A stretch of 64,000 bases of DNA, from the NCBI GenBank assembly GCA_024404505.1, contig JAKSPU010000002.1, positions 3,773 to 67,772 of the forward strand, given 5' to 3'. The stretch is from Clostridia bacterium. GTDB taxonomy: Bacteria > Bacillota > Clostridia > Oscillospirales > CAG-272. A program made the translations under genes and the position numbers. Of this stretch, positions 1 to 64,000 are shown one piece after another (within the stretch, counting starts at the first letter, position 1; every line of letters begins with the position of its first letter). The notes below the pieces were generated by a model. The model had not been told where the DNA came from. It made no database searches and saw only the letters and a list, made by a program, of their open reading frames with translations.

Positions 1-1172
1 AGAACACATGGTCCCTGATCGATGAAAAGAGAAACCGTGTGTATACCTACGACTTCGACGGTAACCTGCTGTTCGCCTTCGGCGATAACGGCACCATGCT
101 CGGTAACCTCGGTTCCATCGAGGCCGTCGCTTACCAGGGCACCAATATGCTGCTGCTGGATAAGACCAACAACAACATCACCGTTTACCAGCGCACCGAG
201 TACGGTGACAAGCTGCTTGAGGCCATCGCCGCCGAGTCCACGCAGGACTACGACAAGGCCATCAACCTCTGGACCGACGTCCTTAAGCGGAACTCCAACT
301 TCGACTCCGCTTACATCGGTATCGGTCAGGCTATGTACCGTAACAAGGACTACGCGAACTCCCTCACCTACTTCGAGTCCGCGTACGATACCTCCAACTG
401 GTCCAACTCCTATAAGGAGATTCGTAAGGAGTGGATGTCCACCTACTTCCTGCTCCTGATCCTCATCATCGTCGCCGTGATCGTGGGCGTGGTCCTGTTC
501 TTCAAGGCCATGGGCAAGATCAACACCAAGGTCGCCACCTCCGGCCAGAAGCGCACCTTCGGTCAGGAGATCGCGTACGGCTTCTACGTTATCTTCCATC
601 CCTTCGACGGCTTCTGGGATCTGAAGCACGAGAAGAGAGGCTCCGTGAGAGGCGCCATCTTCTTCATCGTCGTCGCCATCATCACCTTCTACTATCAGGC
701 CATCGGTCAGGGCTACCTGATGAATCCGAGAGGCAAGTATGCCGGTATCTGGGCTCAGATCCTCGGCGTGCTGGTTCCCCTGTTCCTCTTCGTGCTGGCC
801 AACTGGTGTCTGACCACCCTGTTCGAGGGCGAAGGCTCCTTCAAGGACGTCTTTATCGCCTGCTCCTACAGCCTGGTCCCGATTCCCCTGCTGATCATCC
901 CCGCTACGATCTACTCCAACTTCTGCGTGTCGACCGAGACCGATATCGTGACCTTCCTCGGAACGCTGGCCTTCATCTGGCTGGGCCTGCTGGTCTTCTT
1001 CGGTACTATGGTCACCCACGATTACTCGCTGGGTAAGAACGTCATCACCACGCTTGGAACGATCGTTGCCATGGTGTTCATCATGTTCGTCGCTGTCCTG
1101 TTCACGACCCTGGTCGGAAAGATCGTCAGTCTGATCACCAACATCGTAACAGAAATTCAGTACAGACTCTAA
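1..1172 (+). CDS. NHL/TPR-like region fused to a C-terminal Yip1-type multi-pass membrane domain (5'-truncated by window edge)
   Basis: Frame is open from nt 3, and the listed start at 39 is an internal GTG. It has a beta-propeller-like repeat (YTYDFDGNLLFAFGDNG...ITVYQ) and a TPR-like segment (AINLWTDVLKRNSNFDSAYIGIGQAMYRNKDYANSL). These are followed by 5-6 hydrophobic helices typical of Yip1 domains. Stop is at 1170-1172. Confidence 0.6.
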   Translation, partial: NTWSLIDEKRNRVYTYDFDGNLLFAFGDNGTMLGNLGSIEAVAYQGTNMLLLDKTNNNITVYQRTEYGDKLLEAIAAESTQDYDKAINLWTDVLKRNSNFDSAYIGIGQAMYRNKDYANSLTYFESAYDTSNWSNSYKEIRKEWMSTYFLLLILIIVAVIVGVVLFFKAMGKINTKVATSGQKRTFGQEIAYGFYVIFHPFDGFWDLKHEKRGSVRGAIFFIVVAIITFYYQAIGQGYLMNPRGKYAGIWAQILGVLVPLFLFVLANWCLTTLFEGEGSFKDVFIACSYSLVPIPLLIIPATIYSNFCVSTETDIVTFLGTLAFIWLGLLVFFGTMVTHDYSLGKNVITTLGTIVAMVFIMFVAVLFTTLVGKIVSLITNIVTEIQYRL

Positions 1173-1191
1173 CGCAGAAGGAGAAGTCCGA

Positions 1192-4100
1192 ATGAAGAAA
1201 TGTAATAAGATCTTGTCCCTGCTCTTGGCTGCTGTGATGCTGTTGGGGTGCCTGACCTGTATGACTGTCACGGCGTCTGCCGATGAAGCCACCACAACGG
1301 CAGCAGAAGAGACCAAGAAGGAAGTCAACTATCTGACCGACGTTTTCGCAACGCCCGAGGATAAGCTGGCTACCATGAAGCTGAAGCTCACCAAGGGTGA
1401 CCTCCAGCTGTATGCAGATTCCAAGTCCGGTGAGGTTGCCGTCAAGAACGCCAAGACCGGACAGATTCTGTCCACCAACCCCTATGACGTAGGCTGCGCC
1501 ACGTCCTCCGACAGCATCAAGTACCAGCTGCTGTCCCAGATCATCGTCAAGTATCTGGACAACGGCAAGGAGAAGGAATTCTCCAGCTACGAGTACGCTT
1601 CCATGCGTGACCAGATCAAGGTCAAGAACATCAAGAACGGTATCCGCGTGGAGTACATCATCGGTCGTGAGGAAGCAAGACACCTGCTGCCCCGCCAGAT
1701 CGAGGACAGCCGCTTCCGCGAGAAGATCCTCGCGCCCATGCTGGAAGCCTACAACAACGATGAGGAAAACTTCTACTATAAGAAGTTCCTTGCTTACTAC
1801 GGCGGCAAGAACGGCGTCAAGTCCGTTGAGACGCAGGCCACCGACTCCCTGAAGCAGGACCTTATCAAGGCCTTCCCCGTCACCGGTAAGGGTATGGCGA
1901 TCTGGGTCTTCGACTCCTCCGCCTCCACCACCGAGATCGAGAAGATGGAGGAGCTGGTCAAGGCCAACTGCCCCGAATACTCCTACGAGGACATGGATGA
2001 AGACCATCAGATGACCGAATACGAGAGCAACGAGACCAATCCTCCCGTGTTCAAGATGGCACTGGAGTACACCCTCACCGAGGATGGCTTCACCGTGCGT
2101 CTTCCCGTCAACGGTCTGACCTACAACGAGTCCCTGTATCAGGTCAACAACCTCAGCATCCTGCCTTACATGGGCTGCGGCAACAATGCCTATGACGGCT
2201 ACATCTTCTACCCCGACGGCTCCGGTACCCTGTTCTCCATGCAGGACCTGGTCGACACGAACACCACCTCCGTTGCCTCCAAGGTGTACGGCGTGGACTT
2301 CGCTTACCACCAGATCACCGGTACCTACCAGCAGACCGTCCGTTACCCCATCTTCGGTATCGTTGAGGATACGCAGTGGTATGACTGCGAGAAGTACAAC
2401 GATTCGACGGGTACTTCCGAGATCACCCGCATCAGCGGCCTGATCTATGAGAAGGTGCAGGCTCCCAAGAAGGATCCTACCCTGACTCTGCAGACTGCAT
2501 ACAGCAGCTACGACAAGCTGCTCAACGACTCCTCCGAGATCGTTCCCGTAACGGAGAGCCGCGGTTACACCGCCATCATCGAGGAAGGCGACGCGCTGAC
2601 CTCTCTGGTGTACTATCATTCCGGCGTCCTGTCTCCCTACGACACCGTGATGATGAACTTCAACCCGAAGCCCTCGGACTCCTATAACCTGGCCGACTCC
2701 ATTTCCGTCGGTACCAACTCCGAATGGACCGTCACCACCGAGCGTAAGTACACCGGTAACTTCAAGGTCCACTACATCATGCTGACCGATGAGGCTCTCG
2801 CTGCCGATCTGATCGAGAAGGGCGAGATGGACAAGAACAGCAAGTGGTACGACGCAACCTGGCTCGGCATGGCATTCGCTTACCGCGATTACCTGATCGG
2901 CAAGGGCATCCTTTCTCCGCTCACCGCAGAGGAGACCAACAAGGATATCCCCCTGTACATCGAGACCTTCGGTTCTCTGGAGACCATCGAAAAGGTCGCC
3001 TCCATCCCCGTGACCGTCAAGAAGGCGCTCACCAGCGCGGCTGACGTCATCACGATGTACAACGAGCTGTCCGAAAAGGGCGTGACCAACATCAACTTCA
3101 GACTTACCGGCTTCGCAAACGGCGGTATGTTCTCCAAGATGCCCTACAACCTGAAGTGGGAGAAGTCCGTCCAGAAGGAAAAGAACGAGGACGGCGACAA
3201 GGTCGATATGCAGGATCTGTTCGACTATGCCGCCAAGATCAACGCCGAGGGCAATGGCCGGATGGGCCTGTACCCCGAGTTTGATTTCTCCTACATCACC
3301 GAGTCCGGTGCATTCGACGGTGTGTCCATGCGTAAGCACACGGTCCGCACCATCGATGACCGTAAGACCTCCAAGCGCGAGTACTCCGCTACGCAGCAGT
3401 CCTATCAGGGCTACTTCCAGTTGGCTGTGTCTCCCGCATACTTCAGCCACTTCTATGAGAAGTTCCTGAAGAACTACGCCAAGTACGAGAACGCCACCGG
3501 CCTGTCCGTCGGCTCTCTCGGTACCGACCTGAACTCCGACTTCGACGAGGATGAGCCTTACAACCGTGAGGACTCCCGCACCTTCGTACAGAGAGCTCTT
3601 GCGTATATGTCCGCTGAGGAAAACGGCGGTCTGCAGCTCATGGTCGAGGGCGGTAACGTCTACTCCTGGCAGTATGTCAAGCACATCCTGGGTATGGCGC
3701 TCGACTCCAGCCGCTATATCCGTTCCAGCTACTCCGTGCCCTTCGTGGGCGTGGTCCTGCACGGCTACATGAACTTCACCGGCACGCCCCTGAATATGGA
3801 AGGTGACGTCAACTACGCCAAGCTGAAGGCCATCGAGAACGGCGCAGCCATGTACTTCACGCTGTCCTACAAGAACACCGAGCTGCTCAAGGAGGATAAG
3901 CTCCTGAGCCACTACTACTCCATCAGATACGATATCTGGTTTGACGACGTTGTCGAGATCTACAACGAAGTCAACGGCATCCTGAAGGACGTTCAGGACA
4001 AGATCATCGTGGACCACGAGTTCCTTTCCGGTATGCGCGTGCCCGATGTCGATGAGCTTGAGAACGACCTCGATTCCGAGTTCGAGCGTGTGCTCGATTA

Positions 4101-7008
4101 CCAGACCAACAAGGAAGAGTATGAGCTGAAGCAGAAGAGCCAGGCCGTGGCAGATGCGCGCAAGGGCATCGCAAGCCTGTCCGACGTCGCTTCCCAGTTC
4201 ATCACCACCTCCATCAAGAAGTATTCGGATATCAGCGGCGCAGCTTACGTCTACGTCACCGGTTCCGGTTCCTTCGAGCATCGTCTGGCCGAGTACGTCC
4301 AGAACGATGAAGCGTATAACCAGATCCTCGCCAAGTATGAGGCCGCCTCTGAGGATGAGAAGAAGGATCTTGAGCCCCTGCTCACCTCCGCCGAGTCCCA
4401 GAGAAAGACCGCTATGAACCGCGTCAAGACCTACGTCCGCAGCATCTCCCGTACCATCGGCGAGCTTGAGACCGAGTACAACAACATCGCCAAGCTGCTT
4501 GAGGATGCCGAGAACGGCAAGCTCCTCATCGAAGGTACCGAGGGTATCCCGCAGACCATCATCGACGAGGCAAGAGTCCGTCTGGAGGAAGCTTCCGAAA
4601 TGATGAACCGCGAGCTCGGCGTCGACTTCAACGTCACCGTTGACAAGGCCGAGGTCGATACGGTCCTCTACGCACACATCGCAAACCTGTTCTCCTCCTG
4701 CCTCGGTGAGAACGGCCACTCTCAGGTCGGCATCATCGGCAAGGCCGAGAATCTCTACAAGCTCATCTCCGAAAAGCAGTATGGTCTGAGAGCAGACGAA
4801 CTGGATCTCCTCCGTTATCTGGACGAGAATAAGGAGAAGAGCGACGCCGAGCTGAAGACCAAGTACGGTCTGGCTGACGGCAAGCCTTCCATTCCCGCTC
4901 TGATCCAGTACGTTCACGAGCTGCTGGGTGACTCTTACACCTTTGACCCCGTCTTCTCCGAGAAGATCGGTGACAACGGTATGTCCGAGATCGACGAGTC
5001 CATCCTGAACTACTTCCTGAATATGCTGTACGGTGAGTTCGAGAACATGGCAGACAGCGAGCTGCTGCCTACCCTGAACTTCGTGCCCACTCGTGTCAAC
5101 GAGAACAAGAAGACCGTTTCCAACACCACCAACATCAACAACACCATCAAGGACGTCAACGCCATCATCACCGACAAGCTGACCGGTACCAAGGGTGCCA
5201 TGAAGAACGTCACCGACGGCAACTACACGATGTCTGCCGTTGTCACCGAGGATGAGCTGAAGGCGATCGTTGACTCCGCCGTCAAGAAGATCCAGAGCCA
5301 CTTCCTCGCTGAAGGTGCTACCGACAACTCCAAGACGGTCGAGTACGCAACTCCCGATACTCTTGAGGCCGATACCAGAGAGTTCATCATTTCTTCCTAC
5401 TACAAGGCCGCCGTGCAGAATATCAAGCCTGCCTCGCTGGTCGAAAAGCTGGGCGTCATGACGATCTCCTACACGACCGATTCCACCATGACGGCTCTGG
5501 CCAATGCCCGTCTCGCCACCTATGAGGCCGCAACCTTCGTCGATGCTCTTGAGGCAACCAAGAACGACGCGGAGCTGAACGCCAAGCTGGCAACCCTGAA
5601 CGATATGCTCAAGGATGCTTACCACGGTGACGTGACCGACGAGCTGACCGATGCTTACATGAAGGCTGTTTCCAAGCAGCTGCTCAATCAGATCGATCCG
5701 CCCACCATCAACTACAAGTCCAAGTCCAAGGATAAGAACGCCGAGATCGTTGCTTACTGCGCCGAGATCGCTGCCAACACCGACCTGGATTCCCTGTACG
5801 ATCTGAAGGATGAGGTGATCGAAAAGATCAATTCCCTCAAGGAAGAGGAGAAGGACGACTTCGAGGTCGAGGAGGCCGAGATCAAGGAGTATCTCGCCTG
5901 CGGTTACGTGACCGCCTGCTCCACCGCCGACACCCGTGCCTTCTACTACAACGACCAGATGGCCGGCATGGATTATGAGACCCGCGCTTACGTCCAGCAG
6001 CTGCACGATCAGATCGCAGCCAAGCTGCCCGAGGGCGCAACCTGGGTCGAGGCTTACGACGAGATCCTCAAGACCATCGGTGCTGTGGATACCGCCAGCG
6101 ATGCGCCTGACAGATCCGTGGCTTCCATGACCAAGGATATCGCATCCCGTGTGACCTACTACATTGCGAAGGGCAGCATGAGCACGGACGTTCAGTCTTA
6201 CGCTCTGTACCTGCTGTTCAAGAGCTTCCCTGAGTACGCTATTACCGAAACGCCCGTTCTGCCTATCATTGCGACCGAAAAGACCGGCGAGGCGAAGAAG
6301 ACCGAAGACGGTGAGCTGGAGCCGCTGCCCAACACCGACTCCAAGTACAAGAACGCCATCAACTTCTTCAACAAGGACTATGTCCAGACTCGTGTGGAAG
6401 ACCTGATGAACACCGCCAAGAACGGTACGATCCGCGGTGAGGTCATCGACTACTCGCTCGAGCGCCTCAAGACGCCCGATGAGATGATGACCTGGGCTAA
6501 GGACGTGTACGACAGACTGAACAAGGGTGCTTACCTCGTAGACGAGCAGCTGGAGGATGGCGCCGAGAAGGATAAGCTTCTCTCCGCGATCGACCAGTAC
6601 ATCCGTGCTTACTACTATCAGGCTGTTATGGCTAAGCTGAGCGCCACCAAGGCTACTACCTTCCATGTCAACGAGATCTACGGTACCGACCTGTACACTG
6701 CTTCCGAGCAGCTCAAGGGTCTGCTCCGTTACTTCACCGTTGCCAAGACCGAGATGACCGAGAAGGATATCGACGATCTGACCAAGGTCGCTGACATCAA
6801 GGAAGAAGAAGAGATTCTCGATCCTTCCAAGTACCTGTCCTCCGACGGCCGCATCGTGGCAGTCACCTATGGCACGGCAACCGACAGCGGCAGCTATGAG
6901 GCTTACAAGACCTGCCTCCTGAACTACAACAACTTCTCTGTGAGCGTTGTGTACGATGAGATCACATACACCATCCCCGCGTACGGTTATGTGATCATCA
7001 TGCACTGA
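1192..7008 (+). CDS. Giant secreted protein (1,938 aa), DUF5696-like, with a long helical insertion
   Basis: RBS GAAGGAGAAG lies 6 nt upstream. Signal peptide is MKKCNKILSLLLAAVMLLGCLTCMTVTASA. The N-terminal ~900 aa and the beta-rich tail (...YTIPAYGYVIIMH) resemble DUF5696 as I remember it. The middle ~900 aa is E/K/D/A-rich and predicted helical. Codon bias is strong and uniform throughout. Confidence 0.75.
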   Translation: MKKCNKILSLLLAAVMLLGCLTCMTVTASADEATTTAAEETKKEVNYLTDVFATPEDKLATMKLKLTKGDLQLYADSKSGEVAVKNAKTGQILSTNPYDVGCATSSDSIKYQLLSQIIVKYLDNGKEKEFSSYEYASMRDQIKVKNIKNGIRVEYIIGREEARHLLPRQIEDSRFREKILAPMLEAYNNDEENFYYKKFLAYYGGKNGVKSVETQATDSLKQDLIKAFPVTGKGMAIWVFDSSASTTEIEKMEELVKANCPEYSYEDMDEDHQMTEYESNETNPPVFKMALEYTLTEDGFTVRLPVNGLTYNESLYQVNNLSILPYMGCGNNAYDGYIFYPDGSGTLFSMQDLVDTNTTSVASKVYGVDFAYHQITGTYQQTVRYPIFGIVEDTQWYDCEKYNDSTGTSEITRISGLIYEKVQAPKKDPTLTLQTAYSSYDKLLNDSSEIVPVTESRGYTAIIEEGDALTSLVYYHSGVLSPYDTVMMNFNPKPSDSYNLADSISVGTNSEWTVTTERKYTGNFKVHYIMLTDEALAADLIEKGEMDKNSKWYDATWLGMAFAYRDYLIGKGILSPLTAEETNKDIPLYIETFGSLETIEKVASIPVTVKKALTSAADVITMYNELSEKGVTNINFRLTGFANGGMFSKMPYNLKWEKSVQKEKNEDGDKVDMQDLFDYAAKINAEGNGRMGLYPEFDFSYITESGAFDGVSMRKHTVRTIDDRKTSKREYSATQQSYQGYFQLAVSPAYFSHFYEKFLKNYAKYENATGLSVGSLGTDLNSDFDEDEPYNREDSRTFVQRALAYMSAEENGGLQLMVEGGNVYSWQYVKHILGMALDSSRYIRSSYSVPFVGVVLHGYMNFTGTPLNMEGDVNYAKLKAIENGAAMYFTLSYKNTELLKEDKLLSHYYSIRYDIWFDDVVEIYNEVNGILKDVQDKIIVDHEFLSGMRVPDVDELENDLDSEFERVLDYQTNKEEYELKQKSQAVADARKGIASLSDVASQFITTSIKKYSDISGAAYVYVTGSGSFEHRLAEYVQNDEAYNQILAKYEAASEDEKKDLEPLLTSAESQRKTAMNRVKTYVRSISRTIGELETEYNNIAKLLEDAENGKLLIEGTEGIPQTIIDEARVRLEEASEMMNRELGVDFNVTVDKAEVDTVLYAHIANLFSSCLGENGHSQVGIIGKAENLYKLISEKQYGLRADELDLLRYLDENKEKSDAELKTKYGLADGKPSIPALIQYVHELLGDSYTFDPVFSEKIGDNGMSEIDESILNYFLNMLYGEFENMADSELLPTLNFVPTRVNENKKTVSNTTNINNTIKDVNAIITDKLTGTKGAMKNVTDGNYTMSAVVTEDELKAIVDSAVKKIQSHFLAEGATDNSKTVEYATPDTLEADTREFIISSYYKAAVQNIKPASLVEKLGVMTISYTTDSTMTALANARLATYEAATFVDALEATKNDAELNAKLATLNDMLKDAYHGDVTDELTDAYMKAVSKQLLNQIDPPTINYKSKSKDKNAEIVAYCAEIAANTDLDSLYDLKDEVIEKINSLKEEEKDDFEVEEAEIKEYLACGYVTACSTADTRAFYYNDQMAGMDYETRAYVQQLHDQIAAKLPEGATWVEAYDEILKTIGAVDTASDAPDRSVASMTKDIASRVTYYIAKGSMSTDVQSYALYLLFKSFPEYAITETPVLPIIATEKTGEAKKTEDGELEPLPNTDSKYKNAINFFNKDYVQTRVEDLMNTAKNGTIRGEVIDYSLERLKTPDEMMTWAKDVYDRLNKGAYLVDEQLEDGAEKDKLLSAIDQYIRAYYYQAVMAKLSATKATTFHVNEIYGTDLYTASEQLKGLLRYFTVAKTEMTEKDIDDLTKVADIKEEEEILDPSKYLSSDGRIVAVTYGTATDSGSYEAYKTCLLNYNNFSVSVVYDEITYTIPAYGYVIIMH

Positions 7009-7040
7009 TGCGAACGGGAAAGAAAGAGAGGTAATAATCT

Positions 7041-8021
7041 ATGACCAACGAAGCCAAGCTGCAAAACACGGTCAGCGCGGCCAAGCCCCAGAAGCGCAAG
7101 ATCGCGTCTCTGGATAAGCGCAAGGCCCGCGCCGGATGGATCTTCGTCCTTCCGTTCCTCATCGGTTTCCTGATCGTTTATCTGCCGATTATCTTCAATT
7201 CGTTGAAGATGAGTTTCTATAACCTCCAGATCGTCACCGGCGGAGGCTTCACCCTTGAGTGGGTGGGCCTCGAGAACTACGAGTACGCTCTGTTGAAGGA
7301 CCCCTCCTTCGTGCAGACGCTCATCACCGGTATGAAGGAGCTGGCGTTCGACGTCCCCGCCATTCTTCTGTTCTCCCTGTTTATGGCAGTGCTGCTGAAC
7401 CAGAAGATGGCCGGACGCGCCGCCTTCCGTGCGATCTTCTTCATTCCCGTCATCCTGTCCACCGGTATCATGGAATCCGTCGAGGGCCAGAACATTCTGG
7501 GCTCCTACATGGAGGAAGCCAGCGGTATCGATGACGGATCGGGACAAAGTGCCGCATCCGAGATCGTGTCTGTCATGGATATCGAGCGTCTGTTCGCATC
7601 CATGAAGATCGGTACCGAGCTGGTCGAGTACGTCGTCCAGATGATCAACAACATCTACGATATCGTCAACCGTTCCGGCGTCCAGATGCTGATCTTCCTT
7701 GCCGGCCTGCAGTCCATTTCCCCGGCCATCTACGAGGCGTGCCGCATCGACGGTGCTACCGCGTGGGAGACCTTCTGGAAGATCACGTTCCCCATGATCA
7801 GCCCGATGATCCTGGTCAACGCGATCTACACCATCATCGACTCCTTCACCACGGATTCCAACTCCGTGATGAGATACATCAACTCGGTGTATCAGTCCAC
7901 AGACGGACAGGTCCGTTCTTCCGCAATGGCATGGATGTATTTCCTGCTGGTTATGTTGATTCTGGCGATCGTAGCGGGTATCTTCTCCGCTTACGTCTTC
8001 TACCAGAAGCGCGATTCGTGA
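7041..8021 (+). CDS. Carbohydrate ABC transporter permease (MalF/UgpA-type)
   Basis: Six hydrophobic segments and an EAA-loop region (EACRIDGATAWETFWKITFPMISPMILVNAIY). RBS is GAGAGG. Confidence 0.9.
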   Translation: MTNEAKLQNTVSAAKPQKRKIASLDKRKARAGWIFVLPFLIGFLIVYLPIIFNSLKMSFYNLQIVTGGGFTLEWVGLENYEYALLKDPSFVQTLITGMKELAFDVPAILLFSLFMAVLLNQKMAGRAAFRAIFFIPVILSTGIMESVEGQNILGSYMEEASGIDDGSGQSAASEIVSVMDIERLFASMKIGTELVEYVVQMINNIYDIVNRSGVQMLIFLAGLQSISPAIYEACRIDGATAWETFWKITFPMISPMILVNAIYTIIDSFTTDSNSVMRYINSVYQSTDGQVRSSAMAWMYFLLVMLILAIVAGIFSAYVFYQKRDS

Positions 8022-8037
8022 GTAAGGAGGTAGAATA

Positions 8038-9135
8038 ATGGATAATACAACGTCTGCTCCCAAGGCCACGATCACCAAGGAGACCAAGAATAAGATCGTT
8101 GCGGATTTTGAGCGCACTCCCCTGAAGGAAAGACTCAAGGCCAAGTTCCTGAATCTGTACTTCTTCCAGCAGATCGCATGGTACATCTTCCGTCTGATCC
8201 TGCTGATCGGTATTTCCTACGTCGTCCTGTATCCCTTCTTCACCAAGATCGCCGGTTCCTTCATGTCCCCCGAGGACTTCGTTGACGTCACCGTGCGACT
8301 CATCCCCAAGCACCCGACGCTTGATATTTACAAGGCTGTCCTGACCGAGCTGAAGTACGGTAAGGCGTTCCTGAACACCTTTATCATTTCCTTCTCCTGC
8401 GGCGTCCTGCAGACCTTTGTCTGCTGCCTGATCGGTTACGGTCTTGCCAAGTTCAAGTTCTGGGGCAACAAGCTGGTCATGATGCTGGTCATCCTCACCA
8501 TGATCGTGCCTCACCAGACCCTGCAGCTGTCCATGTTCATGCAATTCCGGTACTTCGATATCTGGGGCATCCTGTCTCTCCTGAGCGGTCACGCCTCCAC
8601 CGGTATCGCGGCTCTGGACGCCGTGCTGGCCAACATCAAGATCCTCCCGATGGAGGATGCGGGCTTCGCCCTGACCAACACCTACGCGCCTCTGCTGATC
8701 CTGTCCGCCACCGGTCTGGCCTTCAAGAACGGTCTGTACATCTTCCTGCTGCGGCAGTTCTTCAACGGCGTCCCGGATGCCCTTGAGGAGTCGGCATACA
8801 TCGATGGCTCCGGTACGTTCTATACGTTCCTCGTCATCATCCTGCCGCTGTCCGTCCCGATGATGGTCACGGTCTTCCTGTTCGCCTTCTGCTGGCAGTG
8901 GACCGACGACTTCTACACCAACCTGTTCTTCACCACGTCCAAGATCGTGCTGATGCCCGACGTCGTCGACATCCCCACGTCCCTGAAGACGGACTACGCC
9001 GGTCAGAATATGTATTACGCCGCTATCAGAAATACCTGTGGCCTGTGCATCATCGCCCCGCTGGTCATCCTCTATATCTTCTGCCAGAACTTCCTGGTTC
9101 AGGGTATCGAGCGTTCCGGCCTGACCGCCGAGTAA
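8038..9135 (+). CDS. Carbohydrate ABC transporter permease (MalG/UgpE-type, extended)
   Basis: EAA-loop (EESAYIDGSGTFYTFLVIILPLSVPMMV) and RBS AAGGAGG. It lies 16 nt after the previous stop. Confidence 0.9.
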   Translation: MDNTTSAPKATITKETKNKIVADFERTPLKERLKAKFLNLYFFQQIAWYIFRLILLIGISYVVLYPFFTKIAGSFMSPEDFVDVTVRLIPKHPTLDIYKAVLTELKYGKAFLNTFIISFSCGVLQTFVCCLIGYGLAKFKFWGNKLVMMLVILTMIVPHQTLQLSMFMQFRYFDIWGILSLLSGHASTGIAALDAVLANIKILPMEDAGFALTNTYAPLLILSATGLAFKNGLYIFLLRQFFNGVPDALEESAYIDGSGTFYTFLVIILPLSVPMMVTVFLFAFCWQWTDDFYTNLFFTTSKIVLMPDVVDIPTSLKTDYAGQNMYYAAIRNTCGLCIIAPLVILYIFCQNFLVQGIERSGLTAE

Positions 9136-9147
9136 GCATTCCTACTG

Positions 9148-9179
9148 CCCGGAGGATCTTCCCGATCCTCCGGGTTTTT
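9148..9179 (+). terminator. Intrinsic terminator of the Yip1/DUF5696/permease operon
   Basis: CCCGGAGGATC-TTCCC-GATCCTCCGGG followed by TTTTT, 13 nt after the stop. Confidence 0.85.
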
Positions 9180-9190
9180 CTTACGAAGGA

Positions 9191-9394
9191 CGCGCCGGGG
9201 CTCTGCCCCGGACCCCGCAAGCCCTTCTTGAAAGAAGGGCTTGCGCCTAAGAACTTTCATATAATGTATCAGAAATGAGTGTTTTGAGGAAAGTTCTTGA
9301 AATGAGAGAGGGGCCCCACCCGCCGAAAGGCGGGCGGGGAGGGAGAAGAACTTCTTTCAAGAAGTTCTTCTCCCTCCCCGTTTCCCCCCCGCAC
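9191..9394. repeat. Composite intergenic repeat, copy 1 (forward unit plus inverted unit)
   Basis: Forward unit: GGGGCTCTGCCCC 9197-9209, hairpin AAGCCCTTCTTGAAAGAAGGGCTT 9219-9242, AAGAACTTT 9249-9257. Inverted unit: AAAGTTCTT 9290-9298 and a 19-bp-stem hairpin at 9336-9379 with apex CTTCTTTCAAGAAG. It is flanked by TTCTTACGAAGGA (9178-9190) and TTCTTACGAAAGGA (9395-9408). Confidence 0.8.
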
Positions 9395-9414
9395 TTCTTA
9401 CGAAAGGAGCAATT

Positions 9415-10878
9415 ATGCTTGATTTTGAACCAAAGAACGTATTCCGGTATTTTGAAGAGATCTGTGCGATCCCGCATCCGTCCGGACATGAGGAAAAGAT
9501 CGCGGACTATGTGGAGCGGTTTGCCAAGGAGCGCGGACTGAGCTGTTACCGCGACGAGGTGAACAACGTGTTCGTGAAGAAGGCGGCCACGCCGGGGCAT
9601 GAATCGGCGGGTGCCGTCATGCTGCAGGGACACATGGATATGGTACCCGAAAAGGACTCCGGAAGCAGCCATGATTTCCTGCGGGACGGCCTGAAGCTGT
9701 CCGTCAAGGACGGGTGGATCAGCGCCGACCACACGACGCTGGGCGGCGACGACGGCGCAGCCATTGCCATCATGCTGGCGCTGCTGGACAGCGCTCCTGA
9801 TCCGCATCCGGCGTTGGAATGTCTGTTCACGGTGTCCGAGGAAACGGGCCTGACCGGTGCGTGGGCCTTTGATCCTGATGCGGTCGGTATGACGGCGGGG
9901 ACGATGATCAACCTCGACAGTGAGGAGGAAAGCATCGTCACCGCCGGATGCGCCGGCGGCGTGCGGACGGATATCCGGGTCCCGGTGACCACGGCGCCGT
10001 TTGCGGGCACAGCGCTCCGCGTCGCGCTGGGCGGCTTCACGGGTGGTCATTCCGGCATTGAGATCAATGAGGGACACGCCAACGCGATCAAGATGCTGGC
10101 GCGTCTGCTGGCTGCCCTGCGGGAACGGTTTGACTTTTCGCTGATCGCGGTCAGCGGCGGCGGCAAGGACAATGCGATCCCGCGCGCCTCGGAGGCGATC
10201 GTGTCGCTGCACGGAGCGGACGCGGAAGCGTTTGCGGCAGCTGCTGCGGCAGAGGCTGACGAACTGCGTCACGAGCCGTCGACCATCGAGGCTGACCGTG
10301 CGTTCATCTGCACGGTCGGGCCGGCAGCCGCGCCCTGCGCCGAAATGGACAAGGAATCCACAGGTCGTGTGTTGAGCATCCTGAATCTTGTCCGCAGCGG
10401 TGTGATCGAAATGAGCGCGTTCGTACCGGAGCTGGTCGCGTTCTCGCGCAACCTCGGCATCCTGTCGACGGAAATCGGCGCGGACGGCACGAGCGTGGTG
10501 CTGTCGTTCTCGTCGCGGTCGGCGTCCGAGCATCAGCTTGACGCGACTCAGCGCGAGCTGGAGATGCTGGCAGCCGCCCACGGGGCGGAGGCGTCGCATC
10601 ATGCCCGTTATCCCGGCTGGGACTACGCGCCCGTGTCGCCGCTGCGTGAGATCTGGGCGAAGGAAAGCGAGCGCCTGTTCGGCGTGACGCCGGAGGTGGT
10701 GGTCATCCATGCGGGGCTTGAGTGTGGCATCCTGTGCCACAAGCGGCCCGGACTTGACATCATCTCGGTCGGTCCCGACATGAAGGATATCCACACGCCC
10801 CGCGAACGGCTGAACGTCGACTCCACCCGCCGGACCTACGAGTTGGTCTGCGCCGTGCTGGCAAAATTGGCGCTGTAA
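9415..10878 (+). CDS. pepD: Aminoacyl-histidine (Xaa-His) dipeptidase, M20 family
   Basis: N-terminus FRYFEEICAIPHPSGHEEKIADYV and metal motif LQGHMDMV. Length of 487 aa is typical of PepD. RBS is AAAGGAG. Confidence 0.9.
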   Translation: MLDFEPKNVFRYFEEICAIPHPSGHEEKIADYVERFAKERGLSCYRDEVNNVFVKKAATPGHESAGAVMLQGHMDMVPEKDSGSSHDFLRDGLKLSVKDGWISADHTTLGGDDGAAIAIMLALLDSAPDPHPALECLFTVSEETGLTGAWAFDPDAVGMTAGTMINLDSEEESIVTAGCAGGVRTDIRVPVTTAPFAGTALRVALGGFTGGHSGIEINEGHANAIKMLARLLAALRERFDFSLIAVSGGGKDNAIPRASEAIVSLHGADAEAFAAAAAAEADELRHEPSTIEADRAFICTVGPAAAPCAEMDKESTGRVLSILNLVRSGVIEMSAFVPELVAFSRNLGILSTEIGADGTSVVLSFSSRSASEHQLDATQRELEMLAAAHGAEASHHARYPGWDYAPVSPLREIWAKESERLFGVTPEVVVIHAGLECGILCHKRPGLDIISVGPDMKDIHTPRERLNVDSTRRTYELVCAVLAKLAL

Positions 10879-10895
10879 GGAGCGTAAGAGCGTGT

Positions 10896-11104
10896 GGAGC
10901 TCTGCCCCACGCCCCAAGGATGCGCTTTTGGGGCTCTGCCCCACGCCCCAAGGATGCGCTTGTGGGGCTCTGCCCCACCCCCCGCTTAAACCCTTCTTGA
11001 AAGAAGGGTTTAAGGATCCCAAGAACTTTTTGACATTGTATAAAAAGAGATTTGGATTGCGCCGGACAGAAAAGGTGGGCGCCCGCGAGGGCACCCACCT
11101 TTTT
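10896..11104 (+). repeat. Composite intergenic repeat, copy 2 (single forward unit)
   Basis: G(G/A)GCTCTGCCCC occurs at 10896, 10930 and 10964 (34-bp period). Hairpin TTAAACCCTTCTTGAAAGAAGGGTTTAA is at 10986-11013 and AAGAACTTTT at 11021-11030. A terminator module closes the unit at 11073-11104. Confidence 0.85.
11073..11104 (+). terminator. Intrinsic terminator (shared repeat module) after pepD
   Basis: AGGTGGGCGCCC-GCGA-GGGCACCCACCT followed by TTTT. Confidence 0.8.
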
Positions 11105-11449
11105 CATTTGTTTTAGGAGCGGTGTATATGGAGCTCAACGTATTGAACTTTCGGCGCGATCAGTTTAACAATCCTCTATCGAGAGCGTTCAGGAAGCCCG
11201 TTGCGGTATCAGGAACATAAACACGGTATGAAAGGCGCTGACAGCTCGCTCGGACAGCATTTCTTTGTCAAACAGAATTGACTATATAAAACGGTCGTAT
11301 AATTGTCAACATATTTACGGAGAACTTACAAACTGTTCACAATTTTGCGAGGGATGCAAGGAATCTGCATAAAGAAAAATTCCTGCGGGAAAAAATGCGG
11401 ACTATACGGCTTGTTTTGCCCGAAAACTGCACGAAACAGGCAAAATCAC

Positions 11450-11478
11450 TTGACAAACCGGCATATTAAGTGTATAAT
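11450..11478 (+). promoter_or_regulatory. Sigma-A-type promoter of rny
   Basis: TTGACA (11450-11455), 17-nt spacer, TATAAT (11473-11478), ~75 nt upstream of the rny ATG. Confidence 0.7.
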
Positions 11479-11553
11479 ATATGATAGCCGTCTGTTTGCC
11501 GGACATTCCGGAAAACGGAAAGGCATACTGCATTTTAAAAAGGAGGTGTATAT

Positions 11554-13107
11554 ATGAGTCCTGTATTAGCAACGATCCTGATCGTGGTTGCTCTGATCCT
11601 CGGCGGCGTGATCGGCGCGCTGATCGGCATGGCCATGCGCAAGAAGTTTGCCGAAGCCGAGATCGGCTCCGCGGAGGAAGAATCCAAGCGGCTGGTCGAT
11701 GAAGGTAAAAAGCAGGCCGAGACCCTGAAAAAGGAAGCCCGGCTCTCCGCTCAGGAAGAGATCATGAAGCTCAAGAGCGATATGGAGCAGGAGATCAAGG
11801 ATCGACGCGCAGAGGTATCCCGCACGGAATCCCGGTTGACCAAAAAGGAAGAAAACCTGGATAAGAAGAGCGAGGCACTCGACAAAAAGGGTGAGCTGCT
11901 CGACAAGAAGATCAAGGATGCCGACGTCGTGAAGGAGCAGGCGGAGGAGGTGCTGGCCAAGCACACCGCCAAGCTGGAGGAGATCTCCGGCTATACCTGC
12001 GAGCAGGCAAAGGCTGAGCTGGTAGCCAATCTTGAGACGGAAGTCCGTCATGAGATGGCACAGCGGCTGGCCGAGCTTGAGGCTGAGTACAAGGAAGCGG
12101 CAGACGAAAAGGCCTGCCACATCATGGCGCTGGCCATTCAGCGCTGTGCCGGTGACTTTGTCGCCGAATCCACCATTTCCTCCGTGGCACTGCCCAGCGA
12201 GGAGATGAAGGGCCGCATCATCGGTCGTGAGGGACGCAATATCCAGAAGCTGGAGACGCTGACCGGCGTGGAACTGATCATTGACGATACGCCCGAGGTC
12301 ATCACCATTTCCGGATTCGATCCCATCCGCCGCGAGGTCGCGAGACTTGCGCTGGAAAAGCTCATTGCCGACGGTCGTATCCATCCCACCCGCATCGAGG
12401 AGATGGTCGAGAAGGCCAAGAAGGACGTGGACGCCGCCATCAAGCAGGCCGGCGAGCGCGCTACCTTCGAGGTCAACATCCACGGCATCAACCCCGATCT
12501 CGTCCGTCTGCTGGGTCGTCTTCGCTACCGCACCAGTTACGGACAGAACGTCCTGCAGCACTCTGTGGAGGTCGCCATTCTGGCCGGCATCATGGCAGAG
12601 GAGCTGGGCGTGGATCCTGTGCTGGCCCGCCGTGCCGGTCTTCTGCATGATATCGGCAAGGCATTCCCCTATGACGTGGAGGGCTCCCACGTACAGATCG
12701 GCGTCAATGCCGCCAAGAAGTACAAGGAGAGCAAGGACGTCATTCATGCCATCGAGGCACACCACGGAGACGTGGAGCCCCAGACCGTCATCGCCGTGCT
12801 GGTCCAGGCCGCCGATGCCATCTCGGCCGCGAGACCCGGCGCCCGCCGCGAGGACATGGAGAACTACATCAAGCGTCTTGAGAAGCTCGAGGAGATCGCC
12901 GAAAGCTATCAGGGCATCGAGAAAGCATTCGCCATTCAGGCCGGCCGTGAGCTGCGCGTGATGGTCAAGCCCGAAGCCGTCAGCGACGAGGACATGGCGC
13001 TCATCGCCCGCGAGATGGCCGAAAAGATCCAGGCAGAGGTCAAGTACCCCGGCCAGATCAAGATCAACCTCATCCGGGAAAGCCGCGCAGTCAGTTACGC
13101 CAAGTAA
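11554..13107 (+). CDS. rny: Ribonuclease Y
   Basis: N-terminal TM helix, long coiled-coil, KH domain ([15 protein letters not shown]) and HD domain (LLHDIGKA...HHGD). RBS is AAGGAGG. Confidence 0.95.
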
Positions 13108-13336
13108 TTGATCGGCTTTTGCCTGCCGCGCGGGACGCACGGCAGCGGACCGGAATAGTCCCATTGCCCTGCCCGTATCGGGTATGCTTTATGCAACATA
13201 GAGGGAGCTGTACAAGCTGTTGTCCGCCCAGCCTGTCTGCAAGGCGGTCTCAATATATTTTTACATACAACCCCGATGTTCATAATCGCCGCCGAGGACG
13301 TGATCCGTCACTCCAACAGCGGTTTGGTATAAAGAA

Positions 13337-13366
13337 ATCCCGCTGCCCGACGGCAGCGGGATTTTT
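13337..13366 (+). terminator. Intrinsic terminator ~230 nt downstream of the rny stop
   Basis: ATCCCGCTGCC-CGAC-GGCAGCGGGAT (11-bp stem) followed by TTTT. Confidence 0.85.
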
Positions 13367-13451
13367 CAAAAATTTTTTCACTACGCAACGCAGACGGTAT
13401 ATTTCCTGTCTTGTAGGATGAAGGGCCTTTCAATTTTACGGAGAAGGAGGA

Positions 13452-14018
13452 GTGACCGAACGTATGACCGATGAAGAGATCATCACGCTGTACGAGCGCC
13501 GGGACGAGGCGTCCATAGCGGAAACCGAGCGGCAGTATGGCCGCTATTGCCGGTATATCGCCGGAGAGATCCTGCAGAACGAGCAGGACGCCGAGGAGAT
13601 CGTCAACGATACTTACCTGAAAACGTGGAACAGCATCCCGCCGGAGAAGCCGGACTCGCTCAAGGCGTTCCTCGGATGCATCACGCGGAGACTGTCCATC
13701 AACAGGCTGGAGAAACGAAACGCGCAAAAACGAGGCGGCGAGTATATGGCGGCGCTGGACGAGCTGGCCGAGTGTCTGCCGGACGGTGAGTGTGCGTCGA
13801 TCCCCGACGAGACCGCGCTCTCGGACTGCCTCGACAGGTTCATCCGTACGCTCGACCGGGAGGACAGATTCCTGTTCGTCCGGCGGTATTGGTTCATGAC
13901 TCCCGTCTCTGCGCTCGCGCGGGAAGCGTCGCTGACCGAAAGCTGCGTCAAGTCCAGACTGATGCGCTTGCGAGAACGCCTCCGCGCACACCTGACAAAG
14001 GAGGGTTATACCGTATGA
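13452..14018 (+). CDS. ECF-type sigma-70 family RNA polymerase sigma factor (copy 1)
   Basis: Region 2 (DAEEIVNDTYLKTWNSIPP) and region 4 HTH (ALAREASLTESCVKSRLMRLRERL). Listed start is GTG 13452, with an alternative ATG at 13464. Stop overlaps the next start (GTATGA). Confidence 0.85.
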   Translation: MTERMTDEEIITLYERRDEASIAETERQYGRYCRYIAGEILQNEQDAEEIVNDTYLKTWNSIPPEKPDSLKAFLGCITRRLSINRLEKRNAQKRGGEYMAALDELAECLPDGECASIPDETALSDCLDRFIRTLDREDRFLFVRRYWFMTPVSALAREASLTESCVKSRLMRLRERLRAHLTKEGYTV

Positions 14019-15358
14019 AGCTGCAAAGCAAAGATATCCTGAACGCCATGACGGACATCGGACCTGACCTCGTGGAGGAGGCGGCCCGCCCCGCGCCCGC
14101 CGCAAACAAATCGAAAACAGTCCGCCGCGTCGTCCTGATCGCCGCCTGCGTTGCCCTGCTGGCGGCCGCCGTCGTGGGGACGGTCCTGCTCCTCAACCGG
14201 CCGACGCCGGTGAACGACCCCGTGACCGACCCTGAAACGGATCCATCGACGGACCCGGCTGAAACGATCGTCCCCGCGCCGCCCGTTTCCGGCGACCTGT
14301 GGGTCGATACCCGCGCCCAAAAGCAGCAGAACGTTACAGGCATGGAGGGCTCCATTGAATTCGCCGAGATGCCGTGGCACCGTCAGCCGCTGCTGCTCCA
14401 ATATAGCACCATCGAGTGGAAAGGCACCGTCTACAACAGCCCCTACCCCTACACGGGCGATCCCGTGAGCGATGATGTCGTGAGTTCGGACTATGAGACC
14501 GGCACGGCATCTGCGGTCGATGAGGAAGGGGAAACGCACACCATCGGGATCCGCGTCTATGCCATGACGGGCGCAGAGCCGCCCCGCCGCCTGTTCGTCC
14601 GCTTCGACGGGTACGACCTGTGGGTCGGCTTCCGCATCTCGGACAGGAGCAGATCAACCACATCATGGGGCGAGCTGTTGACCTCCCTGAAGCTGCCCGA
14701 GCTGATGCCGCTGACGAGCTTCAACACACCGGCTGACGATAAAGGCGGCGTGGTGACGCCGGCGCAGTATTTCAAACTGTCCGGCGAGGATTCGGACACG
14801 CTCCGGGCCATGCTGACCGCCCTGCCCGACGTGCCCGAGACCGTCAGCTCGTCGGTCGGAGATAAGGGCGGCGAGCTGTATCACATCAGCGCCAACGCGC
14901 CCGCGCTCGGAATCCGGAATTGCAAGTTCGTCCTGTACGCGGACGGGTGGATCGTGACCGACATCGAGAACATCGTGTATAACTTCGAGATCGGCCCGGA
15001 GGCGGTGTGGGAGCTGGCGGATTTCCTCGCGGCGCACGGAACGCCGACCGAACACACGTACAGCAGGCAGACCATCATCGGCACCGTGACTGCGGTCGGG
15101 GAGGGCTGGCTGAAGCTGAACGACGCGATCTCCCTGGAAAACCCGGACGAGGCGATGGAGTTCACGGTCCTCGCGAATGGTACCGGTGTTTACTACGGCA
15201 TGGCCTGTATGCGAGTCGGCATGACGGTGATGGTGATACACGAGGGGATCCTGGCAGAAGAGCCGACGGTCGTCCGCACGGCAGTGGACGTCAATTGGAT
15301 CAGGATCACATCGAGCGGCGGTAACCCGGACGAAACGGTGATTTATATCCCGGAGTGA
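14015..15358 (+). CDS. Single-pass membrane protein, putative anti-sigma factor (copy 1)
   Basis: ATG 14015 overlaps the sigma stop by 4 nt. A short cytoplasmic N-terminus (ILNAMTDIGPDLVEEA) is followed by a TM helix (VVLIAACVALLAAAVVGTVLLL) and a ~380-aa ectodomain with no motif I recognise. The upstream extension of the listed ORF (13790) lies inside the sigma gene. Confidence 0.6.
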   Translation: MKLQSKDILNAMTDIGPDLVEEAARPAPAANKSKTVRRVVLIAACVALLAAAVVGTVLLLNRPTPVNDPVTDPETDPSTDPAETIVPAPPVSGDLWVDTRAQKQQNVTGMEGSIEFAEMPWHRQPLLLQYSTIEWKGTVYNSPYPYTGDPVSDDVVSSDYETGTASAVDEEGETHTIGIRVYAMTGAEPPRRLFVRFDGYDLWVGFRISDRSRSTTSWGELLTSLKLPELMPLTSFNTPADDKGGVVTPAQYFKLSGEDSDTLRAMLTALPDVPETVSSSVGDKGGELYHISANAPALGIRNCKFVLYADGWIVTDIENIVYNFEIGPEAVWELADFLAAHGTPTEHTYSRQTIIGTVTAVGEGWLKLNDAISLENPDEAMEFTVLANGTGVYYGMACMRVGMTVMVIHEGILAEEPTVVRTAVDVNWIRITSSGGNPDETVIYIPE

Positions 15359-15389
15359 TGCCCGTCGCCCGCTGCGGCCTATATCAGAA

Positions 15390-15430
15390 AACAGGAAGAG
15401 GGAGCGGCTGTGCCGCTCCCTCTTCCTGTT
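15390..15430 (+). terminator. Terminator-like 19-bp hairpin (no T-run)
   Basis: AACAGGAAGAGGGAGCGGC-TGT-GCCGCTCCCTCTTCCTGTT. Its core AGGGAGCGGC/GCCGCTCCCT recurs at 63512-63550. Confidence 0.5.
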
Positions 15431-15485
15431 CCCTCATCCTGCGGGATACGGATTGCTTCGGCGCAAGAAAATTCACACATCGTGC

Positions 15486-15514
15486 TTGCAACTTGCCGGG
15501 TTTTATGCTATACT
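15486..15514 (+). promoter_or_regulatory. Sigma-A-type promoter of the LRR lipoprotein gene
   Basis: TTGCAA, 17-nt spacer, TGc-TATACT (extended -10), 27 nt before the ATG. Confidence 0.6.
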
Positions 15515-15541
15515 ATGGGTGACCGAAACATATCGGAGGAC

Positions 15542-16822
15542 ATGAAAATGAAAGATATAAAAAAAGCCGCGGCGGCGATCCTGTCGGCACTCCTGCTCTT
15601 GACTGCCTGCGCGAGGCAGGAAAGCGAAACCACGGAAACGGTCGGCCCGCGCGAACTGGAAACGGTGGACCTGACCGATGAGCGGACGATCACAGACCTG
15701 TCCGACTACGAAGCTCGCTTTGCTGCGGCATTCGTCGGGACGGCACCCGCCCCGGAAACGGACGTCACGTGGACGGAAAACGCGGACGGCACCGTCTGTA
15801 TCACAGGATACACCGGCGGCGAGTCCGTGGTGGTCATTCCCGACACGCTGAACGGGAAGACCGTGACAAGCGTGGCGGAGGGAGCGTTCAGGAACGCAGC
15901 CTTCCGCGCACTCTGCCTGCCGGATACCGTGACCGAGATCGGCTTCGGGGCAATGGAGAAGTGCGGCAGCCTTGCCACACTCAAAACGCCCGTGTTCACC
16001 TGCCCGGATAGGGCGTGGTTCGGCGCGCTGTTCGGCGCGTCCTCCTACGAGATCAACCGTGCCGGCGTCCCCGCGGCACTGACCACACTCATCCTGACCG
16101 GCTCCGCAGACGCGGTCCCGGAGTACTGCTTCCAGGGCTGCACCGATCTGGAGGCCGTGATGCTCCCCGGCTCGGTGAAGTCCCTCGGCGATTTCGCTTT
16201 CTACGGCTGTGACCGCCTGTGCTGTGTGTCCCTGCCGGACGGCCTTGAGACCATCGGCGAGTACGCGTTCGGGAACTGCCTTTCGCTGCGGGCGCTGACC
16301 GTCCCCGCCTCCGTCACCCGCATGGGGCGCAGTATGCTTGAGGGCTGCGGTAAACTGGAGTCGCTGGCTGTTCCGTTCGTCGGCATGACGGCAGACGGCA
16401 CGGAAAACGGCTGGCTCGGCTTCCTGTTCGGCGCGGTCGACCACACATTCTCCGAGGGATACATCCCCGCGTCGCTGATCCGCGTGACCGTCACGACGGG
16501 AACAGCCCTGCCCCCGAACGCCTTCTACGAGTGCAGCCGCATCCGCGAGATCGTGCTGCCCCGGACGCTGACGGAGGTCGGTCATCGCGCGTTCTACCGC
16601 TGCGCGTACCTGTCCGTCATCACGCTGCCGGACAGCCTGACCTCGCTCGGCGACGAGGCGTTCAGCGGCTGCGTCCGCCTGACGCATATCGACTTGTCAC
16701 GCGTCACGTCGCTCGGCGTGCAGACCTTCCGCGGCTGCCTGTCGTTGACCGACGTCACGCTACCCGCTTGCGCGGTCCCGGATTACACCTTCGAGGGGAC
16801 GCCTTACGGGCAGAAGAACTGA
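15542..16822 (+). CDS. BspA-type leucine-rich-repeat lipoprotein
   Basis: Start chosen at MKMKDIKK after RBS GGAGGA. Lipobox is LLLTAC. It carries repeated ~23-aa LRR units (IPDTL..I...AF..C..L..L.LP). Confidence 0.8.
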   Translation: MKMKDIKKAAAAILSALLLLTACARQESETTETVGPRELETVDLTDERTITDLSDYEARFAAAFVGTAPAPETDVTWTENADGTVCITGYTGGESVVVIPDTLNGKTVTSVAEGAFRNAAFRALCLPDTVTEIGFGAMEKCGSLATLKTPVFTCPDRAWFGALFGASSYEINRAGVPAALTTLILTGSADAVPEYCFQGCTDLEAVMLPGSVKSLGDFAFYGCDRLCCVSLPDGLETIGEYAFGNCLSLRALTVPASVTRMGRSMLEGCGKLESLAVPFVGMTADGTENGWLGFLFGAVDHTFSEGYIPASLIRVTVTTGTALPPNAFYECSRIREIVLPRTLTEVGHRAFYRCAYLSVITLPDSLTSLGDEAFSGCVRLTHIDLSRVTSLGVQTFRGCLSLTDVTLPACAVPDYTFEGTPYGQKN

Positions 16823-17542
16823 TCAGAAGTAGATCCTGTTCTGATACTTGGTCGGCAGCCCCTCGCGGTACAGATGGCTGTCGCTCGAGAGCTGCAGCAC
16901 CTGTGGGGTGATGACGTCGCCCCACGGCCGGAACTCGATCACGGTCATGCTGCTGTGACCGAGATCAAAGTGCGTCGCAAACTGCGGATAGGGGACGTCG
17001 AGCAGGCAGGACAGGAACGCGAGTCCGAAGCCCTGATGCGCGAACAGCGCCACACGGTCCTCGTTGGGGGCCGTCGGGATGTACACGTTGTTCTCAAGGT
17101 CGTGCCGGTAGCCGAGCGACTCGATGAACGCGTCCGTTTCACGCTGTACGCGCTCAAGTCCTGCCTTGAACGAGGTCCCGGCAAAGTCGGGATGCTCGTA
17201 CCATTCGCGGCCCAGCACACGCACCTCGGACGTATTGAATTTGCGGCGGTATTCGGGAATGGCAAAGGCCCACGTATGGTGTCCCGCCTCGTCGTAGGGA
17301 ACGGCAAGATCGCGCCACGCGTAGCTCTCGTTGGCCCAATCCAACTCGACGGGCGTCTTGCGGAGGATGTCGCAGGTCGGCTTGGCGGTCAGCTTGGCGC
17401 GCTCCGAGGTCGAAACGAATACCTTGTCGATGCCGTACAGCGCCAGCCTCTTGGCCAGCGCCTCGGCCTGCCGCTCACCGAGCGGTGTCAGGCTGTCGGG
17501 ATTGTATATCGGGTCTCCGTGACGGATGTAGAACAAAAGCAT
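16823..17542 (-). CDS. Histidine phosphatase family protein (phosphoglycerate-mutase-like)
   Basis: Start at MLLFYIRHGDPIY (RHG catalytic motif) preceded by AAGGA. The listed longer ORF adds 69 aa with no RBS. Confidence 0.85.
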   Translation of the reverse strand: MLLFYIRHGDPIYNPDSLTPLGERQAEALAKRLALYGIDKVFVSTSERAKLTAKPTCDILRKTPVELDWANESYAWRDLAVPYDEAGHHTWAFAIPEYRRKFNTSEVRVLGREWYEHPDFAGTSFKAGLERVQRETDAFIESLGYRHDLENNVYIPTAPNEDRVALFAHQGFGLAFLSCLLDVPYPQFATHFDLGHSSMTVIEFRPWGDVITPQVLQLSSDSHLYREGLPTKYQNRIYF

Positions 17543-17868
17543 AGAAACGATCCTTCTTTCTTGATGATTACCCCAAGTATACCACACGCAGCCCGATATG
17601 TCAACATACGGGCTGCGATATTTTATGCCCGGATAAATTGTAAACATTCTGTGAATCCGAAAAATCGTGCAAGATTTGGGGACCTTTTTGCGTCTATATA
17701 ACTGAAGGGATACGCAGAAACTTGAGCAATTAAAAGAACTGATTTTCAAAAGAGAAAACGACTTTGGCGAAAAAGGCTATTTCCTTTAATCGCCAAATCA
17801 GAATTTTCAGTAATAACGCGGTAAAAATCGTCATATAAAAGAACTCAAAAACGAAAGGACGTACCATT

Positions 17869-19266
17869 ATGAAACACACGATCCACTTCCGCCTGCTTGC
17901 CTGCCTGCTGCTCGCCGTCATGGCGCTCGGCTGCCTTGTTTCCTGCATCGACTCACTGCCCGAGGATAAACGGGCGATCAGGCTTTATGAAAAGGCCGAG
18001 GCGCAGGCCGACAAGGCGTCCTCGTACACGATCAAGGCCAAAATCACGATGAGCTGCACGGTGAACGATCAGCTGATCAAGGTCAACGCCGACATAAACA
18101 ACCGGACGGTGAACGCGCCCGAACAGAGGACGCTGACGGAAAACAAGATGTCGTTCTACATTCCCGGAACCACCCGCACGGATGAGTACCGGACGGAGGG
18201 CTACATGAACGGCAAGGCCTTTTGCAAGGGCGAGACAGCCGGCATCTGGTCCGAAATGACGCCCGAGGAGTACGCCGAATGGCAGACCTCCAAGGCGGAT
18301 GAAGACTTTGCGGGCAGTACGCCTCTGATCCTCGCGCCGGAGCAGGCTGCCGAAAAGACCTGCACCAAGGATAAAACGACCGGCGAGTACACGGTCACGC
18401 TGAAGGGCATCGCCAAGGACAACATGAAGGAGCTGGCTGCCGGCATGGATACGTTGACGGAAGTCATCGGAGACGTCACGCTGGACGGTATCGACGTGAC
18501 CTTTGTCATCGACAAGCATATGTACTACAAGGAGATCACGATTACGTTCAATTACTCCGGCGCGGACGCGGCACCGGAGGCCGAGATCGTCATGACGATG
18601 TCCGATTGGAACAGCACGGAGATCGAGGACATCGAGAATTTTGACAAGGATTATCAGAAGGTCGACGACATCCGTCTGCCGGATCTGGTCAAGAAGGCGT
18701 ACGACGACGCGGTCGAGCAGCCGCATTTCACGCTGAAGTCGACCACCCAAACGAGCTTCAACAACCAGAGCACCAGTACCGTCGAGACCGACACCGTGGA
18801 CATCAGCACGGAGGGCGGGTACAGCTTTACCGTCGCAGCCAACCAGAACAGAGGAAGCATCGTGCAGACCATTACCTACAAGGACGGGATTTTCACGGTC
18901 TTTGATGACGTGAAGGGCGCAGAGATCGCACAGCAGGAGATGACGGAGGGCGAGGCCAAGTCATTCATCCGGACGATCGCCAACCCCGTCAGCTTCTCCG
19001 ATACCTTCGTGTCCACCGTCAAGAAATCCAAGGACGGGCAGAAGGTCGAGATGAAACTGACATCCGAGGCGCTCGGCGACTTCAAGAGACAGCTGACGAA
19101 CAGCGGCATCAACGTCACCGATTCGTCCGGCAAGGTGACGGCGGAGCTCGACGAAGAGGGCAGCGTCGTGAAGATCGTCCTCCGGATGGAGTACGGCATC
19201 AAAGTTCAGAATGTCAAGGGTACGACCGTGGTCGAATACACACTTGATCTTTCTCCCAAGAGTTGA
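17869..19266 (+). CDS. Lipoprotein of unknown function
   Basis: Signal peptide plus lipobox (ALGCLVSC) and RBS GAAAGGA. No domain recognised. Confidence 0.7.
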   Translation: MKHTIHFRLLACLLLAVMALGCLVSCIDSLPEDKRAIRLYEKAEAQADKASSYTIKAKITMSCTVNDQLIKVNADINNRTVNAPEQRTLTENKMSFYIPGTTRTDEYRTEGYMNGKAFCKGETAGIWSEMTPEEYAEWQTSKADEDFAGSTPLILAPEQAAEKTCTKDKTTGEYTVTLKGIAKDNMKELAAGMDTLTEVIGDVTLDGIDVTFVIDKHMYYKEITITFNYSGADAAPEAEIVMTMSDWNSTEIEDIENFDKDYQKVDDIRLPDLVKKAYDDAVEQPHFTLKSTTQTSFNNQSTSTVETDTVDISTEGGYSFTVAANQNRGSIVQTITYKDGIFTVFDDVKGAEIAQQEMTEGEAKSFIRTIANPVSFSDTFVSTVKKSKDGQKVEMKLTSEALGDFKRQLTNSGINVTDSSGKVTAELDEEGSVVKIVLRMEYGIKVQNVKGTTVVEYTLDLSPKS

Positions 19267-19273
19267 CCGGGAT

Positions 19274-19318
19274 AAACAAGCGCCGGCTGCCGCGATATGC
19301 GGCAGCCGGCGTTTGTTT
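19274..19318. terminator. Bidirectional terminator between convergent genes
   Basis: AAACAAGCGCCGGCTGCCGC-GATAT-GCGGCAGCCGGCGTTTGTTT, with A/T runs on both sides. Confidence 0.8.
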
Positions 19319-19330
19319 ATTATCATGCTC

Positions 19331-20572
19331 TCACGCTTCCAGCTCGGCCACGGTCCTATCTGCGTACAGCCGGACGAGATTCAGGAGGATCTCCGTCTCG
19401 GCGTCCATGCCCTCGACCGTGATATGCTCAAACGGCCCGTGGAAGGCGTAGCCGCCGGTACCGAGGTTGGGGCAGGGAAGTCCCATGAAGGACAGCCGCG
19501 CACCGTCCGTGCCGCCGCGGATCGGCTCCACGACAGGGGCGACGCCCGCCATGCGGGCGGCCTCGTTGGCGTTGTCGACCAGATGCTGATGCGGCGCGAT
19601 CTTCTCCGCCATGTTGCGGTACTGCTCGCGGATCATCAGCTTCACCACGCCCTCGCCGTACTTTGCGGCCATAGCCGCCTCGATGCCGCGCAGCACCTCA
19701 AGCCGCCGGGCGAACGACCCGGCGTCGTGGTCGCGGATGATGTAACGCAGCTCGGCAGCCTCCACGCAGCCCTTCATATCGGTCAGGTGGTAGAAGCCCT
19801 CGTATCCCTCGGTCCGTGCCGGGATCTCGCCGGCGGGCAGCATCCCGTTGATCTCCATGGCCAGCAGCGACGCGTTGACCATGACGTCCTTCGCAGAGCC
19901 GGGATGCACGTTCACGCCGTTTACCGTGAAGACAGCCGCGGCCGCGTTGAAGTTCTCGTATTCCAGCGAGCCCTCGGCGCCGCCGTCGACCGTATAGGCA
20001 AAGTCCGCGCCGAAGCCCGGCACGTCGAAGCAGTCGGGACCGCGCCCGATCTCCTCGTCCGGCGTAAAGCAGATACAGATCTTCCCGTGCGGCAGACCGC
20101 TGTTTATCACCTGCTCGGCCATGGTCATGATCTCCGCCACACCGGCCTTATCGTCCGCGCCGAGCAGCGTTCTGCCGTCGGTCACGATCAGCGTTTTGTC
20201 CTTGAGGGCGGGCAAATGCGGGAACATCGCGGGAGACAGAACGCGGCCGGAATCCCCAAGCACGACCTCGCCTCCGTCGTAGTCCGGGATCAGGCGGGGC
20301 TTTACGCCATCGCCGTTGAAGTCGGGCGCGGTGTCCACGTGGGCAATGAAGCCGAGGCGGACCTTGTCCTCATACCCTGCGGTCGCCGGAATCTCAGCGT
20401 AGACGTATCCGTCGCGCTTGTCGACCACGTTCACGCAGCCGAGAGCGGTCAGTTCATCGCGCAGAATGGAGATGAGGTCCAGCTGGCGGGCCGTCGAGGG
20501 GACGGTCGCGGATTCCTCATCGGAGGTCGTGTATACGGTGACGTACTTCAGTAATCTTTCATAGGCTTTCAT
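19331..20572 (-). CDS. pepT: Peptidase T (tripeptide aminopeptidase, M20B)
   Basis: MKAYERLLKYVTVYTTSDEES... and FIAHVDTAPDFNG. Length 413 aa. RBS is AGGAGA. Confidence 0.92.
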   Translation of the reverse strand: MKAYERLLKYVTVYTTSDEESATVPSTARQLDLISILRDELTALGCVNVVDKRDGYVYAEIPATAGYEDKVRLGFIAHVDTAPDFNGDGVKPRLIPDYDGGEVVLGDSGRVLSPAMFPHLPALKDKTLIVTDGRTLLGADDKAGVAEIMTMAEQVINSGLPHGKICICFTPDEEIGRGPDCFDVPGFGADFAYTVDGGAEGSLEYENFNAAAAVFTVNGVNVHPGSAKDVMVNASLLAMEINGMLPAGEIPARTEGYEGFYHLTDMKGCVEAAELRYIIRDHDAGSFARRLEVLRGIEAAMAAKYGEGVVKLMIREQYRNMAEKIAPHQHLVDNANEAARMAGVAPVVEPIRGGTDGARLSFMGLPCPNLGTGGYAFHGPFEHITVEGMDAETEILLNLVRLYADRTVAELEA

Positions 20573-20616
20573 GGTCGTCTGTTGTCTCCTTTTCTGTCAT
20601 TTATCAATGCTTACGC

Positions 20617-21966
20617 TTACAGCCCCATCGCCTCGCGCAGCTCGCTGTACATATACAGCGACCCGAGGCAGAGAAGGGGGATTCCCTGCGCCCGGCACAG
20701 GGTGACGGCTGCCGTCAGGGCCTCCGCGACCGTCGGATAGTCCGACGCCGTGACGCCGAGCGACGCGTACAGCTCCGCCAGCTCGCGCCCGGACAGAGCC
20801 CGGCTGTTGTGCGGCGTGACCGTGAACACCCGGCACGCGACCGACGCGATCCGCGCCGCCATGTGCGCGTAGTCCTTATCGGCCATGACGCCGGTCAGCA
20901 CGGCGATCTTTTGACCGCCGAAGCAGGCAGCCGCAGTTGCCGCGGCCGCGTCGATGCCCTCCGGGTTATGTCCGCCGTCCGAGACGATCACGGGATCGCG
21001 GGACAGCACCTCGAAGCGCCCCGGCCAATACACGGAGGCAAGGCCCGTGCGGACCGCCTTGGCCGGTATGCGCATCCCCTGCTTCCGCAGCAGCTTCACG
21101 ACGGTCAGCGCCGTCGCCGCGTTGCACGGCTGGTACAGGCCCGGCAGCGGGATGTGCAGACCCTTCAGATTGCCCCAATCGAAATCCGAGCCGGACAGAT
21201 CGGAGCGGATGTTTTTCAGAACGGACGGCCCGACGGGGATATAGGGCGCGCCCAGCTCGTCCGCGCGGGCCTTGATCACCCGTCCGCAGGATACGGGATC
21301 GACGATGGTTGATCCTCCGACCGCTCCGACGGGCGGATGAGCGCCGCCGAACACGACCGGCACGCCCGGCTTGATGATTCCGGCTTTCTCGGCGGCGATC
21401 TTTTCCGGCGTGTCGCCGAGGAACGCGGTGTGGTCCATGGCGATGCCCGTGATGACGGACACGGCGACTTCTCCGGCCTCCAGCACGTTGGTGGAGTCCA
21501 TGCGCCCGCCCATACCGACCTCGAACACGACGACGTCGCAGGCGTGCCGCGCAAAGTAGACCAGCCCGATGGCGGTGATCAGCTCGAACTCGGTCGGCAC
21601 GTCCTCCATGCCGTCCGCGAACGGGCGCACGTAGGACGTGATCCCGGCAAGCTCCGCGTCGGGGATCTGCTCGCCGTCGATCTGCATCCTCTCGTTGAAG
21701 CGGATCATGTACGGCGACGTGAACAGCCCCACCCGGTACCCGGCCGCGCGGAGGATCGAGGCCGTCATGGCGCAGGTCGAGCCCTTGCCGTTGGTCCCGG
21801 CGACGTGGACAAAGCGCAGCGACTTCTGCGGGTCGCCGAGCAGCGAGCAGAGCGTGCGGATACGGTCAAGACCCGGCGCGTGCCGGGTCCAGACGTTGGA
21901 ATGGATGTATGCGACGGCTTCCTCCGCCGTCGTGATCGGGGGGAGTGCGGTTTCGGATATGGTCAT
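20617..21966 (-). CDS. folC: Bifunctional folylpolyglutamate synthase / dihydrofolate synthase
   Basis: P-loop HVAGTNGKGST and a Mur-ligase-like layout. Start lies 3 nt after the folT stop. Confidence 0.92.
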   Translation of the reverse strand: MTISETALPPITTAEEAVAYIHSNVWTRHAPGLDRIRTLCSLLGDPQKSLRFVHVAGTNGKGSTCAMTASILRAAGYRVGLFTSPYMIRFNERMQIDGEQIPDAELAGITSYVRPFADGMEDVPTEFELITAIGLVYFARHACDVVVFEVGMGGRMDSTNVLEAGEVAVSVITGIAMDHTAFLGDTPEKIAAEKAGIIKPGVPVVFGGAHPPVGAVGGSTIVDPVSCGRVIKARADELGAPYIPVGPSVLKNIRSDLSGSDFDWGNLKGLHIPLPGLYQPCNAATALTVVKLLRKQGMRIPAKAVRTGLASVYWPGRFEVLSRDPVIVSDGGHNPEGIDAAAATAAACFGGQKIAVLTGVMADKDYAHMAARIASVACRVFTVTPHNSRALSGRELAELYASLGVTASDYPTVAEALTAAVTLCRAQGIPLLCLGSLYMYSELREAMGL

Positions 21967-21969
21967 GGA

Positions 21970-22578
21970 TCAAACGTCGTCCTTCTTTTTGGATTTGCGG
22001 CTCGCGGTGATCTGCCCGTTTTTGTCGGCAAGGCTCTTGATCGGCTCAAGCAGGAATGCCGTCAGCGGCACCGTGACGACCATACGCAGACCGGCGGCCA
22101 GCAGACGGCCGGGCAGAAGCAGGTGCAGCGCCTTGACCTCGTACTGCCAGATCATGCCGTCGATGTAAAACACGGCGGTATTGGCGGCGGTGAACAACAG
22201 CTCGGCGATCACGGTGATCGTGATGACCTGCCACGACTTGGGCTCATACCGGCACAACCATGCGCAGAAGCTGACGAACAGGCCGAGCAGCACGACGGGG
22301 GCCATCCAGATCGGGGTGGTCACCATCAGACCGTATTGACTGAGCATCTGCTCAAGGAACGAGCCGAGCAGGGAGACGGCCAGCGTGTCGACGGGGCCGA
22401 ACAGAAATCCGCACAGGATGATCGGCAGGGACGAGATCGAAAACTGCACGAGCGGCAGGTCGATGGACATGAAGCGGGCCAGCACGAAGTACATGGCCGC
22501 CAATATGGCGTCCATGATCATCCGCTGGATCATGCGGCGCTTCTTGCTTCTCGGGGTCTCGGTTTTGCGTTCAGACAT
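21970..22578 (-). CDS. folT: Folate-family ECF transporter S component
   Basis: About 200-aa, 6-TM protein directly upstream of folC. Start MSERK sits 8 nt after GGAGG. The listed longer ORF runs into the leader RNA. Confidence 0.8.
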   Translation of the reverse strand: MSERKTETPRSKKRRMIQRMIMDAILAAMYFVLARFMSIDLPLVQFSISSLPIILCGFLFGPVDTLAVSLLGSFLEQMLSQYGLMVTTPIWMAPVVLLGLFVSFCAWLCRYEPKSWQVITITVIAELLFTAANTAVFYIDGMIWQYEVKALHLLLPGRLLAAGLRMVVTVPLTAFLLEPIKSLADKNGQITASRKSKKKDDV

Positions 22579-22586
22579 AAAAATAC

Positions 22587-22622
22587 CCTCCTTCCCCACA
22601 GCCATTTGGCAGGGGAAGGAGG
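22587..22622 (-). promoter_or_regulatory. SD-sequestering hairpin (riboswitch expression platform)
   Basis: On the minus strand, CCUCCUUCCCC (22622-22612) pairs perfectly over 11 bp with GGGGAAGGAGG (22597-22587). The latter contains the folT Shine-Dalgarno sequence. Confidence 0.65.
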
Positions 22623-22688
22623 AATCGAACCCGCCGCACGCACAATATACGCGTTCAGCGGGAGGGTTCTCCCAAGCCTCGACCAGAT

Positions 22689-22811
22689 GAAGCGGGATGC
22701 AGACCCCGGACCGCAACGACCCGATGAGAGCGCGTGTTTCGTCCGGCAGACAACTCCCCGTCCTGCCGGCACTCAGGCAGGATGCCTGATACGCCCGGAG
22801 CCTTACTCTTC
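22689..22811 (-). promoter_or_regulatory. Candidate THF-I (tetrahydrofolate) riboswitch aptamer
   Basis: The minus-strand RNA reads GAAGAGUAAGGCUCCGGGCGUAUCAGG ... ACGAA ... GCGGUCCGGGGUCUGCAUCCCGCUUC. This parallels the E. siraeum THF aptamer as I recall it (GGAGAGUAG-P2-GCGUUAAGUG ... ACGAA ... GCGGU-P2'-UGCAUCCGCUCC). P1 GAAGAG/CGCUUC and P2 GGCUCCGG/CCGGGGUC pair. The interior is longer than in the reference. Confidence 0.6.
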
Positions 22812-22827
22812 AAATTTTTGTACTATC

Positions 22828-22856
22828 ATTATACCCCATCGGCGGCGGTTTGTCAA
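22828..22856 (-). promoter_or_regulatory. Sigma-A-type promoter of the folT leader
   Basis: Minus strand reads TTGACA (22856-22851), 17-nt spacer, TATAAT (22833-22828). The predicted TSS is ~10 nt before the aptamer. Confidence 0.7.
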
Positions 22857-22896
22857 GGTCCGGGCCAAATCTTCATACATTTTTCACGTCCCGTAC

Positions 22897-22925
22897 TTGC
22901 AATCCGATTCCGATTATGATATACT
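22897..22925 (+). promoter_or_regulatory. Sigma-A-type promoter of the MBOAT/DHHW pair
   Basis: TTGCAA, 17-nt spacer, TGa-TATACT. Confidence 0.6.
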
Positions 22926-22991
22926 TTATCATGAGGAATTTTCCGCCGTTTTAACCGTTTAACGATCGACTGCTCCGCGAGGTGTATATAT

Positions 22992-24494
22992 ATGGTCTTT
23001 TCCAGCTTGTTTTTCCTGTTCTTCTTCCTGACGCTTTGCTACGGGTTGTACCTGTTCATGCCGAGTCTGCGGGCGAAGAACATCCTGCTTCTGGTATTCT
23101 CCCTGATATTCTACGCGTGGGCGGGCCCCGTCTACGTGGGCCTGTTGTGCTCCATGACCTTTATCTGCTGGGCCGGTGCGCGCATCATGCCGCCCTTGTG
23201 CCGTCTCAAGCCTGCCGAGGCACTGGACGACCGGACGGACGCGGTGGACAAGCGGTATGCCCGTATCCGCAAGGCTGTCATGTGGGTCACGGTCGGCGCG
23301 TGCCTCGTGCTGCTGTGCGCCTTCAAGTATACGGATTTTGCGGTCCGGAACGTGCAGACGCTGTTCGGCCTTGAGTCGAAGCTGCCGGGCGTGGTGCTGC
23401 CCATCGGTATATCCTTCTACACCTTCCAGCTGCTTTCCTACGTGGTCGATGTGTACCGCGGGCGCGTCCCGGCACAGAAGCGGTACGACCAGCTGCTGCT
23501 GTACGCGGCGCTGTTCCATCAGTGCGTCGCGGGACCGATCGTGCGGTATGCCGACATCCAGCGCGAGATCACGGACCGCCGCGCATCGGTCAACGACGTG
23601 TTCGAGGGGCTTTCCCGCTTTACGGTCGGCGTGGCCAAGAAGGCAATTCTGACCAACGCCTGCGGACGCATCGCGGACACCCTGCTGCCGCTGTCCGGGG
23701 AGGGGTACGGTCAGCTGTCCGCCCTCTCGGTGCTGCTCGGCATGGCGGCCTATATGCTGGAGATCTACCTCGATTTCTCCGCTTACTCGGACATGGCTAT
23801 CGGCATGGGCCGCATGGTCGGCTTCCACTTCCGCGAGAATTTCAACTACCCCTACACCGCCGTATCCGTGACGGATTTCTGGCGCCGCTGGCACATCTCG
23901 CTGTCCTCGTTCTTCCGTGACTACGTGTATATCCCTCTCGGCGGCAACCGCTGCACGAAGGGACGGCAGATCTTCAATCTGCTGGTGGTGTGGGGACTGA
24001 CGGGCCTCTGGCATGGCGCGTCGTGGAACTACGTGTTGTGGGGCCTGTACTTCTGCCTGTTCCTGATCCTTGAAAAGTTCGTGTTCAAGTGGCAGGCGGA
24101 CTGCACCGGCCGGAAGCGGCATCTGCGCCGGCTGTATACGCTGGTCGTGGTGTACTTCGGCTGGTTCCTGTTCCGCTTTGAGGACCTGTCGCTGCTCGGA
24201 AAGGCGCTGGCCGCGCTGTTCGGCTTCGGCAGCGGATTCGCGGACAAGCTGGCCGTGACCACGCTGGTCAACAACCTGTTCATCCTGACCCTGTGCGTGC
24301 TGGCCTGCACGCCGATCATTCCCGCCCTGCGTGACCGGCTGAGCCGGGCGCGGAAGGAAAACGGCCCCGGTGCCGGATTTGCGTCCGTCGTCGGGAACTG
24401 CGCGGCGGTGCTGCTGCCCGTGACGCTGCTGATCCTGTCGGCACTCGCGCTGGTGGGCAACCAATACAATCCCTTCATGTACACAAGGTTCTGA
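22992..24494 (+). CDS. MBOAT family O-acyltransferase (AlgI/DltB/PatA-like)
   Basis: Multi-pass membrane protein with FYTFQLLSYVVDVYRG and DFWRRWHISLSSFFRDYVYIPLGGNR...WGLTGLWHGASW (catalytic His region). Confidence 0.9.
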   Translation: MVFSSLFFLFFFLTLCYGLYLFMPSLRAKNILLLVFSLIFYAWAGPVYVGLLCSMTFICWAGARIMPPLCRLKPAEALDDRTDAVDKRYARIRKAVMWVTVGACLVLLCAFKYTDFAVRNVQTLFGLESKLPGVVLPIGISFYTFQLLSYVVDVYRGRVPAQKRYDQLLLYAALFHQCVAGPIVRYADIQREITDRRASVNDVFEGLSRFTVGVAKKAILTNACGRIADTLLPLSGEGYGQLSALSVLLGMAAYMLEIYLDFSAYSDMAIGMGRMVGFHFRENFNYPYTAVSVTDFWRRWHISLSSFFRDYVYIPLGGNRCTKGRQIFNLLVVWGLTGLWHGASWNYVLWGLYFCLFLILEKFVFKWQADCTGRKRHLRRLYTLVVVYFGWFLFRFEDLSLLGKALAALFGFGSGFADKLAVTTLVNNLFILTLCVLACTPIIPALRDRLSRARKENGPGAGFASVVGNCAAVLLPVTLLILSALALVGNQYNPFMYTRF

Positions 24495-24514
24495 CAGACA
24501 GAAAGAGAAGCATC

Positions 24515-25948
24515 ATGAATACACAGTATCAAAAGCCGGACGCACCGGAGCGCAAGGCTCCGAAGCCCGCGTCCGCCGGTCACGAAAAGGACCGTGATCC
24601 GATTGAAAAAAAGCCTCCCTACGCCTCGCTGAACGCACGGAAACTGTCCGTCTGCCTGTGTGCGCTGTGTGCGGTCGTGTTCTTCGTGTGGGGGCTGCTG
24701 TTCTTCCTGCGGCCTTCCGTATCCGAGACGGAAAAGCGCGAGCTGACGCGCTTCCCGGCGCTCACGTGGAGCGGCTTCTGGTCCGGAGAGTGGACCGAGC
24801 AGATCAGCCTGTGGTACGCGGACACGTTCCCGGGCCGCGACGGCCTGACGACAGCCTTCCACGGGATGCAGGGGCTGTACGGCATCCGGCGGGAGCAGTT
24901 TGAGGGCGGAACGGGAGACGACATCCCGGACGGTACCATGCCCGAGGATTTCACCGTTCCGGACGAGCCGGAAACCGACGATCCCTCCGCGCACAGCGGC
25001 GGGGAGACCATCGGCGGCTTCTACGTATCGGGCGACACCGCCTACGAGCTGTACTATTTCAACGAAACAAACAGCTACCGCTATGCGGCGGTGGTCAAAA
25101 AGGCAGCCGCGGCGCTCAAGGGGCAGGCACAGGTCTACGATATGGTCGTCCCGCTCTACTACACCTTCTCCCTCGGCTCCGACGTACAGAAGGAGTGCGG
25201 GGCCTCGGACGGCAAAAAGGTCATGGAGTTCATTTACTCGGGCCTCGGGGACGACGTGAAGACCGTGGATATCTATTCCGCGCTGGCAGCGCACAAGGAT
25301 GAGTACATATTCTTCCGCACCGACCACCATTGGACCGCGACGGGCGCCTATTGGGCGTACGACGCGTTCTGCCGTGAGGCCGGGATCACGCCGACTCCCC
25401 TGTCCTCCTACGAGAAGCTGACCTTTGAGGGCTTCCTCGGGACTCTCTACGCCAAGACCAACGAGCCCGCGGCGCTGCGGAACAACCCGGACAAGGTCGA
25501 GGCCTATGTGCCGGTCGGGACGAACGCCATGGTCATCGTGAACAGGAACGGGCAGACGGAGTCCGTCTACCCGATCGTGCAGCGCAAGACGGACATCTTC
25601 TATCAGAACGCTGCCTCCAAGTACAACTGCTTCATCGCCGGTGACAACCCGCTGACCACGATCCACAACGAGAATATCTCCGCGTCCCGCAAGGGGACGT
25701 CCGTCGTGCTGATCAAGGAGTCCTTCGGGAACGCGTTCGCGCCCTTCCTCGTGGACAGCTTCGAGTATGTGTACGTCATCGACTACCGTTACTTCGCGGG
25801 CGAGCCCGACGCGTCCGGTGATCTTGTCCACGCCGACCTGACCTCGTTCGTCACAGCCCACAACGTCAGCACCGTCATCTTCCTCAACAACGTCGACGCG
25901 ACCACCGCGGCGCCCCGTCTCGCGGAGTTGGAGAAGCTGGTAAGATAA
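24515..25948 (+). CDS. DHHW family protein (AlgX/AlgJ-like SGNH partner of MBOAT)
   Basis: N-terminal TM anchor and the signature FFRTDHHWT. Lies 20 nt after the MBOAT stop. Confidence 0.85.
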   Translation: MNTQYQKPDAPERKAPKPASAGHEKDRDPIEKKPPYASLNARKLSVCLCALCAVVFFVWGLLFFLRPSVSETEKRELTRFPALTWSGFWSGEWTEQISLWYADTFPGRDGLTTAFHGMQGLYGIRREQFEGGTGDDIPDGTMPEDFTVPDEPETDDPSAHSGGETIGGFYVSGDTAYELYYFNETNSYRYAAVVKKAAAALKGQAQVYDMVVPLYYTFSLGSDVQKECGASDGKKVMEFIYSGLGDDVKTVDIYSALAAHKDEYIFFRTDHHWTATGAYWAYDAFCREAGITPTPLSSYEKLTFEGFLGTLYAKTNEPAALRNNPDKVEAYVPVGTNAMVIVNRNGQTESVYPIVQRKTDIFYQNAASKYNCFIAGDNPLTTIHNENISASRKGTSVVLIKESFGNAFAPFLVDSFEYVYVIDYRYFAGEPDASGDLVHADLTSFVTAHNVSTVIFLNNVDATTAAPRLAELEKLVR

Positions 25949-25959
25949 TGAGGAACACC

Positions 25960-26240
25960 GGGGCGCTGCCCCGGACCCCGGGATGCTCCCGGGGCTCTGC
26001 CCCGGACCCCGCTTAAACCTTTCTTGAAAGAAGGGTTTAAGGATCCCAAGAACTTTAATAGAAAAGAATGACCAAGGTTTGGTTTTACGCTCAACCTTGG
26101 TCATTCTTTATTCTTCTGTATAAAAGTTCTTGAGATTCTCAAGGACTTCTTTCAAGAAGTCCTTGAGCGTCTGAAGGGCTTGCCCTTCAGAATGTGCTGG
26201 GCAGAGCCCTGCTCGCGTCTCCGGATGCAGGGCAGAGCCC
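25960..26240. repeat. Composite intergenic repeat, copy 3 (head-to-head units between convergent genes)
   Basis: Forward unit: GGGGCGCTGCCCC 25960, GGGGCTCTGCCCC 25991, hairpin 26013-26040, AAGAACTTT 26048-26056. Inverted unit: AAAGTTCTT 26123-26131, hairpin CTCAAGGACTTCTTTCAAGAAGTCCTTGAG 26138-26167, GGGCAGAGCCC at 26199 and 26230. Confidence 0.85.
26063..26109. terminator. Bidirectional 17-bp hairpin at the centre of repeat copy 3
   Basis: AAAGAATGACCAAGGTT-(13 nt containing TTTTACGC)-AACCTTGGTCATTCTTT. Confidence 0.7.
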
Positions 26241-26259
26241 TGCTCGTACTATATACCTG

Positions 26260-27303
26260 TCACTTCGTCCCGATCGTGCAGCTCTCCCCGTCGGAGGCAA
26301 AGCTGACCGTGCCGTCGTAGGTGTAGTAGACGGCGGAGAACACGGCCTTCATCTTGGTCACGATCGCGCCGGCGAGCGACGTTCTGGCGTCGGTGTGGAC
26401 GACGCAGTACCGCGGCTGAAGGACGTCCAGCGCGTTGAGCTCGCCCTTGTCGGCGGACGCACCGTGGTGCGGGATCTTGCACAGCGTCACGGTCGACAGC
26501 CCGCGTGCCTGCCAGAGCGGCATATATTCCGCCATGCGTTCCCCCTCGGCGTCGCCGCAGAACAGCAGCTTCATGCTGCCGAAGGTCATATAGGTGATCA
26601 GGGAGAAATTGTTCTCTTCCGCGTCGACGTTGTCCACGTCGGAGCCCATCTCCCTGCCGCGCTCGTGGCCGGGCAGACCGGTCGCGTTGATCCACAGGTG
26701 CGCGTACCCGAGATCAAGTTCCACGTCCTCGTCATACAGGCGATGCACCTCGGCGGACGAGGCGGCCAGCGCCTCCGCCATCTTGCGGTACAGAGAGGAG
26801 TTGCGGATATAGTCGGGCATATAGACGGTCTTGACGTCGTAGCTGTTCAGCACGCGGGTCGCGGTGCCGATGTGGTCGTTGTCATAGTGCGTGAGGATCA
26901 ATAGGTCGATGACGGAGACGTTCTGCGCGGAAAGCGCGGCCTGAACGGCGGAGAAATCGTCGTTCTCACCGGTGTCCATGAGGATGACCTTGTCGTCCGC
27001 ACGGATCAGGATGCAGTCGGACTTGCCCGTTTTCAGAAAATCGACGTACAGCCGGTGCTCGGCATCCTCATAGGGATCCTCATCAAAGCCTATGGAGGGG
27101 GTCGTCTCGCTTTCCGGCTCCGTGTCCCACGACAGGGGACCGCCCGTGGATGGCTCCCGGGTATCGGCCCCGGGACCGAGGGTCAGCGTGCCGTCCTTGC
27201 CGCTGATCGTACCGTCCGGATTGAGTATCAACCCGGAGCAGGCCGTCAGGGACAACAGCAGCGCGGCCAGCAGAAGGATCGCGGAATATCTGATGCGTTT
27301 CAA
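26260..27303 (-). CDS. MBL-fold metallo-hydrolase lipoprotein (ComEC C-terminal-domain-like)
   Basis: Start assigned to TTG 27303 (RBS AGAGAGG 7 nt upstream), giving MKRIRYSAILLLAALLLSLTAC (lipobox). Metal motif is ILTHYDNDHIG. The longer listed ORF overlaps the upstream gene. Confidence 0.75.
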   Translation of the reverse strand: MKRIRYSAILLLAALLLSLTACSGLILNPDGTISGKDGTLTLGPGADTREPSTGGPLSWDTEPESETTPSIGFDEDPYEDAEHRLYVDFLKTGKSDCILIRADDKVILMDTGENDDFSAVQAALSAQNVSVIDLLILTHYDNDHIGTATRVLNSYDVKTVYMPDYIRNSSLYRKMAEALAASSAEVHRLYDEDVELDLGYAHLWINATGLPGHERGREMGSDVDNVDAEENNFSLITYMTFGSMKLLFCGDAEGERMAEYMPLWQARGLSTVTLCKIPHHGASADKGELNALDVLQPRYCVVHTDARTSLAGAIVTKMKAVFSAVYYTYDGTVSFASDGESCTIGTK

Positions 27304-27319
27304 AGCAGTACCTCTCTTG

Positions 27320-28072
27320 TTACTCCCCGCTCCATTCGGACAGGGCGGTCTTGTCAGCGCCGGACAGCCGGTACGGCTCGCGCTTCTGCAGGTAATCGTA
27401 CACGGGCAGGGCACCGTACGCCTCTCCCTCGTCGTAGTGGACGTCGTTGACGTAGTATACGTCCATGAAGACGTACAGGATCGCGGGATCGCTCATGTCC
27501 ACGCCGTCAAAGACAAAGCGGCGGTAGTTGTACAGGCTTTTTTCCATGCCCGTATGAGACGTCGGCTGCACGCGGACGTATTTTACGCAAGCGGGGTCGT
27601 TGCTCTCGTTGTCGCTCTCGATGTCAGGCGTCAGGTCGTAAGCGATGAGCAGCGTCACGTCGTACAGCTCCTCGGTGCGGTCGGGCAGCTCAGGGAGGCT
27701 GTAATCCTCCGCGAGGTGCCGGATGGTCGAATTATTGTAGCGAAAGATGAGCTGCACCTGATCGCAATCCTCGATGAACAGCGCTCTGGGGCAGGCGAAG
27801 TAGCCCCGGCAGTGGTCGGCGCGCGTGATCGTGTCGAGATCGTTCCAGAAGACGGACAATTCCTTTCCGCTCTCCCCGGCGGTCTGATAGGCGGCAGCCA
27901 GCGCATCGTTCGGTGTGAGCGTGGACATCTCCTTGGGGACCCGTGCCGACAGCAGGCGCCAGAGCAGGATGCCGAAGGTGCCGATGACGAGCGTCAGCAG
28001 GATGCCACGGCCGATCCACCACAGGACGCCATGCTCCTCCTGATCGTATTCATCCTTCGTCATAGTTCTCAT
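27320..28072 (-). CDS. Membrane-anchored protein of unknown function
   Basis: One N-terminal TM helix (WWIGRGILLTLVIGTFGILLW). Start ATG overlaps the ruvX stop (ATGA). No domain recognised. Confidence 0.6.
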   Translation of the reverse strand: MRTMTKDEYDQEEHGVLWWIGRGILLTLVIGTFGILLWRLLSARVPKEMSTLTPNDALAAAYQTAGESGKELSVFWNDLDTITRADHCRGYFACPRALFIEDCDQVQLIFRYNNSTIRHLAEDYSLPELPDRTEELYDVTLLIAYDLTPDIESDNESNDPACVKYVRVQPTSHTGMEKSLYNYRRFVFDGVDMSDPAILYVFMDVYYVNDVHYDEGEAYGALPVYDYLQKREPYRLSGADKTALSEWSGE

Positions 28073-28554
28073 ACGTCGGTACCTCCTTCGATGTCGGGTT
28101 TCAGGAATTTCAGCTTATCCAGCGCGTTCTGCAGGATGATCTCCGCGGACAGCGTGTCGATCACACCCTTGCGTTTCTTGCCGCGCGTGTCCGTCTCGTT
28201 GAGGAAGCGGGAGGCGGCCATGGTCGTCATGCGCTCGTCCAGCATCACTACGGGAATGCTACCCTCCAGATGACGCTCGAGCAGACCCGCGAATTTCTCC
28301 GCGTGCTCGGCACGCGGCCCATGGGAGCCGTCCATATTGACGGGCAGCCCGACGACAACGCCGCATACCTGCCGCTCGCGGGCAACGGCGGCTACGTCCT
28401 CGGCGGTCTTCTGGATGCCGCCGCCGGACACCTGCCCGATGCCGGACGCCAGCGTCCGCGCTTCGTTGGACACGGCAAGGCCGGTCCTCTTGTCGCCGAA
28501 GTCCACGCCGAGGAGCTTTCCCTTGACGGACAGGAGTGTTTTCAGATCGTTCAT
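28069..28554 (-). CDS. ruvX: Holliday junction resolvase-like protein RuvX (YqgF)
   Basis: LLGVDFGDKRTGLAVS and GLPVNMDGSHGPRAE motifs. ATG 28554 preferred (AAGGAG 9 nt upstream). The listed start at 28578 is TTG. Confidence 0.85.
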   Translation of the reverse strand: MNDLKTLLSVKGKLLGVDFGDKRTGLAVSNEARTLASGIGQVSGGGIQKTAEDVAAVARERQVCGVVVGLPVNMDGSHGPRAEHAEKFAGLLERHLEGSIPVVMLDERMTTMAASRFLNETDTRGKKRKGVIDTLSAEIILQNALDKLKFLKPDIEGGTDV

Positions 28555-28574
28555 GTCGTTTTTCTCCTTGGGGA

Positions 28575-28922
28575 TCAATGCTTGCGCCGCGGCTCACGGC
28601 CGCAGGCAGTCAGACGGATGAGCAGTTCCATATTGTCCGGCTGGTCCGGCGCCTCATGCGCCGACCGGCAGCGGCGGATCTCACCGCAGGTCTGGCAACG
28701 GTAGACGATGATGAAGCCCTTCTTGGGGTCCGGCTCGCAGGAGATCGGCTCCAGAGCGCCGCCGCAGGGGTTGGCGCGGTCGCCGGGATTGATATCCACG
28801 TGGCGGGACCACAGGCAGAAGGGGCAGTGGTTGCGCGAGGAGTACCCCAACGGCCTGACCTCTTTCCCGCAGTGGATGCAGACAAAGCCGTCATCGTTTT
28901 TGGCAAATCGTTTCTGTTCCAT
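28575..28922 (-). CDS. RNHCP domain-containing zinc-ribbon protein
   Basis: Literal motif SRNHCPFC plus CIHCG and CQTCG Cys pairs. Start is uncertain, at 28922 or 28958. Confidence 0.7.
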   Translation of the reverse strand: MEQKRFAKNDDGFVCIHCGKEVRPLGYSSRNHCPFCLWSRHVDINPGDRANPCGGALEPISCEPDPKKGFIIVYRCQTCGEIRRCRSAHEAPDQPDNMELLIRLTACGREPRRKH

Positions 28923-28947
28923 AGTTCTTTTATTCTGTGCTTGCTGA

Positions 28948-31122
28948 TTACATTCCATACCCGTTCCGGGCGCGGGGCTTCTGATAGTAGGCTTCGAGGA
29001 TCCGGCAGGAGGTCATCGCCGCGTAGGAGCCGCCTCCGGCGCGCTCGATGACGGAGACGACCACGATGTCGGGATCCCGGGAGGGAGCGCAGCAGACGAA
29101 CAGACCGTTGTCGGTCAGTTTGCCGCCGGTCTGCGCGGTACCGGTCTTGCCCGCGACCGTCACCGGTACGTTCGTGAGGTACCGGGAAATGGAGGCGGTA
29201 TCGGTCACGACCTGCTCCATGCCGGTGATGATCTCGTTCAGGTACACCTGATCGATCTGCATGGAGTCAACTACCGCGGGGGCCTTGACCAGCACGTCCT
29301 GCCGCGTGGTGAAATCGCGGACGCGGGACAAAAGGTGCGCCTCGTAGCGCGTCCCGCCGTTGACGATCGTGGAAATGTACATACCGAGCTGGAGGGGCGT
29401 GAATACGTTCTCGGATTGTCCGATCGCGGCGGCGATGGTGTCGGTCGGCTGCCAATCCACGCCGTGCGACAGCTCACGGTACGCCGGACCGGCCAGAATG
29501 CCCGTGGATTCGGGCAGCTCGATGCCCGTATGCTCCCCGAGCCCGTACAGTTTGCAGTAGCGGTTCATCAGCGTGATGCCGAGCCGGCGGCCCGTCTCGT
29601 AGAAGAAGCAGTTGCAGGATACGCGGACCGCCTCGCGGACCGTGATCGCGCCGTGCTTGTGTACGGCGCTTGTCGTGCTGTTGTAGATCCAGCAGTCGGG
29701 CTGGTAGCTCTGATAGTAGGTGTAAACGCCGTCGCAATCGAGCAGCGTATCCGGCGTCAGGACGCCTTCCGTCATCGCGGCGACGGCTACGCCGGGCTTG
29801 AAGGTCGAGCCGGGCGCGTACTGCCCGGACAGCGCACGGTTGTACAGCGGCAGGGCGTCATTGGCGGCCAGACTGTTGTACTGCTCGTTGAACGTGGATA
29901 GGTCATAGGTCGGATAGGAGGCGATGGCGAGGATCTCGCCCGTTTTGGGGTCTACGGCGACAGCCGCGCCGGACTTGCAGTCCGTGCGGTTGAAGGAGGA
30001 GCGGATATAGTTAACGTTCTCCGCCAGCGCGTTTTCCGCGGCGATCTGAACGTCGATGTCGATGGTCAGGTAGACGTCCTGTCCGGCAACAGGCTCGGTT
30101 TTCCAATACTCGTCCACGATCCTGCCGGATCTGTCCTCGACGATGACGCGGATGCCGTCCTGACCGTGCAGTATGGATTCAAAGGCGGCCTCGACGCCGG
30201 AGATGCCGACCGTGGCGTTCATGTTGTAGCCAAGTTCCTTGTAGGCCGGCCAATCCTCGGCGTAGATAGGTCCGGTCTGACCGAGGATATGCGAGGCATA
30301 GCCGGGGTACGCGTACACGCGCTTGGCAGTCAGGCGGAAGGAGGATCCGGGGACGCCCCACTCGCGGACGCAGGTGATCGTGTCCATGGACACGTCGGAC
30401 GCAAGGATATAGTCGTTCGCCTTGGAGAAGCCGGTGGCGGCCATGCCCCACAGGACGCGGAGCAGGCGGTCGATTTGCTCGTCGGAGAACACGCGCTCCC
30501 CGTCGACTTCGGCTGTCAACTCGTACTTGTCCTCAAAGTAGGCCGTGAGCTGCTGCGCCGTCACGTATTGCAGCGGGTCCGCGTCAAACATCGCTTCGGC
30601 CTTGTCGCGTCCGACGCCCTTGTTGACGCGGATGCGTTTGATCGCCGTGGCCCGCACGCCGGTGCTTTCCAGCACGGCGGCCAGCGTGGCGCGCTCCTTG
30701 GTATCGGGCAACCCGACGCCGACCGAGTACTCAAGGTAGGGGTACACACCCTCAAAGGGATAGCGGTCGTTGCACAGCCTGCCGGCTTCGCCGCGCGAGG
30801 TGACGATGCTGAGCGCGTCGAGAATGGCGCGGTCAAAGGTGATCATATCCTTCGGCATGACGGCGTAGTCGAAGGTCAGGTCGTAGACGTAGCGGTTGGT
30901 GACGATGGGCGTGCCGTTCCGGTCGTAGATCTCACCGCGGACCGCCTGCACGATCTCGGTGCGGGTGGTCGTGCCGTCCTGCTTATGTCCGCGGATATTC
31001 TCACTGTTGAGCTGGAGGACGCCCAGCCGGATGACATAGACAAGGCAGACCAGCAGAAACGCGGCGCCGAGTCCGTACAGACGTATGACGCGCCGCTGCG
31101 CGCTGCGTTTGTTTGCGTCCAT
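28948..31122 (-). CDS. Penicillin-binding protein 2 (class B transpeptidase)
   Basis: N-terminal TM anchor plus STFKP, SCN and KTGTA active-site motifs. RBS is AAGGAGG. Confidence 0.9.
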   Translation of the reverse strand: MDANKRSAQRRVIRLYGLGAAFLLVCLVYVIRLGVLQLNSENIRGHKQDGTTTRTEIVQAVRGEIYDRNGTPIVTNRYVYDLTFDYAVMPKDMITFDRAILDALSIVTSRGEAGRLCNDRYPFEGVYPYLEYSVGVGLPDTKERATLAAVLESTGVRATAIKRIRVNKGVGRDKAEAMFDADPLQYVTAQQLTAYFEDKYELTAEVDGERVFSDEQIDRLLRVLWGMAATGFSKANDYILASDVSMDTITCVREWGVPGSSFRLTAKRVYAYPGYASHILGQTGPIYAEDWPAYKELGYNMNATVGISGVEAAFESILHGQDGIRVIVEDRSGRIVDEYWKTEPVAGQDVYLTIDIDVQIAAENALAENVNYIRSSFNRTDCKSGAAVAVDPKTGEILAIASYPTYDLSTFNEQYNSLAANDALPLYNRALSGQYAPGSTFKPGVAVAAMTEGVLTPDTLLDCDGVYTYYQSYQPDCWIYNSTTSAVHKHGAITVREAVRVSCNCFFYETGRRLGITLMNRYCKLYGLGEHTGIELPESTGILAGPAYRELSHGVDWQPTDTIAAAIGQSENVFTPLQLGMYISTIVNGGTRYEAHLLSRVRDFTTRQDVLVKAPAVVDSMQIDQVYLNEIITGMEQVVTDTASISRYLTNVPVTVAGKTGTAQTGGKLTDNGLFVCCAPSRDPDIVVVSVIERAGGGSYAAMTSCRILEAYYQKPRARNGYGM

Positions 31123-31167
31123 GGCGGGGACCTCCTTTCACGACAGCGGTATCAGGATAGGGATGCG

Positions 31168-32286
31168 TTACATCATGATGAGCGAAAAGACGGTCAGACC
31201 AAGGCAAAGCACGATGAACAGCAGGACACCGGCATTGAGGTACATGACGCTCGCGGTCTCCCCTCTCGTAAGGCTCTGCGTGCCGCGGCTGAGCTTGCGC
31301 TTGCGGAACAGGACGATGGTCAGCACGACGGACGCGATGAGCGCCGCGTATATCATCATGGTGTACAGGAAATAGACCAGCATACCGAGCGGGTTGGCCT
31401 GCAGCAGCTCCATGAGCGTCTCGGGCGATTCAAGCGCCTCCTCGCCGATGAGGGAGATCATCAGCTTGGACAGCACGCCGCCCACGAAGTTCCCGGCTGC
31501 ATGGAGCGATACGGACAGCCAATACTTGCCGGTGCGCGTGTAGACGTAAGCAAGGATCAGACCGATCAGGAAGGTGTAGATCAGCTGGAAGAAATTGCGG
31601 TGGAACAGCGCAAACATGGCGGCGGACAGAAGGATCGCGGCCGTATCGCCGTACTGACGGGTGCGGTCGATGAGCAGCTTGCGGAACATGAATTCCTCGC
31701 CGATCGGCGCGATGACGACCGTAGCAAGGAAGATCAGCCAGAGCGGAGCGTCTGCCGTCATGGATTGCAGGATATCGGCATAATCCTTGCCGGTGATGGC
31801 GGACAGCAGGTTCATGAGTCCGTTGCTGATCAGGCTGCCGATATACAGGTATCCGACGCAGATGATGAACAGCACGATCCACCAGCCGAAGTGGAAGCGG
31901 GGCTTTTTGACCTCGACACCGCGGAACGGGTAGGTCTCGTTGTGCGGGGCGGCGGGAATGGCCTTCAGGATGAGCAGCATACAAGGCAGGGCAATGGCGT
32001 ACAGGGGAACGAGGGACAGCGCCCAATCGAACCACCACGTCGTGAGCAGCTCGGGCTTGAGAAGAAGGGCAAGGTAGGAGAAGCCGTATCCGCAGGCGGT
32101 GAAAAGCACCGCGAGCAGGGAGAAGCCGAGTCCCACGCGGGTCATGTACGCGCGGTGCGCGGACAGGGGCAGCTTGGGGAAAACAGGCTCGGCTTGGGCC
32201 GATGTCTCGACGGTCTCCGGCGTTTCGGCCAGGTAGTAGACGGAGCTGTCCTGCTTTTCGGGATTTTCAGGCTCGTAAGGATTCAT
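31168..32286 (-). CDS. CPBP family intramembrane glutamic endopeptidase (CAAX-protease-like)
   Basis: Motifs GEEFMFR, FALFH and HAAGNF in a multi-pass membrane protein. RBS is AAGGAG. Confidence 0.85.
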   Translation of the reverse strand: MNPYEPENPEKQDSSVYYLAETPETVETSAQAEPVFPKLPLSAHRAYMTRVGLGFSLLAVLFTACGYGFSYLALLLKPELLTTWWFDWALSLVPLYAIALPCMLLILKAIPAAPHNETYPFRGVEVKKPRFHFGWWIVLFIICVGYLYIGSLISNGLMNLLSAITGKDYADILQSMTADAPLWLIFLATVVIAPIGEEFMFRKLLIDRTRQYGDTAAILLSAAMFALFHRNFFQLIYTFLIGLILAYVYTRTGKYWLSVSLHAAGNFVGGVLSKLMISLIGEEALESPETLMELLQANPLGMLVYFLYTMMIYAALIASVVLTIVLFRKRKLSRGTQSLTRGETASVMYLNAGVLLFIVLCLGLTVFSLIMM

Positions 32287-32318
32287 GATATACTCCTTTC
32301 AGATGCGGGGACGGCGGA

Positions 32319-33344
32319 TCAGAAGAGTCTGCCGAGCAGGCGGCCGGACAGATTCAACTCTCCGCCCCAGAGAGAGGGCGTGCGGATGATGCGGTTGAGG
32401 CCGTTGATCACGCAGTCCAGCGGGTCCTTCGCCACGGTGACGCGCAGACCCGTGCAGCGGCTGATGGCAGCCGCCATGCCGGGGATCACGGCGCACCCGC
32501 CGGTGAGCATGAGGCCGTAGTTATGGATGTCGGCGGAGATCTCAGGCTGGACGCCCTCCAGCGTGAGCAGCGCGATGCGGGCTATGTTTTCGATGGACGG
32601 TGTGATCGCCTCACAGATCTCCCGCGAGCTGACGTTGAGCGCCGCGGCCAGTCCCTCGTCGGATTTCAAGCCGCAGACGGTCATGCTGCCGCGGTCGAGG
32701 CGGGGATCGGCGGAGCCGATCTTCACTTTGAGTGCCTCCCCCGCGGAGTCTGAAATGCGGAGGTGGCGGCGGTTGAGCATATAACTGACGATGGCGACGT
32801 CCAGCCGTTCGCCTGCCATGCGGGCGCTGAGTGCGTTGACGATGCCGCAGGAGCTGATGACGGCTGCCTCGGTGATGCCGCCGCCGATGTTGAGGACCAT
32901 GCAGCCCTGCGGCGACGTGACCCGCAGCCCGGCCCCGACCGCGGCGGCAAAGATCGCGGGGACCTGCGGCACGTCGCGGGCGCCGGCCTCCAGCACGGCG
33001 TTTTCCGCGGCCAGCTTCTCGACCTCGGTGATGCGGTACGGAGTGGCAAGCAGCACGACGGGCTTGTAGAAGGTGGAGCGCAGCTTCTTCTGCGTGAAGT
33101 ACGAATCCAGCATGAGCGCCGTGACCTCAAAGTCGGAGACGACGCCGTCCTTGATCGGCCGGTAAGCCAGAATGCCCTCGGACGTTTTGCCTATCATCCG
33201 GCGGGCCTCGGCGCCCACGGCGATCACCTCGTGGGTCTGGCTGTCAATGGCAGCCGCCGACGGACGGCGCAGGATCACGCCCTCCTCGGGCGTACAGATC
33301 CGGGTATACGCGGTCCCCAGATCAAGACCGATACAACGAGCCAC
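32319..33344 (-). CDS. mreB: Rod shape-determining protein MreB
   Basis: Actin-fold start IGLDLGTAYTRI. GTG 33344 chosen (6 nt after GGAGG) because the listed TTG 33350 abuts the RBS. Confidence 0.9.
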   Translation of the reverse strand: MARCIGLDLGTAYTRICTPEEGVILRRPSAAAIDSQTHEVIAVGAEARRMIGKTSEGILAYRPIKDGVVSDFEVTALMLDSYFTQKKLRSTFYKPVVLLATPYRITEVEKLAAENAVLEAGARDVPQVPAIFAAAVGAGLRVTSPQGCMVLNIGGGITEAAVISSCGIVNALSARMAGERLDVAIVSYMLNRRHLRISDSAGEALKVKIGSADPRLDRGSMTVCGLKSDEGLAAALNVSSREICEAITPSIENIARIALLTLEGVQPEISADIHNYGLMLTGGCAVIPGMAAAISRCTGLRVTVAKDPLDCVINGLNRIIRTPSLWGGELNLSGRLLGRLF

Positions 33345-33389
33345 GGGCAACCTCCTTTCCCGGCTGTGGGCCGGAATGTCGATGCGGAT

Positions 33390-33974
33390 TTATAACATGA
33401 TGCCGAATTCCTGCCTGATCGTGGTCAGCAGCCTGTGCACGGGCAGACCGACGACGTTGAAGTAGTCGCCGCGGATGCCGACGATATACCGGGATGCCTG
33501 CCCCTGAATGGCGTATCCGCCGGCTTTCCCGAAGGGCTCGCCGGTGGCGACGTAGGATTCGATCTCCTCCTCGGTCATGGGGGCGAATTCCACCTCGGTG
33601 ATCTCGGCAGAGGTCACCATGCGGCCCCGGTACCAGACCGCGACACCGGAGGAAACGGTGTGCGTGGTCCCGGCCAGCGCCCGGATCATGCGGACGGCGT
33701 CCTCGCGGTCGGCGGGCTTGCCGAGGAACTGCCCGTTCAGCACGACCAGCGTATCGGACGCGAGGATCATGGTGTCGTTGTCCAGCGTTCCCTCGGACGC
33801 CATGACGTCCCGGACCGCCGCGCACTTGCGCGCGGCAATGGCGGACACGCGTCCGGCGGGGTCTGTGAGGTCACAGGTCTCGTCGGCCTCGGAGGTGCGG
33901 ACGGTGAAGGGGATATCGAGAGCCGACAGAATCTCCCGGCGGCGCGGGGACCCGGAGGCAAGGATGAGTTTCAT
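33390..33974 (-). CDS. maf: Maf-like nucleoside triphosphate pyrophosphatase (septum formation protein)
   Basis: MKLILASGSPRRREIL signature; 194 aa. Confidence 0.9.
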   Translation of the reverse strand: MKLILASGSPRRREILSALDIPFTVRTSEADETCDLTDPAGRVSAIAARKCAAVRDVMASEGTLDNDTMILASDTLVVLNGQFLGKPADREDAVRMIRALAGTTHTVSSGVAVWYRGRMVTSAEITEVEFAPMTEEEIESYVATGEPFGKAGGYAIQGQASRYIVGIRGDYFNVVGLPVHRLLTTIRQEFGIML

Positions 33975-34028
33975 AGCGGCAAGTCCTCCCGGGGCAACAC
34001 CGATACTGCCCCATTATCAGAATACTAT

Positions 34029-34057
34029 ATTATATCATAAAATCCGCCCCGTGGCAA
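34029..34057 (-). promoter_or_regulatory. Sigma-A-type promoter of the maf-mreB operon
   Basis: Minus strand reads TTGCCA, 17-nt spacer, TGa-TATAAT. Confidence 0.6.
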
Positions 34058-34181
34058 GGGCTTTTTCCGTTTTTTCACACGTTTCCGAAAAAGTTACACT
34101 TGGCGCACGGGCGGGCGGGCATCCTGCTCCCCGGTGCTGCGGACGTTTCCGGCGTTTCCGCGCCAAACACAGCGGCGATCA

Positions 34182-34210
34182 TTGACAAACACACCGGCGT
34201 ATGCTATAAT
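34182..34210 (+). promoter_or_regulatory. Sigma-A-type promoter of rarA
   Basis: TTGACA, 17-nt spacer, TGc-TATAAT, ~50 nt upstream of the ATG. Confidence 0.7.
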
Positions 34211-34261
34211 GGATGTATCCCCGTAATGTCCGGAAAACGCCACTTTCAATAGGAGGCACAC

Positions 34262-35491
34262 ATGGTACAATCACCCTTGGCGGACGCGATCCGACCGAAG
34301 AATATGAACGAGATCGTCGGCCAGCAGCACCTGTTCGGTCCGTCCGGTGTCCTGCGCCGCATGGTCGAGGCGGGACGCGTCACGAATATGATCTTTTTCG
34401 GCCCGCCCGGGACCGGCAAGACGACCGCCGCGTCTGTCATCGCGGCCATGTCGGGCATGACCTTCCGCAAGCTGAACGCCACGACTGCGTCCCTGCAGGA
34501 TGTGAAGGATATTCTGTCCGAGACGGAGGGGATGTTCGGCACGAACGGGATCCTGCTCTACCTTGACGAGATCCAGTATTTCAATCGCAAGCAGCAGCAA
34601 TCCCTGCTGGAGTACATGGAGGACGGCCGCATCACGCTGATCGCGTCCACGACCGAGAATCCGCATTTTTACGTCTACAACGCCATCATATCGCGGTCTT
34701 CGCTGTTCGAGTTCAAGCCGGTCGCGCCGCGGGACGTGCTGATCTCTTTGAACCGCGCGCTGGCATGGCTGAACGAGCAGGGCGGGACGTCCACGGTCCT
34801 GCCGGAGAAGGTCGGTCTTGCGCTGGCCGAGGGGGCGGGCGGTGACGTCCGCCGGGCGGTCGGTCTGCTGGAGAACGCCTACTACGCCACGGGCTTCGAG
34901 CCGGATGCCGTGATCACGCTCGAGTGTGTTTCCGCCTTTGACGCCGGTGTCGGCAACTTCAGCGATGACGTCCACTACGATCTGCTCGGGTGTCTGCAGA
35001 AGTCCATCCGCGGCTCGGATCCGGATGCCGCCGCCTTCTATGTTGCCAAGATGCTCGCGCTCGGTGAGATGTTCTCGCTTTGCCGCCGTCTGCAGGTCAT
35101 TGCATCCGAGGATATCGGGCTGGCCTACCCGCAGGCTGCCGCGATCGTCCGCGCCTGCTGCGAGTCCGCGCGGGAGCTGGGGATGCCGGAGGCGCAGATC
35201 CCGCTGATCCACGCGGCTATGCTGCTCGCCACGTCGCCGAAGTCCAACTCCGCTTACAACGCCCTGCACGCGGCCATGGCCGACGTCGAGGCCGGGCGCG
35301 GTGCCCGCATCCCGGAGCATCTGCAAAGCCCTTTGTTCAAGGGCTACAAGTACCCCCACGACTACGAAAATCACTGGGTCGACCAGCAGTACCTGCCCGA
35401 CGACCTCAAGGACCGCACTTACTACGTCCCCGGCCCCAACAAGACCGAGCAGGCCGCCGCGGCGTATTGGGATGCAATAAAAAAGAAATAG
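34262..35491 (+). CDS. rarA: Replication-associated recombination protein A (AAA+ ATPase)
   Basis: Walker A FFGPPGTGKTT, Walker B LYLDEIQ, and a MgsA C-terminal domain (HLQSPLFKGYKYPHDY). Confidence 0.92.
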   Translation: MVQSPLADAIRPKNMNEIVGQQHLFGPSGVLRRMVEAGRVTNMIFFGPPGTGKTTAASVIAAMSGMTFRKLNATTASLQDVKDILSETEGMFGTNGILLYLDEIQYFNRKQQQSLLEYMEDGRITLIASTTENPHFYVYNAIISRSSLFEFKPVAPRDVLISLNRALAWLNEQGGTSTVLPEKVGLALAEGAGGDVRRAVGLLENAYYATGFEPDAVITLECVSAFDAGVGNFSDDVHYDLLGCLQKSIRGSDPDAAAFYVAKMLALGEMFSLCRRLQVIASEDIGLAYPQAAAIVRACCESARELGMPEAQIPLIHAAMLLATSPKSNSAYNALHAAMADVEAGRGARIPEHLQSPLFKGYKYPHDYENHWVDQQYLPDDLKDRTYYVPGPNKTEQAAAAYWDAIKKK

Positions 35492-35649
35492 GGGAGCGTG
35501 CGGGGCGCTGCCCCACACCCCGGGACGCGCTTGCGGGGCTCTGCCCCGCGCCCCGCTCAAGGACTTCTTGAAAGAAGTCCTTGAGAATCTCAAGAACTTT
35601 TATACAAGGATAAGAATTGGCTGAGGTTCAGTTTACGCCAAACGAGATC

Positions 35650-35680
35650 GGTGGGTGCCGTTATGGGCGCCCACCTTTTT
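35650..35680 (+). terminator. Intrinsic terminator (shared repeat module) after rarA
   Basis: GGTGGGTGCC-GTTATG-GGCGCCCACC followed by TTTTT. Confidence 0.8.
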
Positions 35681-35945
35681 AGGTACCATCGCGCAACGCG
35701 CGGTGGTACCTTAACGCCCACGCGGGCCCCGCTCGTGATCGGGCAGATGGCATCTGCCCGATCCGTGCAAACCCGAGGGAACGCCTCGCGCGTTCCGCGA
35801 TTGGGGACCCACCCCCCGGCCCCCTCCCGTGCGCGGGAGGGGATAGGGGAGGTAGGTCCCCGAGCGCCGGAGGCACGAGGACTCTTGCCCGCAGGCGCTC
35901 GGTCCCCTCTTCCGAGCGAGGATAGGGCCCCCGCGATTGCGTTTC

Positions 35946-35978
35946 AAAAAAGGTGGGCGCCCATGACGGCACCCACCT
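35946..35978 (-). terminator. Intrinsic terminator (shared repeat module) after lysC
   Basis: Minus strand reads AGGTGGGTGCC-GTCAT-GGGCGCCCACCT followed by TTTTTT. Confidence 0.8.
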
Positions 35979-36129
35979 GTCTTGTTCGGCGTAAACCAAA
36001 CTCTCGTTTATTCATTGCCCAAAAAGTTCTTGGGATTCTTAAACCCTTCTTTCAAGAAGGGTTTAAGCGGGGTCCGGGGCGGAGCCCCGCGCGTCCCTTG
36101 GGGTCCGGGGCAGAGCCCCGCGCGTCCCT

Positions 36130-37455
36130 TTACCCGACGAACTCTGCGTAAATCGCCTTGACGGCGGCCTCGTACTCATCCTCGGAGATGCCGACGATGA
36201 TGTTCAACTCGCTCGAGCCCTGGTCGATCATGCGGATGTTCACGTCGGCGCGGGCCAGCGCGTCGCAGACGCGTGCGGCGGTACCCTTGGCCTTGATCAT
36301 GCCGCGGCCCACCACGGCCACGAGCGCGAGATTGTCCTCGATGAACACGGAGTCGGGGCGGACGGCACGGGAGATCGATTGCATCAAGCGGTCGCGGCGG
36401 CCCTCCAGCACGGAGGAAGAGACCACGACGCTCATCGTGTCGATGCCCGAGGGCAGATGCTCGAAGGAGATGTCGTTGTCCTCGAAGACCTCAAGGACCT
36501 TGCGGCCGAAGCCGATCTCGGCGTTCATCAGATCCTTCTCGATGGTCAGGACCGAGAAGCCCTTCTTGCCGGCGATGCCCGTGATCACGGTCTCGGAATC
36601 GTAGGAGGTAGGATGCGCCACGATCATGGTGCCGGGGTCGGACGGACGGTTGGTGTTGCGGATGTTGATCGGGATGCCGGCTGTACGGACAGGGAACACG
36701 GCGTCCTCGTGCAGCACGGTCGCGCCCATGTAGGACAGCTCACGCAGCTCGCGGTAGGTGATCTCCTGAATGATCAGCGGGTCCTTCACGATGCGGGGAT
36801 CCGCCATCATGAAGCCGGACACGTCGGTCCAGTTCTCATACAGATCGGCCTTGATCGCACGGGCAACGATGGAGCCCGTGATGTCGGAGCCGCCGCGGGA
36901 GAAGGTCTTGATCGTGCCGTTGGGCATGGCTCCGTAGAAGCCGGGGATGACCGCATGCGGCGTCCGGGACAGCTCCTCGGCCAGCGCGTCGTTGGTCCTT
37001 TCCTCGTCCAGCGTGCCGTTTTCCTTGAAGAAGATCACGTTCTCGGCGTCCACGAAGTCGTAGTCGAGATACTTGGCCAGGATCAACGCGTTCAGGTACT
37101 CGCCGCGGCTGGCGGCGTAGTCACGGCCGGACGAGTGCAGCATGGCGTTCTTGACGTACTCCAGCTCACCACTGAGGTCAAAGGTCAGGCCGAGGTCGGC
37201 GATGATCGCGTTGTAACGGTCGGTGATGCGGTCGTAGGCGGCATCGATGACCTCACGGGGCTCGTGCGCCTTGATCAGCTCGTAGCATTGATACAGAAGG
37301 TCGGTGACCTTGGTGTCACCCTTTTCCCGCTTGCCGGGTGCGCTCGGCACGACGTAGCGGCGGGTGGGATCGTCCCGGATGATGCGGGCGACCTGACGGA
37401 AATGATCGGCGTCAGCGAGCGAGCTGCCGCCGAACTTGACAACTTTGACAGACAT
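36130..37455 (-). CDS. lysC: Aspartate kinase
   Basis: MSVKVVKFGGSSLAD start, amino-acid kinase fold and C-terminal ACT region; 441 aa. Confidence 0.92.
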   Translation of the reverse strand: MSVKVVKFGGSSLADADHFRQVARIIRDDPTRRYVVPSAPGKREKGDTKVTDLLYQCYELIKAHEPREVIDAAYDRITDRYNAIIADLGLTFDLSGELEYVKNAMLHSSGRDYAASRGEYLNALILAKYLDYDFVDAENVIFFKENGTLDEERTNDALAEELSRTPHAVIPGFYGAMPNGTIKTFSRGGSDITGSIVARAIKADLYENWTDVSGFMMADPRIVKDPLIIQEITYRELRELSYMGATVLHEDAVFPVRTAGIPINIRNTNRPSDPGTMIVAHPTSYDSETVITGIAGKKGFSVLTIEKDLMNAEIGFGRKVLEVFEDNDISFEHLPSGIDTMSVVVSSSVLEGRRDRLMQSISRAVRPDSVFIEDNLALVAVVGRGMIKAKGTAARVCDALARADVNIRMIDQGSSELNIIVGISEDEYEAAVKAIYAEFVG

Positions 37456-37475
37456 AACGAATACCTTTCTTGAAA

Positions 37476-37493
37476 GGGGGGCTCCCGCCCCCC
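37476..37493 (-). terminator. Weak terminator-like GC hairpin between the ABC exporter and lysC
   Basis: GGGGGGC-GGGA-GCCCCCC on the minus strand followed only by TTT, so read-through is likely. Confidence 0.35.
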
Positions 37494-37543
37494 GGATAAA
37501 AAATCAGGATCGATTCAAAAGCAGTATATGCGGGCGGGCTGCC

Positions 37544-39529
37544 TTACGGCTGGCTCTCGGCCATGGAGGACAGCTTGTCCCGCGTGGGATCGGCGTCGGC
37601 GATCTCGGCCTCGTCCATGATGTAGCGCATGGCCTGCGTCGAGAACAGCTCGTAGTAGCGGCCGCGGAGCGCCATCAGGGACTTATGGTCGCCCTCTTCG
37701 ACCAGCTTACCGTACTCCAGCACGACGATCTTGGAGGCGACGGTCGCACTCGACAGACGGTGGGAGACGAAGATGGTGGTCTTGTCCTGACGCAGACGGT
37801 CAAACTGGTTGTAGATCTCCTGCTCGGCCATGGGGTCGAGGGAGGCGGTCGGCTCGTCGAGGATCAGCACGTCGGAATCGGAGTAGAAGGCGCGGGCGAT
37901 AGCCAGCTTCTGCCACTGACCGATCGACAGCTCGGTACCCGTCGTCTCGAACACGCGCATAAGGGGCGTGTCGAAGCCGTCGGGCAGCTGGCTGATGTAG
38001 GTGTCGGCGTCGGCATCCACGGCAGCCTGATGGATCTCGTCTTCATCGACTTCCTTGTGGATGTCGCCGAAGTGGATGTTCTCGGTGACGGACACGGCAT
38101 ACTTGCCGAAGTCCTGGAAGATCATGCCGAACATGGAGTACAGATCCTTGACGTCGTACTCCTTGATGTCGTGACCGTCGAGCAGGATGCGTCCCTCGGT
38201 GGGGTCGTACAGACGGGTGAGCAGCTTGAGCAGCGTGGTCTTGCCTGCGCCGTTCAGACCGACCAGCACCATGGTCTCGCCGGGACGGATAGTCAGGTTG
38301 ATGTCGTTCAGTACGCGGCGGTCGGAGCCGGGATAGCAGAAGCTGACGTGCTCGAACACGAAGGTGTGCGCGATGCCGCGCGTGACCTTGAGGGGGCCCT
38401 CGTCCTCGTGACCGGGTGCGGGGATCGGCACGACGGTGGACTCTTCCTCAAGGAAGGAGGTCAGGTTATCGATGAACAGCGTGCCCTCGTAGATGGACGC
38501 GGAGGTCGTGATGAGGGAACTGACCTGTCCGGCCACGCTCATCAGCGCGCCGGTGTACAGCGTGTAGTCACCGATGGGATTCTGACCTGTCAGCACAAGG
38601 TATGCGAAGTAGGCGTAGAACGCGCAGTTGACGACGGAGGTGAAGATCGTGATGCCGACGTGCCAGCCGTTCTCGGCCCAGATGAGCTTGCGGATACCGG
38701 CATAGTAGCGGTTGAAGACCTCCTGATAGCGGCCGATGAAGGTGTCAGCCAGATCGAACATACGGATCTCCTTGGCCATGTCCTTGTTGACGAGCAGGTC
38801 GGAGTAGTAGCTCATCTGGCGGCGGTCCTTGGACTTCCTGCGCATATACTCGAAGTTCTTCTTGCGGTAATGGAAATTGATGATGGCGGAGGGGACGGAG
38901 ATGACGATCATGACGATCGCAGCCCACCACAGCACGGAGGCCAGCACGATGATGTAGGAAATCAGCGTGATGAGGCAGCTGATGATGGAGAACGTGGAGT
39001 TCAGGATCTGAATCGGGCGGTTGCCTGCCTCACGGTTGGCGTTCTCCAGCTTCTCGTAGAAGGCGGGCATATCGAACGCTTGCAGGTCGAGCTCCTTGGA
39101 TTTCTCCATGATGTCCGTCTTGACCGTGCGGACGATCAGCTCACTGGCGAAACGGGTCACCGTGCTCTTGATCGTGTTGACAAGACTGTTGAGGATGTTA
39201 TAGGAGAACATCAGCACGAGCAGGATGAAGAGCCAGTTCCCGAAGAACGCCTTGAAGTTTCCGGCTTCAAGCGTACCCCAGTTGTTCTGCATTTCGTTGA
39301 TGATGTCGCGGGAGATGTACGACCCGACGACGGGCATGACGCCTTGGAACAGCGCGAAGAACATCATGGAGAATAAAATCCACGGACCGGTCTCCCAGAC
39401 CAGCTTGAAGATGTACCCCATGCGGGAGAAGAATCCGCCGAGCAGCTGGTTCAGATAGCGGGGCAGATCACGGAGACTTTTCGGTTTTGCGACTTTGTCA
39501 TACTCAAACGACACACCGGGACCATTCAT
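37544..39529 (-). CDS. ABC transporter ATP-binding protein/permease (MsbA-like exporter)
   Basis: Six-TM domain plus NBD (GLNGAGKTTLL, LSIGQWQKLAIARAF, ILDEPTASLD). ATG 39529 preferred over the listed GTG 39553. Confidence 0.88.
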   Translation of the reverse strand: MNGPGVSFEYDKVAKPKSLRDLPRYLNQLLGGFFSRMGYIFKLVWETGPWILFSMMFFALFQGVMPVVGSYISRDIINEMQNNWGTLEAGNFKAFFGNWLFILLVLMFSYNILNSLVNTIKSTVTRFASELIVRTVKTDIMEKSKELDLQAFDMPAFYEKLENANREAGNRPIQILNSTFSIISCLITLISYIIVLASVLWWAAIVMIVISVPSAIINFHYRKKNFEYMRRKSKDRRQMSYYSDLLVNKDMAKEIRMFDLADTFIGRYQEVFNRYYAGIRKLIWAENGWHVGITIFTSVVNCAFYAYFAYLVLTGQNPIGDYTLYTGALMSVAGQVSSLITTSASIYEGTLFIDNLTSFLEEESTVVPIPAPGHEDEGPLKVTRGIAHTFVFEHVSFCYPGSDRRVLNDINLTIRPGETMVLVGLNGAGKTTLLKLLTRLYDPTEGRILLDGHDIKEYDVKDLYSMFGMIFQDFGKYAVSVTENIHFGDIHKEVDEDEIHQAAVDADADTYISQLPDGFDTPLMRVFETTGTELSIGQWQKLAIARAFYSDSDVLILDEPTASLDPMAEQEIYNQFDRLRQDKTTIFVSHRLSSATVASKIVVLEYGKLVEEGDHKSLMALRGRYYELFSTQAMRYIMDEAEIADADPTRDKLSSMAESQP

Positions 39530-39767
39530 GAAAAAATCACACCTTTCTTTCACTGCTTTGAAAAACGGATTCCTGTTTGTCGGCAGGAAGCGGGAAAAGA
39601 TTGACTCAAAAGAATATCATATTATAGCATAATTTCATGAACATGAATATTCCATTGTGTGAATAAATTGTATCCGCACTCATTTTCGCTGCATTTTTAT
39701 TCCGGACGGTGCAGGGACTCCATGCCGGCGCGGCGACCGATTATTTCAAGGAATCCTTTCTTTTCCG

Positions 39768-39796
39768 TTGACAAAACGCGCCGCGTATTGTATAAT
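39768..39796 (+). promoter_or_regulatory. Sigma-A-type promoter
   Basis: TTGACA, 17-nt spacer, TATAAT (perfect consensus), ~100 nt upstream of 39899. Confidence 0.7.
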
Positions 39797-39898
39797 GGAG
39801 GTCGCAGATGCCCCGGCTTCGGGGCAGGGAACGGCCTCCGGCAGGCCGTGTTCCCGCATCGCATCATGAAAAAACTGCATGAAAGAGGAGACATCACC

Positions 39899-41110
39899 AT
39901 GGAAAAGATTCGTATCGGTATGTTCGGCGCATGGCGCGGCAACAGCTACATCGACCTGATGAAGCAGGAGGACCGCATTGAGATCGTTGCCATCTGCGAC
40001 AAGCACGCGGACAAGACGGAAAACCTGCAGGGCCTCGAGAACGCAGACGTCTATAATGATTTCGACGCCTTCCTCGAGGGCGGCAGAAAGAGGGGCATGA
40101 ACGCCGTTTTCCTCGCAAACTATTTCAACCAGCACGCGCCCTTTGCGATCAAGTGCCTTGAGGCGGGCATGGACGTCGTCAGCGAATGCACATCCGCCTC
40201 CACGATGAAGGAGTGTGTCGAACTGGTCGAGGCTGTCGAGCGCACGGGGCGCAAGTACATGATCGCCGAGAATTACCCCTTCATGACCTTCAACCTCAAG
40301 ATGGAGAAGATCATCAGCGAGGGGACGCTCGGTACGCTGCTGTATGCCGAGGGTGAGTACAACCACTCCGGTAACAACGACGAGCTGCGCTATCTGACCC
40401 CCGGCCCGTACCATTGGCGCGCGTGGATGCCCCGCACCTACTACGTCACTCACGCGATGGGCCCGCTGATGTATATGACCAAGACCATGCCCAAGTACGT
40501 TTCCGGCCGTGCCGTCCACTCCGACCTGATGTATGAGATCAAGGACTGGCGCCACAACTACGACGGCGTCGGCATGATGTTCTGCGAGATGGACAACGGC
40601 ATGATCGCACGATTCACCGGCTGCACCGCCATGGCGAGCGATTACAGCCGCTACCGCGTCTGCGGCGACCGCGCGGGTGTCGAGGGCGGCGGCTATGTCG
40701 GCAACGGCAATCAGGTCCGCACCTATTGGTTCCACCATACCAAGCCCGAGGACGAGCCGTCCTGTGCCAAGCTGGAGGATGCCGACCTTGCCGAGCTCGG
40801 CGAGAGAGGCCAGAAAGCCAAGGCAGCCGGTCACGGCGGCGGAGACTACTGGATCATCCAGAACATGATCGACTACTTCCTCGACGGCAAGGAGCCGTTC
40901 TTCGACGTGTACAAGGGCGTTGCCATGTCCGCGACCGCCATTCTCGGCTGGAGGAGCGCGCTCAACCACGGTGAAAACTATAAGATCCCCGATTTCCGCA
41001 TTCCCGCCGAGCGTGACGCCGTCCGGAATGACGACACGACGCCCTTCCCGGACGAGAACGGCGAAGGCGCAACACTGCCCTGCGCTCTGCCGTGGCCGCC
41101 GGAGGCGTGA
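39899..41110 (+). CDS. Gfo/Idh/MocA family oxidoreductase
   Basis: Start MEKIRIGMFGAWRGNSYID (Rossmann N-terminus) 8 nt after GAGGAG. The listed ORF start at 39659 runs through the promoter. Confidence 0.85.
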   Translation: MEKIRIGMFGAWRGNSYIDLMKQEDRIEIVAICDKHADKTENLQGLENADVYNDFDAFLEGGRKRGMNAVFLANYFNQHAPFAIKCLEAGMDVVSECTSASTMKECVELVEAVERTGRKYMIAENYPFMTFNLKMEKIISEGTLGTLLYAEGEYNHSGNNDELRYLTPGPYHWRAWMPRTYYVTHAMGPLMYMTKTMPKYVSGRAVHSDLMYEIKDWRHNYDGVGMMFCEMDNGMIARFTGCTAMASDYSRYRVCGDRAGVEGGGYVGNGNQVRTYWFHHTKPEDEPSCAKLEDADLAELGERGQKAKAAGHGGGDYWIIQNMIDYFLDGKEPFFDVYKGVAMSATAILGWRSALNHGENYKIPDFRIPAERDAVRNDDTTPFPDENGEGATLPCALPWPPEA

Positions 41111-41159
41111 TCCATCTGCCCGAACGCTGACAGCAGCGGGGCAAATACAGGAGGCATCT

Positions 41160-42425
41160 ATGAAGCAATCGCCATTGTTCGGCGCGGCGGATATCCTGCT
41201 GCCCGATTTCCATACCGTCGACGGCACGAAATGGTCTGCCGTCGCCTGCGATCAGTATACCAGCCAGCCCGACTACTGGCAGGCTGCCGACGAGTTGGTC
41301 GGCGGGGCGCCGTCCACCCTGCGGCTGATGCTGCCGGAGGCGTGGCTCGATGAGTCCGAAGCCCGCACGCCCGGCATCCACGCAGCCATGCGGGACTGCC
41401 TTGACCGCGTGCTGATCTCCCATCCCGACAGCATGATCCTCCTCGAGCGCACGCTGGCGGACGGCAGCATCCGCAGAGGTCTCGTCGGGCTGATCGACCT
41501 CGAGTCCTATGACTACACGAAGGGCGCTTCCAGCCTGATCCGCGCCACCGAGGAGACTGTCCCGGAGCGCATCCCCGCCCGGATGACCATCCGACGTGAC
41601 GCCCTGATCGAGCTGCCGCACGTCATGCTGCTGATCGACGACAGGGAAAAGACCGTCATCGAGCCGCTGTTTGCCGGTGTGTCCGCCCCGGACGCATACG
41701 ACTATGACCTCATGCAGCAGAGCGGTCATATCCGCGGCTGGTTCCTGCCCGCAGAGGCGCAGAAGCGGACGCAGAAGGCGCTTAAAGCCCTCGTCACGTC
41801 CCGCGCCATGGCCGCGCGGTACGGGCAGAAGGGGCTTGCGCCGCTCCTGTTCGCCGTCGGCGACGGCAACCACTCGCTGGCTGCCGCGAAGGCCTGCTGG
41901 GAGGAGATCAAGGCCGGGCTGACGCCAAAGGAGGCTGCCGTCCATCCTGCTCGCTGCGCGCTCGCGGAGGTCGTCAACCTCTACGACGAGTCGCTGATCT
42001 TCGAGCCGATCTACCGCGTCGTGTTCGGCGTACAGCCGGACGCGTTCCTCGCGGATCTGACCGCGTACACCGCCGCCCTTGAGGGCACCATGCCCGCCCA
42101 GACGCTCACCTGCCGCGCGGGAGACGAGGTCACGACCGTCACCGTTCCGCGTCCCGTTTCCGCGCTGGCGGTCGGGACGGTCCAGCAGTTCCTCAATGAG
42201 TACGTCAAGGCACACCCCGGCGTCTCGGTCGATTACATCCACGGCGCGGACACCGCCGCGGCGCTCGCGCAAAAACTCGGGACCGTCGCCGTGCTGTTTG
42301 ACGGCATGAAAAAGGAGGAGCTGTTCGCCACGGTCATTTCCGACGGCGCGCTCCCCCGCAAGACCTTCTCGATGGGTCATGCGCAGGATAAGCGTTTTTA
42401 TTGCGAGGCACGAAGAATCAGATAA
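41160..42425 (+). CDS. DUF1015-like protein
   Basis: Start MKQSPLFGAADILLP after AGGAGG. ACDQYTSQP and GDGNHSLAAAK resemble DUF1015 signatures as I remember them. Confidence 0.6.
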   Translation: MKQSPLFGAADILLPDFHTVDGTKWSAVACDQYTSQPDYWQAADELVGGAPSTLRLMLPEAWLDESEARTPGIHAAMRDCLDRVLISHPDSMILLERTLADGSIRRGLVGLIDLESYDYTKGASSLIRATEETVPERIPARMTIRRDALIELPHVMLLIDDREKTVIEPLFAGVSAPDAYDYDLMQQSGHIRGWFLPAEAQKRTQKALKALVTSRAMAARYGQKGLAPLLFAVGDGNHSLAAAKACWEEIKAGLTPKEAAVHPARCALAEVVNLYDESLIFEPIYRVVFGVQPDAFLADLTAYTAALEGTMPAQTLTCRAGDEVTTVTVPRPVSALAVGTVQQFLNEYVKAHPGVSVDYIHGADTAAALAQKLGTVAVLFDGMKKEELFATVISDGALPRKTFSMGHAQDKRFYCEARRIR

Positions 42426-42453
42426 AAAGGGAGCGCCCCTTTCGGGGCGCCCC
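42424..42453. terminator. Bidirectional terminator shared by DUF1015 (+) and HIT (-)
   Basis: AAAAAGGGAGCGCCCC-TTTC-GGGGCGCCCC. The T-run is good only for the minus strand. Confidence 0.65.
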
Positions 42454-42494
42454 TTCCGTATCAGCCTGCCGGAGTCTTTTCCGTCTTCTGCTTG

Positions 42495-42527
42495 AAAGTT
42501 CTTGGGCGGGGTGCGGGGCAGAGCCCC
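42495..42527 (-). repeat. Truncated intergenic repeat unit, copy 5
   Basis: GGGGCAGAGCCCC at 42515-42527 lies 14 nt from the HIT stop, and AAAGTTCTT is at 42495-42503. The CTTCTTGAAAGAAG hairpin is mostly missing. Confidence 0.7.
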
Positions 42528-42540
42528 GCATATCCGCTCC

Positions 42541-42882
42541 TTACGCCATACTGTCTGCCATCTGCCGTCCGCCCAGCAGGTGGAAGTGCAGATGCTTCAC
42601 GGACTGGCAGGCGTCGGGGCCGCAGTTGGACACGATGCGGTAGCCGTTGACAAGTCCCTCTGCGGCGGCGATCTTCGGGATGACCTCAAAGATGTGCGCC
42701 ACGACCGCGCTGTTGGTCCCGTCGATGCCGTCCGCGGACGGAATGTGCGTCTTGGGGACGATCAGCACGTGTACCGGAGCCATCGGGTTGATGTCGCGGA
42801 ACGCGTAGACCAGCTCGTCCTCGTATACCTTGGCAGAGGGGATGTCCCCCGCGATGATCCTGCAGAAAATGCAATCGTTCAT
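42541..42882 (-). CDS. HIT family (histidine triad) nucleotide-binding protein
   Basis: MNDCIFCRIIAGDIPS start and the HLHFHLLGG triad; 113 aa. Confidence 0.9.
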   Translation of the reverse strand: MNDCIFCRIIAGDIPSAKVYEDELVYAFRDINPMAPVHVLIVPKTHIPSADGIDGTNSAVVAHIFEVIPKIAAAEGLVNGYRIVSNCGPDACQSVKHLHFHLLGGRQMADSMA

Positions 42883-42983
42883 AATTATAGGAAAACCTCC
42901 TGTATCATCTGAGATACCCCTATTGTACACCCGGAACGCCGTCCTGTCAAGCGGGCGGCGTGAAAAACGAAAGGAAATCCCGT

Positions 42984-44102
42984 ATGTTTGATCCTTCACC
43001 GTCGATCCCGGACCTGTGGCACTACCTCAAAGCCGCTGCCGATGCGGGAAAGACCGTCGTCATGTACGGCATGGGCAACGGAGCGGACAAGGTGCTGGAC
43101 GTCTGCACGTCTTACGGCATCCCCGTGTCGGACTGCTTCGCCAGCGACGGCTTCGTCCGCGGTCATCTCTTCCACGGCAAGCGCGTCCTGACCTTCTCCG
43201 AGACCTGTGAGAAGTACGGTGCGGACAATCTCATCGTCCTTCTGTCGTTCGGCTCGTCCCGCCCCGAGGTGCTGGACACCATCCGTGCCGTTGCTTCGCG
43301 TTGCGAGCTGTATATCCCCGACCTGCCCGTCAGCGGACCGGACCTCTTTACGGCCGGATTCGCCGCCGCCAACCGGGACCGCATCGACGCCGCCCGCGCC
43401 CTGTTCGCCGACGATGCCTCCCGCGCGGTTTTTGACGGCCTGATCCGTGCCAAGCTGTCCGGCCGTATGGACGAGCTGGAGGCGATCGCCTGTGACCGGG
43501 CGGAAACGTGGCGCATCCTGCCCGCCGGCACGTTCCGGTCCGCCATGGACCTCGGCGCATACACGGGCGACAGCCTCCGTGAGCTGCTGGCGTATGCGCC
43601 CGCGCTGACGACGGCTCTCTGCATGGAGCCGGATGCCCGCAGTTTCCGCAAGCTGGACGCGTACTGTCAGGCGTTGACGGGCGCGGATACGCCGCTGCGT
43701 GCCGTTGCCGTTAACAAGGGCGCGTGGTCGGAAAACACCGTTCTCACATTCCACGGCTCCGGCAACCGCAACGCGTCGCTCGTGAACGGGATGCAGTCCA
43801 AGCAAAAGCTGACCGAAACGCCCGTCGCGGCGCCGGACAGCGAATGGACGTCCGCATTCCCGGACATGCCTGTCGATTTCATCAAGTACGACGTCGAGGG
43901 AGCGGAGCGGGAGGCCCTGCTCGGCTCGCGCACGCTGATCGTGCGCGACAGCCCCGCGCTGCTCGTGTCCGTCTACCATGCGCCTGCCGATCTCTGGGAG
44001 CTGCCGCTGCTCGTCCACGAGATGAATCCCGCCTACCGGCTGTACCTCCGCCGCATGAGGGGCGTGCCCGCGTGGGATATCGAGTTGTATGCGGTGAAAT
44101 GA
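42984..44102 (+). CDS. FkbM family methyltransferase
   Basis: SAM motif MDLGAYTGDS, NKGAWSENTVLTF and IDFIKYDVEGAERE. ATG 42984 preferred over the listed GTG 42960. Confidence 0.75.
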   Translation: MFDPSPSIPDLWHYLKAAADAGKTVVMYGMGNGADKVLDVCTSYGIPVSDCFASDGFVRGHLFHGKRVLTFSETCEKYGADNLIVLLSFGSSRPEVLDTIRAVASRCELYIPDLPVSGPDLFTAGFAAANRDRIDAARALFADDASRAVFDGLIRAKLSGRMDELEAIACDRAETWRILPAGTFRSAMDLGAYTGDSLRELLAYAPALTTALCMEPDARSFRKLDAYCQALTGADTPLRAVAVNKGAWSENTVLTFHGSGNRNASLVNGMQSKQKLTETPVAAPDSEWTSAFPDMPVDFIKYDVEGAEREALLGSRTLIVRDSPALLVSVYHAPADLWELPLLVHEMNPAYRLYLRRMRGVPAWDIELYAVK

Positions 44103-44349
44103 TCGTAAAGGGGTACTGCCGTGATCCGGCGGCCCCTTTTCTCATTCCCGACACCCTTCTCCGCGGCTCTGAAAAATTTTTTGATAATTTTTCGGTTTCC
44201 CGGACAGATTTGCCGATTTCATACGTCTTATAAGACAGAAGCCCGGCACAAAGCGTGCGGCTGCGGTACCCTCCGGCGCAAGACGTCACGACGGACGGAA
44301 CGCGAAGCATCCGGGATTCGGAACATCAATCAGGAAAGGAAGTGGACGC

Positions 44350-44898
44350 ATGGCCGATATCCTGCAGGACCGGGAGATCATCTGTCTTCTGGAAGCACGT
44401 GACGAGACCGCGGTCAGGGAACTGCAGCGCAAGTACGAGCGATATTGCCTGACGGTGGCGATGAATATCCTGCACAACGCGGCTGACGCGGAGGAATGCG
44501 TCAACGACGTTTATCTCAAGACGTGGAACAGCATCCCGCCCGCCCACCCGACCTCGCTTCGCCTGTTTCTCGCCAAGCTGACCCGCAACACGGCACTTGA
44601 CCGCTATCGGGTGCGCAGACGGCGCGGGTCGGACTTTGAGGTCGCGCTGGAGGAGCTGGAAAGCGTTCTCGCGGTACCTGAGGAGGACGCGGACGAGCTT
44701 CCGGACCTTGTCAACGAGTTTCTGGACGGACTTCCGTCGACGGAACGCACGACCTTCCTGCTTCGCTACTGGCACGCGATGCCGGTCGCGGACATCGCCC
44801 GCCGGGGCGGGTGGACGATCAATGCCGTATCCGTGCGATTGTATAAGACCCGCGAAAAGCTGCGGGCGTTTCTTGCCGAGAGGGGGTATCATGTATGA
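44350..44898 (+). CDS. ECF-type sigma-70 family sigma factor (copy 2, paralog of 13452-14018)
   Basis: DAEECVNDVYLKTWNSIPP, versus NDTYLKTWNSIPP in copy 1. Region 4 is VADIARRGGWTINAVSVRLYKTREKL. It has the same ...GY.V-stop / ATG overlap. Confidence 0.85.
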   Translation: MADILQDREIICLLEARDETAVRELQRKYERYCLTVAMNILHNAADAEECVNDVYLKTWNSIPPAHPTSLRLFLAKLTRNTALDRYRVRRRRGSDFEVALEELESVLAVPEEDADELPDLVNEFLDGLPSTERTTFLLRYWHAMPVADIARRGGWTINAVSVRLYKTREKLRAFLAERGYHV

Positions 44899-46496
44899 GC
44901 AAGAAAAATGTGACAGGCCTTGAGGCCTTCAAAAAGCTGGAGAACATCGACAACCGTTACCTGACCGAGGCGGATTCCTTCATCTCCCTGACGGAGAGCG
45001 AGGCTGAGCCGGTCGCCGAAAAGCGTTCCCTGCGTGACAGATTTGCCTTTACCCAGACCGGCTGGTTCGCAGCCGCCGCCAGCGCCGTGGTCGCGCTGGC
45101 TGCCGTCGTCTTCATCGTCCGTGCCGGAGACGGCCCGAATACCGTCCGTCGGCCCGAACACGGATTCACGCCCGCGTCCAACGTGGGTGAGAGCGTCAAC
45201 GCCGTCAGCGAGGACGAGACCGTTCTGACCGCCGAGCTGCCCGAGGACGTATGCAGCGGCATTTACGCCTACGGTAAAAACGACAAATATTGGAATGACC
45301 TGACCGACGAGGAACAGGCGCAGGCCCGGAAGGTCCACGTCAAGCAGGACTGCCATATCTATTCCGGCGTCGGCGGGTTCTGCGTCGTCTGCGGGGTCGC
45401 GGATGATCCGCATATCCACGTCTACAACGAAAGCACCGGCACGTGCTTGATCTGCGGTCTGGTGGATACGGCAACGGATGCCCTCCGCAGCCGCCCGGAC
45501 GGCTGGGAAGGATTGTCTGACGTAGAAAAAGCCGCAATCCAAGCGGAACTCGCGTCGATTGGGAATGATGCCCTTGATCCTCGCGCCCAACACAAGATAG
45601 CGGCCAAGGAAGAGTGGCGGAAAAACCACCCGCAGGAAGCCGAAACCACCGTCACCAGAACATGGGACGACCTGACCGACGAGGAAAAGGCGCAGATCGA
45701 GGAGATCCTTCGCAATCAGCACCTCCACGTCTACGACAAGAACGGCGGTGCGTGCATCATCTGCGGTCAGAAGGACGGCTCTTATGAGATGCTCAGGGAG
45801 CATCTGCCCTGCAATCACCGCATGACAGCCGAGGAACAGGAGAAGGCAGCCCTCATCGCCGCCTATCTCGACGATCTGGGCATCGCTTACGGGTACGTCG
45901 CATACAACGACGAGGGCATTGTGGTCACGACGCCCAAGGGCGCTTACCCCGATACGCACTACGGACGCAGCCAGCTGGAGCTACAGGGGGACCGCATCGC
46001 AGCCGCGCTTGTGGGCAAGAATATGCCTGTCAAGGAGATGGCATGGTGGATATTCAATGAGAATGAGTACGGATTCCTGTCTATGCAGACGTGTCACTCC
46101 GGCGAATTCATCGCACCGCCCATCACACACAACGCATACCGCGAGTGGACGGACGAGGAGCTGCTTGCCGTCGTGAGCGGCGTCTTTGATGACGAGCTCG
46201 CCGACGGCTGGAGCGTCCGCTTCGCGCAGATGGAGGATAAGGAGTGGCTCAGCATCTGCTTTGAGATCGACGAGACCATGACGGTCGACGGCGACCGGCT
46301 GTCCCTTCTCATGAACGAAGTGTGGCGCAGGATGGACAAGAGCGTGGCCATGATCTCCGTCTACTTCAACTATCCCGGTGACACCGACACCCGTGCCGAC
46401 TTCTTCATTGACTACATCAACACCTATGCCGGGTGCGGCACCAATGGAAAGAACATCGGCGGCTGGAGCCAGCCTTCCATACCGACGTACGAGTAA
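44895..46496 (+). CDS. Single-pass membrane protein, putative anti-sigma factor (copy 2) with Cys-containing ectodomain motifs
   Basis: ATGA overlap with the sigma gene and a TM helix (WFAAAASAVVALAAVVFIV). Three H(I/V)Y...G.C..CG motifs and two W.DLTDEE.AQ motifs lie in the ectodomain. Confidence 0.6.
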   Translation: MSKKNVTGLEAFKKLENIDNRYLTEADSFISLTESEAEPVAEKRSLRDRFAFTQTGWFAAAASAVVALAAVVFIVRAGDGPNTVRRPEHGFTPASNVGESVNAVSEDETVLTAELPEDVCSGIYAYGKNDKYWNDLTDEEQAQARKVHVKQDCHIYSGVGGFCVVCGVADDPHIHVYNESTGTCLICGLVDTATDALRSRPDGWEGLSDVEKAAIQAELASIGNDALDPRAQHKIAAKEEWRKNHPQEAETTVTRTWDDLTDEEKAQIEEILRNQHLHVYDKNGGACIICGQKDGSYEMLREHLPCNHRMTAEEQEKAALIAAYLDDLGIAYGYVAYNDEGIVVTTPKGAYPDTHYGRSQLELQGDRIAAALVGKNMPVKEMAWWIFNENEYGFLSMQTCHSGEFIAPPITHNAYREWTDEELLAVVSGVFDDELADGWSVRFAQMEDKEWLSICFEIDETMTVDGDRLSLLMNEVWRRMDKSVAMISVYFNYPGDTDTRADFFIDYINTYAGCGTNGKNIGGWSQPSIPTYE

Positions 46497-46514
46497 CACA
46501 TTTTTTATTCCCGC

Positions 46515-46551
46515 AAAGGGGGGCTGCCGGATGTCCGGCAGCCCCCCTTTT
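46515..46551. terminator. Bidirectional terminator
   Basis: AAAGGGGGGCTGCCGG-ATGT-CCGGCAGCCCCCCTTTT. Confidence 0.85.
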
Positions 46552-46557
46552 GTGCAT

Positions 46558-47364
46558 TTATTCGTCTCTCCCCGGCAGCACAAACCGCCAACGCAGCGAC
46601 AGTGCGCTGACGTACTCGTGTTCGATCTGCTCGGTCGTTTCCGAGATGTGACCCTTCCTGTCCATCGTCCGGACGGTGCGCACGTCGTTCGTGAGCATAT
46701 CCGACGAGGTGATCGACTCGTCGTCCGTCCAGTACACCAGTCCGTTTTCAAAGAAGATCCCGGCGTCGAGGTACTCGTTATACAGTCCGTCCCGGGTGGA
46801 CAGATCCATGTCCATGTTATGGATCCCCTTGAACGAAAGCTCGACCGGCAGTGACCATATCGACTCAAAGCGCAGCGTGACCGTGTGCGCCCACGGGTCG
46901 TCGCATTCGTATGCCCGCGTCATCTGCGTGACGTGGGCGTCGTGGAAGCCGCCCGCGACTTCCAGCAGACGGTCGGCGTCGGCGGGCGTGAGGACATCGT
47001 TCCACTCCGGTATGACCGTCTGCCCGGCGTCGTGCCGTGCGATCCGCAGTGCCATCTCCGCAAGCTCCGCGTCGGGCGTCTGCCCGTCGAGCAGCGCGCG
47101 GGACAGCGCGGGGTGGTCGATCAGCCACGCCTCGCCGGAGAGCTTTTGATTCTCCGGGTCGGTCTTCCAGTTGTCCTGGCGTTCGTCCATCAGGTAGAAC
47201 GACAGGTGTATGCCGCCGATCGGCTCCTCTGCCATGTGGGGCAGGAGGACGAGCGCGGTGCTGTCTTTACTCAAGACGAGTGCCTTCGACCTCCATTGAT
47301 CGTCATACCACATGAATACGGGCGAGGCATACCCGCCCTCGGGGGTGCGTATCCAAACTATCAT
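46558..47364 (-). CDS. Cytoplasmic protein of unknown function (268 aa)
   Basis: AAGGAG RBS 7 nt upstream, and 18 nt downstream of the heparinase-like gene stop. No motif recognised. Confidence 0.55.
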   Translation of the reverse strand: MIVWIRTPEGGYASPVFMWYDDQWRSKALVLSKDSTALVLLPHMAEEPIGGIHLSFYLMDERQDNWKTDPENQKLSGEAWLIDHPALSRALLDGQTPDAELAEMALRIARHDAGQTVIPEWNDVLTPADADRLLEVAGGFHDAHVTQMTRAYECDDPWAHTVTLRFESIWSLPVELSFKGIHNMDMDLSTRDGLYNEYLDAGIFFENGLVYWTDDESITSSDMLTNDVRTVRTMDRKGHISETTEQIEHEYVSALSLRWRFVLPGRDE

Positions 47365-47382
47365 AGCAAGCTCCTTTCTTTG

Positions 47383-49692
47383 TCAGACCGTCACGATGTA
47401 CGATTCGTGATATTGCTCCTGAAACGCCACGGCTGCGGCGATCTCTGCGGCGGTGTACGTCACGCCCTCCGGCGCCATGACCAGCTTGTCCTCCTCGTCG
47501 TCGGTGCGCATGACGATGCCGACGATGCGTCCGCGGTACTCCGTGACCGTTTCCGTCACGCCCATGAGGTAGACGTCCAGCTCCTCGTCGTCGCCGCCGA
47601 AGGCGTTCTCAATATATCCGTAGTTGATCGGGTAGGTGAAGGTGTGGCCGTTCTTTTCGTGGACGTACCCGATCGGGCGGTCGGTCTTCATCAGAACGGT
47701 TTTCCCGAGGTAGGGGCGGCAGTCAGGGCGCAGGGCGTACAGGGCGCCGTCCGGGTCGGCGGTCTTTCTGTCCTCGACCGTCAGGACGTAGGTGCGTTCC
47801 GTGCCGGCCGGGCAGCCTTCGTCGGTCAGCGTGACGCGCCACAGCGTGTCAACGTCCCAGCGTTCGGGGATATTCTCGGTCTCGGGATCACACACGGACG
47901 CGGCTTCGACGCGCAGAGTCAGCGCGGGGTCGTACTTCACCACGCAGTCGTGCAGGAAGAAGTACCCCTTGCCCGTCTTTTCGGGGGCCTTGTCGGTCAT
48001 GAAGCTGAACATGACGGTGCCGGACGCGACCGGCAGGCCTTGCCCGTTCGTGTCCCGGAGCGTGACGGTATCCGTGACGACGGCGGTGTGTCCGGCAAGC
48101 TCTGTTTTCCGTGTCCATGACGCGAGTCCGGCGGAGGGACGGTAGGCGGCGGACAGCTCCATTGAGAGCGCACCGGTCTCCGGGTCGTAGACGTGATCCT
48201 GCGAGCGCGTCCGTCCGCCGTCCGGCTGGGTCGAGCCGTTGAAGGTCACGGTGTTGTGCCAATCCGAGCACATGGCCCAGATCTCGTAGCGGCGGGGACT
48301 GAAGGTCCGGCGCGTGTAGGTGCCGGAGCCGGCGTCGAGGAATACGGGCTTGTCCCCGCTGAAGACGATGACGGTGCCCACGTCGTTGTGATTATGTCCC
48401 TCGCCGTTGTGACCGCCCTTGAGGGCAAGGTACAGCCCCTGTCCCTCGGGCAGCGTCTGTCCGTCCGCGCCGATCTCGCGCGACGCCGCGATTACAAGGT
48501 CATCCAGCCACACGAGGTGCGGCGGACGGTAGTCGGGAAGCGGAGGCAGCGGGTCGAGCGCGAGAGAATGGAAGCTGCGGTAAGGCAGGTTGGCCTCGAA
48601 GGACGGCATCGCGGACGCACCGTTGATGCGATGCCGGAAGAAGTCCGTCATGACGTCGGAGCCGCAGCGCTGTCCCCACTCGTAGCCCCAGACCTGCTTT
48701 GCGTCCATTTTCGCGGGCGCGTCGGCAAAGTTGAGGAAACGGCAGCCGGTGACGTGCGCCTTGACGATGTATTCACCCATGCGGCGGATCAGCGGGTCGT
48801 TCCACACGTTGACGTATCCGCCGGTCAGATCGTACAGCACCTCCAGCGCCGAGAACAACGCGCCGCCCGCGACGCCCCAATAGGAGGGACCCTCGTCGCA
48901 GCCGCCGTCCGGCTTGTACATGGACGTGAACGTGTCCAGCCCGGCAAGGCAGATGGTCACCATGTCTTCGCGGACGGAAAGGTCTGTTTCGACGAGTGCC
49001 GTGACCGTCAGCAGGTTGGAGATGATCCACGGACACCAGTTGTTCACCGCGCGGCCGATGCCGAGCCAGAACATTTTGCCGTGGTTGGCCCGGTCGATGA
49101 CGGGCCGGATGATGCGGCGCTGCAGCTCGAAGAGGATCCGCGCCGGGATCGCGGCGGACGCCTTCCCGAGCGGCTCCCGCAGAAGGTACCACACGAACGC
49201 GAGGTCGGCGCCTGTCGCGGCGGCGAACAGATCGATGTAATCGACCTCGTGCGCGTACTCCTTGGTGACGGCGTAGGTCAGGGCGCCCGTGTCCCCGGAC
49301 GCGACCAGATTGTGCGCGGGCAGCACCCACGACGATTCCTCCATGATCATCCACGTAAGGTCGATCACGGCATCGAGGAAGCGTCCCTGCCCCTCGGCGT
49401 ACTCGGCCGCGGTCAGTATCATCAGATCGCGCCGGCGGGGGAAATATTTGTCCTCATAGACGGACCGGTTGCCGTCGCGGCGGAACATCATGTAATCGGA
49501 CGCGAGCAGGGGAGGGTACTGCTTCCCGAGCAGCGCCTCCGCCCGTCGGATGATCTCGGCACGGTTGACGTCGGAAATGAGCAGCCCCGACGGCTGTCCG
49601 TCTCCCCGGTCGGTGAACGGAATAAAGTTCTCATAGGGCAGAACGTGCCCCGCGGCAGAAAACCCGTACTCGGAAAAGATGCGTCTTGACAT
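47383..49692 (-). CDS. Heparinase II/III-like protein with a C-terminal inorganic-pyrophosphatase-like domain
   Basis: Start MSRRIFSEYGF after AAAGGAG. Heparinase II/III-type motif is GHNGEGHNHNDVGTVIVF. The last ~130 aa carry family-I PPase-like motifs (YPINYGYIENAFGGDDEELDVYLMG, GIVMRTDDEEDKLVMAP). Confidence 0.7.
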   Translation of the reverse strand: MSRRIFSEYGFSAAGHVLPYENFIPFTDRGDGQPSGLLISDVNRAEIIRRAEALLGKQYPPLLASDYMMFRRDGNRSVYEDKYFPRRRDLMILTAAEYAEGQGRFLDAVIDLTWMIMEESSWVLPAHNLVASGDTGALTYAVTKEYAHEVDYIDLFAAATGADLAFVWYLLREPLGKASAAIPARILFELQRRIIRPVIDRANHGKMFWLGIGRAVNNWCPWIISNLLTVTALVETDLSVREDMVTICLAGLDTFTSMYKPDGGCDEGPSYWGVAGGALFSALEVLYDLTGGYVNVWNDPLIRRMGEYIVKAHVTGCRFLNFADAPAKMDAKQVWGYEWGQRCGSDVMTDFFRHRINGASAMPSFEANLPYRSFHSLALDPLPPLPDYRPPHLVWLDDLVIAASREIGADGQTLPEGQGLYLALKGGHNGEGHNHNDVGTVIVFSGDKPVFLDAGSGTYTRRTFSPRRYEIWAMCSDWHNTVTFNGSTQPDGGRTRSQDHVYDPETGALSMELSAAYRPSAGLASWTRKTELAGHTAVVTDTVTLRDTNGQGLPVASGTVMFSFMTDKAPEKTGKGYFFLHDCVVKYDPALTLRVEAASVCDPETENIPERWDVDTLWRVTLTDEGCPAGTERTYVLTVEDRKTADPDGALYALRPDCRPYLGKTVLMKTDRPIGYVHEKNGHTFTYPINYGYIENAFGGDDEELDVYLMGVTETVTEYRGRIVGIVMRTDDEEDKLVMAPEGVTYTAAEIAAAVAFQEQYHESYIVTV

Positions 49693-49813
49693 GGCAGCGG
49701 CTCCTTTCGGCATGCGGCGGTATGCACCGCCGTTGTTCAAAACTATTATAGCACACGGGCGGGTGCGTGTCAATATACTCACGGTTCATTCATACCCGTT
49801 TTTCTCCGTTCTC

Positions 49814-49842
49814 TTGACTTTGCTGCCGGAATGTGGTACAAT
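49814..49842 (+). promoter_or_regulatory. Sigma-A-type promoter of the ABC exporter
   Basis: TTGACT, 17-nt spacer, TGg-TACAAT. Confidence 0.6.
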
Positions 49843-49910
49843 ACGGCTGTATCCTTAACTGAACAACGATCCTCGGAGTCCTCTCCGCGGACCGGGACAG
49901 GAGATTGCAT

Positions 49911-51650
49911 ATGCTGAAACGGTTCTTCGGTTACTACCGCCCGCACGTCAAGCTGTTTATCGCGGATATGCTCGCATCGCTCACCGTTGCGCTGGTCGGT
50001 ATCCTCTACCCCATGATCACGCGCGAGATGCTCAACAACCTCATCCCCAACAAGCAGTACCGCACCATCGTCATCTACGGCGTCGGGCTGCTCGTCCTGT
50101 ACCTCGTCCGGATGCTGCTCAATTTCTTCATCCAGTATTACGGACACGTCATGGGCGTGCGGATGCAGGCGCAGATGCGGTCGGATATGTTCCGCCATCT
50201 GGAGAAGCTGCCCTACACCTTCTACGACAACCACGAGACCGGCAAGATCATGTCCCGCATGACGAACGACCTGATGGACATCTCCGAGCTTGCCCACCAC
50301 GGTCCCGAGAACATCCTGATCTCCACCGTGTCCATCGTCGTCTCGTTCATCTACCTCTGCACCATCAACTGGAAGCTGACGCTCGTCATCTTCGCCTGCG
50401 TGCCGTTCCTTGTGGCAGCCGCCATGTTCCTGCGGAAAAAGATGCGCGACGCCTTCAAGGCCAGCCGCGTCTCCATCGCGCAGATCAACGCCGCGCTGGA
50501 GTCCTCCATTTCCGGTATCCGCGTGACCAAGGCGTTCACCAACGCGGACAAGGAGGAGGAAAAGTTCGAGGAGGGCAACAAGGCGTTCATTCAGGCGCGC
50601 AACGAGGCGTATCACGCCATGGCCGAGTTCCACGCCTCCACCTCGTTCATTACGGATATCTTCAACGTCATCATTCTGGTCGGCGGCGGTCTTCTCCTGT
50701 TCGGCGCGTTCGGCGGTGAATCCATGCAGATCGGCGATTACACCACCTTCGTCACGTCGGTCGGACTGTTCATCTCCCCCGTCATGACGCTCATCAATTT
50801 CATGGAGCAGTACCAGAACGGCGTTACCGGCTTTGAACGGTTCATCGAGGTCATGGACACGCCCGTCGAGGAGGATGCTCCCGGCGCGACCCCCATCGAG
50901 AACGTACAGGGCCATATCGAGCTCCGGAACGTGACCTACGGCTACGAGGAGGGCCATCCCGTCCTCGACAACGTCAGCCTCGATATCAAAAAGGGGCAGA
51001 CCTTCGCGCTGGTCGGCCCGTCCGGCGGCGGCAAGACCACGATCTGCCACCTGATCCCGCATTTCTACGACTGCCCTGACGGCGAGATATTCATCGACGG
51101 CCGCGAGCTGCACACCATCACCGCCGATTCACTCCGCAAGAGCATAGGCATCGTCCAGCAGGACATCTACCTGTTCAACGCCTCCATCCGGGACAATATC
51201 CTTTACGGCAGGCTCGACGCTACCGACGAGGAGATCGTCGAGGCGGCGAAGCGCGCCAACATCCACGACTACATCATGTCCCTCGAGAACGGCTACGCCA
51301 CCGAGATCGGTGAGCGCGGCGTCCGCCTCTCCGGCGGACAGAAGCAGCGTCTGTCCATTGCGCGCGTGTTCCTCAAGAATCCGCCCATCCTGATCCTCGA
51401 CGAGGCGACCTCCGCGCTGGACAACACCACCGAGATCCTGATCCAGCAAGCCCTCGACGAGCTGTGCCGCGGACGCACCACGCTGGTCGTCGCGCACCGC
51501 CTTTCCACCATCAAGAACGCCGACGAGATCGCCGTCATTTCCGAGGGCCGCATCGTCGAGCAGGGCGACCACGAAGCGCTGATGCGGCAGGGCGGTATGT
51601 ACGCCGACCTGTACAACCTGCAATTCCGTGTGGATAACGGTATCCGTTGA
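49911..51650 (+). CDS. ABC transporter ATP-binding protein/permease (MsbA-like exporter)
   Basis: Six-TM domain plus NBD (GPSGGGKTT, LSGGQKQRLSIARV, ILDEATSALD). ATG 49911 (AGGAG 8 nt upstream) preferred over the listed TTG 49905. Confidence 0.88.
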   Translation: MLKRFFGYYRPHVKLFIADMLASLTVALVGILYPMITREMLNNLIPNKQYRTIVIYGVGLLVLYLVRMLLNFFIQYYGHVMGVRMQAQMRSDMFRHLEKLPYTFYDNHETGKIMSRMTNDLMDISELAHHGPENILISTVSIVVSFIYLCTINWKLTLVIFACVPFLVAAAMFLRKKMRDAFKASRVSIAQINAALESSISGIRVTKAFTNADKEEEKFEEGNKAFIQARNEAYHAMAEFHASTSFITDIFNVIILVGGGLLLFGAFGGESMQIGDYTTFVTSVGLFISPVMTLINFMEQYQNGVTGFERFIEVMDTPVEEDAPGATPIENVQGHIELRNVTYGYEEGHPVLDNVSLDIKKGQTFALVGPSGGGKTTICHLIPHFYDCPDGEIFIDGRELHTITADSLRKSIGIVQQDIYLFNASIRDNILYGRLDATDEEIVEAAKRANIHDYIMSLENGYATEIGERGVRLSGGQKQRLSIARVFLKNPPILILDEATSALDNTTEILIQQALDELCRGRTTLVVAHRLSTIKNADEIAVISEGRIVEQGDHEALMRQGGMYADLYNLQFRVDNGIR

Positions 51651-51686
51651 CTTTAAGATTTTGATACATCGAGGAGAAATACATCT

Positions 51687-52205
51687 ATGAAAAAACTGCT
51701 TGTCATGCTGCTTGCCCTGTTGGTGTCCGTGCTCGTGTCCTGCGATCCGGGTCCCGATGTCGATCCGAGTGAAACGAAAACGGATGTGCAGACCGATACC
51801 GAGTCTGCCGGAGACGTGTTTACCGAAGGATTGATCGTCGGGCAGGACGAGGGGTATTCCGGTGTCCCCTGCGCGGATGATAATCAGAAGATGGAAAAGT
51901 ACGTCGTCCATTTCTGGTATACGCTGGATCCCGATTACGTCTACCGGGATGCGTCGATCACCGTCAGCGTCCGCCTGACCTTCCATAACGAGGACGGGAC
52001 CACGGCTGCGGAGCAGACAGCCGCCTACACGCTCCGTTATGACGAGAACGGACAGCTGATCGGCGAGGAGCCGACCGTGGACGAATACGGCAGCAAGACC
52101 ATCGTCCGCGAGATCGTGCTGGAGGAAGCAAATCAAGCCTGTTTCTTCATGGATACGGACGTTGATTTCGAGTTGGTCTGCGCCGGTACGGTGTTTGCGA
52201 GGTAA
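51687..52205 (+). CDS. Small lipoprotein of unknown function
   Basis: MKKLLVMLLALLVSVLVSC lipobox and RBS GAGGAG. Confidence 0.65.
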   Translation: MKKLLVMLLALLVSVLVSCDPGPDVDPSETKTDVQTDTESAGDVFTEGLIVGQDEGYSGVPCADDNQKMEKYVVHFWYTLDPDYVYRDASITVSVRLTFHNEDGTTAAEQTAAYTLRYDENGQLIGEEPTVDEYGSKTIVREIVLEEANQACFFMDTDVDFELVCAGTVFAR

Positions 52206-52211
52206 TACGGA

Positions 52212-52247
52212 CGAGAGGCCGATCCACAGCGGTGGATCGGCCTCTCG
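52212..52247. terminator. Bidirectional terminator hairpin
   Basis: CGAGAGGCCGATCCAC-AGCG-GTGGATCGGCCTCTCG (16-bp stem). Confidence 0.75.
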
Positions 52248-52249
52248 CT

Positions 52250-52777
52250 TTATTCTGCGGTGAACTTGATATAGTCCTCCGTGGCGTTCTCGCGGTGCTT
52301 GATGACGCAGGGATTGCCCAGCACGATGGAATGGGCCGGTACGTCGCAGTTGACGTAGCTGTTCGGGGCGATCAGCACGTCGTCGCCGATCGTGATCCTG
52401 CCGACCACCGTCGCGTTGACGCCGATCCAGACCCGGTCGCCGATCGTCGGCGCACCCTCGCGCTTTCCGCGGTTTTCCTGGCCGATGGTCACGCCCTTGT
52501 GCAGGTTGCAGTTCTTGCCGATAACGGCCTGCGCGTTGACTGTGATGTCGTAGACGTGCCCGAGGTACAAGCCCTCGCCGATCCTGCCCGTCGGGTTGAT
52601 CTCCACGCCGCGCTTGCGGGACACGATGAAGAACAGCACGAAGTACAGCTTGCGGGACAGCGGATTCTTCGCCGTCTGGCATTTGCGGAGATAACGGTAC
52701 AGCTTCCGGAGATAGAAGGGGATCTTCCCGTCGAAGCGGCAGGCATCCGCCCGGATCATTCTTTTGTAATCAGACAT
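52250..52777 (-). CDS. Hexapeptide-repeat (LbH) O-acetyltransferase, serine-acetyltransferase-like
   Basis: Left-handed beta-helix repeats (IGKNCNLHKGVTIG, IGDRVWIGVNATVVG, IGDDVLIAPNSYV). RBS is GGGAGGA. Confidence 0.8.
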   Translation of the reverse strand: MSDYKRMIRADACRFDGKIPFYLRKLYRYLRKCQTAKNPLSRKLYFVLFFIVSRKRGVEINPTGRIGEGLYLGHVYDITVNAQAVIGKNCNLHKGVTIGQENRGKREGAPTIGDRVWIGVNATVVGRITIGDDVLIAPNSYVNCDVPAHSIVLGNPCVIKHRENATEDYIKFTAE

Positions 52778-52793
52778 ATTGTTCCTCCCGGTA

Positions 52794-53837
52794 TCAGACC
52801 TTCAGGTAGCCCTTGAGCACGCGGAGCGTGTTCCAGACGCCGTCGATGTGGCTGCGCTCGTAGCCGTGGCTCGCGTACACCCCGGCACCGATCAGACCGT
52901 GCAGGATGTCGTGGCAGGCGGCGGCTGCCTCCACGTCGGAGCCGTAGTGCGGGTAGACGTCGGTGGCGTAGTCCGCACCCTCGGCCTCGGCGGCCGCGAT
53001 CAGGCGGGAGACCGTGTCGTAGTTGTAGGGGCCGCCGGAGTCCTTGACGCAGATCGAGACCTGACGCTCGGTGCAGTCAAGGCCCTCGCCTACGCAGCCC
53101 ATGTCAACGGAGATGCACTCGGTCACGCCGGCGGGGACCGGCGCGGCACCGCCGTGCCCGACCTCCTCGAACACCGTGACGTGGATAAAGGTGCGGCGGG
53201 GCAGCCTGACCTTGCCGTCACGCAGGAACGCGGCAAATCCGAGCAGGATGCCGACGCTCAGCTTATCGTCAAGGAAACGGCTCTTGATGTAGCCGGACGC
53301 CGTGGTGCGTGTGCGGGGATCGAAGGCCACGATGTCGCCCACGCGGATGCCGAGCGCCTTGACGTCGTCGGCGGATTTCACGTCCTCGTCCAGCACGATC
53401 TCGACCGTGTCCCACGTGCGGGAGGTGCCGCTGTAATTGCCGTTGACGTGTACGGACGCGTTGACAAGCTGGGCGGTACCTTCGTAGACCTGTCCGGCCC
53501 GGGTGTAGACGCGGACGTTCTCCGTTTCGGCGTTGTTGGCGTTCATGCCGCCGAGGTTAGTGACGGACAGCCGTCCGCTGCCCTTGACCGCGGAGACCAT
53601 GCCGCCGAGCGTGTCGACGTGCGCCATCAACAGGAGACCGCCCTCGGGGGCTGTGTCGTCTCCGCCGAGATCGACCAGCACGCCGCCCTTGTTGGTCAGC
53701 TGTGCTGGGAAGCCGAGATCCCGGAAAGCGTTTAGCGTCCAGGCGGCAGCGGCCCTGGTGAAGCCGGTGGGACTGTCGATGCCGAGCAGACGTTCGGTGC
53801 TCTGTACGGCAAATTCCGCGTATTTGCGTTCTATCAT
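52794..53837 (-). CDS. M42 family metallopeptidase
   Basis: Start MIERKY 9 nt after GGAGG. Motifs are LMAHVDTLGGMV, FLDDKLSV and FEEVGHGG. Confidence 0.75.
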   Translation of the reverse strand: MIERKYAEFAVQSTERLLGIDSPTGFTRAAAAWTLNAFRDLGFPAQLTNKGGVLVDLGGDDTAPEGGLLLMAHVDTLGGMVSAVKGSGRLSVTNLGGMNANNAETENVRVYTRAGQVYEGTAQLVNASVHVNGNYSGTSRTWDTVEIVLDEDVKSADDVKALGIRVGDIVAFDPRTRTTASGYIKSRFLDDKLSVGILLGFAAFLRDGKVRLPRRTFIHVTVFEEVGHGGAAPVPAGVTECISVDMGCVGEGLDCTERQVSICVKDSGGPYNYDTVSRLIAAAEAEGADYATDVYPHYGSDVEAAAACHDILHGLIGAGVYASHGYERSHIDGVWNTLRVLKGYLKV

Positions 53838-54028
53838 GGGGATATACCTCCGTATCATATCATGCTGGCTTTATTATAACACGCCGGGACCGGCTTGTCA
53901 ATGCGTCCGGGCAGTTTTCGTGCGTCGGATGTCCGGCCGTTTTCCGGGATATTGCCGCCGGAGGGATCGCCGCACCGGCAATTACCGCGAATTTCATGAA
54001 TTGACGAAGATTCCCGTTTGACGCCCTA

Positions 54029-54057
54029 TTGACAAACAAACGACAAAAGTGTATAAT
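54029..54057 (+). promoter_or_regulatory. Sigma-A-type promoter of the large LRR lipoprotein gene
   Basis: TTGACA, 17-nt spacer, TATAAT. Two further TTGAC hexamers lie just upstream (54001, 54018). Confidence 0.7.
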
Positions 54058-54093
54058 AAAGTATAAGAACTGACATTTCCCGGAGGTGAATAT

Positions 54094-57000
54094 ATGAACA
54101 AAATGAAAGGATTGTTCGGACTGCTGCTTCTCCTTGCGGTCATACTCCTGACCCTGACCGCCTGCCACATCGAGAAGCGTCCGACCGTGATCACCGACCC
54201 GCCCGCCGACACCGCGCCGGAGCCGACTGATACCGAGCCTGCCACCGGGGCAGAGCCGGAACCGGACACAAAGCACGTTCACGTATACGGCGCATGGACG
54301 GAGCAGGTGGCGCCCACCTGCACGCAGCACGGCACCGAGATCCGCGTCTGTGCCTGCGGAGAAACCGAGACCCGCCCCGTGGACCCGAAGGGACACATCG
54401 AAGTCATCATGGAGGCGGTTGCCCCCACCTGCTCGTCTGTCGGTCTGACGGAGGGCAGACATTGCTCCGAGTGCGGCGAGGTTTTCTCGGAGCAGGAGGA
54501 GATCCCCATGCTGCCGCATACTGAGGTCACCGACTCCGCCGCCGCGCCGACCTGCACCGAGACCGGTCTGACCGAGGGCAGCCACTGTTCCGTCTGCAGC
54601 GCCGTGATCGTGCCACAGGAGACCGTTGCCGCGCTCGGGCATACTGAGGAAACGGACCTTGCCGTCGCGCCGACCTGTACTGAGACCGGTCTGACCGAGG
54701 GACGCCATTGCACAGTCTGCGGATCCGTGACCGTTCCGCAGGAGACCGTGGAGGCGCTCGGACACCAAGAGGTCGAGGACGCGGCGATCGCGCCTACCTG
54801 CACAGAGGTCGGCTGGACCGCGGGCAGCCACTGCGCCGTCTGCAACGCCGTATTCATCGTGCCGTCTGAGATCCCCGCTATGGGCCACACGCCCGTGACG
54901 GATCCCGCCGTTACGCCTACCTGCACCCGGAACGGCAAGACCAAGGGCAGCCACTGCGCTGTCTGCCGTGAAGTCCTCAAGGCGCAGGAGCCCATTTACG
55001 CCAAGGGACATCAGCCTGTGACCGATCCCGCCGTCGAGCCTACCTGCACCGAGTCCGGCTGGACCATGGGCACTCACTGCTCCGTCTGTCAGGCTGTCCT
55101 CGACGCTCCGACAGAGATCGCTCCGCTCGGCCATAAGCCCGTGACCGATCCGGCCGTTCGGCCTACCTGCACCGACACCGGTCTGACGGAGGGCAGCCAC
55201 TGCTCCGTGTGCCATGCCGTGGTCGTGAAGCAGCAGGTCATCGCTCCGCTCGGACACACTCTCGTCGTCGATCCCCGCGTCGAGCCGGGCTGCGTGGAGC
55301 CCGGTCTGACCGAAGGACAGCATTGTATCCTCTGCGGCGCCGTCGTGACGCCTCAGGAGGTGATCGAGCCGCTGGACCACCACATCGTCATCGATCCCGC
55401 CGTCGAGCCGACCTGCACGGAGCCCGGCTACACCGAAGGCACACACTGCGAACGATGTGATATCATCTTCATTCTGCAAAAAGAGATCCCCGCACTCGGC
55501 CACGTCGTGATCACGCAGCCCGCTGTTGAGGTCACCTGTACCACGGACGGCATCACCGAGGGCAGATACTGCCGCCGGTGTGGATTCGTGCTGGCCGAAC
55601 AGGTCGTTCTCCCGGCTCCGGGACACGATATCGTGAACGAGCCGGCTGTCGAGCCGACCTGCGTCACGGACGGTAAGACCAAAGGCTCGTACTGCTCCGT
55701 CTGCAACGAGCGTTTCCTTGAGCAGAAAACGATCAAGGCGCTCGGACATGACTTCGATTGGTATGTCTGCAGCCGCTGCGGTCTGGATCGGACGTCTCAG
55801 GGGCTGATATTCACCTCGAACGGTGACGGCACCTGCTCCGTCAGCGGCTGCGGCTCCTGCACCGATCAGACCGTAATCATCCCGGCCAAGTCTCCCGCGG
55901 GAGACAAGGTGACGGGCATCGCGGCCGGTGCCTTCAACTATAAGGATACCTCCCTCAGCCCGCGCTCCCTGCTGATCCCGCCCACCGTGACGTCCATCGG
56001 CAGCGACGCCTTCAAGGGCTGCCCGCTCCTGACCTCCGTGTCCATTCCGGACAGCGTGAAGTACGTCGGAGAGGACGCGTTCACGGGCTGCACGGCACTC
56101 AAGCTGACCACCTACGATAACGCCTGCTACATCGGCAACGAGGAGAACCCGTACCGCGTGCTGCTCTCCTGCACAAACAAGAACGCAGCCTCCAGCATCA
56201 TCCATCCCGAGACCGAGATCATCGCAAGCGGTGCGTACGACAAGTGCGTCAATCTGTTCACCATCACGATCCCTGCGCGCGTGTCCTGCATCAACGAGTT
56301 TGCCTTCAAGGATTGCACCGGTCTGGTCGGGATCTCCGTCAGCACCGGCAACCCCACGTACTACAGCCGGAACAACTGCGTGATCCGCTACGACGACGGT
56401 ACGCTCGTGCTGGGCTGCAGCCGCTCCGTCATCCCCAACGACCGCAGCGTCACCGCCATCGGTCCCGGCGCGTTCTATGGCTGCACGGGATTGACGAGCA
56501 TCGTTATCCCGGAGGTCGTCAAGCGCATCGATCACGATGCGTTCTACGGCTGCAAGTGGTTGAAGAGCATCACGCTGCCTGAAAGCCTGATTGAAATTGG
56601 AGAAAACGCCTTCTACGGCTGCGGAGAACTGAGAAAGCTCCTGATCCCGGATAACGTGACCAAGATCGGTCCGTATGCGTTCGCTTTCTGCTCCATCATG
56701 CTTGAGGTCAAGCTGCCCGAAAGCCTGACGACGATCCCGGAGTACCTGTTCTACAGCTGCTACAAGCTGCCTTCCGTCACGGTCCCGTCCCGCGTGACCG
56801 AGATCGGCGAGTATGCCTTCTTCTCATGCCGCGGTCTTGAAACAGTCAATCTCCCCGAGAGCCTGAAGACGATCGGCGAGTCTGCGTTCGGCTACTGCTC
56901 CGCGCTCAAGTCGATCACGGTGCCTGCCGGCGTGACGCGGTATGAAAACTATCTCTTCCGCGGTTGTGCCGTGCTGACCGATATCACCCTCGCCGATACC

Positions 57001-57276
57001 GTGACGTCCATCGGTAATTACACCTTCTCCGGGTGCAACAAGCTGAAGACGATCACCCTGTCCGAAAACCTGACGTCCATCGGCAACAACGCCTTTGCCG
57101 GCTGTTACGATCTGAATAAGATCGTCATTCCTGCCGGCGTGACCAAGATCGGCGCGTCTGCCTTCTCCGGCTGCGGCAAGCTGACCATCAATTGCCGCGT
57201 TTCCTCCAAGCCCGCCGCATGGGATACCAAATGGAACGTGTCCCTCTGCCCGGTGATTTGGAACTATGCGGGATGA
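54094..57276 (+). CDS. Large surface lipoprotein: Cys/His repeat array plus BspA-type LRR domain
   Basis: Lipobox LTLTAC and a Pro/Thr/Glu linker. A 41-aa repeat array covers aa 100-550, followed by ~480 aa of LRR units (IP..V..IG..AF..C..L). Confidence 0.85.
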   Translation: MNKMKGLFGLLLLLAVILLTLTACHIEKRPTVITDPPADTAPEPTDTEPATGAEPEPDTKHVHVYGAWTEQVAPTCTQHGTEIRVCACGETETRPVDPKGHIEVIMEAVAPTCSSVGLTEGRHCSECGEVFSEQEEIPMLPHTEVTDSAAAPTCTETGLTEGSHCSVCSAVIVPQETVAALGHTEETDLAVAPTCTETGLTEGRHCTVCGSVTVPQETVEALGHQEVEDAAIAPTCTEVGWTAGSHCAVCNAVFIVPSEIPAMGHTPVTDPAVTPTCTRNGKTKGSHCAVCREVLKAQEPIYAKGHQPVTDPAVEPTCTESGWTMGTHCSVCQAVLDAPTEIAPLGHKPVTDPAVRPTCTDTGLTEGSHCSVCHAVVVKQQVIAPLGHTLVVDPRVEPGCVEPGLTEGQHCILCGAVVTPQEVIEPLDHHIVIDPAVEPTCTEPGYTEGTHCERCDIIFILQKEIPALGHVVITQPAVEVTCTTDGITEGRYCRRCGFVLAEQVVLPAPGHDIVNEPAVEPTCVTDGKTKGSYCSVCNERFLEQKTIKALGHDFDWYVCSRCGLDRTSQGLIFTSNGDGTCSVSGCGSCTDQTVIIPAKSPAGDKVTGIAAGAFNYKDTSLSPRSLLIPPTVTSIGSDAFKGCPLLTSVSIPDSVKYVGEDAFTGCTALKLTTYDNACYIGNEENPYRVLLSCTNKNAASSIIHPETEIIASGAYDKCVNLFTITIPARVSCINEFAFKDCTGLVGISVSTGNPTYYSRNNCVIRYDDGTLVLGCSRSVIPNDRSVTAIGPGAFYGCTGLTSIVIPEVVKRIDHDAFYGCKWLKSITLPESLIEIGENAFYGCGELRKLLIPDNVTKIGPYAFAFCSIMLEVKLPESLTTIPEYLFYSCYKLPSVTVPSRVTEIGEYAFFSCRGLETVNLPESLKTIGESAFGYCSALKSITVPAGVTRYENYLFRGCAVLTDITLADTVTSIGNYTFSGCNKLKTITLSENLTSIGNNAFAGCYDLNKIVIPAGVTKIGASAFSGCGKLTINCRVSSKPAAWDTKWNVSLCPVIWNYAG
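54391..55743 (+). repeat. 11 tandem in-frame 123-bp (41-aa) repeats
   Basis: Each unit reads GH.(P)V.D.AV.PTCTE.G.TEG.HC.VC..V....E.I..L. Degenerate half-units flank the array (aa 61-99 and 551-575). Confidence 0.9.
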
Positions 57277-57459
57277 TATCCGGGACTCTGTCCCGCGCCT
57301 CAAGGATGCGTTTGCGGGGCTCTGCCCCGCGCCGGGAGAACGCCGGGGCCCTGCCCCGGACCCCGCTCAAGGACTTCTTGAAAGAAGTCCTTGAGAATCC
57401 CAAGAACTTTTATACAGGATAAGAATTGACCGAGGTTGAGATTTCCGCCGAACGAGACA

Positions 57460-57490
57460 GGTGGGTGCCGTCACAGGTGCCCACCCTTTT
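57460..57490 (+). terminator. Intrinsic terminator (shared repeat module) after the LRR gene
   Basis: GGTGGGTGCC-GTCACA-GGTGCCCACC followed by CTTTT. Confidence 0.75.
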
Positions 57491-57562
57491 AGGTACCATC
57501 GCGCATCGCGCGGTGGTACCATAACGCCCACGTGAGGGCCCCTGTCCCCACGACTGCGTCTC

Positions 57563-57594
57563 AAAAAAGGCGGGCGCCCATGAGGGCACCCGCC
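57563..57594 (-). terminator. Intrinsic terminator (shared repeat module) after argH
   Basis: Minus strand reads GGCGGGTGCCC-TCAT-GGGCGCCCGCC followed by TTTTTT. Confidence 0.8.
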
Positions 57595-57721
57595 AATCCC
57601 ATTCAGCGTAAACTTAACCTTGGTCAATATACTTTTTGAAAGTCCTTGAGCGGGGTATGGGGCAGAGCCCCATGCGTTCTCCACGTGTGGGGCAGAGCCC
57701 CATGCGTCCCCCTATCCTTCG

Positions 57722-59095
57722 TCAGCCCAGATAAGGCTTGAGCCACTCGATCTGGGCCAGCACGGAGTCGTGTCCGGTGCCGCCGGCCGAGGTGCGGGTC
57801 TGGACGCAGACGGCGAGGTCGATGGCACGATACACGTCCTCGTCAAACAGATCGGACCACGATCTGTAAACGTCCAGCGGGACGGTGTCCAGCACGAGAC
57901 CGTTCCTGATGCAGTAGGCAACAGCCTGCCCGGAGATCTTGTAGGCGGTGCGGAAGGGCATCCCCTTGCGGGTCAGGTAGTCGGCCAGATCGGTCGCGTT
58001 GATGAAGCCCTTCTTAGCGGCGGAAAGCATATTGTCCTCCAGAACCTTCATGCCGGCGAGCATGGGCGTGAAGACCGTCAGACATTGCTTCACGGTGTCG
58101 ACAGCGTCAAAGATGGCCTCCTTGTCCTCCTGCATATCCTTGTTGTAGGCGAGGGGAAGCCCCTTGAGTACGGTCAGCGTGGCAACCAGATCGCCGTATA
58201 CGCGCCCCGTCTTGCCGCGCACCAGCTCGGCCATATCGGGATTCTTCTTCTGCGGCATGATGCTGGAGCCGGTGGTGAAGGCGTCGTCCAGCTCAATGAA
58301 CTTGAATTCCCACGAGGACCACAGCACGACCTCCTCGGAGAAGCGGGACAGGTGCATCATGACGGTGGACAGCGCGGACAGCAGCTCGATGCAGAAATCG
58401 CGGTCGGATACACCGTCGATGGAGTTCATGGAAATGCCGTCAAAGCCGAGCAGCTCCGCCGTCTTGTACCGGTCGGTGGGGTAGGTCGTCCCGGCGAGCG
58501 CACAGGAGCCGAGCGGACAGACGTTCATGCGCTTCACGGCGTCGGCGATGCGGTCGATGTCGCGGGCGAACATCATGCCGTAAGCCAGCAGATGATGCGC
58601 GAACGTGATCGGCTGCGCGCGCTGCAGATGGGTGTAACCCGGCATGACCGTGTCCACGTGGGCGGACGCCTGATCGAGTATGACAGCCAGCAGCTCCCGC
58701 AGCTGTCCTGTGATGGCGGCAGCCTCGTCGCGCAGGTACAGGCGGATGTCCACCGCGACCTGATCGTTGCGGCTGCGGGCGGTGTGCAGGCGCTTGCCCG
58801 CGTCGCCGATGCGGGCCGTCAGCTCGGCCTCGATGAACATATGGATGTCCTCGGCCTCGGGATCGAAGGGCAGACGTCCGGCCTCGATGTCGGTGAGAAT
58901 AGAGGTAAGCCCCGCGGTGATGTCCTCAAGATCCTGCGCGGACAGGATGCCCTGCGCCGCCAGCATGGAGGCGTGCGCCAGCGAGCCGCGGATGTCCTGG
59001 CGGAACATCCGGCAGTCGAAACGGATGGAGGAATTGAAATCGTTGGCCTTCTGATCGAGCGCCTTCTCAAAGCGCCCTGCCCACATTTTTTCCAT
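57722..59095 (-). CDS. argH: Argininosuccinate lyase
   Basis: MWAGRFEK... start and fumarate-lyase signature GSSIMPQKKNPD. Start codon is ambiguous (59095 ATG preferred; 59086 ATG or 59122 TTG possible). Confidence 0.92.
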   Translation of the reverse strand: MEKMWAGRFEKALDQKANDFNSSIRFDCRMFRQDIRGSLAHASMLAAQGILSAQDLEDITAGLTSILTDIEAGRLPFDPEAEDIHMFIEAELTARIGDAGKRLHTARSRNDQVAVDIRLYLRDEAAAITGQLRELLAVILDQASAHVDTVMPGYTHLQRAQPITFAHHLLAYGMMFARDIDRIADAVKRMNVCPLGSCALAGTTYPTDRYKTAELLGFDGISMNSIDGVSDRDFCIELLSALSTVMMHLSRFSEEVVLWSSWEFKFIELDDAFTTGSSIMPQKKNPDMAELVRGKTGRVYGDLVATLTVLKGLPLAYNKDMQEDKEAIFDAVDTVKQCLTVFTPMLAGMKVLEDNMLSAAKKGFINATDLADYLTRKGMPFRTAYKISGQAVAYCIRNGLVLDTVPLDVYRSWSDLFDEDVYRAIDLAVCVQTRTSAGGTGHDSVLAQIEWLKPYLG

Positions 59096-59154
59096 GATCC
59101 TGTATAATCCTTTCGGGTTCAAATTTAATAGTTATAAAGTCCTTGAAAGAGGGT

Positions 59155-59190
59155 CTGGGAGGAAACTTCCTTCAGGAAGTTTCCTCCCAG
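59155..59190 (-). other. 16-bp hairpin between argG and argH
   Basis: CTGGGAGGAAACTTCC-TGAA-GGAAGTTTCCTCCCAG on the minus strand with no T-run. It is followed by CTTTCAAGGACTTT, a fragment of the repeat-family hairpin. Confidence 0.6.
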
Positions 59191-59203
59191 CGCGTCTTCA
59201 TTC

Positions 59204-60427
<1,224 letters not shown>

Positions 60428-60489
60428 AATGAATCCTCCGATTGTATATATACATAAATTTTCTGCATATTATGGATGCAACAGAGTAT

Positions 60490-60518
60490 ATTATAGCACA
60501 GCCTGCATGAATATTCAA
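60490..60518 (-). promoter_or_regulatory. Sigma-A-type promoter of argG-argH with overlapping palindromes
   Basis: Minus strand reads TTGAAT, 17-nt spacer, TGc-TATAAT. Palindrome TGAATATTCA (60508-60517) overlaps the -35, and TGCAT-N7-ATGCA (60464-60480) lies just downstream of the -10. Confidence 0.65.
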
Positions 60519-60680
60519 TAGAATATGCCAAATTCCTTCGTTTTCTGCGTTTTGCACGAATCACGCGGAAAAACGCGGAGCAATTTATGCAATCGGCCGA
60601 AAGACGCCGTGCTGTCTGATGTTTTCCGGGCTTTCCGGCAGGGCAGCACGGTCGGAAAACAGGAAAATACGGCGGGCGCA

Positions 60681-60709
60681 TTGACAGGGACCCGTGAATA
60701 TGTTATAAT
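60681..60709 (+). promoter_or_regulatory. Sigma-A-type promoter of the discoidin-domain lipoprotein gene
   Basis: TTGACA, 17-nt spacer, TGt-TATAAT. Confidence 0.7.
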
Positions 60710-60759
60710 CAATGTAATCAAACGGGTACGAACCCGCTGCATATCGGAGGTATAACAGT

Positions 60760-63279
60760 ATGAAGTATGCAATCCGAATCCTTTTGCTCGGACTCTCCGT
60801 CTGCCTTTTGTGCCTGCTCGGCGCCTGCACCGGACCGTCCGGAGACGTGGAGACAGATACCGATACAAGCGTGCCATCGGAGACACCGACGGCGCCGGAT
60901 GAGATTCCCACCGAGGCCCCGACCGAGGCACCCACAGAGCCGGAAACGGAGGATCCCAACCTGATCCCTGGCGTCCCCGGCGACGAGATCGGCATCGGCA
61001 ACGTCGCGCCTGAGGGTTACGCGATGGCAGGGTCGACCAAGACCGGGACCAACGTCCTGCTCAACGACGGTGACCCGGCCACGGGCTTCGTCTCCCGCGA
61101 GTTCGGCAGCACGACCGTGGACACCTACGTTTTCATCGACCTCGGACGGCAGTATGCGCTGCACTCTGTCGTTCTTCTGCCGATGACGGGGAAGGAGGCT
61201 GCCTTCCCGCAGGCCTTCGACGTGCAGGTGTCAGACGACTTTGAAGTCTGGAAGACCGTTGGCAAGGTCGAGTTCGGCTCCGATCCGGATGCCTCCGGCA
61301 TCACCGTCGATATCGACGGCGCATCGGGAACGTACGTCCGCCTCGCGGTAACCAAGCTGTCCGATAAACAGAAGACGTACGCCATCGGCGAGATGCAGGT
61401 CATGGCGCATATCGACCGCACGAACAACCTCGTCATGAAGCAGGAGGACCTGTGGCTGTATATCGACACGCCCGCGTCGCTTGCACGCGGCCGTCTGCGC
61501 GTGGAGAACACCGCGGCTGACGCACCGCTGCGTTTCATGACTGCCGATCCCTCTATCGTGACCGTCGACCACGAGACCGGTCTTATGACGCCCGTCGGGT
61601 ACGGCGACACGCTGGTGTACGCCTACGACGGCACCAACCTGACCGCCTGCCGTGTCAAGGTCATCGACGAGCGGGAGACGAACGTCCGCATCTCCACCTT
61701 CTATCACTCCAGCTTTGGCAATCCGCAGCCCATTCCCCAATGCCTTGACTACATGAAGGAGGCGGGCATTGAGTTCCTTGAGGAGACCCGCGCCTATGAC
61801 GCCGTCGGCAATCAGGTCTGCGATTGGATGATGCACCTGTGTGCCGAGCGCGGCATCTTCTACTCGGTCTGCGACCCGCTCAACAGCGGCGACCTCGCCA
61901 AGGCCGACGATAAGGCGGTCATAGCCCTCGTGCAGAAGTACGAGAACAGGGCCGGCTTCGGCGGCATCTACCTGACCGACGAGCCGCACGAGGAGTCCAA
62001 CGACTACGCGCGCGTCGCCCGCGTGATCAGCGCGTACAATCCCCACGTGACACCGCACCTGAATATGCTGCCTATCGGCGGCTTCCCGTCGTGGGACGAG
62101 TACATCAGCGATTACTGTGCCGTTGCGGGAGGCATCTCCCGCATGGAGTATCTGTCCTATGACAATTACTGCTTCCTTGCGAACGGCGGCTTCAACAGCG
62201 GCGTATACGACTCCCTCAACAGGATCCGCAAGTACGGACTCAAGTACAACGCCGCCACCGGCTACTATATGCAGTGCATGGAGATCAAGGGTTCGTACCG
62301 CATCTCCTCCGATACCGAGCTGCTGATGAATGCTTCGATGGGCATCACCTACGGCATGAAGAATTTCAAGTGGTTCGTCTATCTGACGCCCATCGGCTCC
62401 GGGGAGGCTTTCACGACGGGCATGATTTCCGCCGATTTCACGCCGTCTGTGATGTATGAGGGCGTCAAGGCTGCCAACGCGCGCATCCGGGAGGTCGGCC
62501 GCGTGCTCGGTGGTGCGGATGCCGTGGAGGTCTATCACTCGAATGCGACGAACGGCAACGAGGTCGTCCCGTCTGATTTCGTCATCACCCAGACCACGAA
62601 GAACGAGGCGATCTACTCGCTGTATCAGTCGCTGACCGACGATCAGCAGTACGTCGTCATCGTCAACCGCAAGTTCAGCGCCAACGGAGATCGCGAGTTC
62701 ACGTTCCGGGCCGCGGCGGACGTTGAGTCCCTTGAGATCCTGTCGGATGGTGTATTCGTACCCGTGGACGTGAACGCCGACAATGAATTCATCATGCTGA
62801 TCCCTGCCGGTGATTGCATCGTGCTCAAGCTGCCCGCGGGATATGACGCCCGTCGTCCGGTCGGTCAGCCCGCCGCGAATCTTGCGCTTGACCGCGCCGC
62901 GTTCGTATCCTCGTCGCAGTACACGTTCTGGTCCTCCTCCAAGCAGGCGGCATGGCGCCTGACGGACGGGCAGACCGAGGCCGGCTGCTGGATGGCAGGC
63001 AACGACGACAAGACGCCCGCGATCACGGTCGATCTCGGCAAGGTGTCCGCGGTCAGCAGGGTCATGCTGTACGCGTCGGACAAGCGGTTCCCCAAGAGCT
63101 TTGTGATCGAGGTGTCCGCGGACGGAAGCACGTGGACTAAGGTCTATGAAGAGGAGGGCGTCACCCTCAAGAGCGGCGAAGCCTGCACCGCGGACTTCGA
63201 CACCGTGGACGCCCGCTTCGTCCGTATCAGCTGCACGCAGCGCACTGCCAAGATCGCGGAGATCGAGATTTATGAGTAA
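60760..63279 (+). CDS. Lipoprotein with two F5/8 type C (discoidin) domains, a Big_2-like domain and a central glycoside-hydrolase-like region
   Basis: Lipobox LLGAC and a Pro/Thr/Glu linker. Discoidin-like segments sit at the N-terminus (FIDLGRQYALHSVVLLP...FDVQVSDD) and C-terminus (ITVDLGKVSAVSRVMLYA...FVIEVSADGSTW). A Big_2-like segment reads MTADPSIVTVDHETGLMTPVGYG. Confidence 0.75.
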   Translation: MKYAIRILLLGLSVCLLCLLGACTGPSGDVETDTDTSVPSETPTAPDEIPTEAPTEAPTEPETEDPNLIPGVPGDEIGIGNVAPEGYAMAGSTKTGTNVLLNDGDPATGFVSREFGSTTVDTYVFIDLGRQYALHSVVLLPMTGKEAAFPQAFDVQVSDDFEVWKTVGKVEFGSDPDASGITVDIDGASGTYVRLAVTKLSDKQKTYAIGEMQVMAHIDRTNNLVMKQEDLWLYIDTPASLARGRLRVENTAADAPLRFMTADPSIVTVDHETGLMTPVGYGDTLVYAYDGTNLTACRVKVIDERETNVRISTFYHSSFGNPQPIPQCLDYMKEAGIEFLEETRAYDAVGNQVCDWMMHLCAERGIFYSVCDPLNSGDLAKADDKAVIALVQKYENRAGFGGIYLTDEPHEESNDYARVARVISAYNPHVTPHLNMLPIGGFPSWDEYISDYCAVAGGISRMEYLSYDNYCFLANGGFNSGVYDSLNRIRKYGLKYNAATGYYMQCMEIKGSYRISSDTELLMNASMGITYGMKNFKWFVYLTPIGSGEAFTTGMISADFTPSVMYEGVKAANARIREVGRVLGGADAVEVYHSNATNGNEVVPSDFVITQTTKNEAIYSLYQSLTDDQQYVVIVNRKFSANGDREFTFRAAADVESLEILSDGVFVPVDVNADNEFIMLIPAGDCIVLKLPAGYDARRPVGQPAANLALDRAAFVSSSQYTFWSSSKQAAWRLTDGQTEAGCWMAGNDDKTPAITVDLGKVSAVSRVMLYASDKRFPKSFVIEVSADGSTWTKVYEEEGVTLKSGEACTADFDTVDARFVRISCTQRTAKIAEIEIYE

Positions 63280-63291
63280 ATGGGATGCGCC

Positions 63292-63668
63292 GGGGCTCTG
63301 CCCCACGTCCGGGGGACGCTTACGGGGCTCTGCCCCGGACCCCGCTCAAGGACTTCTTGAAAGAAGTCCTTGAGAATCTCAAGAACTTTTATACAAGGAT
63401 AAGAATTGATCGGGGTTTGGTTTACGCCAAACGAGATAGGTGGGGGCCGTCATGGGCGCCCACCTTTTTGCTTACGCTTCAAACATTTCCGCATCTGGCA
63501 GGATAAGGGTGCAGGGAGAAGGGAGCGGCATTGCCGCTCCCTTCTCCCTGCGTATAAAGATCTATTGCTCCCCCTCCCGCGCACGGGAGGGGGTAGGGGG
63601 GTAGGTCCCCGAGCGCGGAGCGCGAGGCGCTGCCCCCCCGCCGGCGGGGGTCAAGGGGCCGCAGCCCC
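63292..63668. repeat. Composite intergenic repeat, copy 7
   Basis: The forward unit has GGGGCTCTGCCCC at 63292 and 63324, a hairpin at 63345-63374, AAGAACTTT at 63381-63389 and a terminator at 63438-63469. Extra hairpins follow at 63512-63550 and 63570-63593, and GGGGC-CGCA-GCCCC at 63655-63668 abuts the fumC stop. Confidence 0.8.
63438..63469 (+). terminator. Intrinsic terminator (shared repeat module) after the discoidin gene
   Basis: AGGTGGGGGCC-GTCAT-GGGCGCCCACCT followed by TTTT. Confidence 0.8.
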
Positions 63669-63671
63669 TGC

Positions 63672-64000
63672 TCACACCATCTGCTCCGGCCTCACGATCT
63701 CGTCAAACCGTTCGCCCGTCATGTACCCGAGCCGGACGCAGGCCTCGCGCAGCGTCAGCCCCTCGGCGTGCGCCAGCTTGGCGACCTTTGCCGCGTTCTC
63801 GTACCCGATATACGGGTTGAGCGCGGTGACGAGCATCAGCGACTTGTGCAGATTCTCGTCCATCCGCTCACGATTGGCGCGGATGCCGGACACACAGTGG
63901 ACGTTGAAGGATTCAACGGCACCGATCAGCAGCCGAACGGACTGCAGGAAGTTATAAATGCACACCGGCATGAACACGTTCAGCTCAAAGTTGCCCTGTG
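63672..64000 (-). CDS. fumC: Class II fumarate hydratase, C-terminal part (gene continues beyond the window)
   Basis: [11 protein letters not shown]...[36 protein letters not shown]...VRPEQMV closely parallels the FumC C-terminus. The frame is open to nt 64000. Confidence 0.8.

Follow-up and report, generated by a model that had tools for sequence, protein, structure and literature searches.

A direct repeat marks the edges of an intergenic hairpin block that is present or absent upstream of pepD in a Clostridia bacterium

The DNA analyzed here, referred to as the window, is a stretch of 64 kb from a Clostridia genome. In it, a hairpin-rich block of ~216 bases separates the terminator of an ABC-transporter operon from the ribosome-binding site (RBS) of pepD, an M20 dipeptidase gene (Table 1). 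The terminator is the sole terminator-like site in positions 9000–9500. It lies 3′ of the last gene of a DUF5696/two-permease ABC operon and is conserved in the relatives L083, L093, L094, and L097. This terminator and the RBS and start codon of pepD, as named in a first-pass annotation, were borne out, as were the positions it gave for a 13/14-nt direct repeat flanking the block. That annotation had described the block as a 204-bp element made of one repeat copy. It proved instead to be a tail-to-tail doublet, in which a complete forward unit is followed by a reversed partial unit. In the predicted fold the two opposed tails pair in a central stem, the 30-nt spacer of which is AT-rich and carries a TATAAT at 9260–9265; this sequence notwithstanding, no sigma-70 promoter feeding pepD was called inside the block. 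The region as a whole, hereafter copy 1, has a fold energy of −150 kcal/mol (z = −9.65), and no credible ORF was found in the 204–216 bp of the block. The exact doublet has no second copy within the 64-kb window, where another inverted doublet is found at 25953–26245. With the block in place, the pepD leader gains ~216 nt of strong hairpins between terminator and RBS, which could alter pepD expression.

Table 1. Features of the permease–pepD intergenic region (window coordinates).
Feature	Position	Strand	Details
Intrinsic terminator of the DUF5696/ABC-permease operon	9147–9175, T run to 9179	+	12-bp stem
Left direct-repeat copy, TTCTTACGAAGGA	9178–9190	+	3′ part ACGAAGGA is also the forward-unit leader
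Canonical forward unit	9183–9262	+	Covariance model R1, full length, 66.1 bits, E 2.5e-19; fold; alignment A2
Parts of the forward unit	A hairpin 9195–9211; B hairpin 9217–9244; tail 9249–9257		Leader; A hairpin CCGGGGCTCTGCCCCGG; B hairpin; tail AAGAACTTT
Central stem of two opposed tails, AAGAACTTTC ... GAAAGTTCTT	9248–9298		Predicted fold
Reversed partial unit (right half)	9291–9394	−	R1 matches model positions 35–67 only (9342–9374); fold
Parts of the reversed unit	6-bp hairpin 9319–9334; extended B hairpin 9335–9380		Tail; 6-bp hairpin; 21-bp extended B hairpin; C run; GCAC
Right direct-repeat copy, TTCTTACGAAAGGA	9395–9408	+	5′ part is the reverse complement of leader CGTAAGAA; 3′ part is the pepD RBS
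pepD RBS, GAAAGGAG	9402–9409	+	ATG start at 9415

The units of the doublet belong to a repeat family with the canonical order purine-rich leader, A hairpin plus CCCC, B hairpin, tail, and often a terminator hairpin. The leader takes the form (C)GTAAGA.. or.AAGGAYGCGC, and the A hairpin GGGGCNNNGCCCC with its CCCC occurs one to three times in tandem with a period of ~34 nt. An example of the B hairpin is AAGGACTTCTT-GA-AAGAAGTCCTT, and the unit tail reads CAAGAACTTT. The reversed partial unit of copy 1 lacks the A hairpin. When 16 units from the window and four other genomes were aligned (alignment A2), the A hairpin was found to be invariant and to be preceded by a (C)GTAAGA or GAAGGA leader. 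RNAalifold returned both hairpins from this alignment, with 10 of the 19 pairs still pairing through changes on both sides and with broken pairs in 2 of 112 cells for the outer B stem. A covariance model built from family units (R1) identified 10 full units in the window. Nine of them start no more than ~20 nt from a stop codon and share the orientation of the gene concerned; the exception is copy 1, the forward unit of which starts after a terminator and not after a stop codon. Every family copy is extragenic, and ORFs called across the repeats were rejected as spurious read-throughs of repeat sequence. The strict orientation relative to stop codons and the covarying stems point to selection on single-strand structure, either RNA or DNA.

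Of 98 loci searched with R1 (0.95 Mb), only 6 gave matches, which are dense where present. Five units lie in 13 kb of L015 (Eubacterium sp. CAG:180), three in 8 kb of L014, and one or two each in L001, L002, and L003. The other 70-odd Clostridia loci gave no R1 unit, and no full unit was found in ~37 kb from clade B, the sister clade and nearest relative of the window described below (L082, L083, L091–L094, L096, and L097). A scan of viral contigs for the A unit turned up four identical contigs with a family unit among 91 stretches; the viral loci with multiple matches were inspected and set aside as unrelated high-GC repeats. Units from a single genome resemble one another closely: three of the B hairpins in the window are identical, and the two B stems of L001 are nearly so. 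This distribution fits an expanding or homogenised repeat population and not a universal regulatory RNA. No Rfam 15 family matched the repeats at gathering score or at E-value thresholds, with only weak generic long-hairpin (miRNA-model) matches, far below threshold, in 9100–11200. A literature search with the core strings and the topic did not find the family, and it seems to be an intergenic repeat of the REP/BOX/MITE kind that has not been described. R1 can be used to annotate it.

Several other arrangements of family and non-family modules were observed. The A-unit array 3′ of pepD (10896–10997) has three units in the window and two in L081 (1500–1560; 96% identical), so array length varies between strains. 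At 59157–59190 (− strand), in the co-directional junction between the argininosuccinate synthase and lyase genes, a unit has leader, B hairpin, and tail without the A hairpin. Three intergenic regions (35681–35946, 57491–57560, and 63470–63660) have non-A/B modules in common, for example a GGTACCATCGCGC...GCGGTGGTACC hairpin and a CCCCTCCCGCGCACGGGAGGGG hairpin. The short-read contigs L081, L082, L093, L095, L096, and L097 all end inside repeats, mostly in the long hairpin. The family thus fragments MAG assemblies, as well as yielding spurious small ORFs.

The two copies of the direct repeat match at 13 of 14 positions: TTCTTACGAA (10 exact bases), a one-base indel, and then GGA. They are in register in that the seven bases TTCTTAC stand identically before GAAGGA, the leader core, on the left and before GAAAGGA, the RBS, on the right. 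To judge this match, 5000 intergenic regions matched in length and dinucleotide composition were simulated with a Markov model, each copy being allowed anywhere in a 50–70-nt end zone. An exact bracketing repeat of at least 10 bases arose in 0.3% of them, and the gapped 13/14 alignment had p ~0.005 against shuffles. A chance origin of the repeat is therefore unlikely (p ~0.003–0.005). An 8-mer bracketing repeat appeared in ~5% of simulated regions when the search windows were generous. The 14-mer of the right copy has no further match with up to two mismatches in the 64-kb window.

Both halves of the repeat are also sequences of the element type. The covariance-model match of the forward unit starts at 9183 and hence overlaps the last 5–8 bases of the left copy (ACGAAGGA), while the first 8 bases of the right copy, TTCTTACG, are the reverse complement of the leader CGTAAGAA. 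The latter leader is also present in L003, in copy 2, and in L001, where it lies 17 nt beyond the true stop, and the forward leader ACGAAGGA(C)GC recurs in L002 and on the window minus strand near 57715. The direct repeat corresponds to a junction of reverse leader and forward leader, and is a 14-nt near-palindrome with five of seven positions symmetric. Just inside the repeats are imperfect short inverted ends: the left one is CGCGCCGGGG, and the right one reads GTGCGGGGGG when reverse-complemented (~7/9 match, one gap). In relatives with 96% identity, the right copy reads CTCTTACGAAAGGA. An A before the G is absent from both window copies and present in every clade-B sequence at this position (L094, L083, L093, and L097), which suggests that the duplication arose after the two clades had separated.

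Close relatives in which the junction could be compared were metagenome contigs found via protein clusters. The GTDB representative genomes are too distant (nearest pepD 67% identical), and could not serve for an empty-site test, since the permease is not upstream of pepD in L001–L005, L020, or the first 25 loci listed. Clade W consists of the window, L081, and L095, the pepD genes of which are 96–99% identical at the DNA level. Clade B has a pepD ~80% identical and a permease 92–94% identical to those of the window, and is divided into subgroups B1 (L082, L096, L083, and L093) and B2 (L091, L092, L094, and L097). An empty site with a single repeat copy had been predicted in the first-pass annotation, and for the window's clade the junction expected on this basis is GGGTTTTTCTTACGAAAGGAGCAATTATG. 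Such a site exists in L094, where the permease (96% identical in amino acids) is followed by the terminator, a single repeat copy TTCATTACAGAAAGGA, the RBS, and pepD. The 64-nt L094 junction reads ...CCTCCGGGTTTTTCATTACAGAAAGGAGTCACTATG-pepD, or in its longer form ...CCCGGAGGATCATCCCGATCCTCCGGGTTTTTCATTACAGAAAGGAGTCACTATG and then pepD. In alignment A1, two one-base indels and the clade-B spacer are all that set it apart from the predicted sequence. The intervening block is thus genuinely polymorphic for presence or absence, with its edges at the repeats, and that it was gained or lost as a unit is well supported. Within clade W, L081 and L095 have the filled right junction CCCCCCGCAC/CTCTTACGAAAGGAG, at which both contigs break. 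The filled and empty sites are concrete evidence for block-wise gain and loss, ongoing or recent, of a structured intergenic repeat family in uncultured gut Clostridia. Such elements are known almost wholly from Proteobacteria, Neisseria, and streptococci.

Other features of the relatives complicate this picture. L094 is nested among filled relatives in the pepD tree, so that its empty state might reflect secondary loss or an older allele brought in by recombination. In the permease tree, an empty-type flank ATTACAGAAAGGA (L094 and L083) and a filled-type flank CTTGCAG/GGGGG (L093 and L097) each occur in both B1 and B2, despite permease 3′ ends that are 99.6% identical within each sub-clade. 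The two allele types are thus old and are reassorted by recombination breaking at the terminator. In L083, unrelated AT-rich DNA begins directly after ATTACAGAAAGGA, downstream of the conserved permease terminator, and other modules begin after CTTGCAG in L093 and L097. The permease–pepD spot is a hot spot that has been hit repeatedly. The L083 insert (1860–1970) is very AT-rich, contains a small hydrophobic ORF, and represents a different insertion at the same boundary. A separate observation concerns mreB, which is directly upstream of pepD-rny in relatives with 60–64% identity (L002, L003, and L005) and which in the window (32319–33350, − strand) is 23 kb from pepD on the other strand. The region upstream of pepD is accordingly a synteny breakpoint.

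The right half of the doublet has homologues upstream of pepD in clade B (L091, L082, L096, and L093). It is 78% identical (gaps counted) to the L091 module, the first 23 bases being identical, whereas it is just 41–44% identical to the other units of the window. Homology with L091 starts exactly at the tail motif at 9291, and the two differences between the window and clade B fall at both ends of the conserved right half, which are the positions of the two repeat copies. Compensatory pair differences were found in the hairpins (GGGAGGGAGAAGAAC/GTTCTTCTCCCTCCC in the window and GGGAGAGAGAAGGAC/GTCCTTCTCTCTCCC in clade B). Upstream of pepD in clade B, the reversed module adjoins different left parts. 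In L093, which overlaps L096 from the same sample, the order is permease, terminator, CTTGCAG/GGGGGGCATCCGTCGC, TTTTATCAACAC..., reversed module, CCCCGTTCTTCGTTCCCCC/GAAAGGAG, and pepD, and in L091 a HAD hydrolase gene and other modules precede the reversed module. No convincing flanking duplication was detected at the filled sites upstream of pepD in clade B. A module like the right half is also present at an unrelated ThrRS/ankyrin junction in L098, and is thus not specific to pepD; when metagenomes were scanned for the right half's extended hairpin, this was the only match, too few for a tabulation of flanks. Another repeat module, GGTTCTTCATAATTTCTGG...GGAGGAGGGGCGGGGAAAA...TTTTTCCCCGCCCTCCCC, was noticed after the HAD hydrolase gene of L091 (5440–5530) and after the permease terminator of L097 (2240–2340), two contigs from the same sample.

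Taken at a probability of roughly one half, our main reading is that the doublet was gained at a site that was duplicated or shared in the process, so that the repeat marks the edges of a ~216-bp block gained or precisely lost. The doublet would most likely have entered the short near-palindromic site TTCTTAC/GAAAGGA with the help of a trans-acting enzyme. A copy of the site would have remained on each side, either as the target duplication of a staggered cut or as the shared core of a site-specific crossover, and the left part may later have been rearranged, differently from lineage to lineage, by recombination at the conserved motifs of the family. This reading does not separate a transposase-type target duplication from an att-like core or from microhomology. 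Counted in its favour are the non-random, in-register repeat, the empty site of L094, the A missing from both window copies, the position of the window–clade B differences, the short inverted ends, the repeated hits at this spot, the expanding behaviour of the family, and the right-half-like module at an unrelated locus in L098. Since no outgroup has the permease–pepD junction, we infer the direction of the change (insertion and not deletion), as we do the enzyme and any choice between target duplication and att-like core. The suggestion in the first-pass annotation of a MITE-like mobile element inserted with target duplication or through microhomology thus holds for the gain or loss of the block, and transposition with target duplication is only one of several mechanisms that fit, since an att-like shared core or recombination among the repeat motifs explains the repeat equally well. 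That annotation had also counted relatives carrying the element without the flanking duplication as evidence against an insertion; the clade-B inserts are in part of this kind, and the empty site of L094 matches its prediction.

Flanking repeats, which it had proposed to tabulate for all copies, are not significant at any repeat-bearing window junction other than that of copy 1, nor at L003 or L098. The flanks of copy 2 (TAAGGAGCG/TTAGGAGCG and TGGAGCTC) and those of the L003 unit (TAAGAACGA/TAAAACGA) are suggestive by eye and were discarded as not significant (p ~0.06–0.08 and p 0.6, respectively). An orthologous empty site for the L003 unit was sought in L004 and L020, where synteny is lacking. 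Target duplication is therefore not a trait of the family. Among the 45 proteins scanned in the 64-kb window there is no transposase, recombinase, cognate IS, or RAYT, and its gene content is one of ordinary chromosomal genes. The absence of duplications elsewhere, clade-B filled sites included, the nesting of L094 among filled relatives, the lack of a transposase or recombinase gene in the window, and the resemblance of both repeat halves to the family's leader count against a gain of the doublet. So does the right half: its 78% identity to the clade-B module, alongside a pepD that is only 80% identical, resembles vertical descent, and the doublet would then not be one recent insert.

A somewhat unlikely alternative holds that the region is an old mosaic and never was a single insertion. 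The reversed module would be ancestral and vertically inherited upstream of pepD, and the forward unit would have joined it in the window lineage when recombination or gene conversion took place at conserved family motifs, namely the leader and the AAGTTCTT tail. The repeat would then reflect a chance resemblance of the native terminator flank and forward leader on the left to the reverse-unit leader and native RBS on the right, and L094 would be a secondary deletion or a recombinant allele. This agrees with the start of the window–clade B homology exactly at the tail motif, with a right half nearer to the clade-B module than to any window unit, and with leader motifs (CGAAGGAC and CGTAAGAA) that are intrinsic to units elsewhere. 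It is also in line with the presence of both allele types in B1 and in B2, which implies recombination with its breakpoint at the terminator, and with the other copies having no flanking repeats. However, two unrelated local changes would be needed to make a 13/14 repeat in register, a large coincidence (~1e-4 or less for the 7–8 non-motif bases), and in L094 the entire element would need to have been lost, precisely, through a random deletion that spared one intact repeat-equivalent copy.

An improbable further alternative is site-specific integration of the Campbell type instead of transposition. Here the joined ends of the doublet (...TTCTTACG plus AAGGA...) would form an att-like near-palindromic core shared with the chromosomal TTCTTACGAAAGGA, and the circular junction would read ...TTCTTACG-AAGGACGCG... 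before a single crossover by a tyrosine or serine recombinase encoded elsewhere, after which the core would stand on both sides. The exact correspondence of the repeat to a near-palindromic junction of the two leaders, both of its halves being element-type sequence, is what such a core would look like, and the precise presence/absence in L094 and the joining of unrelated AT-rich DNA at the same boundary in L083 are consistent with it. On the other hand, the window encodes no recombinase, other units are not flanked by such cores, and the clade-B inserts at this site share no core. Finally, the idea that a purine-rich, Shine-Dalgarno-like leader and a real RBS, each after T-rich sequence, are alike simply by chance is already disfavoured by the simulations and highly improbable: AAGGA-type motifs are indeed common in unit leaders and RBSs and 8-mer repeats are not rare, but a match of this length is, and it coincides exactly with the edges of a real indel in L094.

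The family was compared with known classes of intergenic repeats. Like the MITEs Correia/CREE of Neisseria and RUP of Streptococcus pneumoniae, it is small, non-coding, intergenic, multi-copy, and strongly folded. Copy 1 adds to this likeness a flanking direct repeat that is single in the empty site, short imperfect inverted ends, and a location between terminator and RBS from which it could alter expression. In known MITEs, however, the terminal inverted repeats are well defined and match a cognate IS, and the duplication is short and fixed (TA for Correia and RUP), whereas the duplication here would be 13–14 nt and at one copy only, the ends are weak, and the units are oriented to the upstream gene. 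We know of no cognate IS for the family, and it cannot be filed as a MITE because its copies do not have a consistent target duplication.

A second likeness is to REP sequences, which have a GTAG motif 5′ of the stem. As in REP/BIME and REPIN-RAYT systems, the family has GC-rich hairpins with a conserved motif (GTAAGA) 5′ of the stem, is extragenic and usually just 3′ of genes, and forms mosaic clusters and inverted doublets that fold into long hairpins. Target duplications are not known from REPIN movement by RAYT-type enzymes. Most family copies have no flanking repeats; since copy 1 has a 13/14-nt one and the RAYT search covers the 64-kb window only, the element cannot be filed as a REPIN. 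The REP systems are described from E. coli and Pseudomonas (Bertels and Rainey 2011, PMC3116915; Nunvar 2010, PMC2817692), and for REPINs the first of these reports proposes the doublet as the mobile form and includes observed excision. The units described here are longer (~85 nt), with two different hairpins, a tail, and often their own terminator, and their host is a Clostridia MAG and not a proteobacterium.

BOX elements of Streptococcus pneumoniae are likewise modular, intergenic, and strongly folded, with a tandem middle module of variable number. They differ in module order and content, share no sequence similarity with the family, and lack its one-way link to stop codons. Copy 1 also recalls small integrative elements whose att or dif-like core is shared with the chromosome: its near-palindromic core occurs singly in the empty site and flanks the insert on either side, and in L083 unrelated DNA is joined at the same boundary. 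Unlike in those elements, a motif resembling the core is present at many family copies where no such repeats occur.

A rather speculative and unlikely extension of these comparisons is that the units could be mobile "gene-end cassettes", an undescribed class in Oscillospirales-type gut Clostridia. Such cassettes would be oriented, structured, and often equipped with their own terminator, would integrate at stop-codon and Shine-Dalgarno junctions through the near-palindromic leader core with a chromosomal recombinase or HUH-type enzyme, and would transpose in the form of inverted doublets. If true, they would represent a REPIN-RAYT type of symbiosis in Firmicutes, though one with a 13–14-nt core left behind or shared.

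Several features elsewhere in the window were recorded along the way. The sole gathering-score Rfam match is a THF riboswitch (22688–22812, − strand; 62.8 bits), located upstream of the gene for an ECF-transporter S component (21970–22716) and of a Mur-ligase-type gene (20617–21966) that probably encodes folylpolyglutamate synthase. About ten tandem 123-nt coding repeats (41 aa) at 54507–55721 lie inside a 1060-aa BspA-type leucine-rich-repeat protein (54094–57276), and two ECF-type sigma-factor paralogues (13452–14018 and 44350–44898) have in common a 92-nt stretch with 76% identity. The region 3′ of the repeat downstream of pepD (11114–11560) contains AGGAGCGGTGTATATG and a 31-codon ORF with an RBS and start like those of rny (AGGAGGTGTATATATG at 11541), and a consensus TTGACA-17-TATAAT promoter is found at ~11451–11479.

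Follow-up and report, generated by a model that had tools for sequence, protein, structure and literature searches.

Modular hairpin repeats with a mirrored third segment at gene ends in uncultured gut Clostridia

The stretch of Clostridia DNA analysed here (64,000 nt, hereafter the window) carries intergenic repeats built from the same ordered, hairpin-forming modules, which raises the questions of whether they form a genuine family, on which nucleic acid and strand their structure is maintained, and how they come and go behind genes.

The repeat family in the window and in other genomes

The intergenic repeats were confirmed as a real modular, hairpin-rich family at gene ends in uncultured gut Clostridia of the Oscillospirales. 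All seven intergenic regions that the initial annotation had described as built of these modules were recovered (Table 1), while seven proved too few as a total, since an eighth copy at 59136-59191 on the minus strand had been missed. In comparison with dinucleotide shuffles, the motifs are strongly enriched in the window: CTTCTTGAAAGAAG (at most one mismatch) has 9 matches versus 0.01 expected, GGGGCTCTGCCCC (at most one mismatch) has 17 versus 0.18, and AAGAACTTT has 10 versus 0.11. The ordered modules emerge as direct-repeat families D4, D5, D7, D8, D11-D13, and D19, and the units at 35520-35680 and 63309-63469 are 91% identical across 161 nt. A repeat unit folds far more stably than its shuffles, both as DNA (z = -5.9) and as RNA (z = -6.9). 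There are 11 copies and 18 module-1 hairpins per 64 kb, and the elements account for approximately 2.2 kb (37%) of the approximately 6.0 kb of intergenic DNA in the window, versus roughly 2.1 kb in the earlier estimate.

Confinement of the copies to the window, named beforehand as a sign against the family, was not found: there are at least 106 loci in 58 assemblies (at least 58 species-level MAGs), although these counts are not fully independent because many instances derive from related MAGs. As a control for distribution, the argH loci of other gut Clostridia, collected by a metagenome scan with ArgH that returned relatives of at most 66% identity only, contain 1 match in 414 kb. IMG/VR holds 6 matches to the family, and BLAST searches of plasmid and phage collections gave none; a phage or plasmid origin was rejected on these results. 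With Rfam 15, no family reaches its gathering threshold in the repeats (the best score in 35450-36170 is 22.6 bits versus a gathering score of 76), and literature searches by sequence and for repeats of Oscillospiraceae or Ruminococcaceae found nothing relevant. The family is undescribed and lineage-restricted, and is new to Rfam and to the literature searched; the initial annotation had likewise recognised no named family. The only Rfam family in the window is a THF riboswitch, which lies away from the repeats.

Table 1. Repeat units, modules, and neighbouring genes in the window
Feature	Position	Strand	Content or context
Native terminator	9148-9178		Upstream of unit 9195-9257
Plus unit	9195-9257	+	Behind ABC-permease gene (8038-9135)
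Module-1 mini-hairpin	9195-9217	+	C-run third segment
Core hairpin	9216-9245	+	CGCAAGCCC-TTCTTGAAAGAA-GGGCTTGCG
Third segment	9246-9257	+	Short third segment plus AAGAACTTT
Antisense unit	9290-9380	-	Sole antisense unit of the window
Mirrored third segment	9290-9311	-	CCCCTCTCTCATTTC plus AAGAACTTT
Extra hairpin	about 9312-9335	-	GCCCGCCtttcGGCGGG, acting as a long turn
22-bp hairpin	9335-9380	-	GGGGAGGGAGAAGAA-CTTCTTGAAAGAAG-TTCTTCTCCCTCCCC
Unit	10894-11104	+	Behind M20 peptidase gene (9415-10878); RNase Y gene downstream
Module 1	10894-10983	+	Three tandem copies, period 34
Core hairpin and third segment	10984-11029	+	
Terminator	about 11074-11104	+	After a spacer; GGTGGGCGCCC...GGGCACCCACC-TTTTT
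Head-to-head mosaic	25958-26245		Between convergent genes 24515-25948 (+) and 26260-27414 (-)
Plus unit	25958-26056	+	Two copies of module 1; core with one apex mismatch, TTTCTT
Shared central hairpin	26066-26107		GGTTTTACGCTC loop
Minus core unit	26123-26171	-	
Mini-hairpin variants	about 26172-26245	-	GGGC-TCT-GCCC
Unit	35492-35680	+	Behind mgsA (34262-35491)
Module 1	35500-35555	+	Two copies
Core hairpin and third segment	35556-35600	+	CTCAAGGA-CTTCTTGAAAGAAG-TCCTTGAG plus AATCTC-AAGAACTTT
Box	35631-35643	+	GTTTACGCCAAAC
Terminator	35650-35680	+	Scored hairpin 35650-35675
Central G+C-rich mosaic modules	35681-35940		Include hairpin GGTACCATCGCGC-AAC-GCGCGGTGGTACC, common to 57490-57520
BoxC/TM(ECO)-like class II motif	35820-35852	+	CCCCCTCCC-gtgcgc-GGGAGGGG-ata-GGGGAGG
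Unit	35941-36129	-	Behind aspartokinase gene (36130-37455, -), starting immediately after its stop codon
Terminator	35951-35978	-	
Box-position sequence	35984-35996	-	GTTTACGCCGAAC
Core hairpin and third segment	36023-36071	-	TTAAACC-CTTCTTGAAAGAAG-GGTTTAAG plus AATCCC-AAGAACTTT
Module 1	36068-36121	-	Two copies
Deletion derivative	42495-42529	-	Behind HIT-family gene (42541-42999, -); module 1 fused directly to CC-AAGAACTTT, core hairpin gone
Head-to-head mosaic	57280-57721		Between BspA-like gene (54094-57276, +) and argH (57722-59122, -)
Plus unit	57280-57490	+	
Central hairpins	57490-57545		
Minus unit	57546-57721	-	Core hairpin deleted (CTCAAGGAC-TTTCAAAAAG)
Previously missed copy	59136-59191	-	argG-argH spacer, sense, 13 nt after argG stop codon; CTGGGAGGAAA-CTTCCTGAAGGAAG-TTTCCTCCCAG, then ACCCTCTTTC-AAGGAC-TTT; CTTCCTGAAGGAAG is a variant apex
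Mosaic	63290-63668		Between F5/8-type lectin gene (60760-63279, +) and fumarase gene (from 63672, -)
Plus unit	63290-63470	+	With terminator
19-bp hairpin	63511-63551		
BoxC-like motif	63570-63601		CCCCCTCCC-gcgcac-GGGAGGGGG-ta-GGGGGG, then G+C-rich hairpins

The modules are distributed less regularly than first described. The start of module 1, placed 5 to 25 nt after a stop codon, departs from that range at 9191-9394, where it lies 61 nt away behind a native terminator. Module 4, thought to be part of every unit, is absent from the 9191 and 10896 regions, and the module-2 hairpin is missing from 42495-42529 and from the right half of 57546-57721, where the deleted core hairpin is still complete in the 99% strain L200. 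An exact-protein look-up of the HIT-family protein (42541-42999) gave no match. The reading of module 5 as a terminator hairpin held on both strands: the hairpins at 35650-35675 (+) and 35978-35951 (-) combine a G+C-rich stem-loop with a T-run on the strand of the upstream gene and were scored as intrinsic (Rho-independent) terminators. Hairpins homologous to them are found in direct-repeat family D13.

The core hairpin and its third segment

Modules 2 and 3, previously treated as separate, form one unit that consists of a first arm, an apex, a second arm, a turn, and a third segment. AAGAACTTT and the "linker" preceding it make up the third segment, which is the mirror image of the second arm in both the variable part and the apex and co-varies with it. 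The stems are 11 to 22 bp long including the apex, the first loop has 2 to 4 nt, and the turn to the third segment has nominally 0 to 3 nt, with one copy having a turn of 24 nt (9312-9335); the unit at 9290-9380 gives a mirror score of 13 versus 7 for the direct orientation. The arms are purine-rich and then pyrimidine (GGGAAA-CTTCTT), with some mixed outer bases, and are thus not homopurine/homopyrimidine blocks. When scoring was strict and local, a generic scanner for a hairpin plus mirror recovered no more than 5 units, since indels at the junction are penalised too heavily.

In 122 distinct hairpins, 93.8% of the stem cells are paired versus 68.3% in shuffles, compensatory change is observed in 12 of 14 stem pairs, and double-sided changes number 531 versus 170 in shuffles; the five apex pairs are complementary by selection of the instances, whereas the nine outer pairs are not. 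The initial annotation was therefore right that the stems differ by compensatory changes, which argues for selection on nucleic-acid structure. In the variable part of 81 instances, the mirror score is 1.90, in comparison with 0.12 for the direct orientation and -3.70 for the reverse complement (z = 8.0 with permuted partners and 12.6 with shuffled letters as the reference), and the run lengths of arm and third segment correlate at 0.84 for T runs and 0.80 for C runs. The mirror rule also holds in 36 non-ascertained instances with other apexes (z = 5.6), and the relation is kept across seven apex types and more than 100 stem variants.

The apex had been called invariant; the variants CTTCCT, TTTTT, CTTTT, TTTCT, CTCTT, and TTTTC exist, each with a matching third segment. 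An AAGAAG apex is accompanied by AAGAA, AGGAA by AAGGA, AGAAA by AAAGA, AAGAG by GAGAA, and GAAAA by AAAAG, and an AAAAA apex occurs with an AAAAA third segment in 17 of 20 forward copies versus 3 of 20 reverse. Four asymmetric apexes match the mirror exactly, and the reverse complement does not fit. A Watson-Crick switch, in which the third segment pairs with the first arm and loop, works only for mirror-symmetric apexes and was excluded because these four fit the reverse complement only with a mismatch and a wobble. Module 1 obeys the mirror rule as well, with GGGAC/GTCCC accompanied by CCCTG and GGGGC/GCCCC by CCCC (Fisher p = 7e-8), and is a miniature of the core design. A G-quadruplex or i-motif in tandem module 1 was rejected because it leaves the A-T/T covariation of GGGAC/GTCCC/CCCTG unexplained. 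A coding or read-through peptide (LKDFLKEVLENLKNF-like translations) was also ruled out, because the spacing between apex and AAGAAC varies over the searched 8 to 20 nt without 3-nt periodicity and the frame relative to the stop codon varies; for a promoter within the unit, there is one weak consensus match only.

The central GA is almost invariant and an AAGAA-type half-site occurs three times per unit, features that would suit a function in double-stranded DNA, either through a nucleoid or regulatory protein that binds the half-sites CTTCTT, AAGAAG, and AAGAAC or through H-DNA or cruciforms that arise in supercoiled duplex and make replication or transcription pause where genes end. The second arm and third segment alone constitute an H-DNA-type mirror repeat, and motifs of this type are linked to polymerase arrest and genome instability. 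However, the half-sites change freely among subfamilies while the three-way relation holds, a duplex-binding protein needs no stem complementarity, and H-DNA needs no first arm, yet the first arm co-varies. We regard a role of the duplex as very unlikely.

Position at gene ends, gain and loss

In the window, 10 of 11 units follow a gene in the sense orientation and precede a terminator of their own, which bears out the proposal that units lie forward behind plus-strand genes and inverted behind minus-strand genes; in other genomes this rule is relaxed to a bias of about 2:1 at gene 3' ends, where roughly a third of the copies are antisense. Across genomes, the neighbouring genes are convergent at 17 sites versus divergent at 3, tandem copies are sense in 30 cases versus antisense in 14 (p = 0.02), and the median distance from stop codon to apex is 39 nt. 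Gene context was taken from a GC3-based gene caller validated against Pfam matches. Greedy calls by ORF length gave the false result of no orientation bias and many divergent sites because they picked antisense ORFs in 60% G+C DNA.

Copies are gained and lost at orthologous sites. The site at 63290-63668 holds only a 45-nt terminator in a 94% relative, versus 392 nt when filled; the argH 3' end spans 72 nt versus 445 nt between close relatives, and 99% strains differ there by a 33-nt hairpin indel. Close relatives have 3 copies per 42 kb and no module 1, and the contigs of three of them stop approximately 240 to 310 nt past argH, inside the mosaic. In empty and filled sites, the whole spacer is replaced, not the element alone. 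The argG-argH copy (59136-59191), on the other hand, is conserved at 51 of 53 positions in relatives with 91 to 94% ArgH identity, in which the flanking spacer is approximately 50% identical. Synteny beside the mosaics is rearranged relative to close relatives (93 to 94%), and no empty sites around mgsA could be defined in these for this reason; such rearrangement would also suit H-DNA-type motifs in the duplex.

High copy number, patchy occurrence in close relatives with empty sites and with indels between strains, and near-identical copies at loci that are not linked are what an ordinary MITE- or REP-like selfish repeat would show, in which a trans-acting transposase (e.g., of the Y1/RAYT or IS200/IS605 type) reads the hairpin only and no triplex forms, the third segment being a recognition or guide sequence or a by-product. 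Some subfamilies have TIR-like ends (AAGACCTTGGG...CCCAAGAACTT). However, Pfam scans of the approximately 41 called genes of the window (five without a Pfam match) revealed no transposase, RAYT/Y1_Tnp, or integrase, as the initial annotation had stated for transposases, and none of the loci read has a transposase or RAYT flanked by units. At the sites compared, we found no target-site duplication, no consistent terminal inverted repeats, and no constant flanking tetranucleotide; the empty sites thus exist without the element-only difference of a MITE. A sequence read by a protein would be conserved, yet more than 100 variants keep the stem mirror, and one copy has stayed in place with much higher conservation than its flanks. 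A purely selfish, hairpin-only repeat appears decidedly unlikely.

The resemblance in style to BIME/REP or BOX elements that had been noted is borne out, as the family is a mosaic of palindromic units at gene ends. In common with REP/BIME, it comprises extragenic imperfect palindromes of 20 to 40 bp, arranged in clustered mosaics with alternating orientation among short motifs; hundreds of copies, transcription with the upstream gene, compensatory stem variation, and location at gene 3' ends are shared traits, as is the preference for convergent or co-directional intergenic sites. Unlike REPs, the units lack a GTAG-type conserved head, no RAYT was found among the approximately 41 window genes, and the hairpin foot has no conserved tetranucleotide; REPs, in turn, have no mirrored third segment. 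REP stems are homogeneous within a genome, whereas four or more stem types coexist within the 64 kb of the window. BOX (boxA-boxB(n)-boxC), Correia, RUP, and ERIC elements resemble the family in their ordered modules, strong predicted folding, and intergenic location near genes, and the tandem copy number of module 1 varies as that of boxB does in pneumococcal BOX. They have terminal inverted repeats and, in the MITE-type ones, target-site duplications, neither of which is seen in the Clostridia family; we found no sequence similarity to these four and no triplex-type layout in any of them. Integron attC sites, which are structured, carry conserved R''/R' cores, and follow each of a series of co-oriented promoterless cassettes close to intI, do not fit either: the genes beside the units have housekeeping roles and run in either direction (mgsA, aspartokinase, argGH, RNase Y), the Pfam scans found no integrase, and no RYYYAAC/GTTRRRY cores are present.

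Strand asymmetry and a candidate DNA triplex

On the unit-forward strand, internal stem mismatches comprise 25 A:C versus 5 G:T, in 23 different stem contexts, and G.U cells in stems are nearly absent. This bias does not change with gene context (8:2 for sense, 6:0 for antisense). A mutational bias was rejected as its source, because, by our own reasoning, deamination on the coding or leading strand would give the opposite excess (G:T) and because the excess is independent of gene orientation. At mismatches, the third segment agrees with the second arm 18:0 (5 ties), so that the hub would be the purine strand of the complementary strand. The asymmetry points to the complement of the strand that was initially read as forward, and to DNA rather than 3' UTR RNA. 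It would be invisible to duplex readers, which counts against a role of double-stranded DNA; it also recalls, in favour of a selfish repeat, IS608 ends and integron attC sites, which are single-strand DNA substrates.

An RNA element, i.e., a 3' UTR or intercistronic structure that protects the upstream message from 3' exonucleases or aids termination as REP elements do, would account for the sense units of the window before their own terminators, the tandem and convergent bias with its short median distance, the argG-argH copy conserved in place inside an operon, and the stability of the RNA fold. As a variant, the sense strand might adopt a pyrimidine-motif RNA triple helix (U.A-U, C+.G-C), and pyrimidine-motif intrastrand triplexes can form in RNA. 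However, about one third of the copies are antisense to the neighbouring gene, the sense-strand mismatches are A:C and not G:U even in sense contexts, opposite to prediction, and the third segment tracks the pyrimidine arm and not the purine arm, the expected sense-strand hub. Runs of C+.G-C triples are unfavourable at neutral pH. In the apex part, a purine block mirrors the purine arm, and in RNA, triplexes of the purine motif reportedly do not form (PMC4666352). An RNA role is unlikely in our view.

We lean slightly towards a different reading, in which the repeats are mosaics of triplex-type modules whose fold is selected, perhaps to the benefit of the host, and which spread in trans at gene ends. 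The A:C excess and the agreement of the third segment with the second arm suggest an alternate-strand triplex of the purine motif, formed by the complementary strand as single-stranded DNA, where the core reads 5'-AAAG-TTCTT-G-(purine third segment)-turn-(purine arm)-CTTCTT-TC-AAGAAG-(pyrimidine arm)-3'. Here, G.G-C and A.A-T triples (purine motif) would hold the purine third segment antiparallel to the purine arm, T.A-T triples (pyrimidine motif) would hold the TTCTT part parallel to AAGAAG of the other arm, and both parts joined would give an alternate-strand triplex with correct polarity throughout. In alternate-strand triplexes and R-loop-Y-loop-Y oligonucleotides, the third strand binds the purines of alternate strands without reversal of direction; designed examples combine a parallel pyrimidine motif with an antiparallel purine motif and skip a base step at the 5'-purine/pyrimidine-3' junction. 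These are synthetic, whereas the Clostridia family, with identical polarity logic, would be a natural, evolving example. The fold would form once the complementary strand is single-stranded, and selection would preserve the fold itself. Units would proliferate and be replaced at gene ends, either as non-autonomous elements or through recombination, driven by a structure-specific agent that acts in trans and would be encoded outside the window, and they may have become the standard 3'-end cassette of this genome because each carries its own intrinsic terminator.

Some observations fit the triplex poorly. The register is imperfect, as the third segment falls approximately 1 nt short of the arm's length close to the purine/pyrimidine junction; the C-G pairs beside the apex are matched by C and not by the expected G; and the mirror reaches almost into the turn, with little loop remaining. 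The commonest subfamily of the window (CTCAAGGA...AATCTC) obeys the mirror rule only weakly; in it, the first arm recurs in direct orientation as the third segment. An RNA role would likewise be compatible with the sense bias and with the short distances behind stop codons.

The closest known kind is the BoxC/PIT/TM(ECO) intrastrand-triplex repeat, here set in a BIME-like mosaic. In the account of Holder et al. (2015; PMC4666352), which draws on Hoyne and Maher (2000), these repeats occur in E. coli and approximately 260 proteobacterial genomes. Oligonucleotides of TM(ECO)/BoxC fold in vitro into stable intrastrand triplexes of the purine motif (PMC4666352); the in vivo DMS footprint of TM(ECO) has no triplex signal, and the duplex wins when the complementary strand is present. 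Both groups are short, strictly intergenic, multi-copy, and often in inverted pairs, have no transposase link, and undergo local indels and rearrangements between strains. Both also place three consecutive blocks on one strand, two of them Watson-Crick complementary and the third mirroring the purine block, with a purine-motif reading (G.G-C) on one strand and a pyrimidine-motif reading on the other. The PIT/ITxF definition comprises three consecutive blocks, the third following triplex rules, in classes I to IV, with stems of 6 to 15 nt, at most one mismatch, and loops of 1 to 6 nt (PMC4666352). Its block layout and polarity are found here (81 + 36 instances, seven apex types), and by sequence logic the polarity agrees with classes I and IV for one strand and with classes III and II for its complement. 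The blocks are not homopurine or homopyrimidine, and only an alternate-strand reading fits; since they mix purines and pyrimidines, the third segment would have to switch strands.

TM(ECO) consists of a single, highly conserved G/C-rich sequence (class II; stems of 9 nt, loops of 3 to 6 and 3 nt) and therefore offers no covariation evidence, being too uniform to show selection on the fold itself. The Clostridia stems, in contrast, vary freely with three-way covariation, the block order corresponds to class I for one strand and class III for its complement, and the apex and central GA are semi-constant. TM(ECO) is found without strand bias and more frequently upstream of ORFs, whereas the Clostridia units lie at gene 3' ends with a sense bias; the hosts are gut Clostridia here and Proteobacteria or Cyanobacteria for BoxC/PIT/TM(ECO).

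Any biological role of intrastrand DNA triplexes in bacteria has been in question since the description of BoxC/PIT, and the Clostridia family supplies a missing natural experiment, in which stems and apex change, three strands together and strand-specifically, so that the fold hypothesis is directly testable with oligonucleotides and compensatory mutants. Tentatively, it may be the first natural family with an intramolecular alternate-strand DNA triplex backed by extensive three-way covariation in dozens of species. If so, a strand-specific triplex of single-stranded DNA would be under purifying selection and could be the recognition structure for an enzyme that propagates the elements or, alternatively, a host device at gene ends during replication or transcription. 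For gut metagenomes, the mosaics make up about a third of this genome's intergenic DNA, create spurious ORFs, supply terminators, and mark where close strains differ through rapid gain, loss, and rearrangement.

BoxC/PIT/TM(ECO) repeats were not considered in the initial annotation. The core unit differs from the TM(ECO)/BoxC consensus CCCTCNCCC-N3-6-GGGNGAGGG-N3-GGGNGAGGG in sequence and block order. Two near-canonical BoxC-like class II motifs inside window mosaics (35820-35852 and 63570-63601) come nearest to it, as variants (CCCCCTCCC-N6-GGGAGGGG-N3-GGGGAGG) rather than exact matches, and the motif at 35820-35852 has 0 matches in 50 shuffles.

Repeat modules in the window

The repeats of the window are real and larger in extent than first described, and they are no artefact. 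The ordered modules of the initial annotation (modules 1 to 5: a GGGGC mini-hairpin, a core hairpin, a short block, an AAC block and a terminator) are present in all seven of its regions and were recovered by a repeat finder; an eighth region, in the argG/argH spacer, had been overlooked. With at most one mismatch, CTTCTTGAAAGAAG and GGGGCTCTGCCCC have 9 and 17 matches in the window, against 0.01 and 0.18 expected from shuffles, and AAGAACTTT has 10 against 0.11. The units at 35520-35680 and 63309-63469, which are unlinked loci, are 91% identical over 161 nt, including the unstructured spacer, and the full unit folds far better than shuffled sequences (z = -5.9 as DNA and -6.9 as RNA). The mosaic at 35492-36129, i.e., an intergenic region filled with several modules, has a textbook intrinsic terminator on both sides, in agreement with the earlier assignment of module 5. 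The family occupies about 2.2 kb of the ~6.0 kb of intergenic DNA, slightly more than the estimate of roughly 2.1 kb. The genes of the window are ordinary housekeeping genes, and neither a transposase nor a RAYT nor an integrase was found among the ~41 called genes scanned with Pfam (5 of which have no match), as had been stated for the transposase.

A further hairpin module, GGTACCATCGCGC-AAC-GCGCGGTGGTACC, is common to 35682-35712 and 57490-57520, just past the terminators of two mosaics; it belongs to the direct-repeat family D12 (84% identity over 102 nt) and is without a triplex-type third segment. The THF riboswitch, the only Rfam match in the window, immediately precedes an ECF-transporter S-component gene (21970-22716, -), which presumably belongs to a folate-family transporter. 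The gene at 54094-57276 (+) encodes a BspA-type leucine-rich-repeat surface protein with approximately ten tandem 123-nt (41-aa) repeats at 54499-55721 that are 60 to 83% identical, and a second BspA-like gene is located at 15410-16822. The 92 nt at 13569-13660 are 76% identical to 44467-44558, which lies within an ECF-type sigma-70 gene (44350-44898, with region 2/4 domains); they fall in a stretch (13108-13789) outside the called genes and the Pfam scan, which may hold a second, paralogous sigma factor.

Features located in the window
Feature	Position	Strand	Remarks
Eighth region	59136-59191	-	argG/argH spacer; variant apex
BoxC/TM(ECO)-like class II purine-motif triplex motif	35820-35852	+	strict scan; inside mosaic
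BoxC/TM(ECO)-like class II purine-motif triplex motif	63570-63601	+	read by eye, missed by strict scan; inside mosaic
THF riboswitch	22688-22812	-	Rfam RF01831, 62.8 bits

A core hairpin with a mirrored third segment

Alignment of 95 distinct instances gives the core layout as first arm X, CTTCTT GA AAGAAG, second arm X', a short turn, a third segment and CTTT, so that the "linker" and "module 3", previously listed as separate, are both part of one core unit. The compensatory stem changes were borne out, with 93.8% of cells paired (68.3% in shuffles) and 531 double-sided changes (170 in shuffles). The structural inference drawn from them was right but incomplete, since the mirrored third segment had gone unnoticed: this segment mirrors the second arm and is the parallel complement of the first. 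The three strands shift together in a single-step series, from GTGGGAAA/TTTCCCAC/ACCCTTC through GTGGGGAA/TTCCCCAC/ACCCCTC to GTGGGGGA/TCCCCCAC/ACCCCCC. The mirror relation to the second arm scores 1.90, versus 0.12 for a direct and -3.70 for a reverse-complementary one (z = 8.0 with permuted partners and 12.6 with shuffled letters as the reference), and run lengths in the arm and the third segment correlate at 0.84 for T and 0.80 for C. In copies with other apexes, which lie outside the selection made by the search pattern, the variable parts mirror too (36 instances, z = 5.6).

The apex described as invariant has variants, each with a matching third-segment block, so that even the "constant" part follows the mirror rule. 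Four asymmetric apexes match the mirror exactly and the reverse complement only with a mismatch and a wobble, so that Watson-Crick pairing is excluded for the third segment. Module 1 repeats the core design on a smaller scale: GGGGC-NNN-GCCCC is followed by CCCC, and GGGAC-NNN-GTCCC by CCCTG (Fisher p = 7e-8).

Arms and apexes of the core unit with their third segments
Element	Sequence	Third segment	Remarks
Second arm	TTTCCCAC	ACCCTTC	
Second arm	TCCCCCTCAA	ACTCCCTTC	
Second arm	TTTTCCCCACA	CCCCTTTC	
Second arm	TTTTTAAG	AATTTC	
Apex	CTTCTT/AAGAAG	AAGAA	
Apex	TTCCT/AGGAA	AAGGA	
Apex	TTTCT/AGAAA	AAAGA	
Apex	CTCTT/AAGAG	GAGAA	
Apex	TTTTC/GAAAA	AAAAG	
Apex	TTTTT/AAAAA	AAAAA	17/20 forward, 3/20 reverse orientation

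Strand, molecule and related repeats

In an intrastrand triple helix (classes I-IV, PMC4666352), a hairpin is likewise joined to the mirror image of one of its arms. The pyrimidines of the third segment are parallel to the first-arm purine run, and its purine block (AAGAA) is antiparallel to that of the second arm; this alternate-strand design keeps to the triplex polarity rules throughout. The polarity fits the complementary strand as well, with the motif types swapped. Among internal stem mismatches on the "forward" strand (that of the initial annotation), 25 are A:C and 5 are G:T, across 23 different stem contexts, and these A:C mismatches are G.T wobbles on the complementary strand. The orientation of neighbouring genes does not alter the bias, which is 8:2 where the forward strand is sense to them and 6:0 where it is antisense; with G.U-type cells also nearly absent from the stems, it is not an effect at the mRNA level. 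Where such mismatches occur, the third segment sides with the second arm in 18 cases and with the first in none (5 ties); therefore, the strand that covaries with both others is the one complementary to the second arm. Being the purine strand of the complementary strand, it would be the hub needed for a purine-motif triplex (G.G-C, A.A-T), a type reported to be unable to form in RNA (PMC4666352). The best reading is a putative triplex of single-stranded complementary-strand DNA, which would fold as 5'-AAAG-TTCTT-G-[purine third]-turn-[purine arm]-CTTCTT-TC-AAGAAG-[pyrimidine arm]-3'.

The closest known kind is the BoxC/PIT/TM(ECO) intrastrand-triplex repeats, for which Holder et al. 2015 (PMC4666352) cites Hoyne and Maher 2000. 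These are intergenic, multi-copy, unlinked to transposases and associated with local genome variability; TM(ECO) single strands form a stable purine-motif triplex in vitro, and folding in vivo was undetected (PMC4666352). Unlike TM(ECO), the family of the window has stems that vary and co-vary, mixed blocks that give the alternate-strand design, and a bias towards gene 3' ends, and it differs in sequence, class order and hosts. Two mosaics also contain a BoxC-like motif, CCCCCTCCC-N6-GGGAGGGG-N3-GGGGAGG, followed in both copies by TAGGTCCCCGAGCGC; the strict scan, which detects only the copy at 35820-35852, gave no match in 50 shuffles or in 857 kb of other loci. The likeness to BIME/REP noted earlier is apt in that the regions are organised like BIMEs and located like REPs, whereas the REP hallmarks (GTAG head, RAYT) were not found in the family. 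Membership tests placed it with neither MITEs, attC sites nor any Rfam family. The family is an undescribed variant of intrastrand-triplex-type repeats, set within BIME-like gene-end mosaics. Its unusual part is the three-way, strand-specific covariation, which makes the question of whether bacterial intrastrand triplexes matter testable with a few oligonucleotides and reporter constructs.

Distribution, gene context and turnover

The pattern CTTCTTGAAAGAAG-N8-20-AAGAACTTT, scanned against one genome per GTDB species, occurs at at least 106 loci in at least 58 assemblies, so that the copies are not confined to the window. The carriers listed are uncultured Clostridia, Oscillospiraceae, "Eubacteriales", a Ruminococcus MAG, Eubacterium sp. 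CAG:180 and others, and the MAGs originate from the guts of ruminants, chicken and human. Gut Clostridia do not carry the family in general, since the argH loci of other lineages gave one match in 414 kb. It is rare in IMG/VR (6 loci) and was absent from the plasmid and phage collections searched. It matched no Rfam family, and the motif was not found in the papers searched, consistent with the earlier failure to recognise it as a named family. Single canonical units in MAGs labelled as other families or classes, namely Selenomonadaceae (L028, 197-kb contig) and Erysipelotrichaceae (L001), could reflect horizontal spread or binning/labelling error. In Ruminococcus-like and CAG-180-like MAGs (L016, L017, L077, L080, L087, L096 and L098), the core unit forms the outer portion of much longer composite inverted repeats of ~230 nt per arm, which hold more conserved hairpins around a variable centre (GTAGCCG...CGGCTGCTAC; CCAATCCCG...CGGGATTGG; CCGCTACCGGATAGAAA); these may be RNA genes or further mosaic modules.

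Gene contexts in other genomes were assigned with a validated GC3-based gene caller. There, 17 copies are between convergent genes, 3 between divergent genes, and 30 and 14 between tandem genes in the sense and antisense orientations, respectively (p = 0.02). The claim that orientation follows the upstream gene therefore holds for the window, where 10 of 11 units are sense-oriented and upstream of their own terminator, but only as a tendency elsewhere. In other genomes the apex is a median of 39 nt from the stop codon, and many units start immediately 3' of the stop codon (TAA|GGAACGCC..., TAA|AGGGACGCGC...). Mosaics yield spurious ORFs of 100 to 600 codons in this G+C-rich DNA (35651-36151, +; 57367-57684, -; 9247-11094, -; positions 1-87 of the comparison locus L204), one of which a public assembly annotates as a gene (product PLKGFLEEALKDPKNF...); near mosaics, gene calls based on length cannot be relied on.

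Close relatives were identified via ArgH homologues, giving three orthologous comparisons. In the argG/argH spacer, 51 of 53 positions of the copy are conserved in relatives with 94% and 91% ArgH identity, versus ~50% identity in the flanking spacer, which indicates constraint in place. At the argH 3' end, a 445-nt mosaic is found in 99% strains. The core hairpin is still complete in one of these; in the window and in another strain, the direct repeats CTCAAGGAC and CTCAAGAAC bracket a deletion of 33 nt. The 91% relative has a 72-nt terminator only. At the lectin gene 3' end, the window has a 392-nt mosaic, whereas the 94% relative has a 45-nt bidirectional terminator, a clean empty site. The relatives contain 3 copies and no module-1 hairpins in 42 kb, versus 11 copies and 18 module-1 hairpins in the 64 kb of the window. 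At another orthologous site (L026/L060), the copies in two species belong to different stem subfamilies, and both have a matching third segment. Taken together, these comparisons and densities show that even between closely related genomes the family expands, vanishes and is replaced. Neither a target-site duplication nor a constant flank was observed, nor any consistent terminal inverted repeat.

Three independent close-relative assemblies (L200, L201 and L203) have contigs that end 240 to 310 nt after argH, in or just beyond the downstream sequence, which suggests that short-read metagenome assemblies break at these repeats. Gene order changes rapidly in this clade: the maf-mreB-rce1-PBP block (28948-33974) is inverted relative to mgsA in comparison with relatives of 93 to 94% MgsA identity (L107 and L109), in which mreB, rce1, PBP and mgsA are co-linear, and none of the relatives examined has the same genes downstream of mgsA.

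Follow-up and report, generated by a model that had tools for sequence, protein, structure and literature searches.

A terminator-like hairpin behind unrelated genes of a gut Clostridia bacterium is probably the end module of a dispersed intergenic repeat

Six genes of unrelated function in an uncultured gut member of the Clostridia, whose nearest relatives are metagenome-assembled genomes (MAGs) labelled Oscillospiraceae, Eubacteriales or Clostridia, are followed by nearly the same hairpin and T-run. This hairpin is probably the end module of an undescribed, non-coding, modular intergenic repeat that acts as terminator for the gene upstream, and whose core, once fused to the terminator, spread through the genome in copies that are now fixed. 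Across the whole stretch of 64,000 nt that was analysed (the window), the pattern GGTGGGTGCC-N6-GGCGCCCACC with up to three mismatches matches at 11074-11099, 35650-35675, 35952-35977, 57460-57485, 57569-57594 and 63439-63464, where 100 dinucleotide shuffles give an expectation of 0.00; a seventh match, with three mismatches, lies within a coding region at 61614. Directly 3' of each of the six hairpins is a tract of T4-T6 on the strand of the upstream gene. All six hairpins reported in an earlier note on this DNA are thus recovered in place by the pattern search, with none in the shuffles, and the gene names that it gave agree with Pfam, which identifies an M20 dipeptidase, MgsA/RarA, an aspartokinase, a BspA-type LRR protein, an argininosuccinate lyase and an F5/8 type C (discoidin) protein. 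Its further statement that other genes of the window end in unique hairpins is borne out at four of the five sites that it listed, by terminators predicted at about 9148, 13337-13338, 19274-19281 and 46515-46518.

When the six loci were oriented by their T-runs and the 260 nt upstream were aligned, homology was found to extend ~150 nt upstream of the hairpin, up to a few bases from each stop codon. The bare hairpins might at first sight have been put down to independent convergence on an optimal terminator or to an artefact of assembly, a reading with next to no probability that is ruled out by this flanking homology, by the position of the six copies between unique genes in one 70-kb contig, and by the same copies and junctions in independent assemblies from other samples. 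A terminator stem common to many genes is best known from the DNA uptake sequences (DUS in Neisseria, USS in Haemophilus), inverted pairs of which form many terminator stems according to Kingsford et al. 2007, as cited in PMC12306157. Outside the six loci the arm motif of our hairpin occurs at chance level, with 15 occurrences in the window of which ~10 are the arms at the loci themselves against 5.8 expected, and the hairpin is always accompanied by the ~150 nt of further homologous sequence. Since the arm motif is not enriched outside the cassette, terminators of the uptake type are excluded as an explanation, or at the very least highly improbable. Sequence-specific DNA uptake is not known in Clostridia.

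The hairpin, here termed module D, is the 3' module of a composite repeat of ~180 bp with the order A (one to five in tandem)-B-B2-C-D. The second-round consensus, built from 157 near-complete copies, reads GCGGGGCTCTGCCCCGCACCCGGGGGACGCTTGCGGGGCTCTGCCCCGCACCCCG / CTTAAGCCCTTCTTGAAAGAAGGGCTTAAG / AATCCCAAGAACTTTT / variable linker / GGTTyGGTTTACGCyGAACGAGAT / GGTGGGTGCCGTCATGGGCGCCCACCTTTTT. Module A is a GC hairpin of 5-7 bp that is repeated head-to-tail one to five times with a period of 29-35 nt, the outer pairs of its unit (GCGGGGCTCTGCCCCGC) covarying; module B is a perfect AT-rich stem-loop with a 13-bp stem and a tetraloop; B2 is a conserved single-stranded motif; C is a variable linker with a small hairpin; and D consists of a 10-bp stem (eight G-C pairs) and a 6-nt loop followed by the T-run. 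A coding role for the repeat is rejected because the compensatory changes in its stems would be non-conservative in every reading frame. Folded as RNA, the copy behind rarA reaches -94 kcal/mol (z = -5.6 relative to shuffles), stems B, C2 and D show covariation, and two near-invariant unpaired motifs, CAAGAACTTT and GGTTTACGC, lie between variable segments. This combination of fold, covariation and motif conservation would suit a small RNA family or a cis-regulatory RNA, such as a 3'-UTR-derived sRNA or a protein-binding 3' UTR element, in which the two motifs are functional and the terminator is merely the end of the molecule. We regard such an RNA as improbable, given that no internal promoter is predicted in the repeat, that an Rfam search matched no family to it at either gathering or lax thresholds, that ~200 copies sit behind unrelated housekeeping genes, and that the confinement of C-D to one species would be unusual for a regulatory RNA.

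The copies in the window illustrate both the regularity of this architecture and its variation. Behind pepD, the M20 dipeptidase gene (stop codon 10876-10878), a full copy on the plus strand occupies 10882-11104 and comprises three A units, the first of them degenerate, then B, B2, C, the D hairpin (11074-11099) and a T-run (11100-11104); an orthologous copy is present in a conspecific strain, where the hairpin has a different loop and a perfect stem. The pepD hairpin fits the consensus on the minus strand and so is flipped relative to the rest of the cassette, as are ~9% of D copies including this one, with C-A instead of U-G at the wobble position and a reversed loop. An imperfect direct repeat, GGAGCG..GTGT..GGAGCTC, flanks the pepD copy at 10879-10910 and 11117-11137. 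Behind rarA/mgsA (stop codon 35489-35491), the full plus-strand copy at 35495-35680 contains two A units, the B stem-loop at 35556-35585, B2, C, D at 35650-35675 and T5 at 35676-35680, and has an orthologue in GCA_045640785.1. It faces a full minus-strand copy at 35946-36127 behind lysC (stop codon 36130-36132, minus strand), made up of two A units, B in an AAACCC/GGGTTT variant, B2, C, D at 35952-35977 and T6 at 35946-35951. The space between these two convergent copies, 35681-35945, is filled by a GC-rich mosaic of other repeated hairpin modules, which is outside the A-D cassette yet part of the same repeat-filled intergenic landscape.

Further along the window, the gene for the BspA-type LRR protein (end at 57276) is followed on the plus strand by a full copy at 57279-57490 with three A units, B, B2, C, D at 57460-57485 and T4. 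The copy behind argH (gene 57722-59122, minus strand) lies on the minus strand at 57563-57712 and has two A units, C, D at 57569-57594 in a GGCGGG variant and T6, B and B2 being mostly deleted. A full plus-strand copy at 63283-63469 behind the gene for the discoidin-domain protein (end at 63279) again contains two A units, B, B2, C, D at 63439-63464 and T5. Short forms without D also occur. One, A-B-B2 on the plus strand at 9184-9290, lies 3' of the unique terminator of a permease operon, and two A-B-B2-C copies meet head-on between convergent genes at 25959-26241. The C parts of the latter pair form one shared 12-bp hairpin (26066-26106) with T-rich sequence on either side, which predicts a bidirectional, terminator-like structure built without module D. 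The window also holds a THF riboswitch (Rfam RF01831, 62.8 bits) on the minus strand at 22688-22812.

Genome-wide, a first profile made from the six copies gave 417 matches in the 2.95-Mb assembly, and a second-round nhmmer census with a profile from the 157 near-complete copies gave 414, equivalent to 1.6% of the genome; 207 of these 414 include D and 160 include all modules. By pattern search the distinct D loci number ~197, with T-runs mostly of 5-6 and a median hairpin energy of -21.4 kcal/mol, and ~68 copies in the genome are of the short form without D, several of which are then followed by unique terminators. The proposal in the earlier note that a spreading cassette, as opposed to independently evolved hairpins, supplies these terminators therefore stands with ~200 copies behind it, except that the unit is modular and ~180 bp long and not a hairpin of 30 nt. 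The assembly is in 229 pieces, and 167 of its 458 contig ends have a copy at a distance of 400 nt or less, indicating that the repeat is one reason for the fragmentation and that the true copy number is higher. Randomly chosen pairs of copies are ~80% identical across B to D. Convergent D-D pairs amount to only nine, and their partners are no more alike than random copies, so the convergent pair was rejected as a single unit and its halves appear to have arrived independently.

Other repeats share this intergenic space, a quarter of all intergenic bases in the genome sitting in 14-mers that occur at least five times. Further hairpin families are found 3' of D, among them CATCCCGCAGGATGAGGGTGCAGGGAGAAGG (~119 matches), GATCGGGCAGATGGCATCTGCCCGATC (~47 loci) and a CCCCCCGCCCGGCGGGCGGGGGG hairpin (~128 loci). 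Another small repeat, found in a short version of ~76 bp and in a longer one, carries the inverted ends CATCACCGCACAATG...CATTGTGCGGTGATG and is nested inside the first, always at the CTTAAG foot of the B stem and with CTTAAG on both sides; ~62 ends were counted, examples outside the window being C162:6375-6450, C151:10154-10217 and C140:239-100 (contigs of genome G000). This second repeat resembles a classical MITE that targets CTTAAG-type sites.

The placement of the main repeat relative to genes is strongly non-random. With gene calls from a home-made, crude codon-usage caller, a gene of the same orientation precedes 139 of the 157 full copies and 237 of the 278 that contain B (85-89%). The distance from the stop codon to the first A hairpin has a median of 15 nt and a broad mode at 8-14 nt, and since homology of the A-unit leader reaches ~12 nt upstream of that hairpin, the repeat begins essentially at the stop codon. 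On the other side, the next gene lies at a median distance of 280 nt. Long-form copies are found 57 times in convergent regions, in tandem regions 39 times in the direction of the genes and eight times against it, and three times in divergent regions, whereas the background of intergenic regions 40 nt or longer comprises 209 convergent, 618 tandem and 262 divergent ones. For the tandem regions the bias in orientation is significant (binomial p ~6e-6, computed on nearly identical earlier counts of 41 versus 9), and it is equally strong in copies without D (25 versus 7), which indicates that directionality belongs to the core and is not creditable to the terminator alone. The stop codon is TAA in 57% of the genes adjoining the repeat versus 36% of all genes, an excess that may reflect a preference for the target, an association with expression level or chance.

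Judged by its sequence, D bears every feature of a strong intrinsic terminator. It has the anatomy expected of one (a GC-rich stem of 5-14 bp, a loop of 3-8 nt and an adjacent T tract), with at least four T within the next 6 nt at 177 of the ~197 D loci, and it lies 3' of the transcription unit and in the same direction, as intrinsic terminators do. To place D among the terminators of the genome, as the earlier note had suggested, we used a home-made and crude predictor that searches the intergenic region 3' of each gene and calls a hairpin of -9 kcal/mol or lower if a T-rich stretch follows at once. Among the 1,215 genes that have 45 nt or more downstream, 466 receive a predicted terminator, and D is that terminator in 111 of the 466 (24%, a share that depends on the thresholds and leaves out copies lost at contig ends); the next commonest stem is used eight times. 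Termination at D is thus a prediction from anatomy and orientation, to which a bias in stem pairing adds.

That bias emerges when the stems of B and D are compared. The B stem is Watson-Crick in 98.4% of ~3,750 pair observations from ~290 copies and exists in at least 15 perfectly compensated versions, among them CCC/GGG in 110 copies, GAC/GTC in 53 and GGC/GCC in 25, with G-U pairs (17) no more frequent than A-C (19); this is the signature of a palindrome kept as DNA, or copied arm from arm. For the D stem the figures are 297 G-U versus 24 A-C, or 72 versus 18 once the two consensus wobble positions are removed. As G-U pairs form solely in the sense transcript and B provides a control on the same strand, the asymmetry supports, while not deciding, a role for D at the RNA level, read in the same direction as the upstream gene.

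The same comparison bears on the possibility that the repeat is purely selfish, its hairpins including D and the T-run being recognised by a mobilising enzyme and termination being a side effect that is tolerated at the 3' ends of genes. The strict palindrome of B fits recognition at the DNA level better than a function in RNA, orthologous copies evolve at the rate of third codon positions (see below), and the scarcity of copies in divergent regions would be expected from purifying selection alone; the pneumococcal study of SPRITE made the same argument for that repeat (PMC3049150). We consider a purely selfish repeat possible and the leading alternative to our preferred reading, but on balance unlikely, because it leaves unexplained both the excess of G-U over A-C that is specific to D and the excess of the terminator-bearing form (~200 copies versus ~68 without it). 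A selfish origin is moreover compatible with a present role in termination and does not exclude the explanation preferred here; dependence of the host on these terminators and tolerance of a selfish repeat may both hold.

How a terminator came to be part of the repeat is suggested by its distribution among relatives. With the rarA copy as query, at least five matches to the A-B-B2 core were found in 16 of 24 other species of the genus, all of them within A-B-B2; four of the remaining species gave one weak match and four gave none, and no match was found in 16 genomes from other families of the order. The C-D part yields ~190 candidates in the source genome and none in 28 congeners, two marginal D matches in congeners being chance occurrences within a glycosidase coding region, and neither an exact 27-mer nor a degenerate C2-D pattern matched anywhere in 185,579 species genomes (one genome for each species). 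C-D is also present in a conspecific strain, at the single conspecific locus whose contig extends far enough. The earlier note had raised the question of whether orthologous genes in relatives use a different terminator, and for lysC and argH the orthologues indeed lack the D hairpin. Downstream of the lysC orthologues of 13 congeners the sequences are unrelated, some with a B-like hairpin after the stop codon, and one congener (G016) has a B-B2 module and, 3' of it, a terminator that occurs nowhere else in its genome; behind the argH orthologues of six congeners, a unique and different terminator stands in each case 10-30 nt past the stop codon. A core found across the genus, a C-D part found in one species and short forms combined with unique terminators together suggest a fusion of the core with one terminator, followed by expansion in this lineage only.

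Comparison of strains indicates that this expansion is not recent. Conspecific contigs were retrieved via protein clusters from the assemblies GCA_045640785.1, ERZ27247147, ERR6929705 and ERZ27247093, whose coding sequences are 95-99% identical to the source genome; a metagenome scan for conspecific lysC loci was uninformative, its best match being 86% identical. All seven long-form loci that could be checked are occupied in conspecifics at the same stop codon and with the same junction, the foreign contigs usually breaking within the repeat. The pooled divergence of orthologous copies is 5.5%, as is that of third codon positions in adjacent genes, so the burst predates the split of the strains, and this comparison gives no clear sign of purifying selection on the cassette as a whole. 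The copies are therefore fixed, decay at about the neutral rate and have no detectable rate of transposition now. The spreading claimed in the earlier note is accordingly backed by copy number and distribution as a past event, but not as current hopping.

Two kinds of difference between strains were seen. The number of A units differs at three orthologous loci (3 versus 2, 2 versus 3 and 3 versus 2; at 10882-10990 and 25959-26010 in the window and at C155:11269-11380 in G000), and the A array behaves as a minisatellite. Strain ERZ27247093 lacks the short-form copy at 9184-9290 and has ~60 nt of unrelated sequence in its place, a difference that is not a clean insertion; beside this copy, an inverted B-type hairpin at 9290-9380 is present in both strains.

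The 5' end of the repeat (the A hairpin) and its 3' end (D and T-run) are unrelated, so that it lacks terminal inverted repeats, and none of 18 copies with unique 3' flanks showed a target-site duplication, the imperfect repeat at pepD being the sole one flanking a copy. A Y1 transposase/RAYT (PF01797) is absent from the 89%-complete assembly, and in congeners a Y1 transposase does not go along with the repeat load and has different hairpins at its ends; a RAYT/IS200 link was rejected on these three grounds. With no transposase, inverted ends or duplications, the case for spreading rests on copy number and distribution. A speculative and rather unlikely reading is terminator capture, whereby a genus-wide A-B-B2 element that inserts strand-specifically within ~15 nt of stop codons fused with a neighbouring intrinsic terminator in the ancestor of one species and then spread, self-terminating, to ~200 gene ends, where it came to provide a quarter of the predicted terminators. 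On this reading, the missing inverted ends and duplications, a 5' end that is ragged and varies in its number of A units, the fixed T-run at the 3' end and the placement at stop codons would point to a novel mode of insertion, a candidate being insertion into DNA left single-stranded after ribosomes leave the transcript.

In the more general course of events that we favour, a core repeat already residing in 3' regions would have fused to one terminator in the ancestor of the species, and the fused form would have multiplied to ~200 gene ends by a mode that leaves neither terminal inverted repeats nor a target-site duplication. RNA polymerase leaving a gene would then run through A, B and C, producing a 3' UTR with a high degree of structure, and stop at D, and the cassette would supply the upstream gene with a terminator and with a 3' end that is rich in hairpins and probably resistant to nucleases. 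A terminating ribosome would need to melt the first hairpin, which lies 8-14 nt past the stop codon.

Among known systems the closest precedent is SPRITE of S. pneumoniae, a dispersed terminator-like repeat with 30 copies, 28% GC and an 18-bp stem that was proposed to be a co-opted terminator (PMC3049150, 2011). Each of the two is a small dispersed repeat that folds into a stem with a U-rich tract behind it, is over-represented between convergent genes and near the 3' ends of genes, has no clear target-site duplication or matching insertion sequence, and hardly occurs outside one species and its closest relative. SPRITE is AT-rich, its 18-bp stem and long T-rich tract are unlike those of normal terminators and it has no extra modules, whereas the cassette has ~200 copies, a canonical 10-bp GC stem, T5-6 and a terminator that is the last of five modules; the published description thus sets SPRITE apart, as a functional analogue only. 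BOX of the same species (boxA-boxB(n)-boxC) is likewise modular with one module in variable tandem number, has strong predicted RNA structure and nests with other repeats (PMC3049150). However, BOX has terminal inverted repeats and target-site duplications and the cassette has neither, and the variable module is in the middle of BOX and at the 5' end of the cassette.

The REP/BIME repeats of Enterobacteria and Pseudomonas resemble the cassette as short GC-rich palindromic arrays in 3' intergenic regions that form mosaics with other motifs. A large share of E. coli REPs lie 1-20 nt from a stop codon and are able to stall ribosomes (PMC12306157), and the A hairpin at 8-14 nt recalls the effect reported there for E. 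coli REPs within 15 nt of stop codons. In contrast to REP/BIME, which alternate in orientation, the A units are direct tandem repeats, and they are without the conserved GTAG/CGTC tag of REPs; REP/BIME are associated with a RAYT (Y1 transposase), which the source assembly does not contain, and REPs by definition have no T-tail, in which the cassette ends. Correia elements (CREE) of Neisseria and other MITEs share with the cassette their hundreds of intergenic copies, and the Correia elements are co-transcribed with their neighbours and thought to affect transcript ends and stability (reviewed in PMC10969869). Their 26-bp inverted ends and TA duplication are not found in the cassette, which agrees with MITEs in size and copy number but not in inverted ends or target-site duplication. 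As for presence or absence between strains, all seven long-form loci are occupied, and the one differing copy is of the short form and not a clean insertion. Because it departs from MITEs in ends and duplications and from REP/BIME in tag, orientation and RAYT, the repeat is placed outside the named families. It appears to be a family of small dispersed intergenic repeats with terminator-like structure, of a known kind but itself undescribed. Precedents exist for dispersed repeats that also serve as terminators; what is notable here is the scale, the species-specific terminator on a genus-wide core and the placement at stop codons.

The terminator-bearing cassette was not found in the other species examined, and in this bacterium much of the punctuation of transcription can stem from one repeat family, which on a crude count supplies about a quarter of the predicted terminators. 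For annotators of MAGs from the gut, the repeat explains many assembly breaks, and apparently conserved 3' UTR structures may be repeats. Its tight placement at stop codons parallels the unexplained proximity of REPs to stop codons in E. coli. Finally, the difference in range between the core, which is genus-wide, and the terminator module, which is specific to the species, offers a natural system for how repeats gain parts, and could reveal whether hosts co-opt such repeats.

Follow-up and report, generated by a model that had tools for sequence, protein, structure and literature searches.

The closest described relatives of the repeat analyzed here are two domains of the M64 IgA protease of Thomasclavelia ramosa (UniProt Q9AES2; chain 9qa6_A), named ZBD1 and ZBD2 or CTD2 and CTD4 and located at approximately residues 884-1008 and 1101-1171 in UniProt numbering. 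In the accessible text of two 2025 papers (PMC12237041, PMC12415215), they are presented as a new rod-like metal fold on the basis of models and SAXS, and their zinc sites are termed putative in both. The subdomains are described as three-stranded sheets spanning ~110 Å per three, with putative tetrahedral His/Cys zinc sites between them that are "pending experimental validation"; no disulfides were seen in the protease although it contains 24 Cys, and its monodispersity required a reducing agent (PMC12237041). Isolated CTD2 is reported to be a fully extended rod by SAXS, and a periscope role has been proposed (PMC12415215). In their accessible portions, both papers present the fold as a peculiarity of the IgA protease and contain no distribution survey or tandem arrays; to that extent, the repeat is described in the literature only as an IgA-protease domain.

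A second point of comparison is provided by the Periscope Proteins and fibrillar-adhesin stalks, such as SHIRT of Sgo_0707 and the G5-E repeats of SasG/Aap, which combine an anchor, a rod of repeats and a distal binding domain; the SasG/Aap repeats are single-layer β-sheets without a hydrophobic core (PMC8201768, PMC9704523, PMC8286594). The repeats of Periscope Proteins are highly identical at the DNA level, and their length varies between strains (Whelan et al., 2021).

In this study, we analyzed a window of 64,000 nucleotides of a Clostridia genome (contig JAKSPU010000002.1) and identified a gene encoding a surface lipoprotein with the Periscope Protein plan, that is, a lipobox Cys24, an array of 13 pieces and an LRR_5 head. 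The features of this locus are as follows:

54029..54057, + strand: promoter TTGACA-17-TATAAT, with 12/12 matches
54082-54089, + strand: ribosome-binding site GGAGGTGA, ahead of the ATG start at 54094
54094..57276, + strand: whole gene, for a surface lipoprotein of 1060 aa with signal, linker, putative zinc-clasp stalk and LRR head (ORF and domain search)
54094..54165, + strand: lipoprotein signal peptide, aa 1-24, lipobox L-T-A-C24 (sequence reading)
54166..54273, + strand: linker rich in Pro/Thr/Glu/Asp, aa 25-60 (sequence)
54274..54390, + strand: variant first unit, aa 61-99, with the start H61-V-H63, the knuckle C86-A-C88 and a lone Cys76
54391..55743, + strand: eleven 41-aa units, aa 100-550, consensus G-H-x11-C-x10-(H)-C-x2-C
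55744..55782, + strand: cap GHDFDWYVCSRCG, aa 551-563, with a His and a CxxC knuckle and without a lone Cys
55783..57273, + strand: Cys-containing N-cap (..NGDGTCSVSGCGSCTD..VIIP..) followed by the BspA-type LRR head (Pfam PF13306)
57460..57485, + strand: terminator-like hairpin 3' of the gene

The N-terminus MNKMKGLFGLLLLLAVILLTLTA-C24, read directly from the sequence, agrees with the lipobox pattern [LVI][ASTVI][GAS]C, which is preceded by a K-rich n-region and a hydrophobic core. At the other end of the protein, Pfam identified a BspA-type LRR head (PF13306, LRR_5; E = 2.2e-97; 322 bits, cut-off 27.7) in four stretches, a membership that covers aa ~600-1060 only; the likeness to BspA-type LRR surface proteins lies in this head and not in the repeat. 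The head also gave partial sub-cut-off NCBIfam matches to the LRR adhesin HupY/LrrG, and its best relative in a protein database search is ~48-49% identical with partial domain coverage. The exact protein, with two alternative starts, had no match in the protein collection, and no ortholog of the lipoprotein was found in 40 relatives, the genome contigs or the metagenome contigs.

Cutting the protein every 41 aa from Gly100 yielded eleven units with an exact 123-nt period and zero indels, and Tandem Repeats Finder also detected a period of 123 over parts of the array. These results bear out the initial annotation, which had described eleven 41-aa units at 54391-55743 with an exact 123 bp period, placed them between a lipid anchor (lipobox Cys24, upstream) and a BspA-type LRR domain (the PF13306 head, downstream), and mentioned degenerate copies on both sides. 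The upstream copy corresponds to aa 61-99 (HVHVYGAW..APTC..RVCAC) and the downstream copy to aa 551-563 (GHDFDWYVCSRCG). His2, Cys14, Gly18, Thr20, Cys25 and Cys28 are invariant across all units. Three Cys per unit had been proposed together with two His; the former holds throughout, while the latter is true of 9/11 units only, as the last two units, 10 and 11, have Tyr at position 24 (the second His, preceding Cys25). Position 1 also deviates, with Pro in unit 2 and Asp in unit 9, and identity to unit 1 within the protein ranges from 43 to 56%.

At the DNA level, the pairwise identity of the units averages 59% with a maximum of 79% (units 2 and 3), and the longest exact run common to units is 20 nt, in contrast to the highly identical repeats of Periscope Proteins. 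Because the units share only 59% of their DNA sequence on average, the array offers little opportunity for slippage, recombination and assembly collapse, contrary to the earlier view that such similar DNA repeats would be prone to these events. In many relatives of the protein, adjacent units are nearly identical, and 15% of adjacent unit pairs are ≥90% identical. The suggestion that stalk length varies was confirmed among related proteins, as the counts are 2, 12, 14 and 34 units in paralogues of the same genome and reach 66 per protein in database relatives. Three of these paralogues (n = 2, 14 and 34) share a common plan of lipobox, acidic linker, n units, cap and LRR. The paralogues have the lipoboxes LSSC, LASC and LSAC at the matching place, together with acidic TEPxTEP linkers of a like kind.

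No Pfam or NCBIfam model for the repeat was found in scans of the complete protein, of individual units and of pairs of units. Zinc-ribbon families, EGF_LMN_ATRN, Kazal_1 and assorted DUFs gave weak or cumulative matches, which we rejected as assignments because none passes the per-domain threshold. A full-text literature search with repeat peptide strings also returned no match. The initial statement that the repeat is not assignable to a named domain is thus correct for Pfam and NCBIfam, but a precedent exists in ZBD1/ZBD2 of the IgA protease. A profile of the units (A3) searched against PDB sequences matched 9qa6_A at residues 854-884 (E = 4.7e-4) with identical H-x11-C-x10-C-x2-C spacing, and a profile of 52-aa variant units from the same arrays (A4) matched residues 854-906 of the same chain (E = 1.3e-17). 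The two profiles aligned to each other with hhalign (probability 97.8%, E = 1e-12), and a three-unit piece of P0026 aligned to IgA protease residues 853-972 (E = 0.0055). By these profile comparisons, the repeat is homologous to ZBD1/ZBD2 (= CTD2/CTD4) of the T. ramosa enzyme. The two proteins differ in several respects: the IgA protease has 3+2 irregular subdomains of 34-56 aa with mostly His2Cys2 sites, C-terminal to the enzyme and adjoining a sortase anchor, whereas the lipoprotein has a regular series of 11 units of 41 aa and two end pieces, with putative His-Cys3 sites, in an N-terminal array that adjoins a lipid anchor and bears an LRR head.

AlphaFold2 modelled each unit as a three-stranded antiparallel up-and-down sheet with no helix, both in a three-unit model (mean pLDDT 97.0, pTM 0.65) and in a single-unit model (pLDDT 95.1) with the same strands; a three-stranded up-and-down sheet per subdomain is thus common to the modelled units and the IgA-protease ZBDs. 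DSSP assigned strands 4-7(10), (18-19)22-25 and 31-33(37-38) in every unit, or about residues 4-10, 18-25 and 31-38, with ladders that fit i+j=29 (β1-β2) and i+j=56 (β2-β3). Judging from the DSSP strings, this register would place Cys14 at the hairpin tip, beside His2 of the next unit. The pTM of 0.65 suggests that bending between units is possible.

Foldseek searches of the PDB with the three-unit or the single-unit model returned nothing significant. SasG/Aap were the top matches of the three-unit model, at non-significant values (best E = 0.15, TM-scores < 0.3), and neither SasG/Aap nor SHIRT has a sequence relation or a significant fold relation to the repeat. In addition, zinc in Aap mediates dimerization via pliable Cys-free sites, as opposed to the intrachain stapling proposed below. 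NrdR and ribosomal zinc ribbons were among the top, non-significant fold matches of the single unit, and several zinc-ribbon families gave cumulative Pfam matches, none above the per-domain threshold. Zinc ribbons and knuckles (the NrdR N-terminus, eL43 and the TFIIS C-terminal domain) resemble the unit in having a CxxC knuckle at a β-hairpin turn. In a zinc ribbon, however, two β-hairpins of one domain each carry a CxxC-type knuckle, whereas the unit has a single knuckle together with a His and a lone Cys that are separated by 11-12 residues, and its site most likely bridges two modules. With one knuckle per unit and no significant fold match, a classical zinc ribbon was rejected.

The models also bear on the idea of a chain of Kazal-like serine-protease inhibitor domains, with which the array shares the motif P-x-C-x3-G-x-T-x4-C-x2-C, a PDB match to 1bus (E = 3.9e-4) and Pfam Kazal_1 matches below the cut-off. 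Kazal domains have six Cys in three disulfides, with an α-helix that contains the final two Cys of the match. The units, in contrast, carry three Cys and a conserved His, their models are all-β without a helix (pLDDT 95-97), and no Kazal structure appears among the best 50 fold matches listed in either search, making this identification extremely improbable.

Among 1,301 distinct homologous units, Cys25 and Cys28 are conserved in 100%, His2 in 95% and Cys14 in 89% (with another 8% shifted by one residue), while His24 is conserved in only 68%. This pattern in the sequences points to His2, Cys14, Cys25 and Cys28, and not His24, as candidate ligands. Taken together, the register of the strands, the end sequences of the arrays and compensatory changes suggest that each site joins Cys14 of unit n to His2 and Cys25-x2-Cys28 of unit n+1. 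The absence of the lone Cys from unit n is accompanied by an H-x-H start of unit n+1 in 7/17 cases, compared with 11/1,745 where the Cys is present (Fisher p = 6e-11, a value that is overstated because the 17 cases include several from related proteins). The H-x-H start is common to the first units of paralogues and homologues, and the array ends in GH-x7-C-x2-C without a lone Cys; paralogues on C1 and C52 have both end features, and the other two relatives in the genome (C208 and C57) have related variants of them. Because no preceding unit could donate a Cys, the first unit would have a His2Cys2 site, and the cap may join Cys523 (Cys14 of unit 11) in the last zinc site. Some arrays end uncapped, as in cohesin proteins ending ..PALGFTVSG, where a lone Cys would stay unpaired, which counts against the clasp.

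The initial annotation had suggested that each bead could form a Cys3His metal site, possibly completed by the GH of the next unit. A putative site of this composition across the boundary is the best reading of our data as well, but its phase most likely differs: three Cys of one unit plus the following His conflicts with the strand register, which favors Cys14 of unit n with His2, Cys25 and Cys28 of unit n+1. A site formed by His2, Cys14, Cys25 and Cys28 of the same unit was also rejected, given that the register places Cys14 ~10 strand residues from the knuckle and that a missing lone Cys is compensated in the next unit, with no association between its absence and an H-x-H start in the same unit. 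As a separate observation, the 68% conservation of His24 is not accounted for by the clasp model and counts against it.

It is conceivable that disulfides or free thiols, rather than metal, stabilize the units, and that the odd Cys pairs across units or stays reactive. The protein is extracellular, where small Cys-rich modules usually rely on disulfides, each unit has three Cys, and the metal sites of the repeat are only putative; this explanation also supposes that the His is conserved for other reasons. Nevertheless, we regard it as quite unlikely, considering that His2 is as conserved as the Cys, that the H-x-H start substitutes for the missing Cys of a neighbour as expected of a ligand set, and that Cys25-x2-Cys28 at a β-turn is a classic zinc knuckle. 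Furthermore, the hosts of the repeat are strict gut anaerobes. That no disulfides were seen in the homologous IgA protease despite its 24 Cys, and that it needed reducing agent, argues in the same direction, as far as the accessible text of that paper goes (PMC12237041).

Overall, we consider it probable that the array consists of β-sheet modules stapled by structural metal sites, likely Zn(II) bound by a His and three Cys, and that it serves as a stiff stalk for the LRR head. Cys25-x2-Cys28 would form a zinc knuckle at the β2-β3 turn, adjoining His2 at the start of the unit, while the lone Cys14 would lie at the far tip of the β1-β2 hairpin, near the start of the following unit. From this position of Cys14 we infer a clasp between beads, in which unit n contributes Cys14 and unit n+1 contributes His2, Cys25 and Cys28. 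In the first unit, which has no donor, a second His would be supplied instead (H61-x-H63), and the short cap (His plus CxxC) would take the last lone Cys, giving 13 sites in series. The ladder register of the model and, by analogy, the SAXS data on the IgA-protease homologue suggest that the modules are arranged end to end as a rod; taking into account that the homologous domain measures ~3.7 nm per unit, the stalk would be roughly 45 nm long. Such a rod, or "periscope", could span the cell wall and bring the LRR head from the lipid anchor in the cytoplasmic membrane to the surface. We also count the consensus promoter, the ribosome-binding site and the terminator-like hairpin in support of this explanation.

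The position of the array between anchor and head in four paralogues suits a spacer, a role that may be compatible with binding by the units. A stronger alternative is that the units themselves bind host glycans, proteins or other cells, so that the array would be a multivalent adhesin and more than a passive spacer. The module is joined to many head types, and some proteins are almost wholly module; unit surface positions vary strongly, as reflected in the 43-56% identity to unit 1, and further functions of the homologous domain are left open in the accessible part of PMC12415215. On the other hand, conservation is limited to the ligands and a small number of structural residues (Gly, Thr and Pro), with no conserved surface patch apparent, and the IgA-protease domains are reported to be dispensable for substrate cleavage (PMC12237041, accessible text). 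Hence, we find the adhesin explanation unlikely, although not to the degree of the other alternatives.

A further proposal is that the array is a cell-surface metal store, scavenger or redox wire for Zn or Fe, acting in uptake, buffering or electron transfer. The lipoprotein has 13 potential sites, one relative has up to 66 units, and A4 weakly matches rubredoxins (E of about 0.08-0.2). Fully coordinated Cys3His sites, however, bind metal tightly and exchange it poorly, properties that suit structure better than trafficking. The same argument from tightness for a structural role is made in the accessible text of PMC12415215. Moreover, the gene has no adjacent metal transporter, its neighbours being an M42-type peptidase and argH/argG, and a site spacing of ~3.7 nm would be too far for efficient electron hopping. 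Altogether, a store or wire seems very unlikely, and the structural stalk stands as our preferred reading.

The module is distributed far beyond this locus. At E ≤ 1e-3 it is present in ~31,000 protein clusters, and at E ≤ 1e-10 in ~20,000 (counted at 50% identity); it was also found in ~10% of the sampled genomes of the class. Besides the 41-aa type, the family includes units of 39-40, about 45 and 52 aa. In other proteins, the module is located before or after cohesin, dockerin, SLH, fn3, Big_2, Flg_new and LRR_5 domains, and enzymes are also found among the proteins that bear it. The repeat is very common yet unnamed, and the parts attached to it include LRR adhesin-like heads, cohesin/dockerin scaffolds, SLH proteins and enzymes. 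With a named model, thousands of large surface proteins of gut and rumen Clostridia that are now "hypothetical" would be annotated, and the regular 41-aa array lends itself better than the irregular protease domains to tests of zinc binding and of the inter-unit clasp. If the clasp is confirmed, it would represent a distinct construction principle for rigid extracellular rods that requires neither disulfides nor a hydrophobic core. Tentatively, and as a more doubtful proposition than the stalk itself, the array may be the regular canonical form of a large unnamed "zinc-clasp" rod family of gut Clostridia, in which every junction would be closed by metal, and stiffness and reach would depend on zinc supply and thiol oxidation. 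If this is true, the display of adhesins, cohesins and enzymes by these bacteria would respond to zinc withholding by the host or to oxygen exposure.

The array lies in a lipoprotein gene that stands alone, with argH and a gene for an M42-type peptidase as its neighbours on the opposite strand. The gene and its product are laid out as follows:

54029-54057, + strand: perfect promoter (TTGACA-17-TATAAT)
54094-57276, + strand: whole gene, 1060 codons, with the ribosome-binding site GGAGGTGA upstream
aa up to C24: lipoprotein signal (MNKMKGLFGLLLLLAVILLTLTA-C24), read from the protein sequence
aa 25-60: Pro/Thr/Glu-rich linker
aa 61-99: variant first unit
aa 100-550 (54391-55743): eleven units of exactly 41 aa each, period 123 nt, zero indels
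aa 551-563: cap closing the array (GHDFDWYVCSRCG)
after the cap: BspA-type LRR domain (Pfam LRR_5, E 2e-97)
57460-57485: terminator-like hairpin after the gene

The eleven Cys/His units proposed in the initial annotation are therefore borne out. At the cap-LRR junction (55783-55900; aa 564-602) there are additional Cys residues (..NGDGTCSVSGCGSCTD..), two of which are retained in paralogues (GDGTC..G.CTD); they may pair as a disulfide or make up another metal site together with the cap.

Across the units of the window protein, His2, Cys14, Gly18, Thr20, Cys25, and Cys28 (numbered within one unit) are invariant; position 1 varies, with Pro in unit 2 and Asp in unit 9. The repeat is real and conserved, as seen in 1,301 distinct units excised from 120 homologous proteins:

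His2: 95%
Cys14: 89%, plus 8% one position off in units of a shorter type
Gly18: 91%
His24: 68%, otherwise Lys, Thr, or Tyr
Cys25: 100%
Cys28: 100%

Judged from this conservation, the putative ligand set of the unit is one His plus three Cys. Four ligands would make one tetrahedral site, so that the puzzle of an odd Cys count disappears. Each unit had been credited with three Cys and two His; the Cys count holds, but the second His does not, since His24, directly before Cys25, is present in nine of the eleven units (54391-55743) and is Tyr in the last two. Homologous units with Lys, Thr, or Tyr in place of His24 keep the remaining putative ligands, and His24 itself may act as a second-shell contact, as an alternative ligand, or in pH sensing.

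Searches of Pfam and NCBIfam returned only weak or cumulative matches (unrelated zinc-ribbon families, a laminin-type EGF model, and Kazal_1), in line with the earlier view that the repeat has no named domain, and peptide strings of the unit retrieved zero papers in a full-text literature search. Against PDB sequences, the unit profile gave two borderline matches. The first, to Kazal inhibitors (E 3.9e-4), arises through the common motif P-x-C-x3-G-x-T-x4-C-x2-C. A Kazal domain carries six Cys in three disulfides, with a helix following C-x2-C; the units have three Cys, a conserved His, and an all-beta model, and we regard this match as a chance motif.

The second match is to chain 9qa6_A, the Thomasclavelia ramosa IgA protease, at residues 854-884 (HNLTLVAAKAATCTTAGNSAYYTCDGCDKWF; E 4.7e-4), where the spacing H-x11-C-x10-C-x2-C is that of the units. 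A 52-aa variant unit, which has 10 additional residues following strand three, occurs beside the 41-aa unit within single arrays of homologues; the two profiles align with 97.8% probability (E 1e-12), and a profile of 14 such variants matches, along the whole profile, residues 854-906 of the protease (E 1.3e-17). Based on these alignments, the protease match is real homology. In two 2025 papers, the putative zinc-linked domains of this protease are named ZBD1 (879-1008) and ZBD2 (1101-1171; PMC12237041), or CTD2 and CTD4 (PMC12415215). ZBD1 has three and ZBD2 two subdomains of 34-56 aa, each a three-stranded antiparallel sheet, and ZBD1 is about 110 A long (PMC12237041); SAXS of CTD2 on its own shows a rod at full extension (PMC12415215). 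Both describe putative metal sites between beads, mostly His2Cys2 with one Cys3His (PMC12237041), and the portions available contain neither a metal analysis nor a distribution survey of these domains. In contrast to those mostly His2Cys2 sites, the window repeat is, on sequence grounds, a regular tandem form of this putative zinc-linked rod fold with predicted His-Cys3 sites.

AlphaFold2 produced a confident all-beta model of three units (68 aligned three-unit segments; mean pLDDT 97.0, pTM 0.65), and a single-unit model (98 aligned units; pLDDT 95.1) has the same strands. With neither model did Foldseek find a significant match in the PDB; the best-ranked, non-significant ones were SasG/Aap G5-E rods with three units (E 0.15) and NrdR and ribosomal zinc ribbons with one (E 3 or worse). 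This agrees with both protease papers (PMC12237041; PMC12415215); a PDBeFold search with the protease domain found no relative (PMC12415215). DSSP assigns residues 4-7, 10, 18-19, 22-25, 31-33, and 37-38 to strands, and these fit two antiparallel ladders, i+j=29 (4-7 with 25-22; 10 with 19) and i+j=56 (23-25 with 33-31; 18-19 with 38-37).

From the DSSP string of the model and the sequence patterns, we infer that the units bind metal through an inter-unit clasp. Cys14 would form the tip of the long beta1-beta2 hairpin, some ten strand residues from its own unit's knuckle, and Cys25-x2-Cys28 would form the turn between beta2 and beta3 at the other end, adjoining His2 (2+27=29). After beta3 the chain is predicted to return alongside residues 17-13, so that the next unit's His2 would adjoin Cys14 (43+13=56). 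These ladder positions would place a coherent cluster across units n and n+1, a predicted site to which unit n contributes Cys14 and unit n+1 contributes His2, Cys25, and Cys28. A Cys3His site across the unit boundary had been suggested; this kind of site remains the best reading, but its phase most likely differs, as the strand register puts Cys14 beside the next unit.

An intra-unit site was rejected; three observations agree with the clasp and not with such a site. First, the first unit, which has no preceding unit, opens with two His (H61-V-H63), as do many other first units, among them the ones in the C1 and C208 contig paralogues and of the database homologues P0007, P0057, and P0073. 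Second, the window array ends in His plus CxxC with no lone Cys, and paralogue ends are similar; with the cap counted, all 12 lone Cys and 13 His-plus-knuckle pieces are accounted for, although some arrays terminate without a cap. Third, in a set of 1,762 distinct consecutive unit pairs, unit n+1 starts with H-x-H in 7/17 cases where the lone Cys is missing from unit n versus 11/1,745 where it is present (p 6e-11, a value that is too small because the 17 cases are non-independent lineages); unit n's own start shows no such link (0/17 versus 41/1,745).

Within a putative anti-sigma protein (44895-46496, + strand) there are three short motifs, CHIYSGVGGFCVVCG, HIHVYNESTGTCLICG, and HLHVYDKNGGACIICG, which look like the first unit's opening H-x-H fused to the array cap. 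Two of the three start with H-x-H, and all have C-x2-C-G 5-6 residues after (I/V)-Y. They do not match the unit profiles (E > 0.1) and may be stand-alone His2Cys2 mini-knuckles.

The array most likely serves as a stalk between lipid anchor and LRR head, a role already proposed and now backed by paralogue plans, partner domains, and length. The window's own genome (2.95 Mb, 229 contigs) has 59 matches to the unit, spread over five reading frames, three of which share the window protein's plan of lipobox, acidic linker, first unit, n units, cap, '..SNGDGTC..' N-cap, and LRR_5 head:

C208, about 10350-12240, + strand: 2 units
C52, about 360-2860, - strand: 14 units
C1, about 27300-34270, - strand: 34 units

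On this scale the window protein counts 12. Paralogue first units start with H-x-H, except for a single His in C52. The C1 protein has more LRR blocks, each after a '..EFTSNGDGTC..' N-cap, one of them preceded by a further single unit and cap. The fifth frame (C57, 1715 aa) has a single unit at aa about 1093-1133 plus cap (HVHNAQAVADLAATCTKDGYTGRTFCAVCNS..GHTFELVDGVLKCACGE) between an enzyme-like N-terminal region and long cell-wall-binding-type repeats at the C-terminus, and the module thus also serves singly as a connector. Its partners in other proteins are cohesin, dockerin, SLH, fn3, Big_2, Flg_new, and LRR_5.

At the ~3.7 nm per unit of the protease domain (from the ZBD1 length in PMC12237041), 13 pieces would give a stalk of about 45 nm, by estimate on the order of the Gram-positive wall plus surface layers. 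With the lipid anchor in the membrane and the binding head outside the wall, a rigid spacer would be the simplest reading, and binding of targets by the units themselves is less likely. In relatives of the same genus (G301-G324), LRR_5 proteins are very numerous (a genome can have as many as about 50 matching stretches), and none is a close ortholog of the window head (at most 49% identity), which suggests that head domains turn over fast.

The units had been described as similar DNA repeats, which they are not: mean identity is 59%, the maximum 79%, and the longest common run 20 nt, with third codon positions 49% identical versus 61-66% at the first two, and adjacent units 44-76% identical in protein (59% mean in DNA). 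The window array is old and offers little for slippage or assembly collapse to act on. The suggested recombinational expansion does apply family-wide: in relatives neighbouring units are often near-identical (median adjacent identity 73%; 15% of adjacent pairs at least 90% identical, with such a pair in 71/123 proteins), suggesting growth by recent tandem duplication. No ortholog of the window protein was found in 40 relatives, the protein database (LRR part), or genome or metagenome contigs, and a look-up of the exact protein in a protein collection found no entry.

The family is large. A profile search over 1.84 billion representative proteins matched 31,366 clusters at 50% identity at E <= 1e-3, 20,186 at E <= 1e-10, and 7,262 at E <= 1e-30; a single protein can reach 66 units. 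The module occurs in 29/300 genomes (22/178 genera) of a class sample and, at E <= 1e-8, in 3/251 genomes of a phylum sample (the window's own, one of its class, and one outside it); source names point to Clostridia and Oscillospiraceae MAGs. The protease-type fold has only recently been noticed and its zinc link is putative; the window array gives its regular tandem form.
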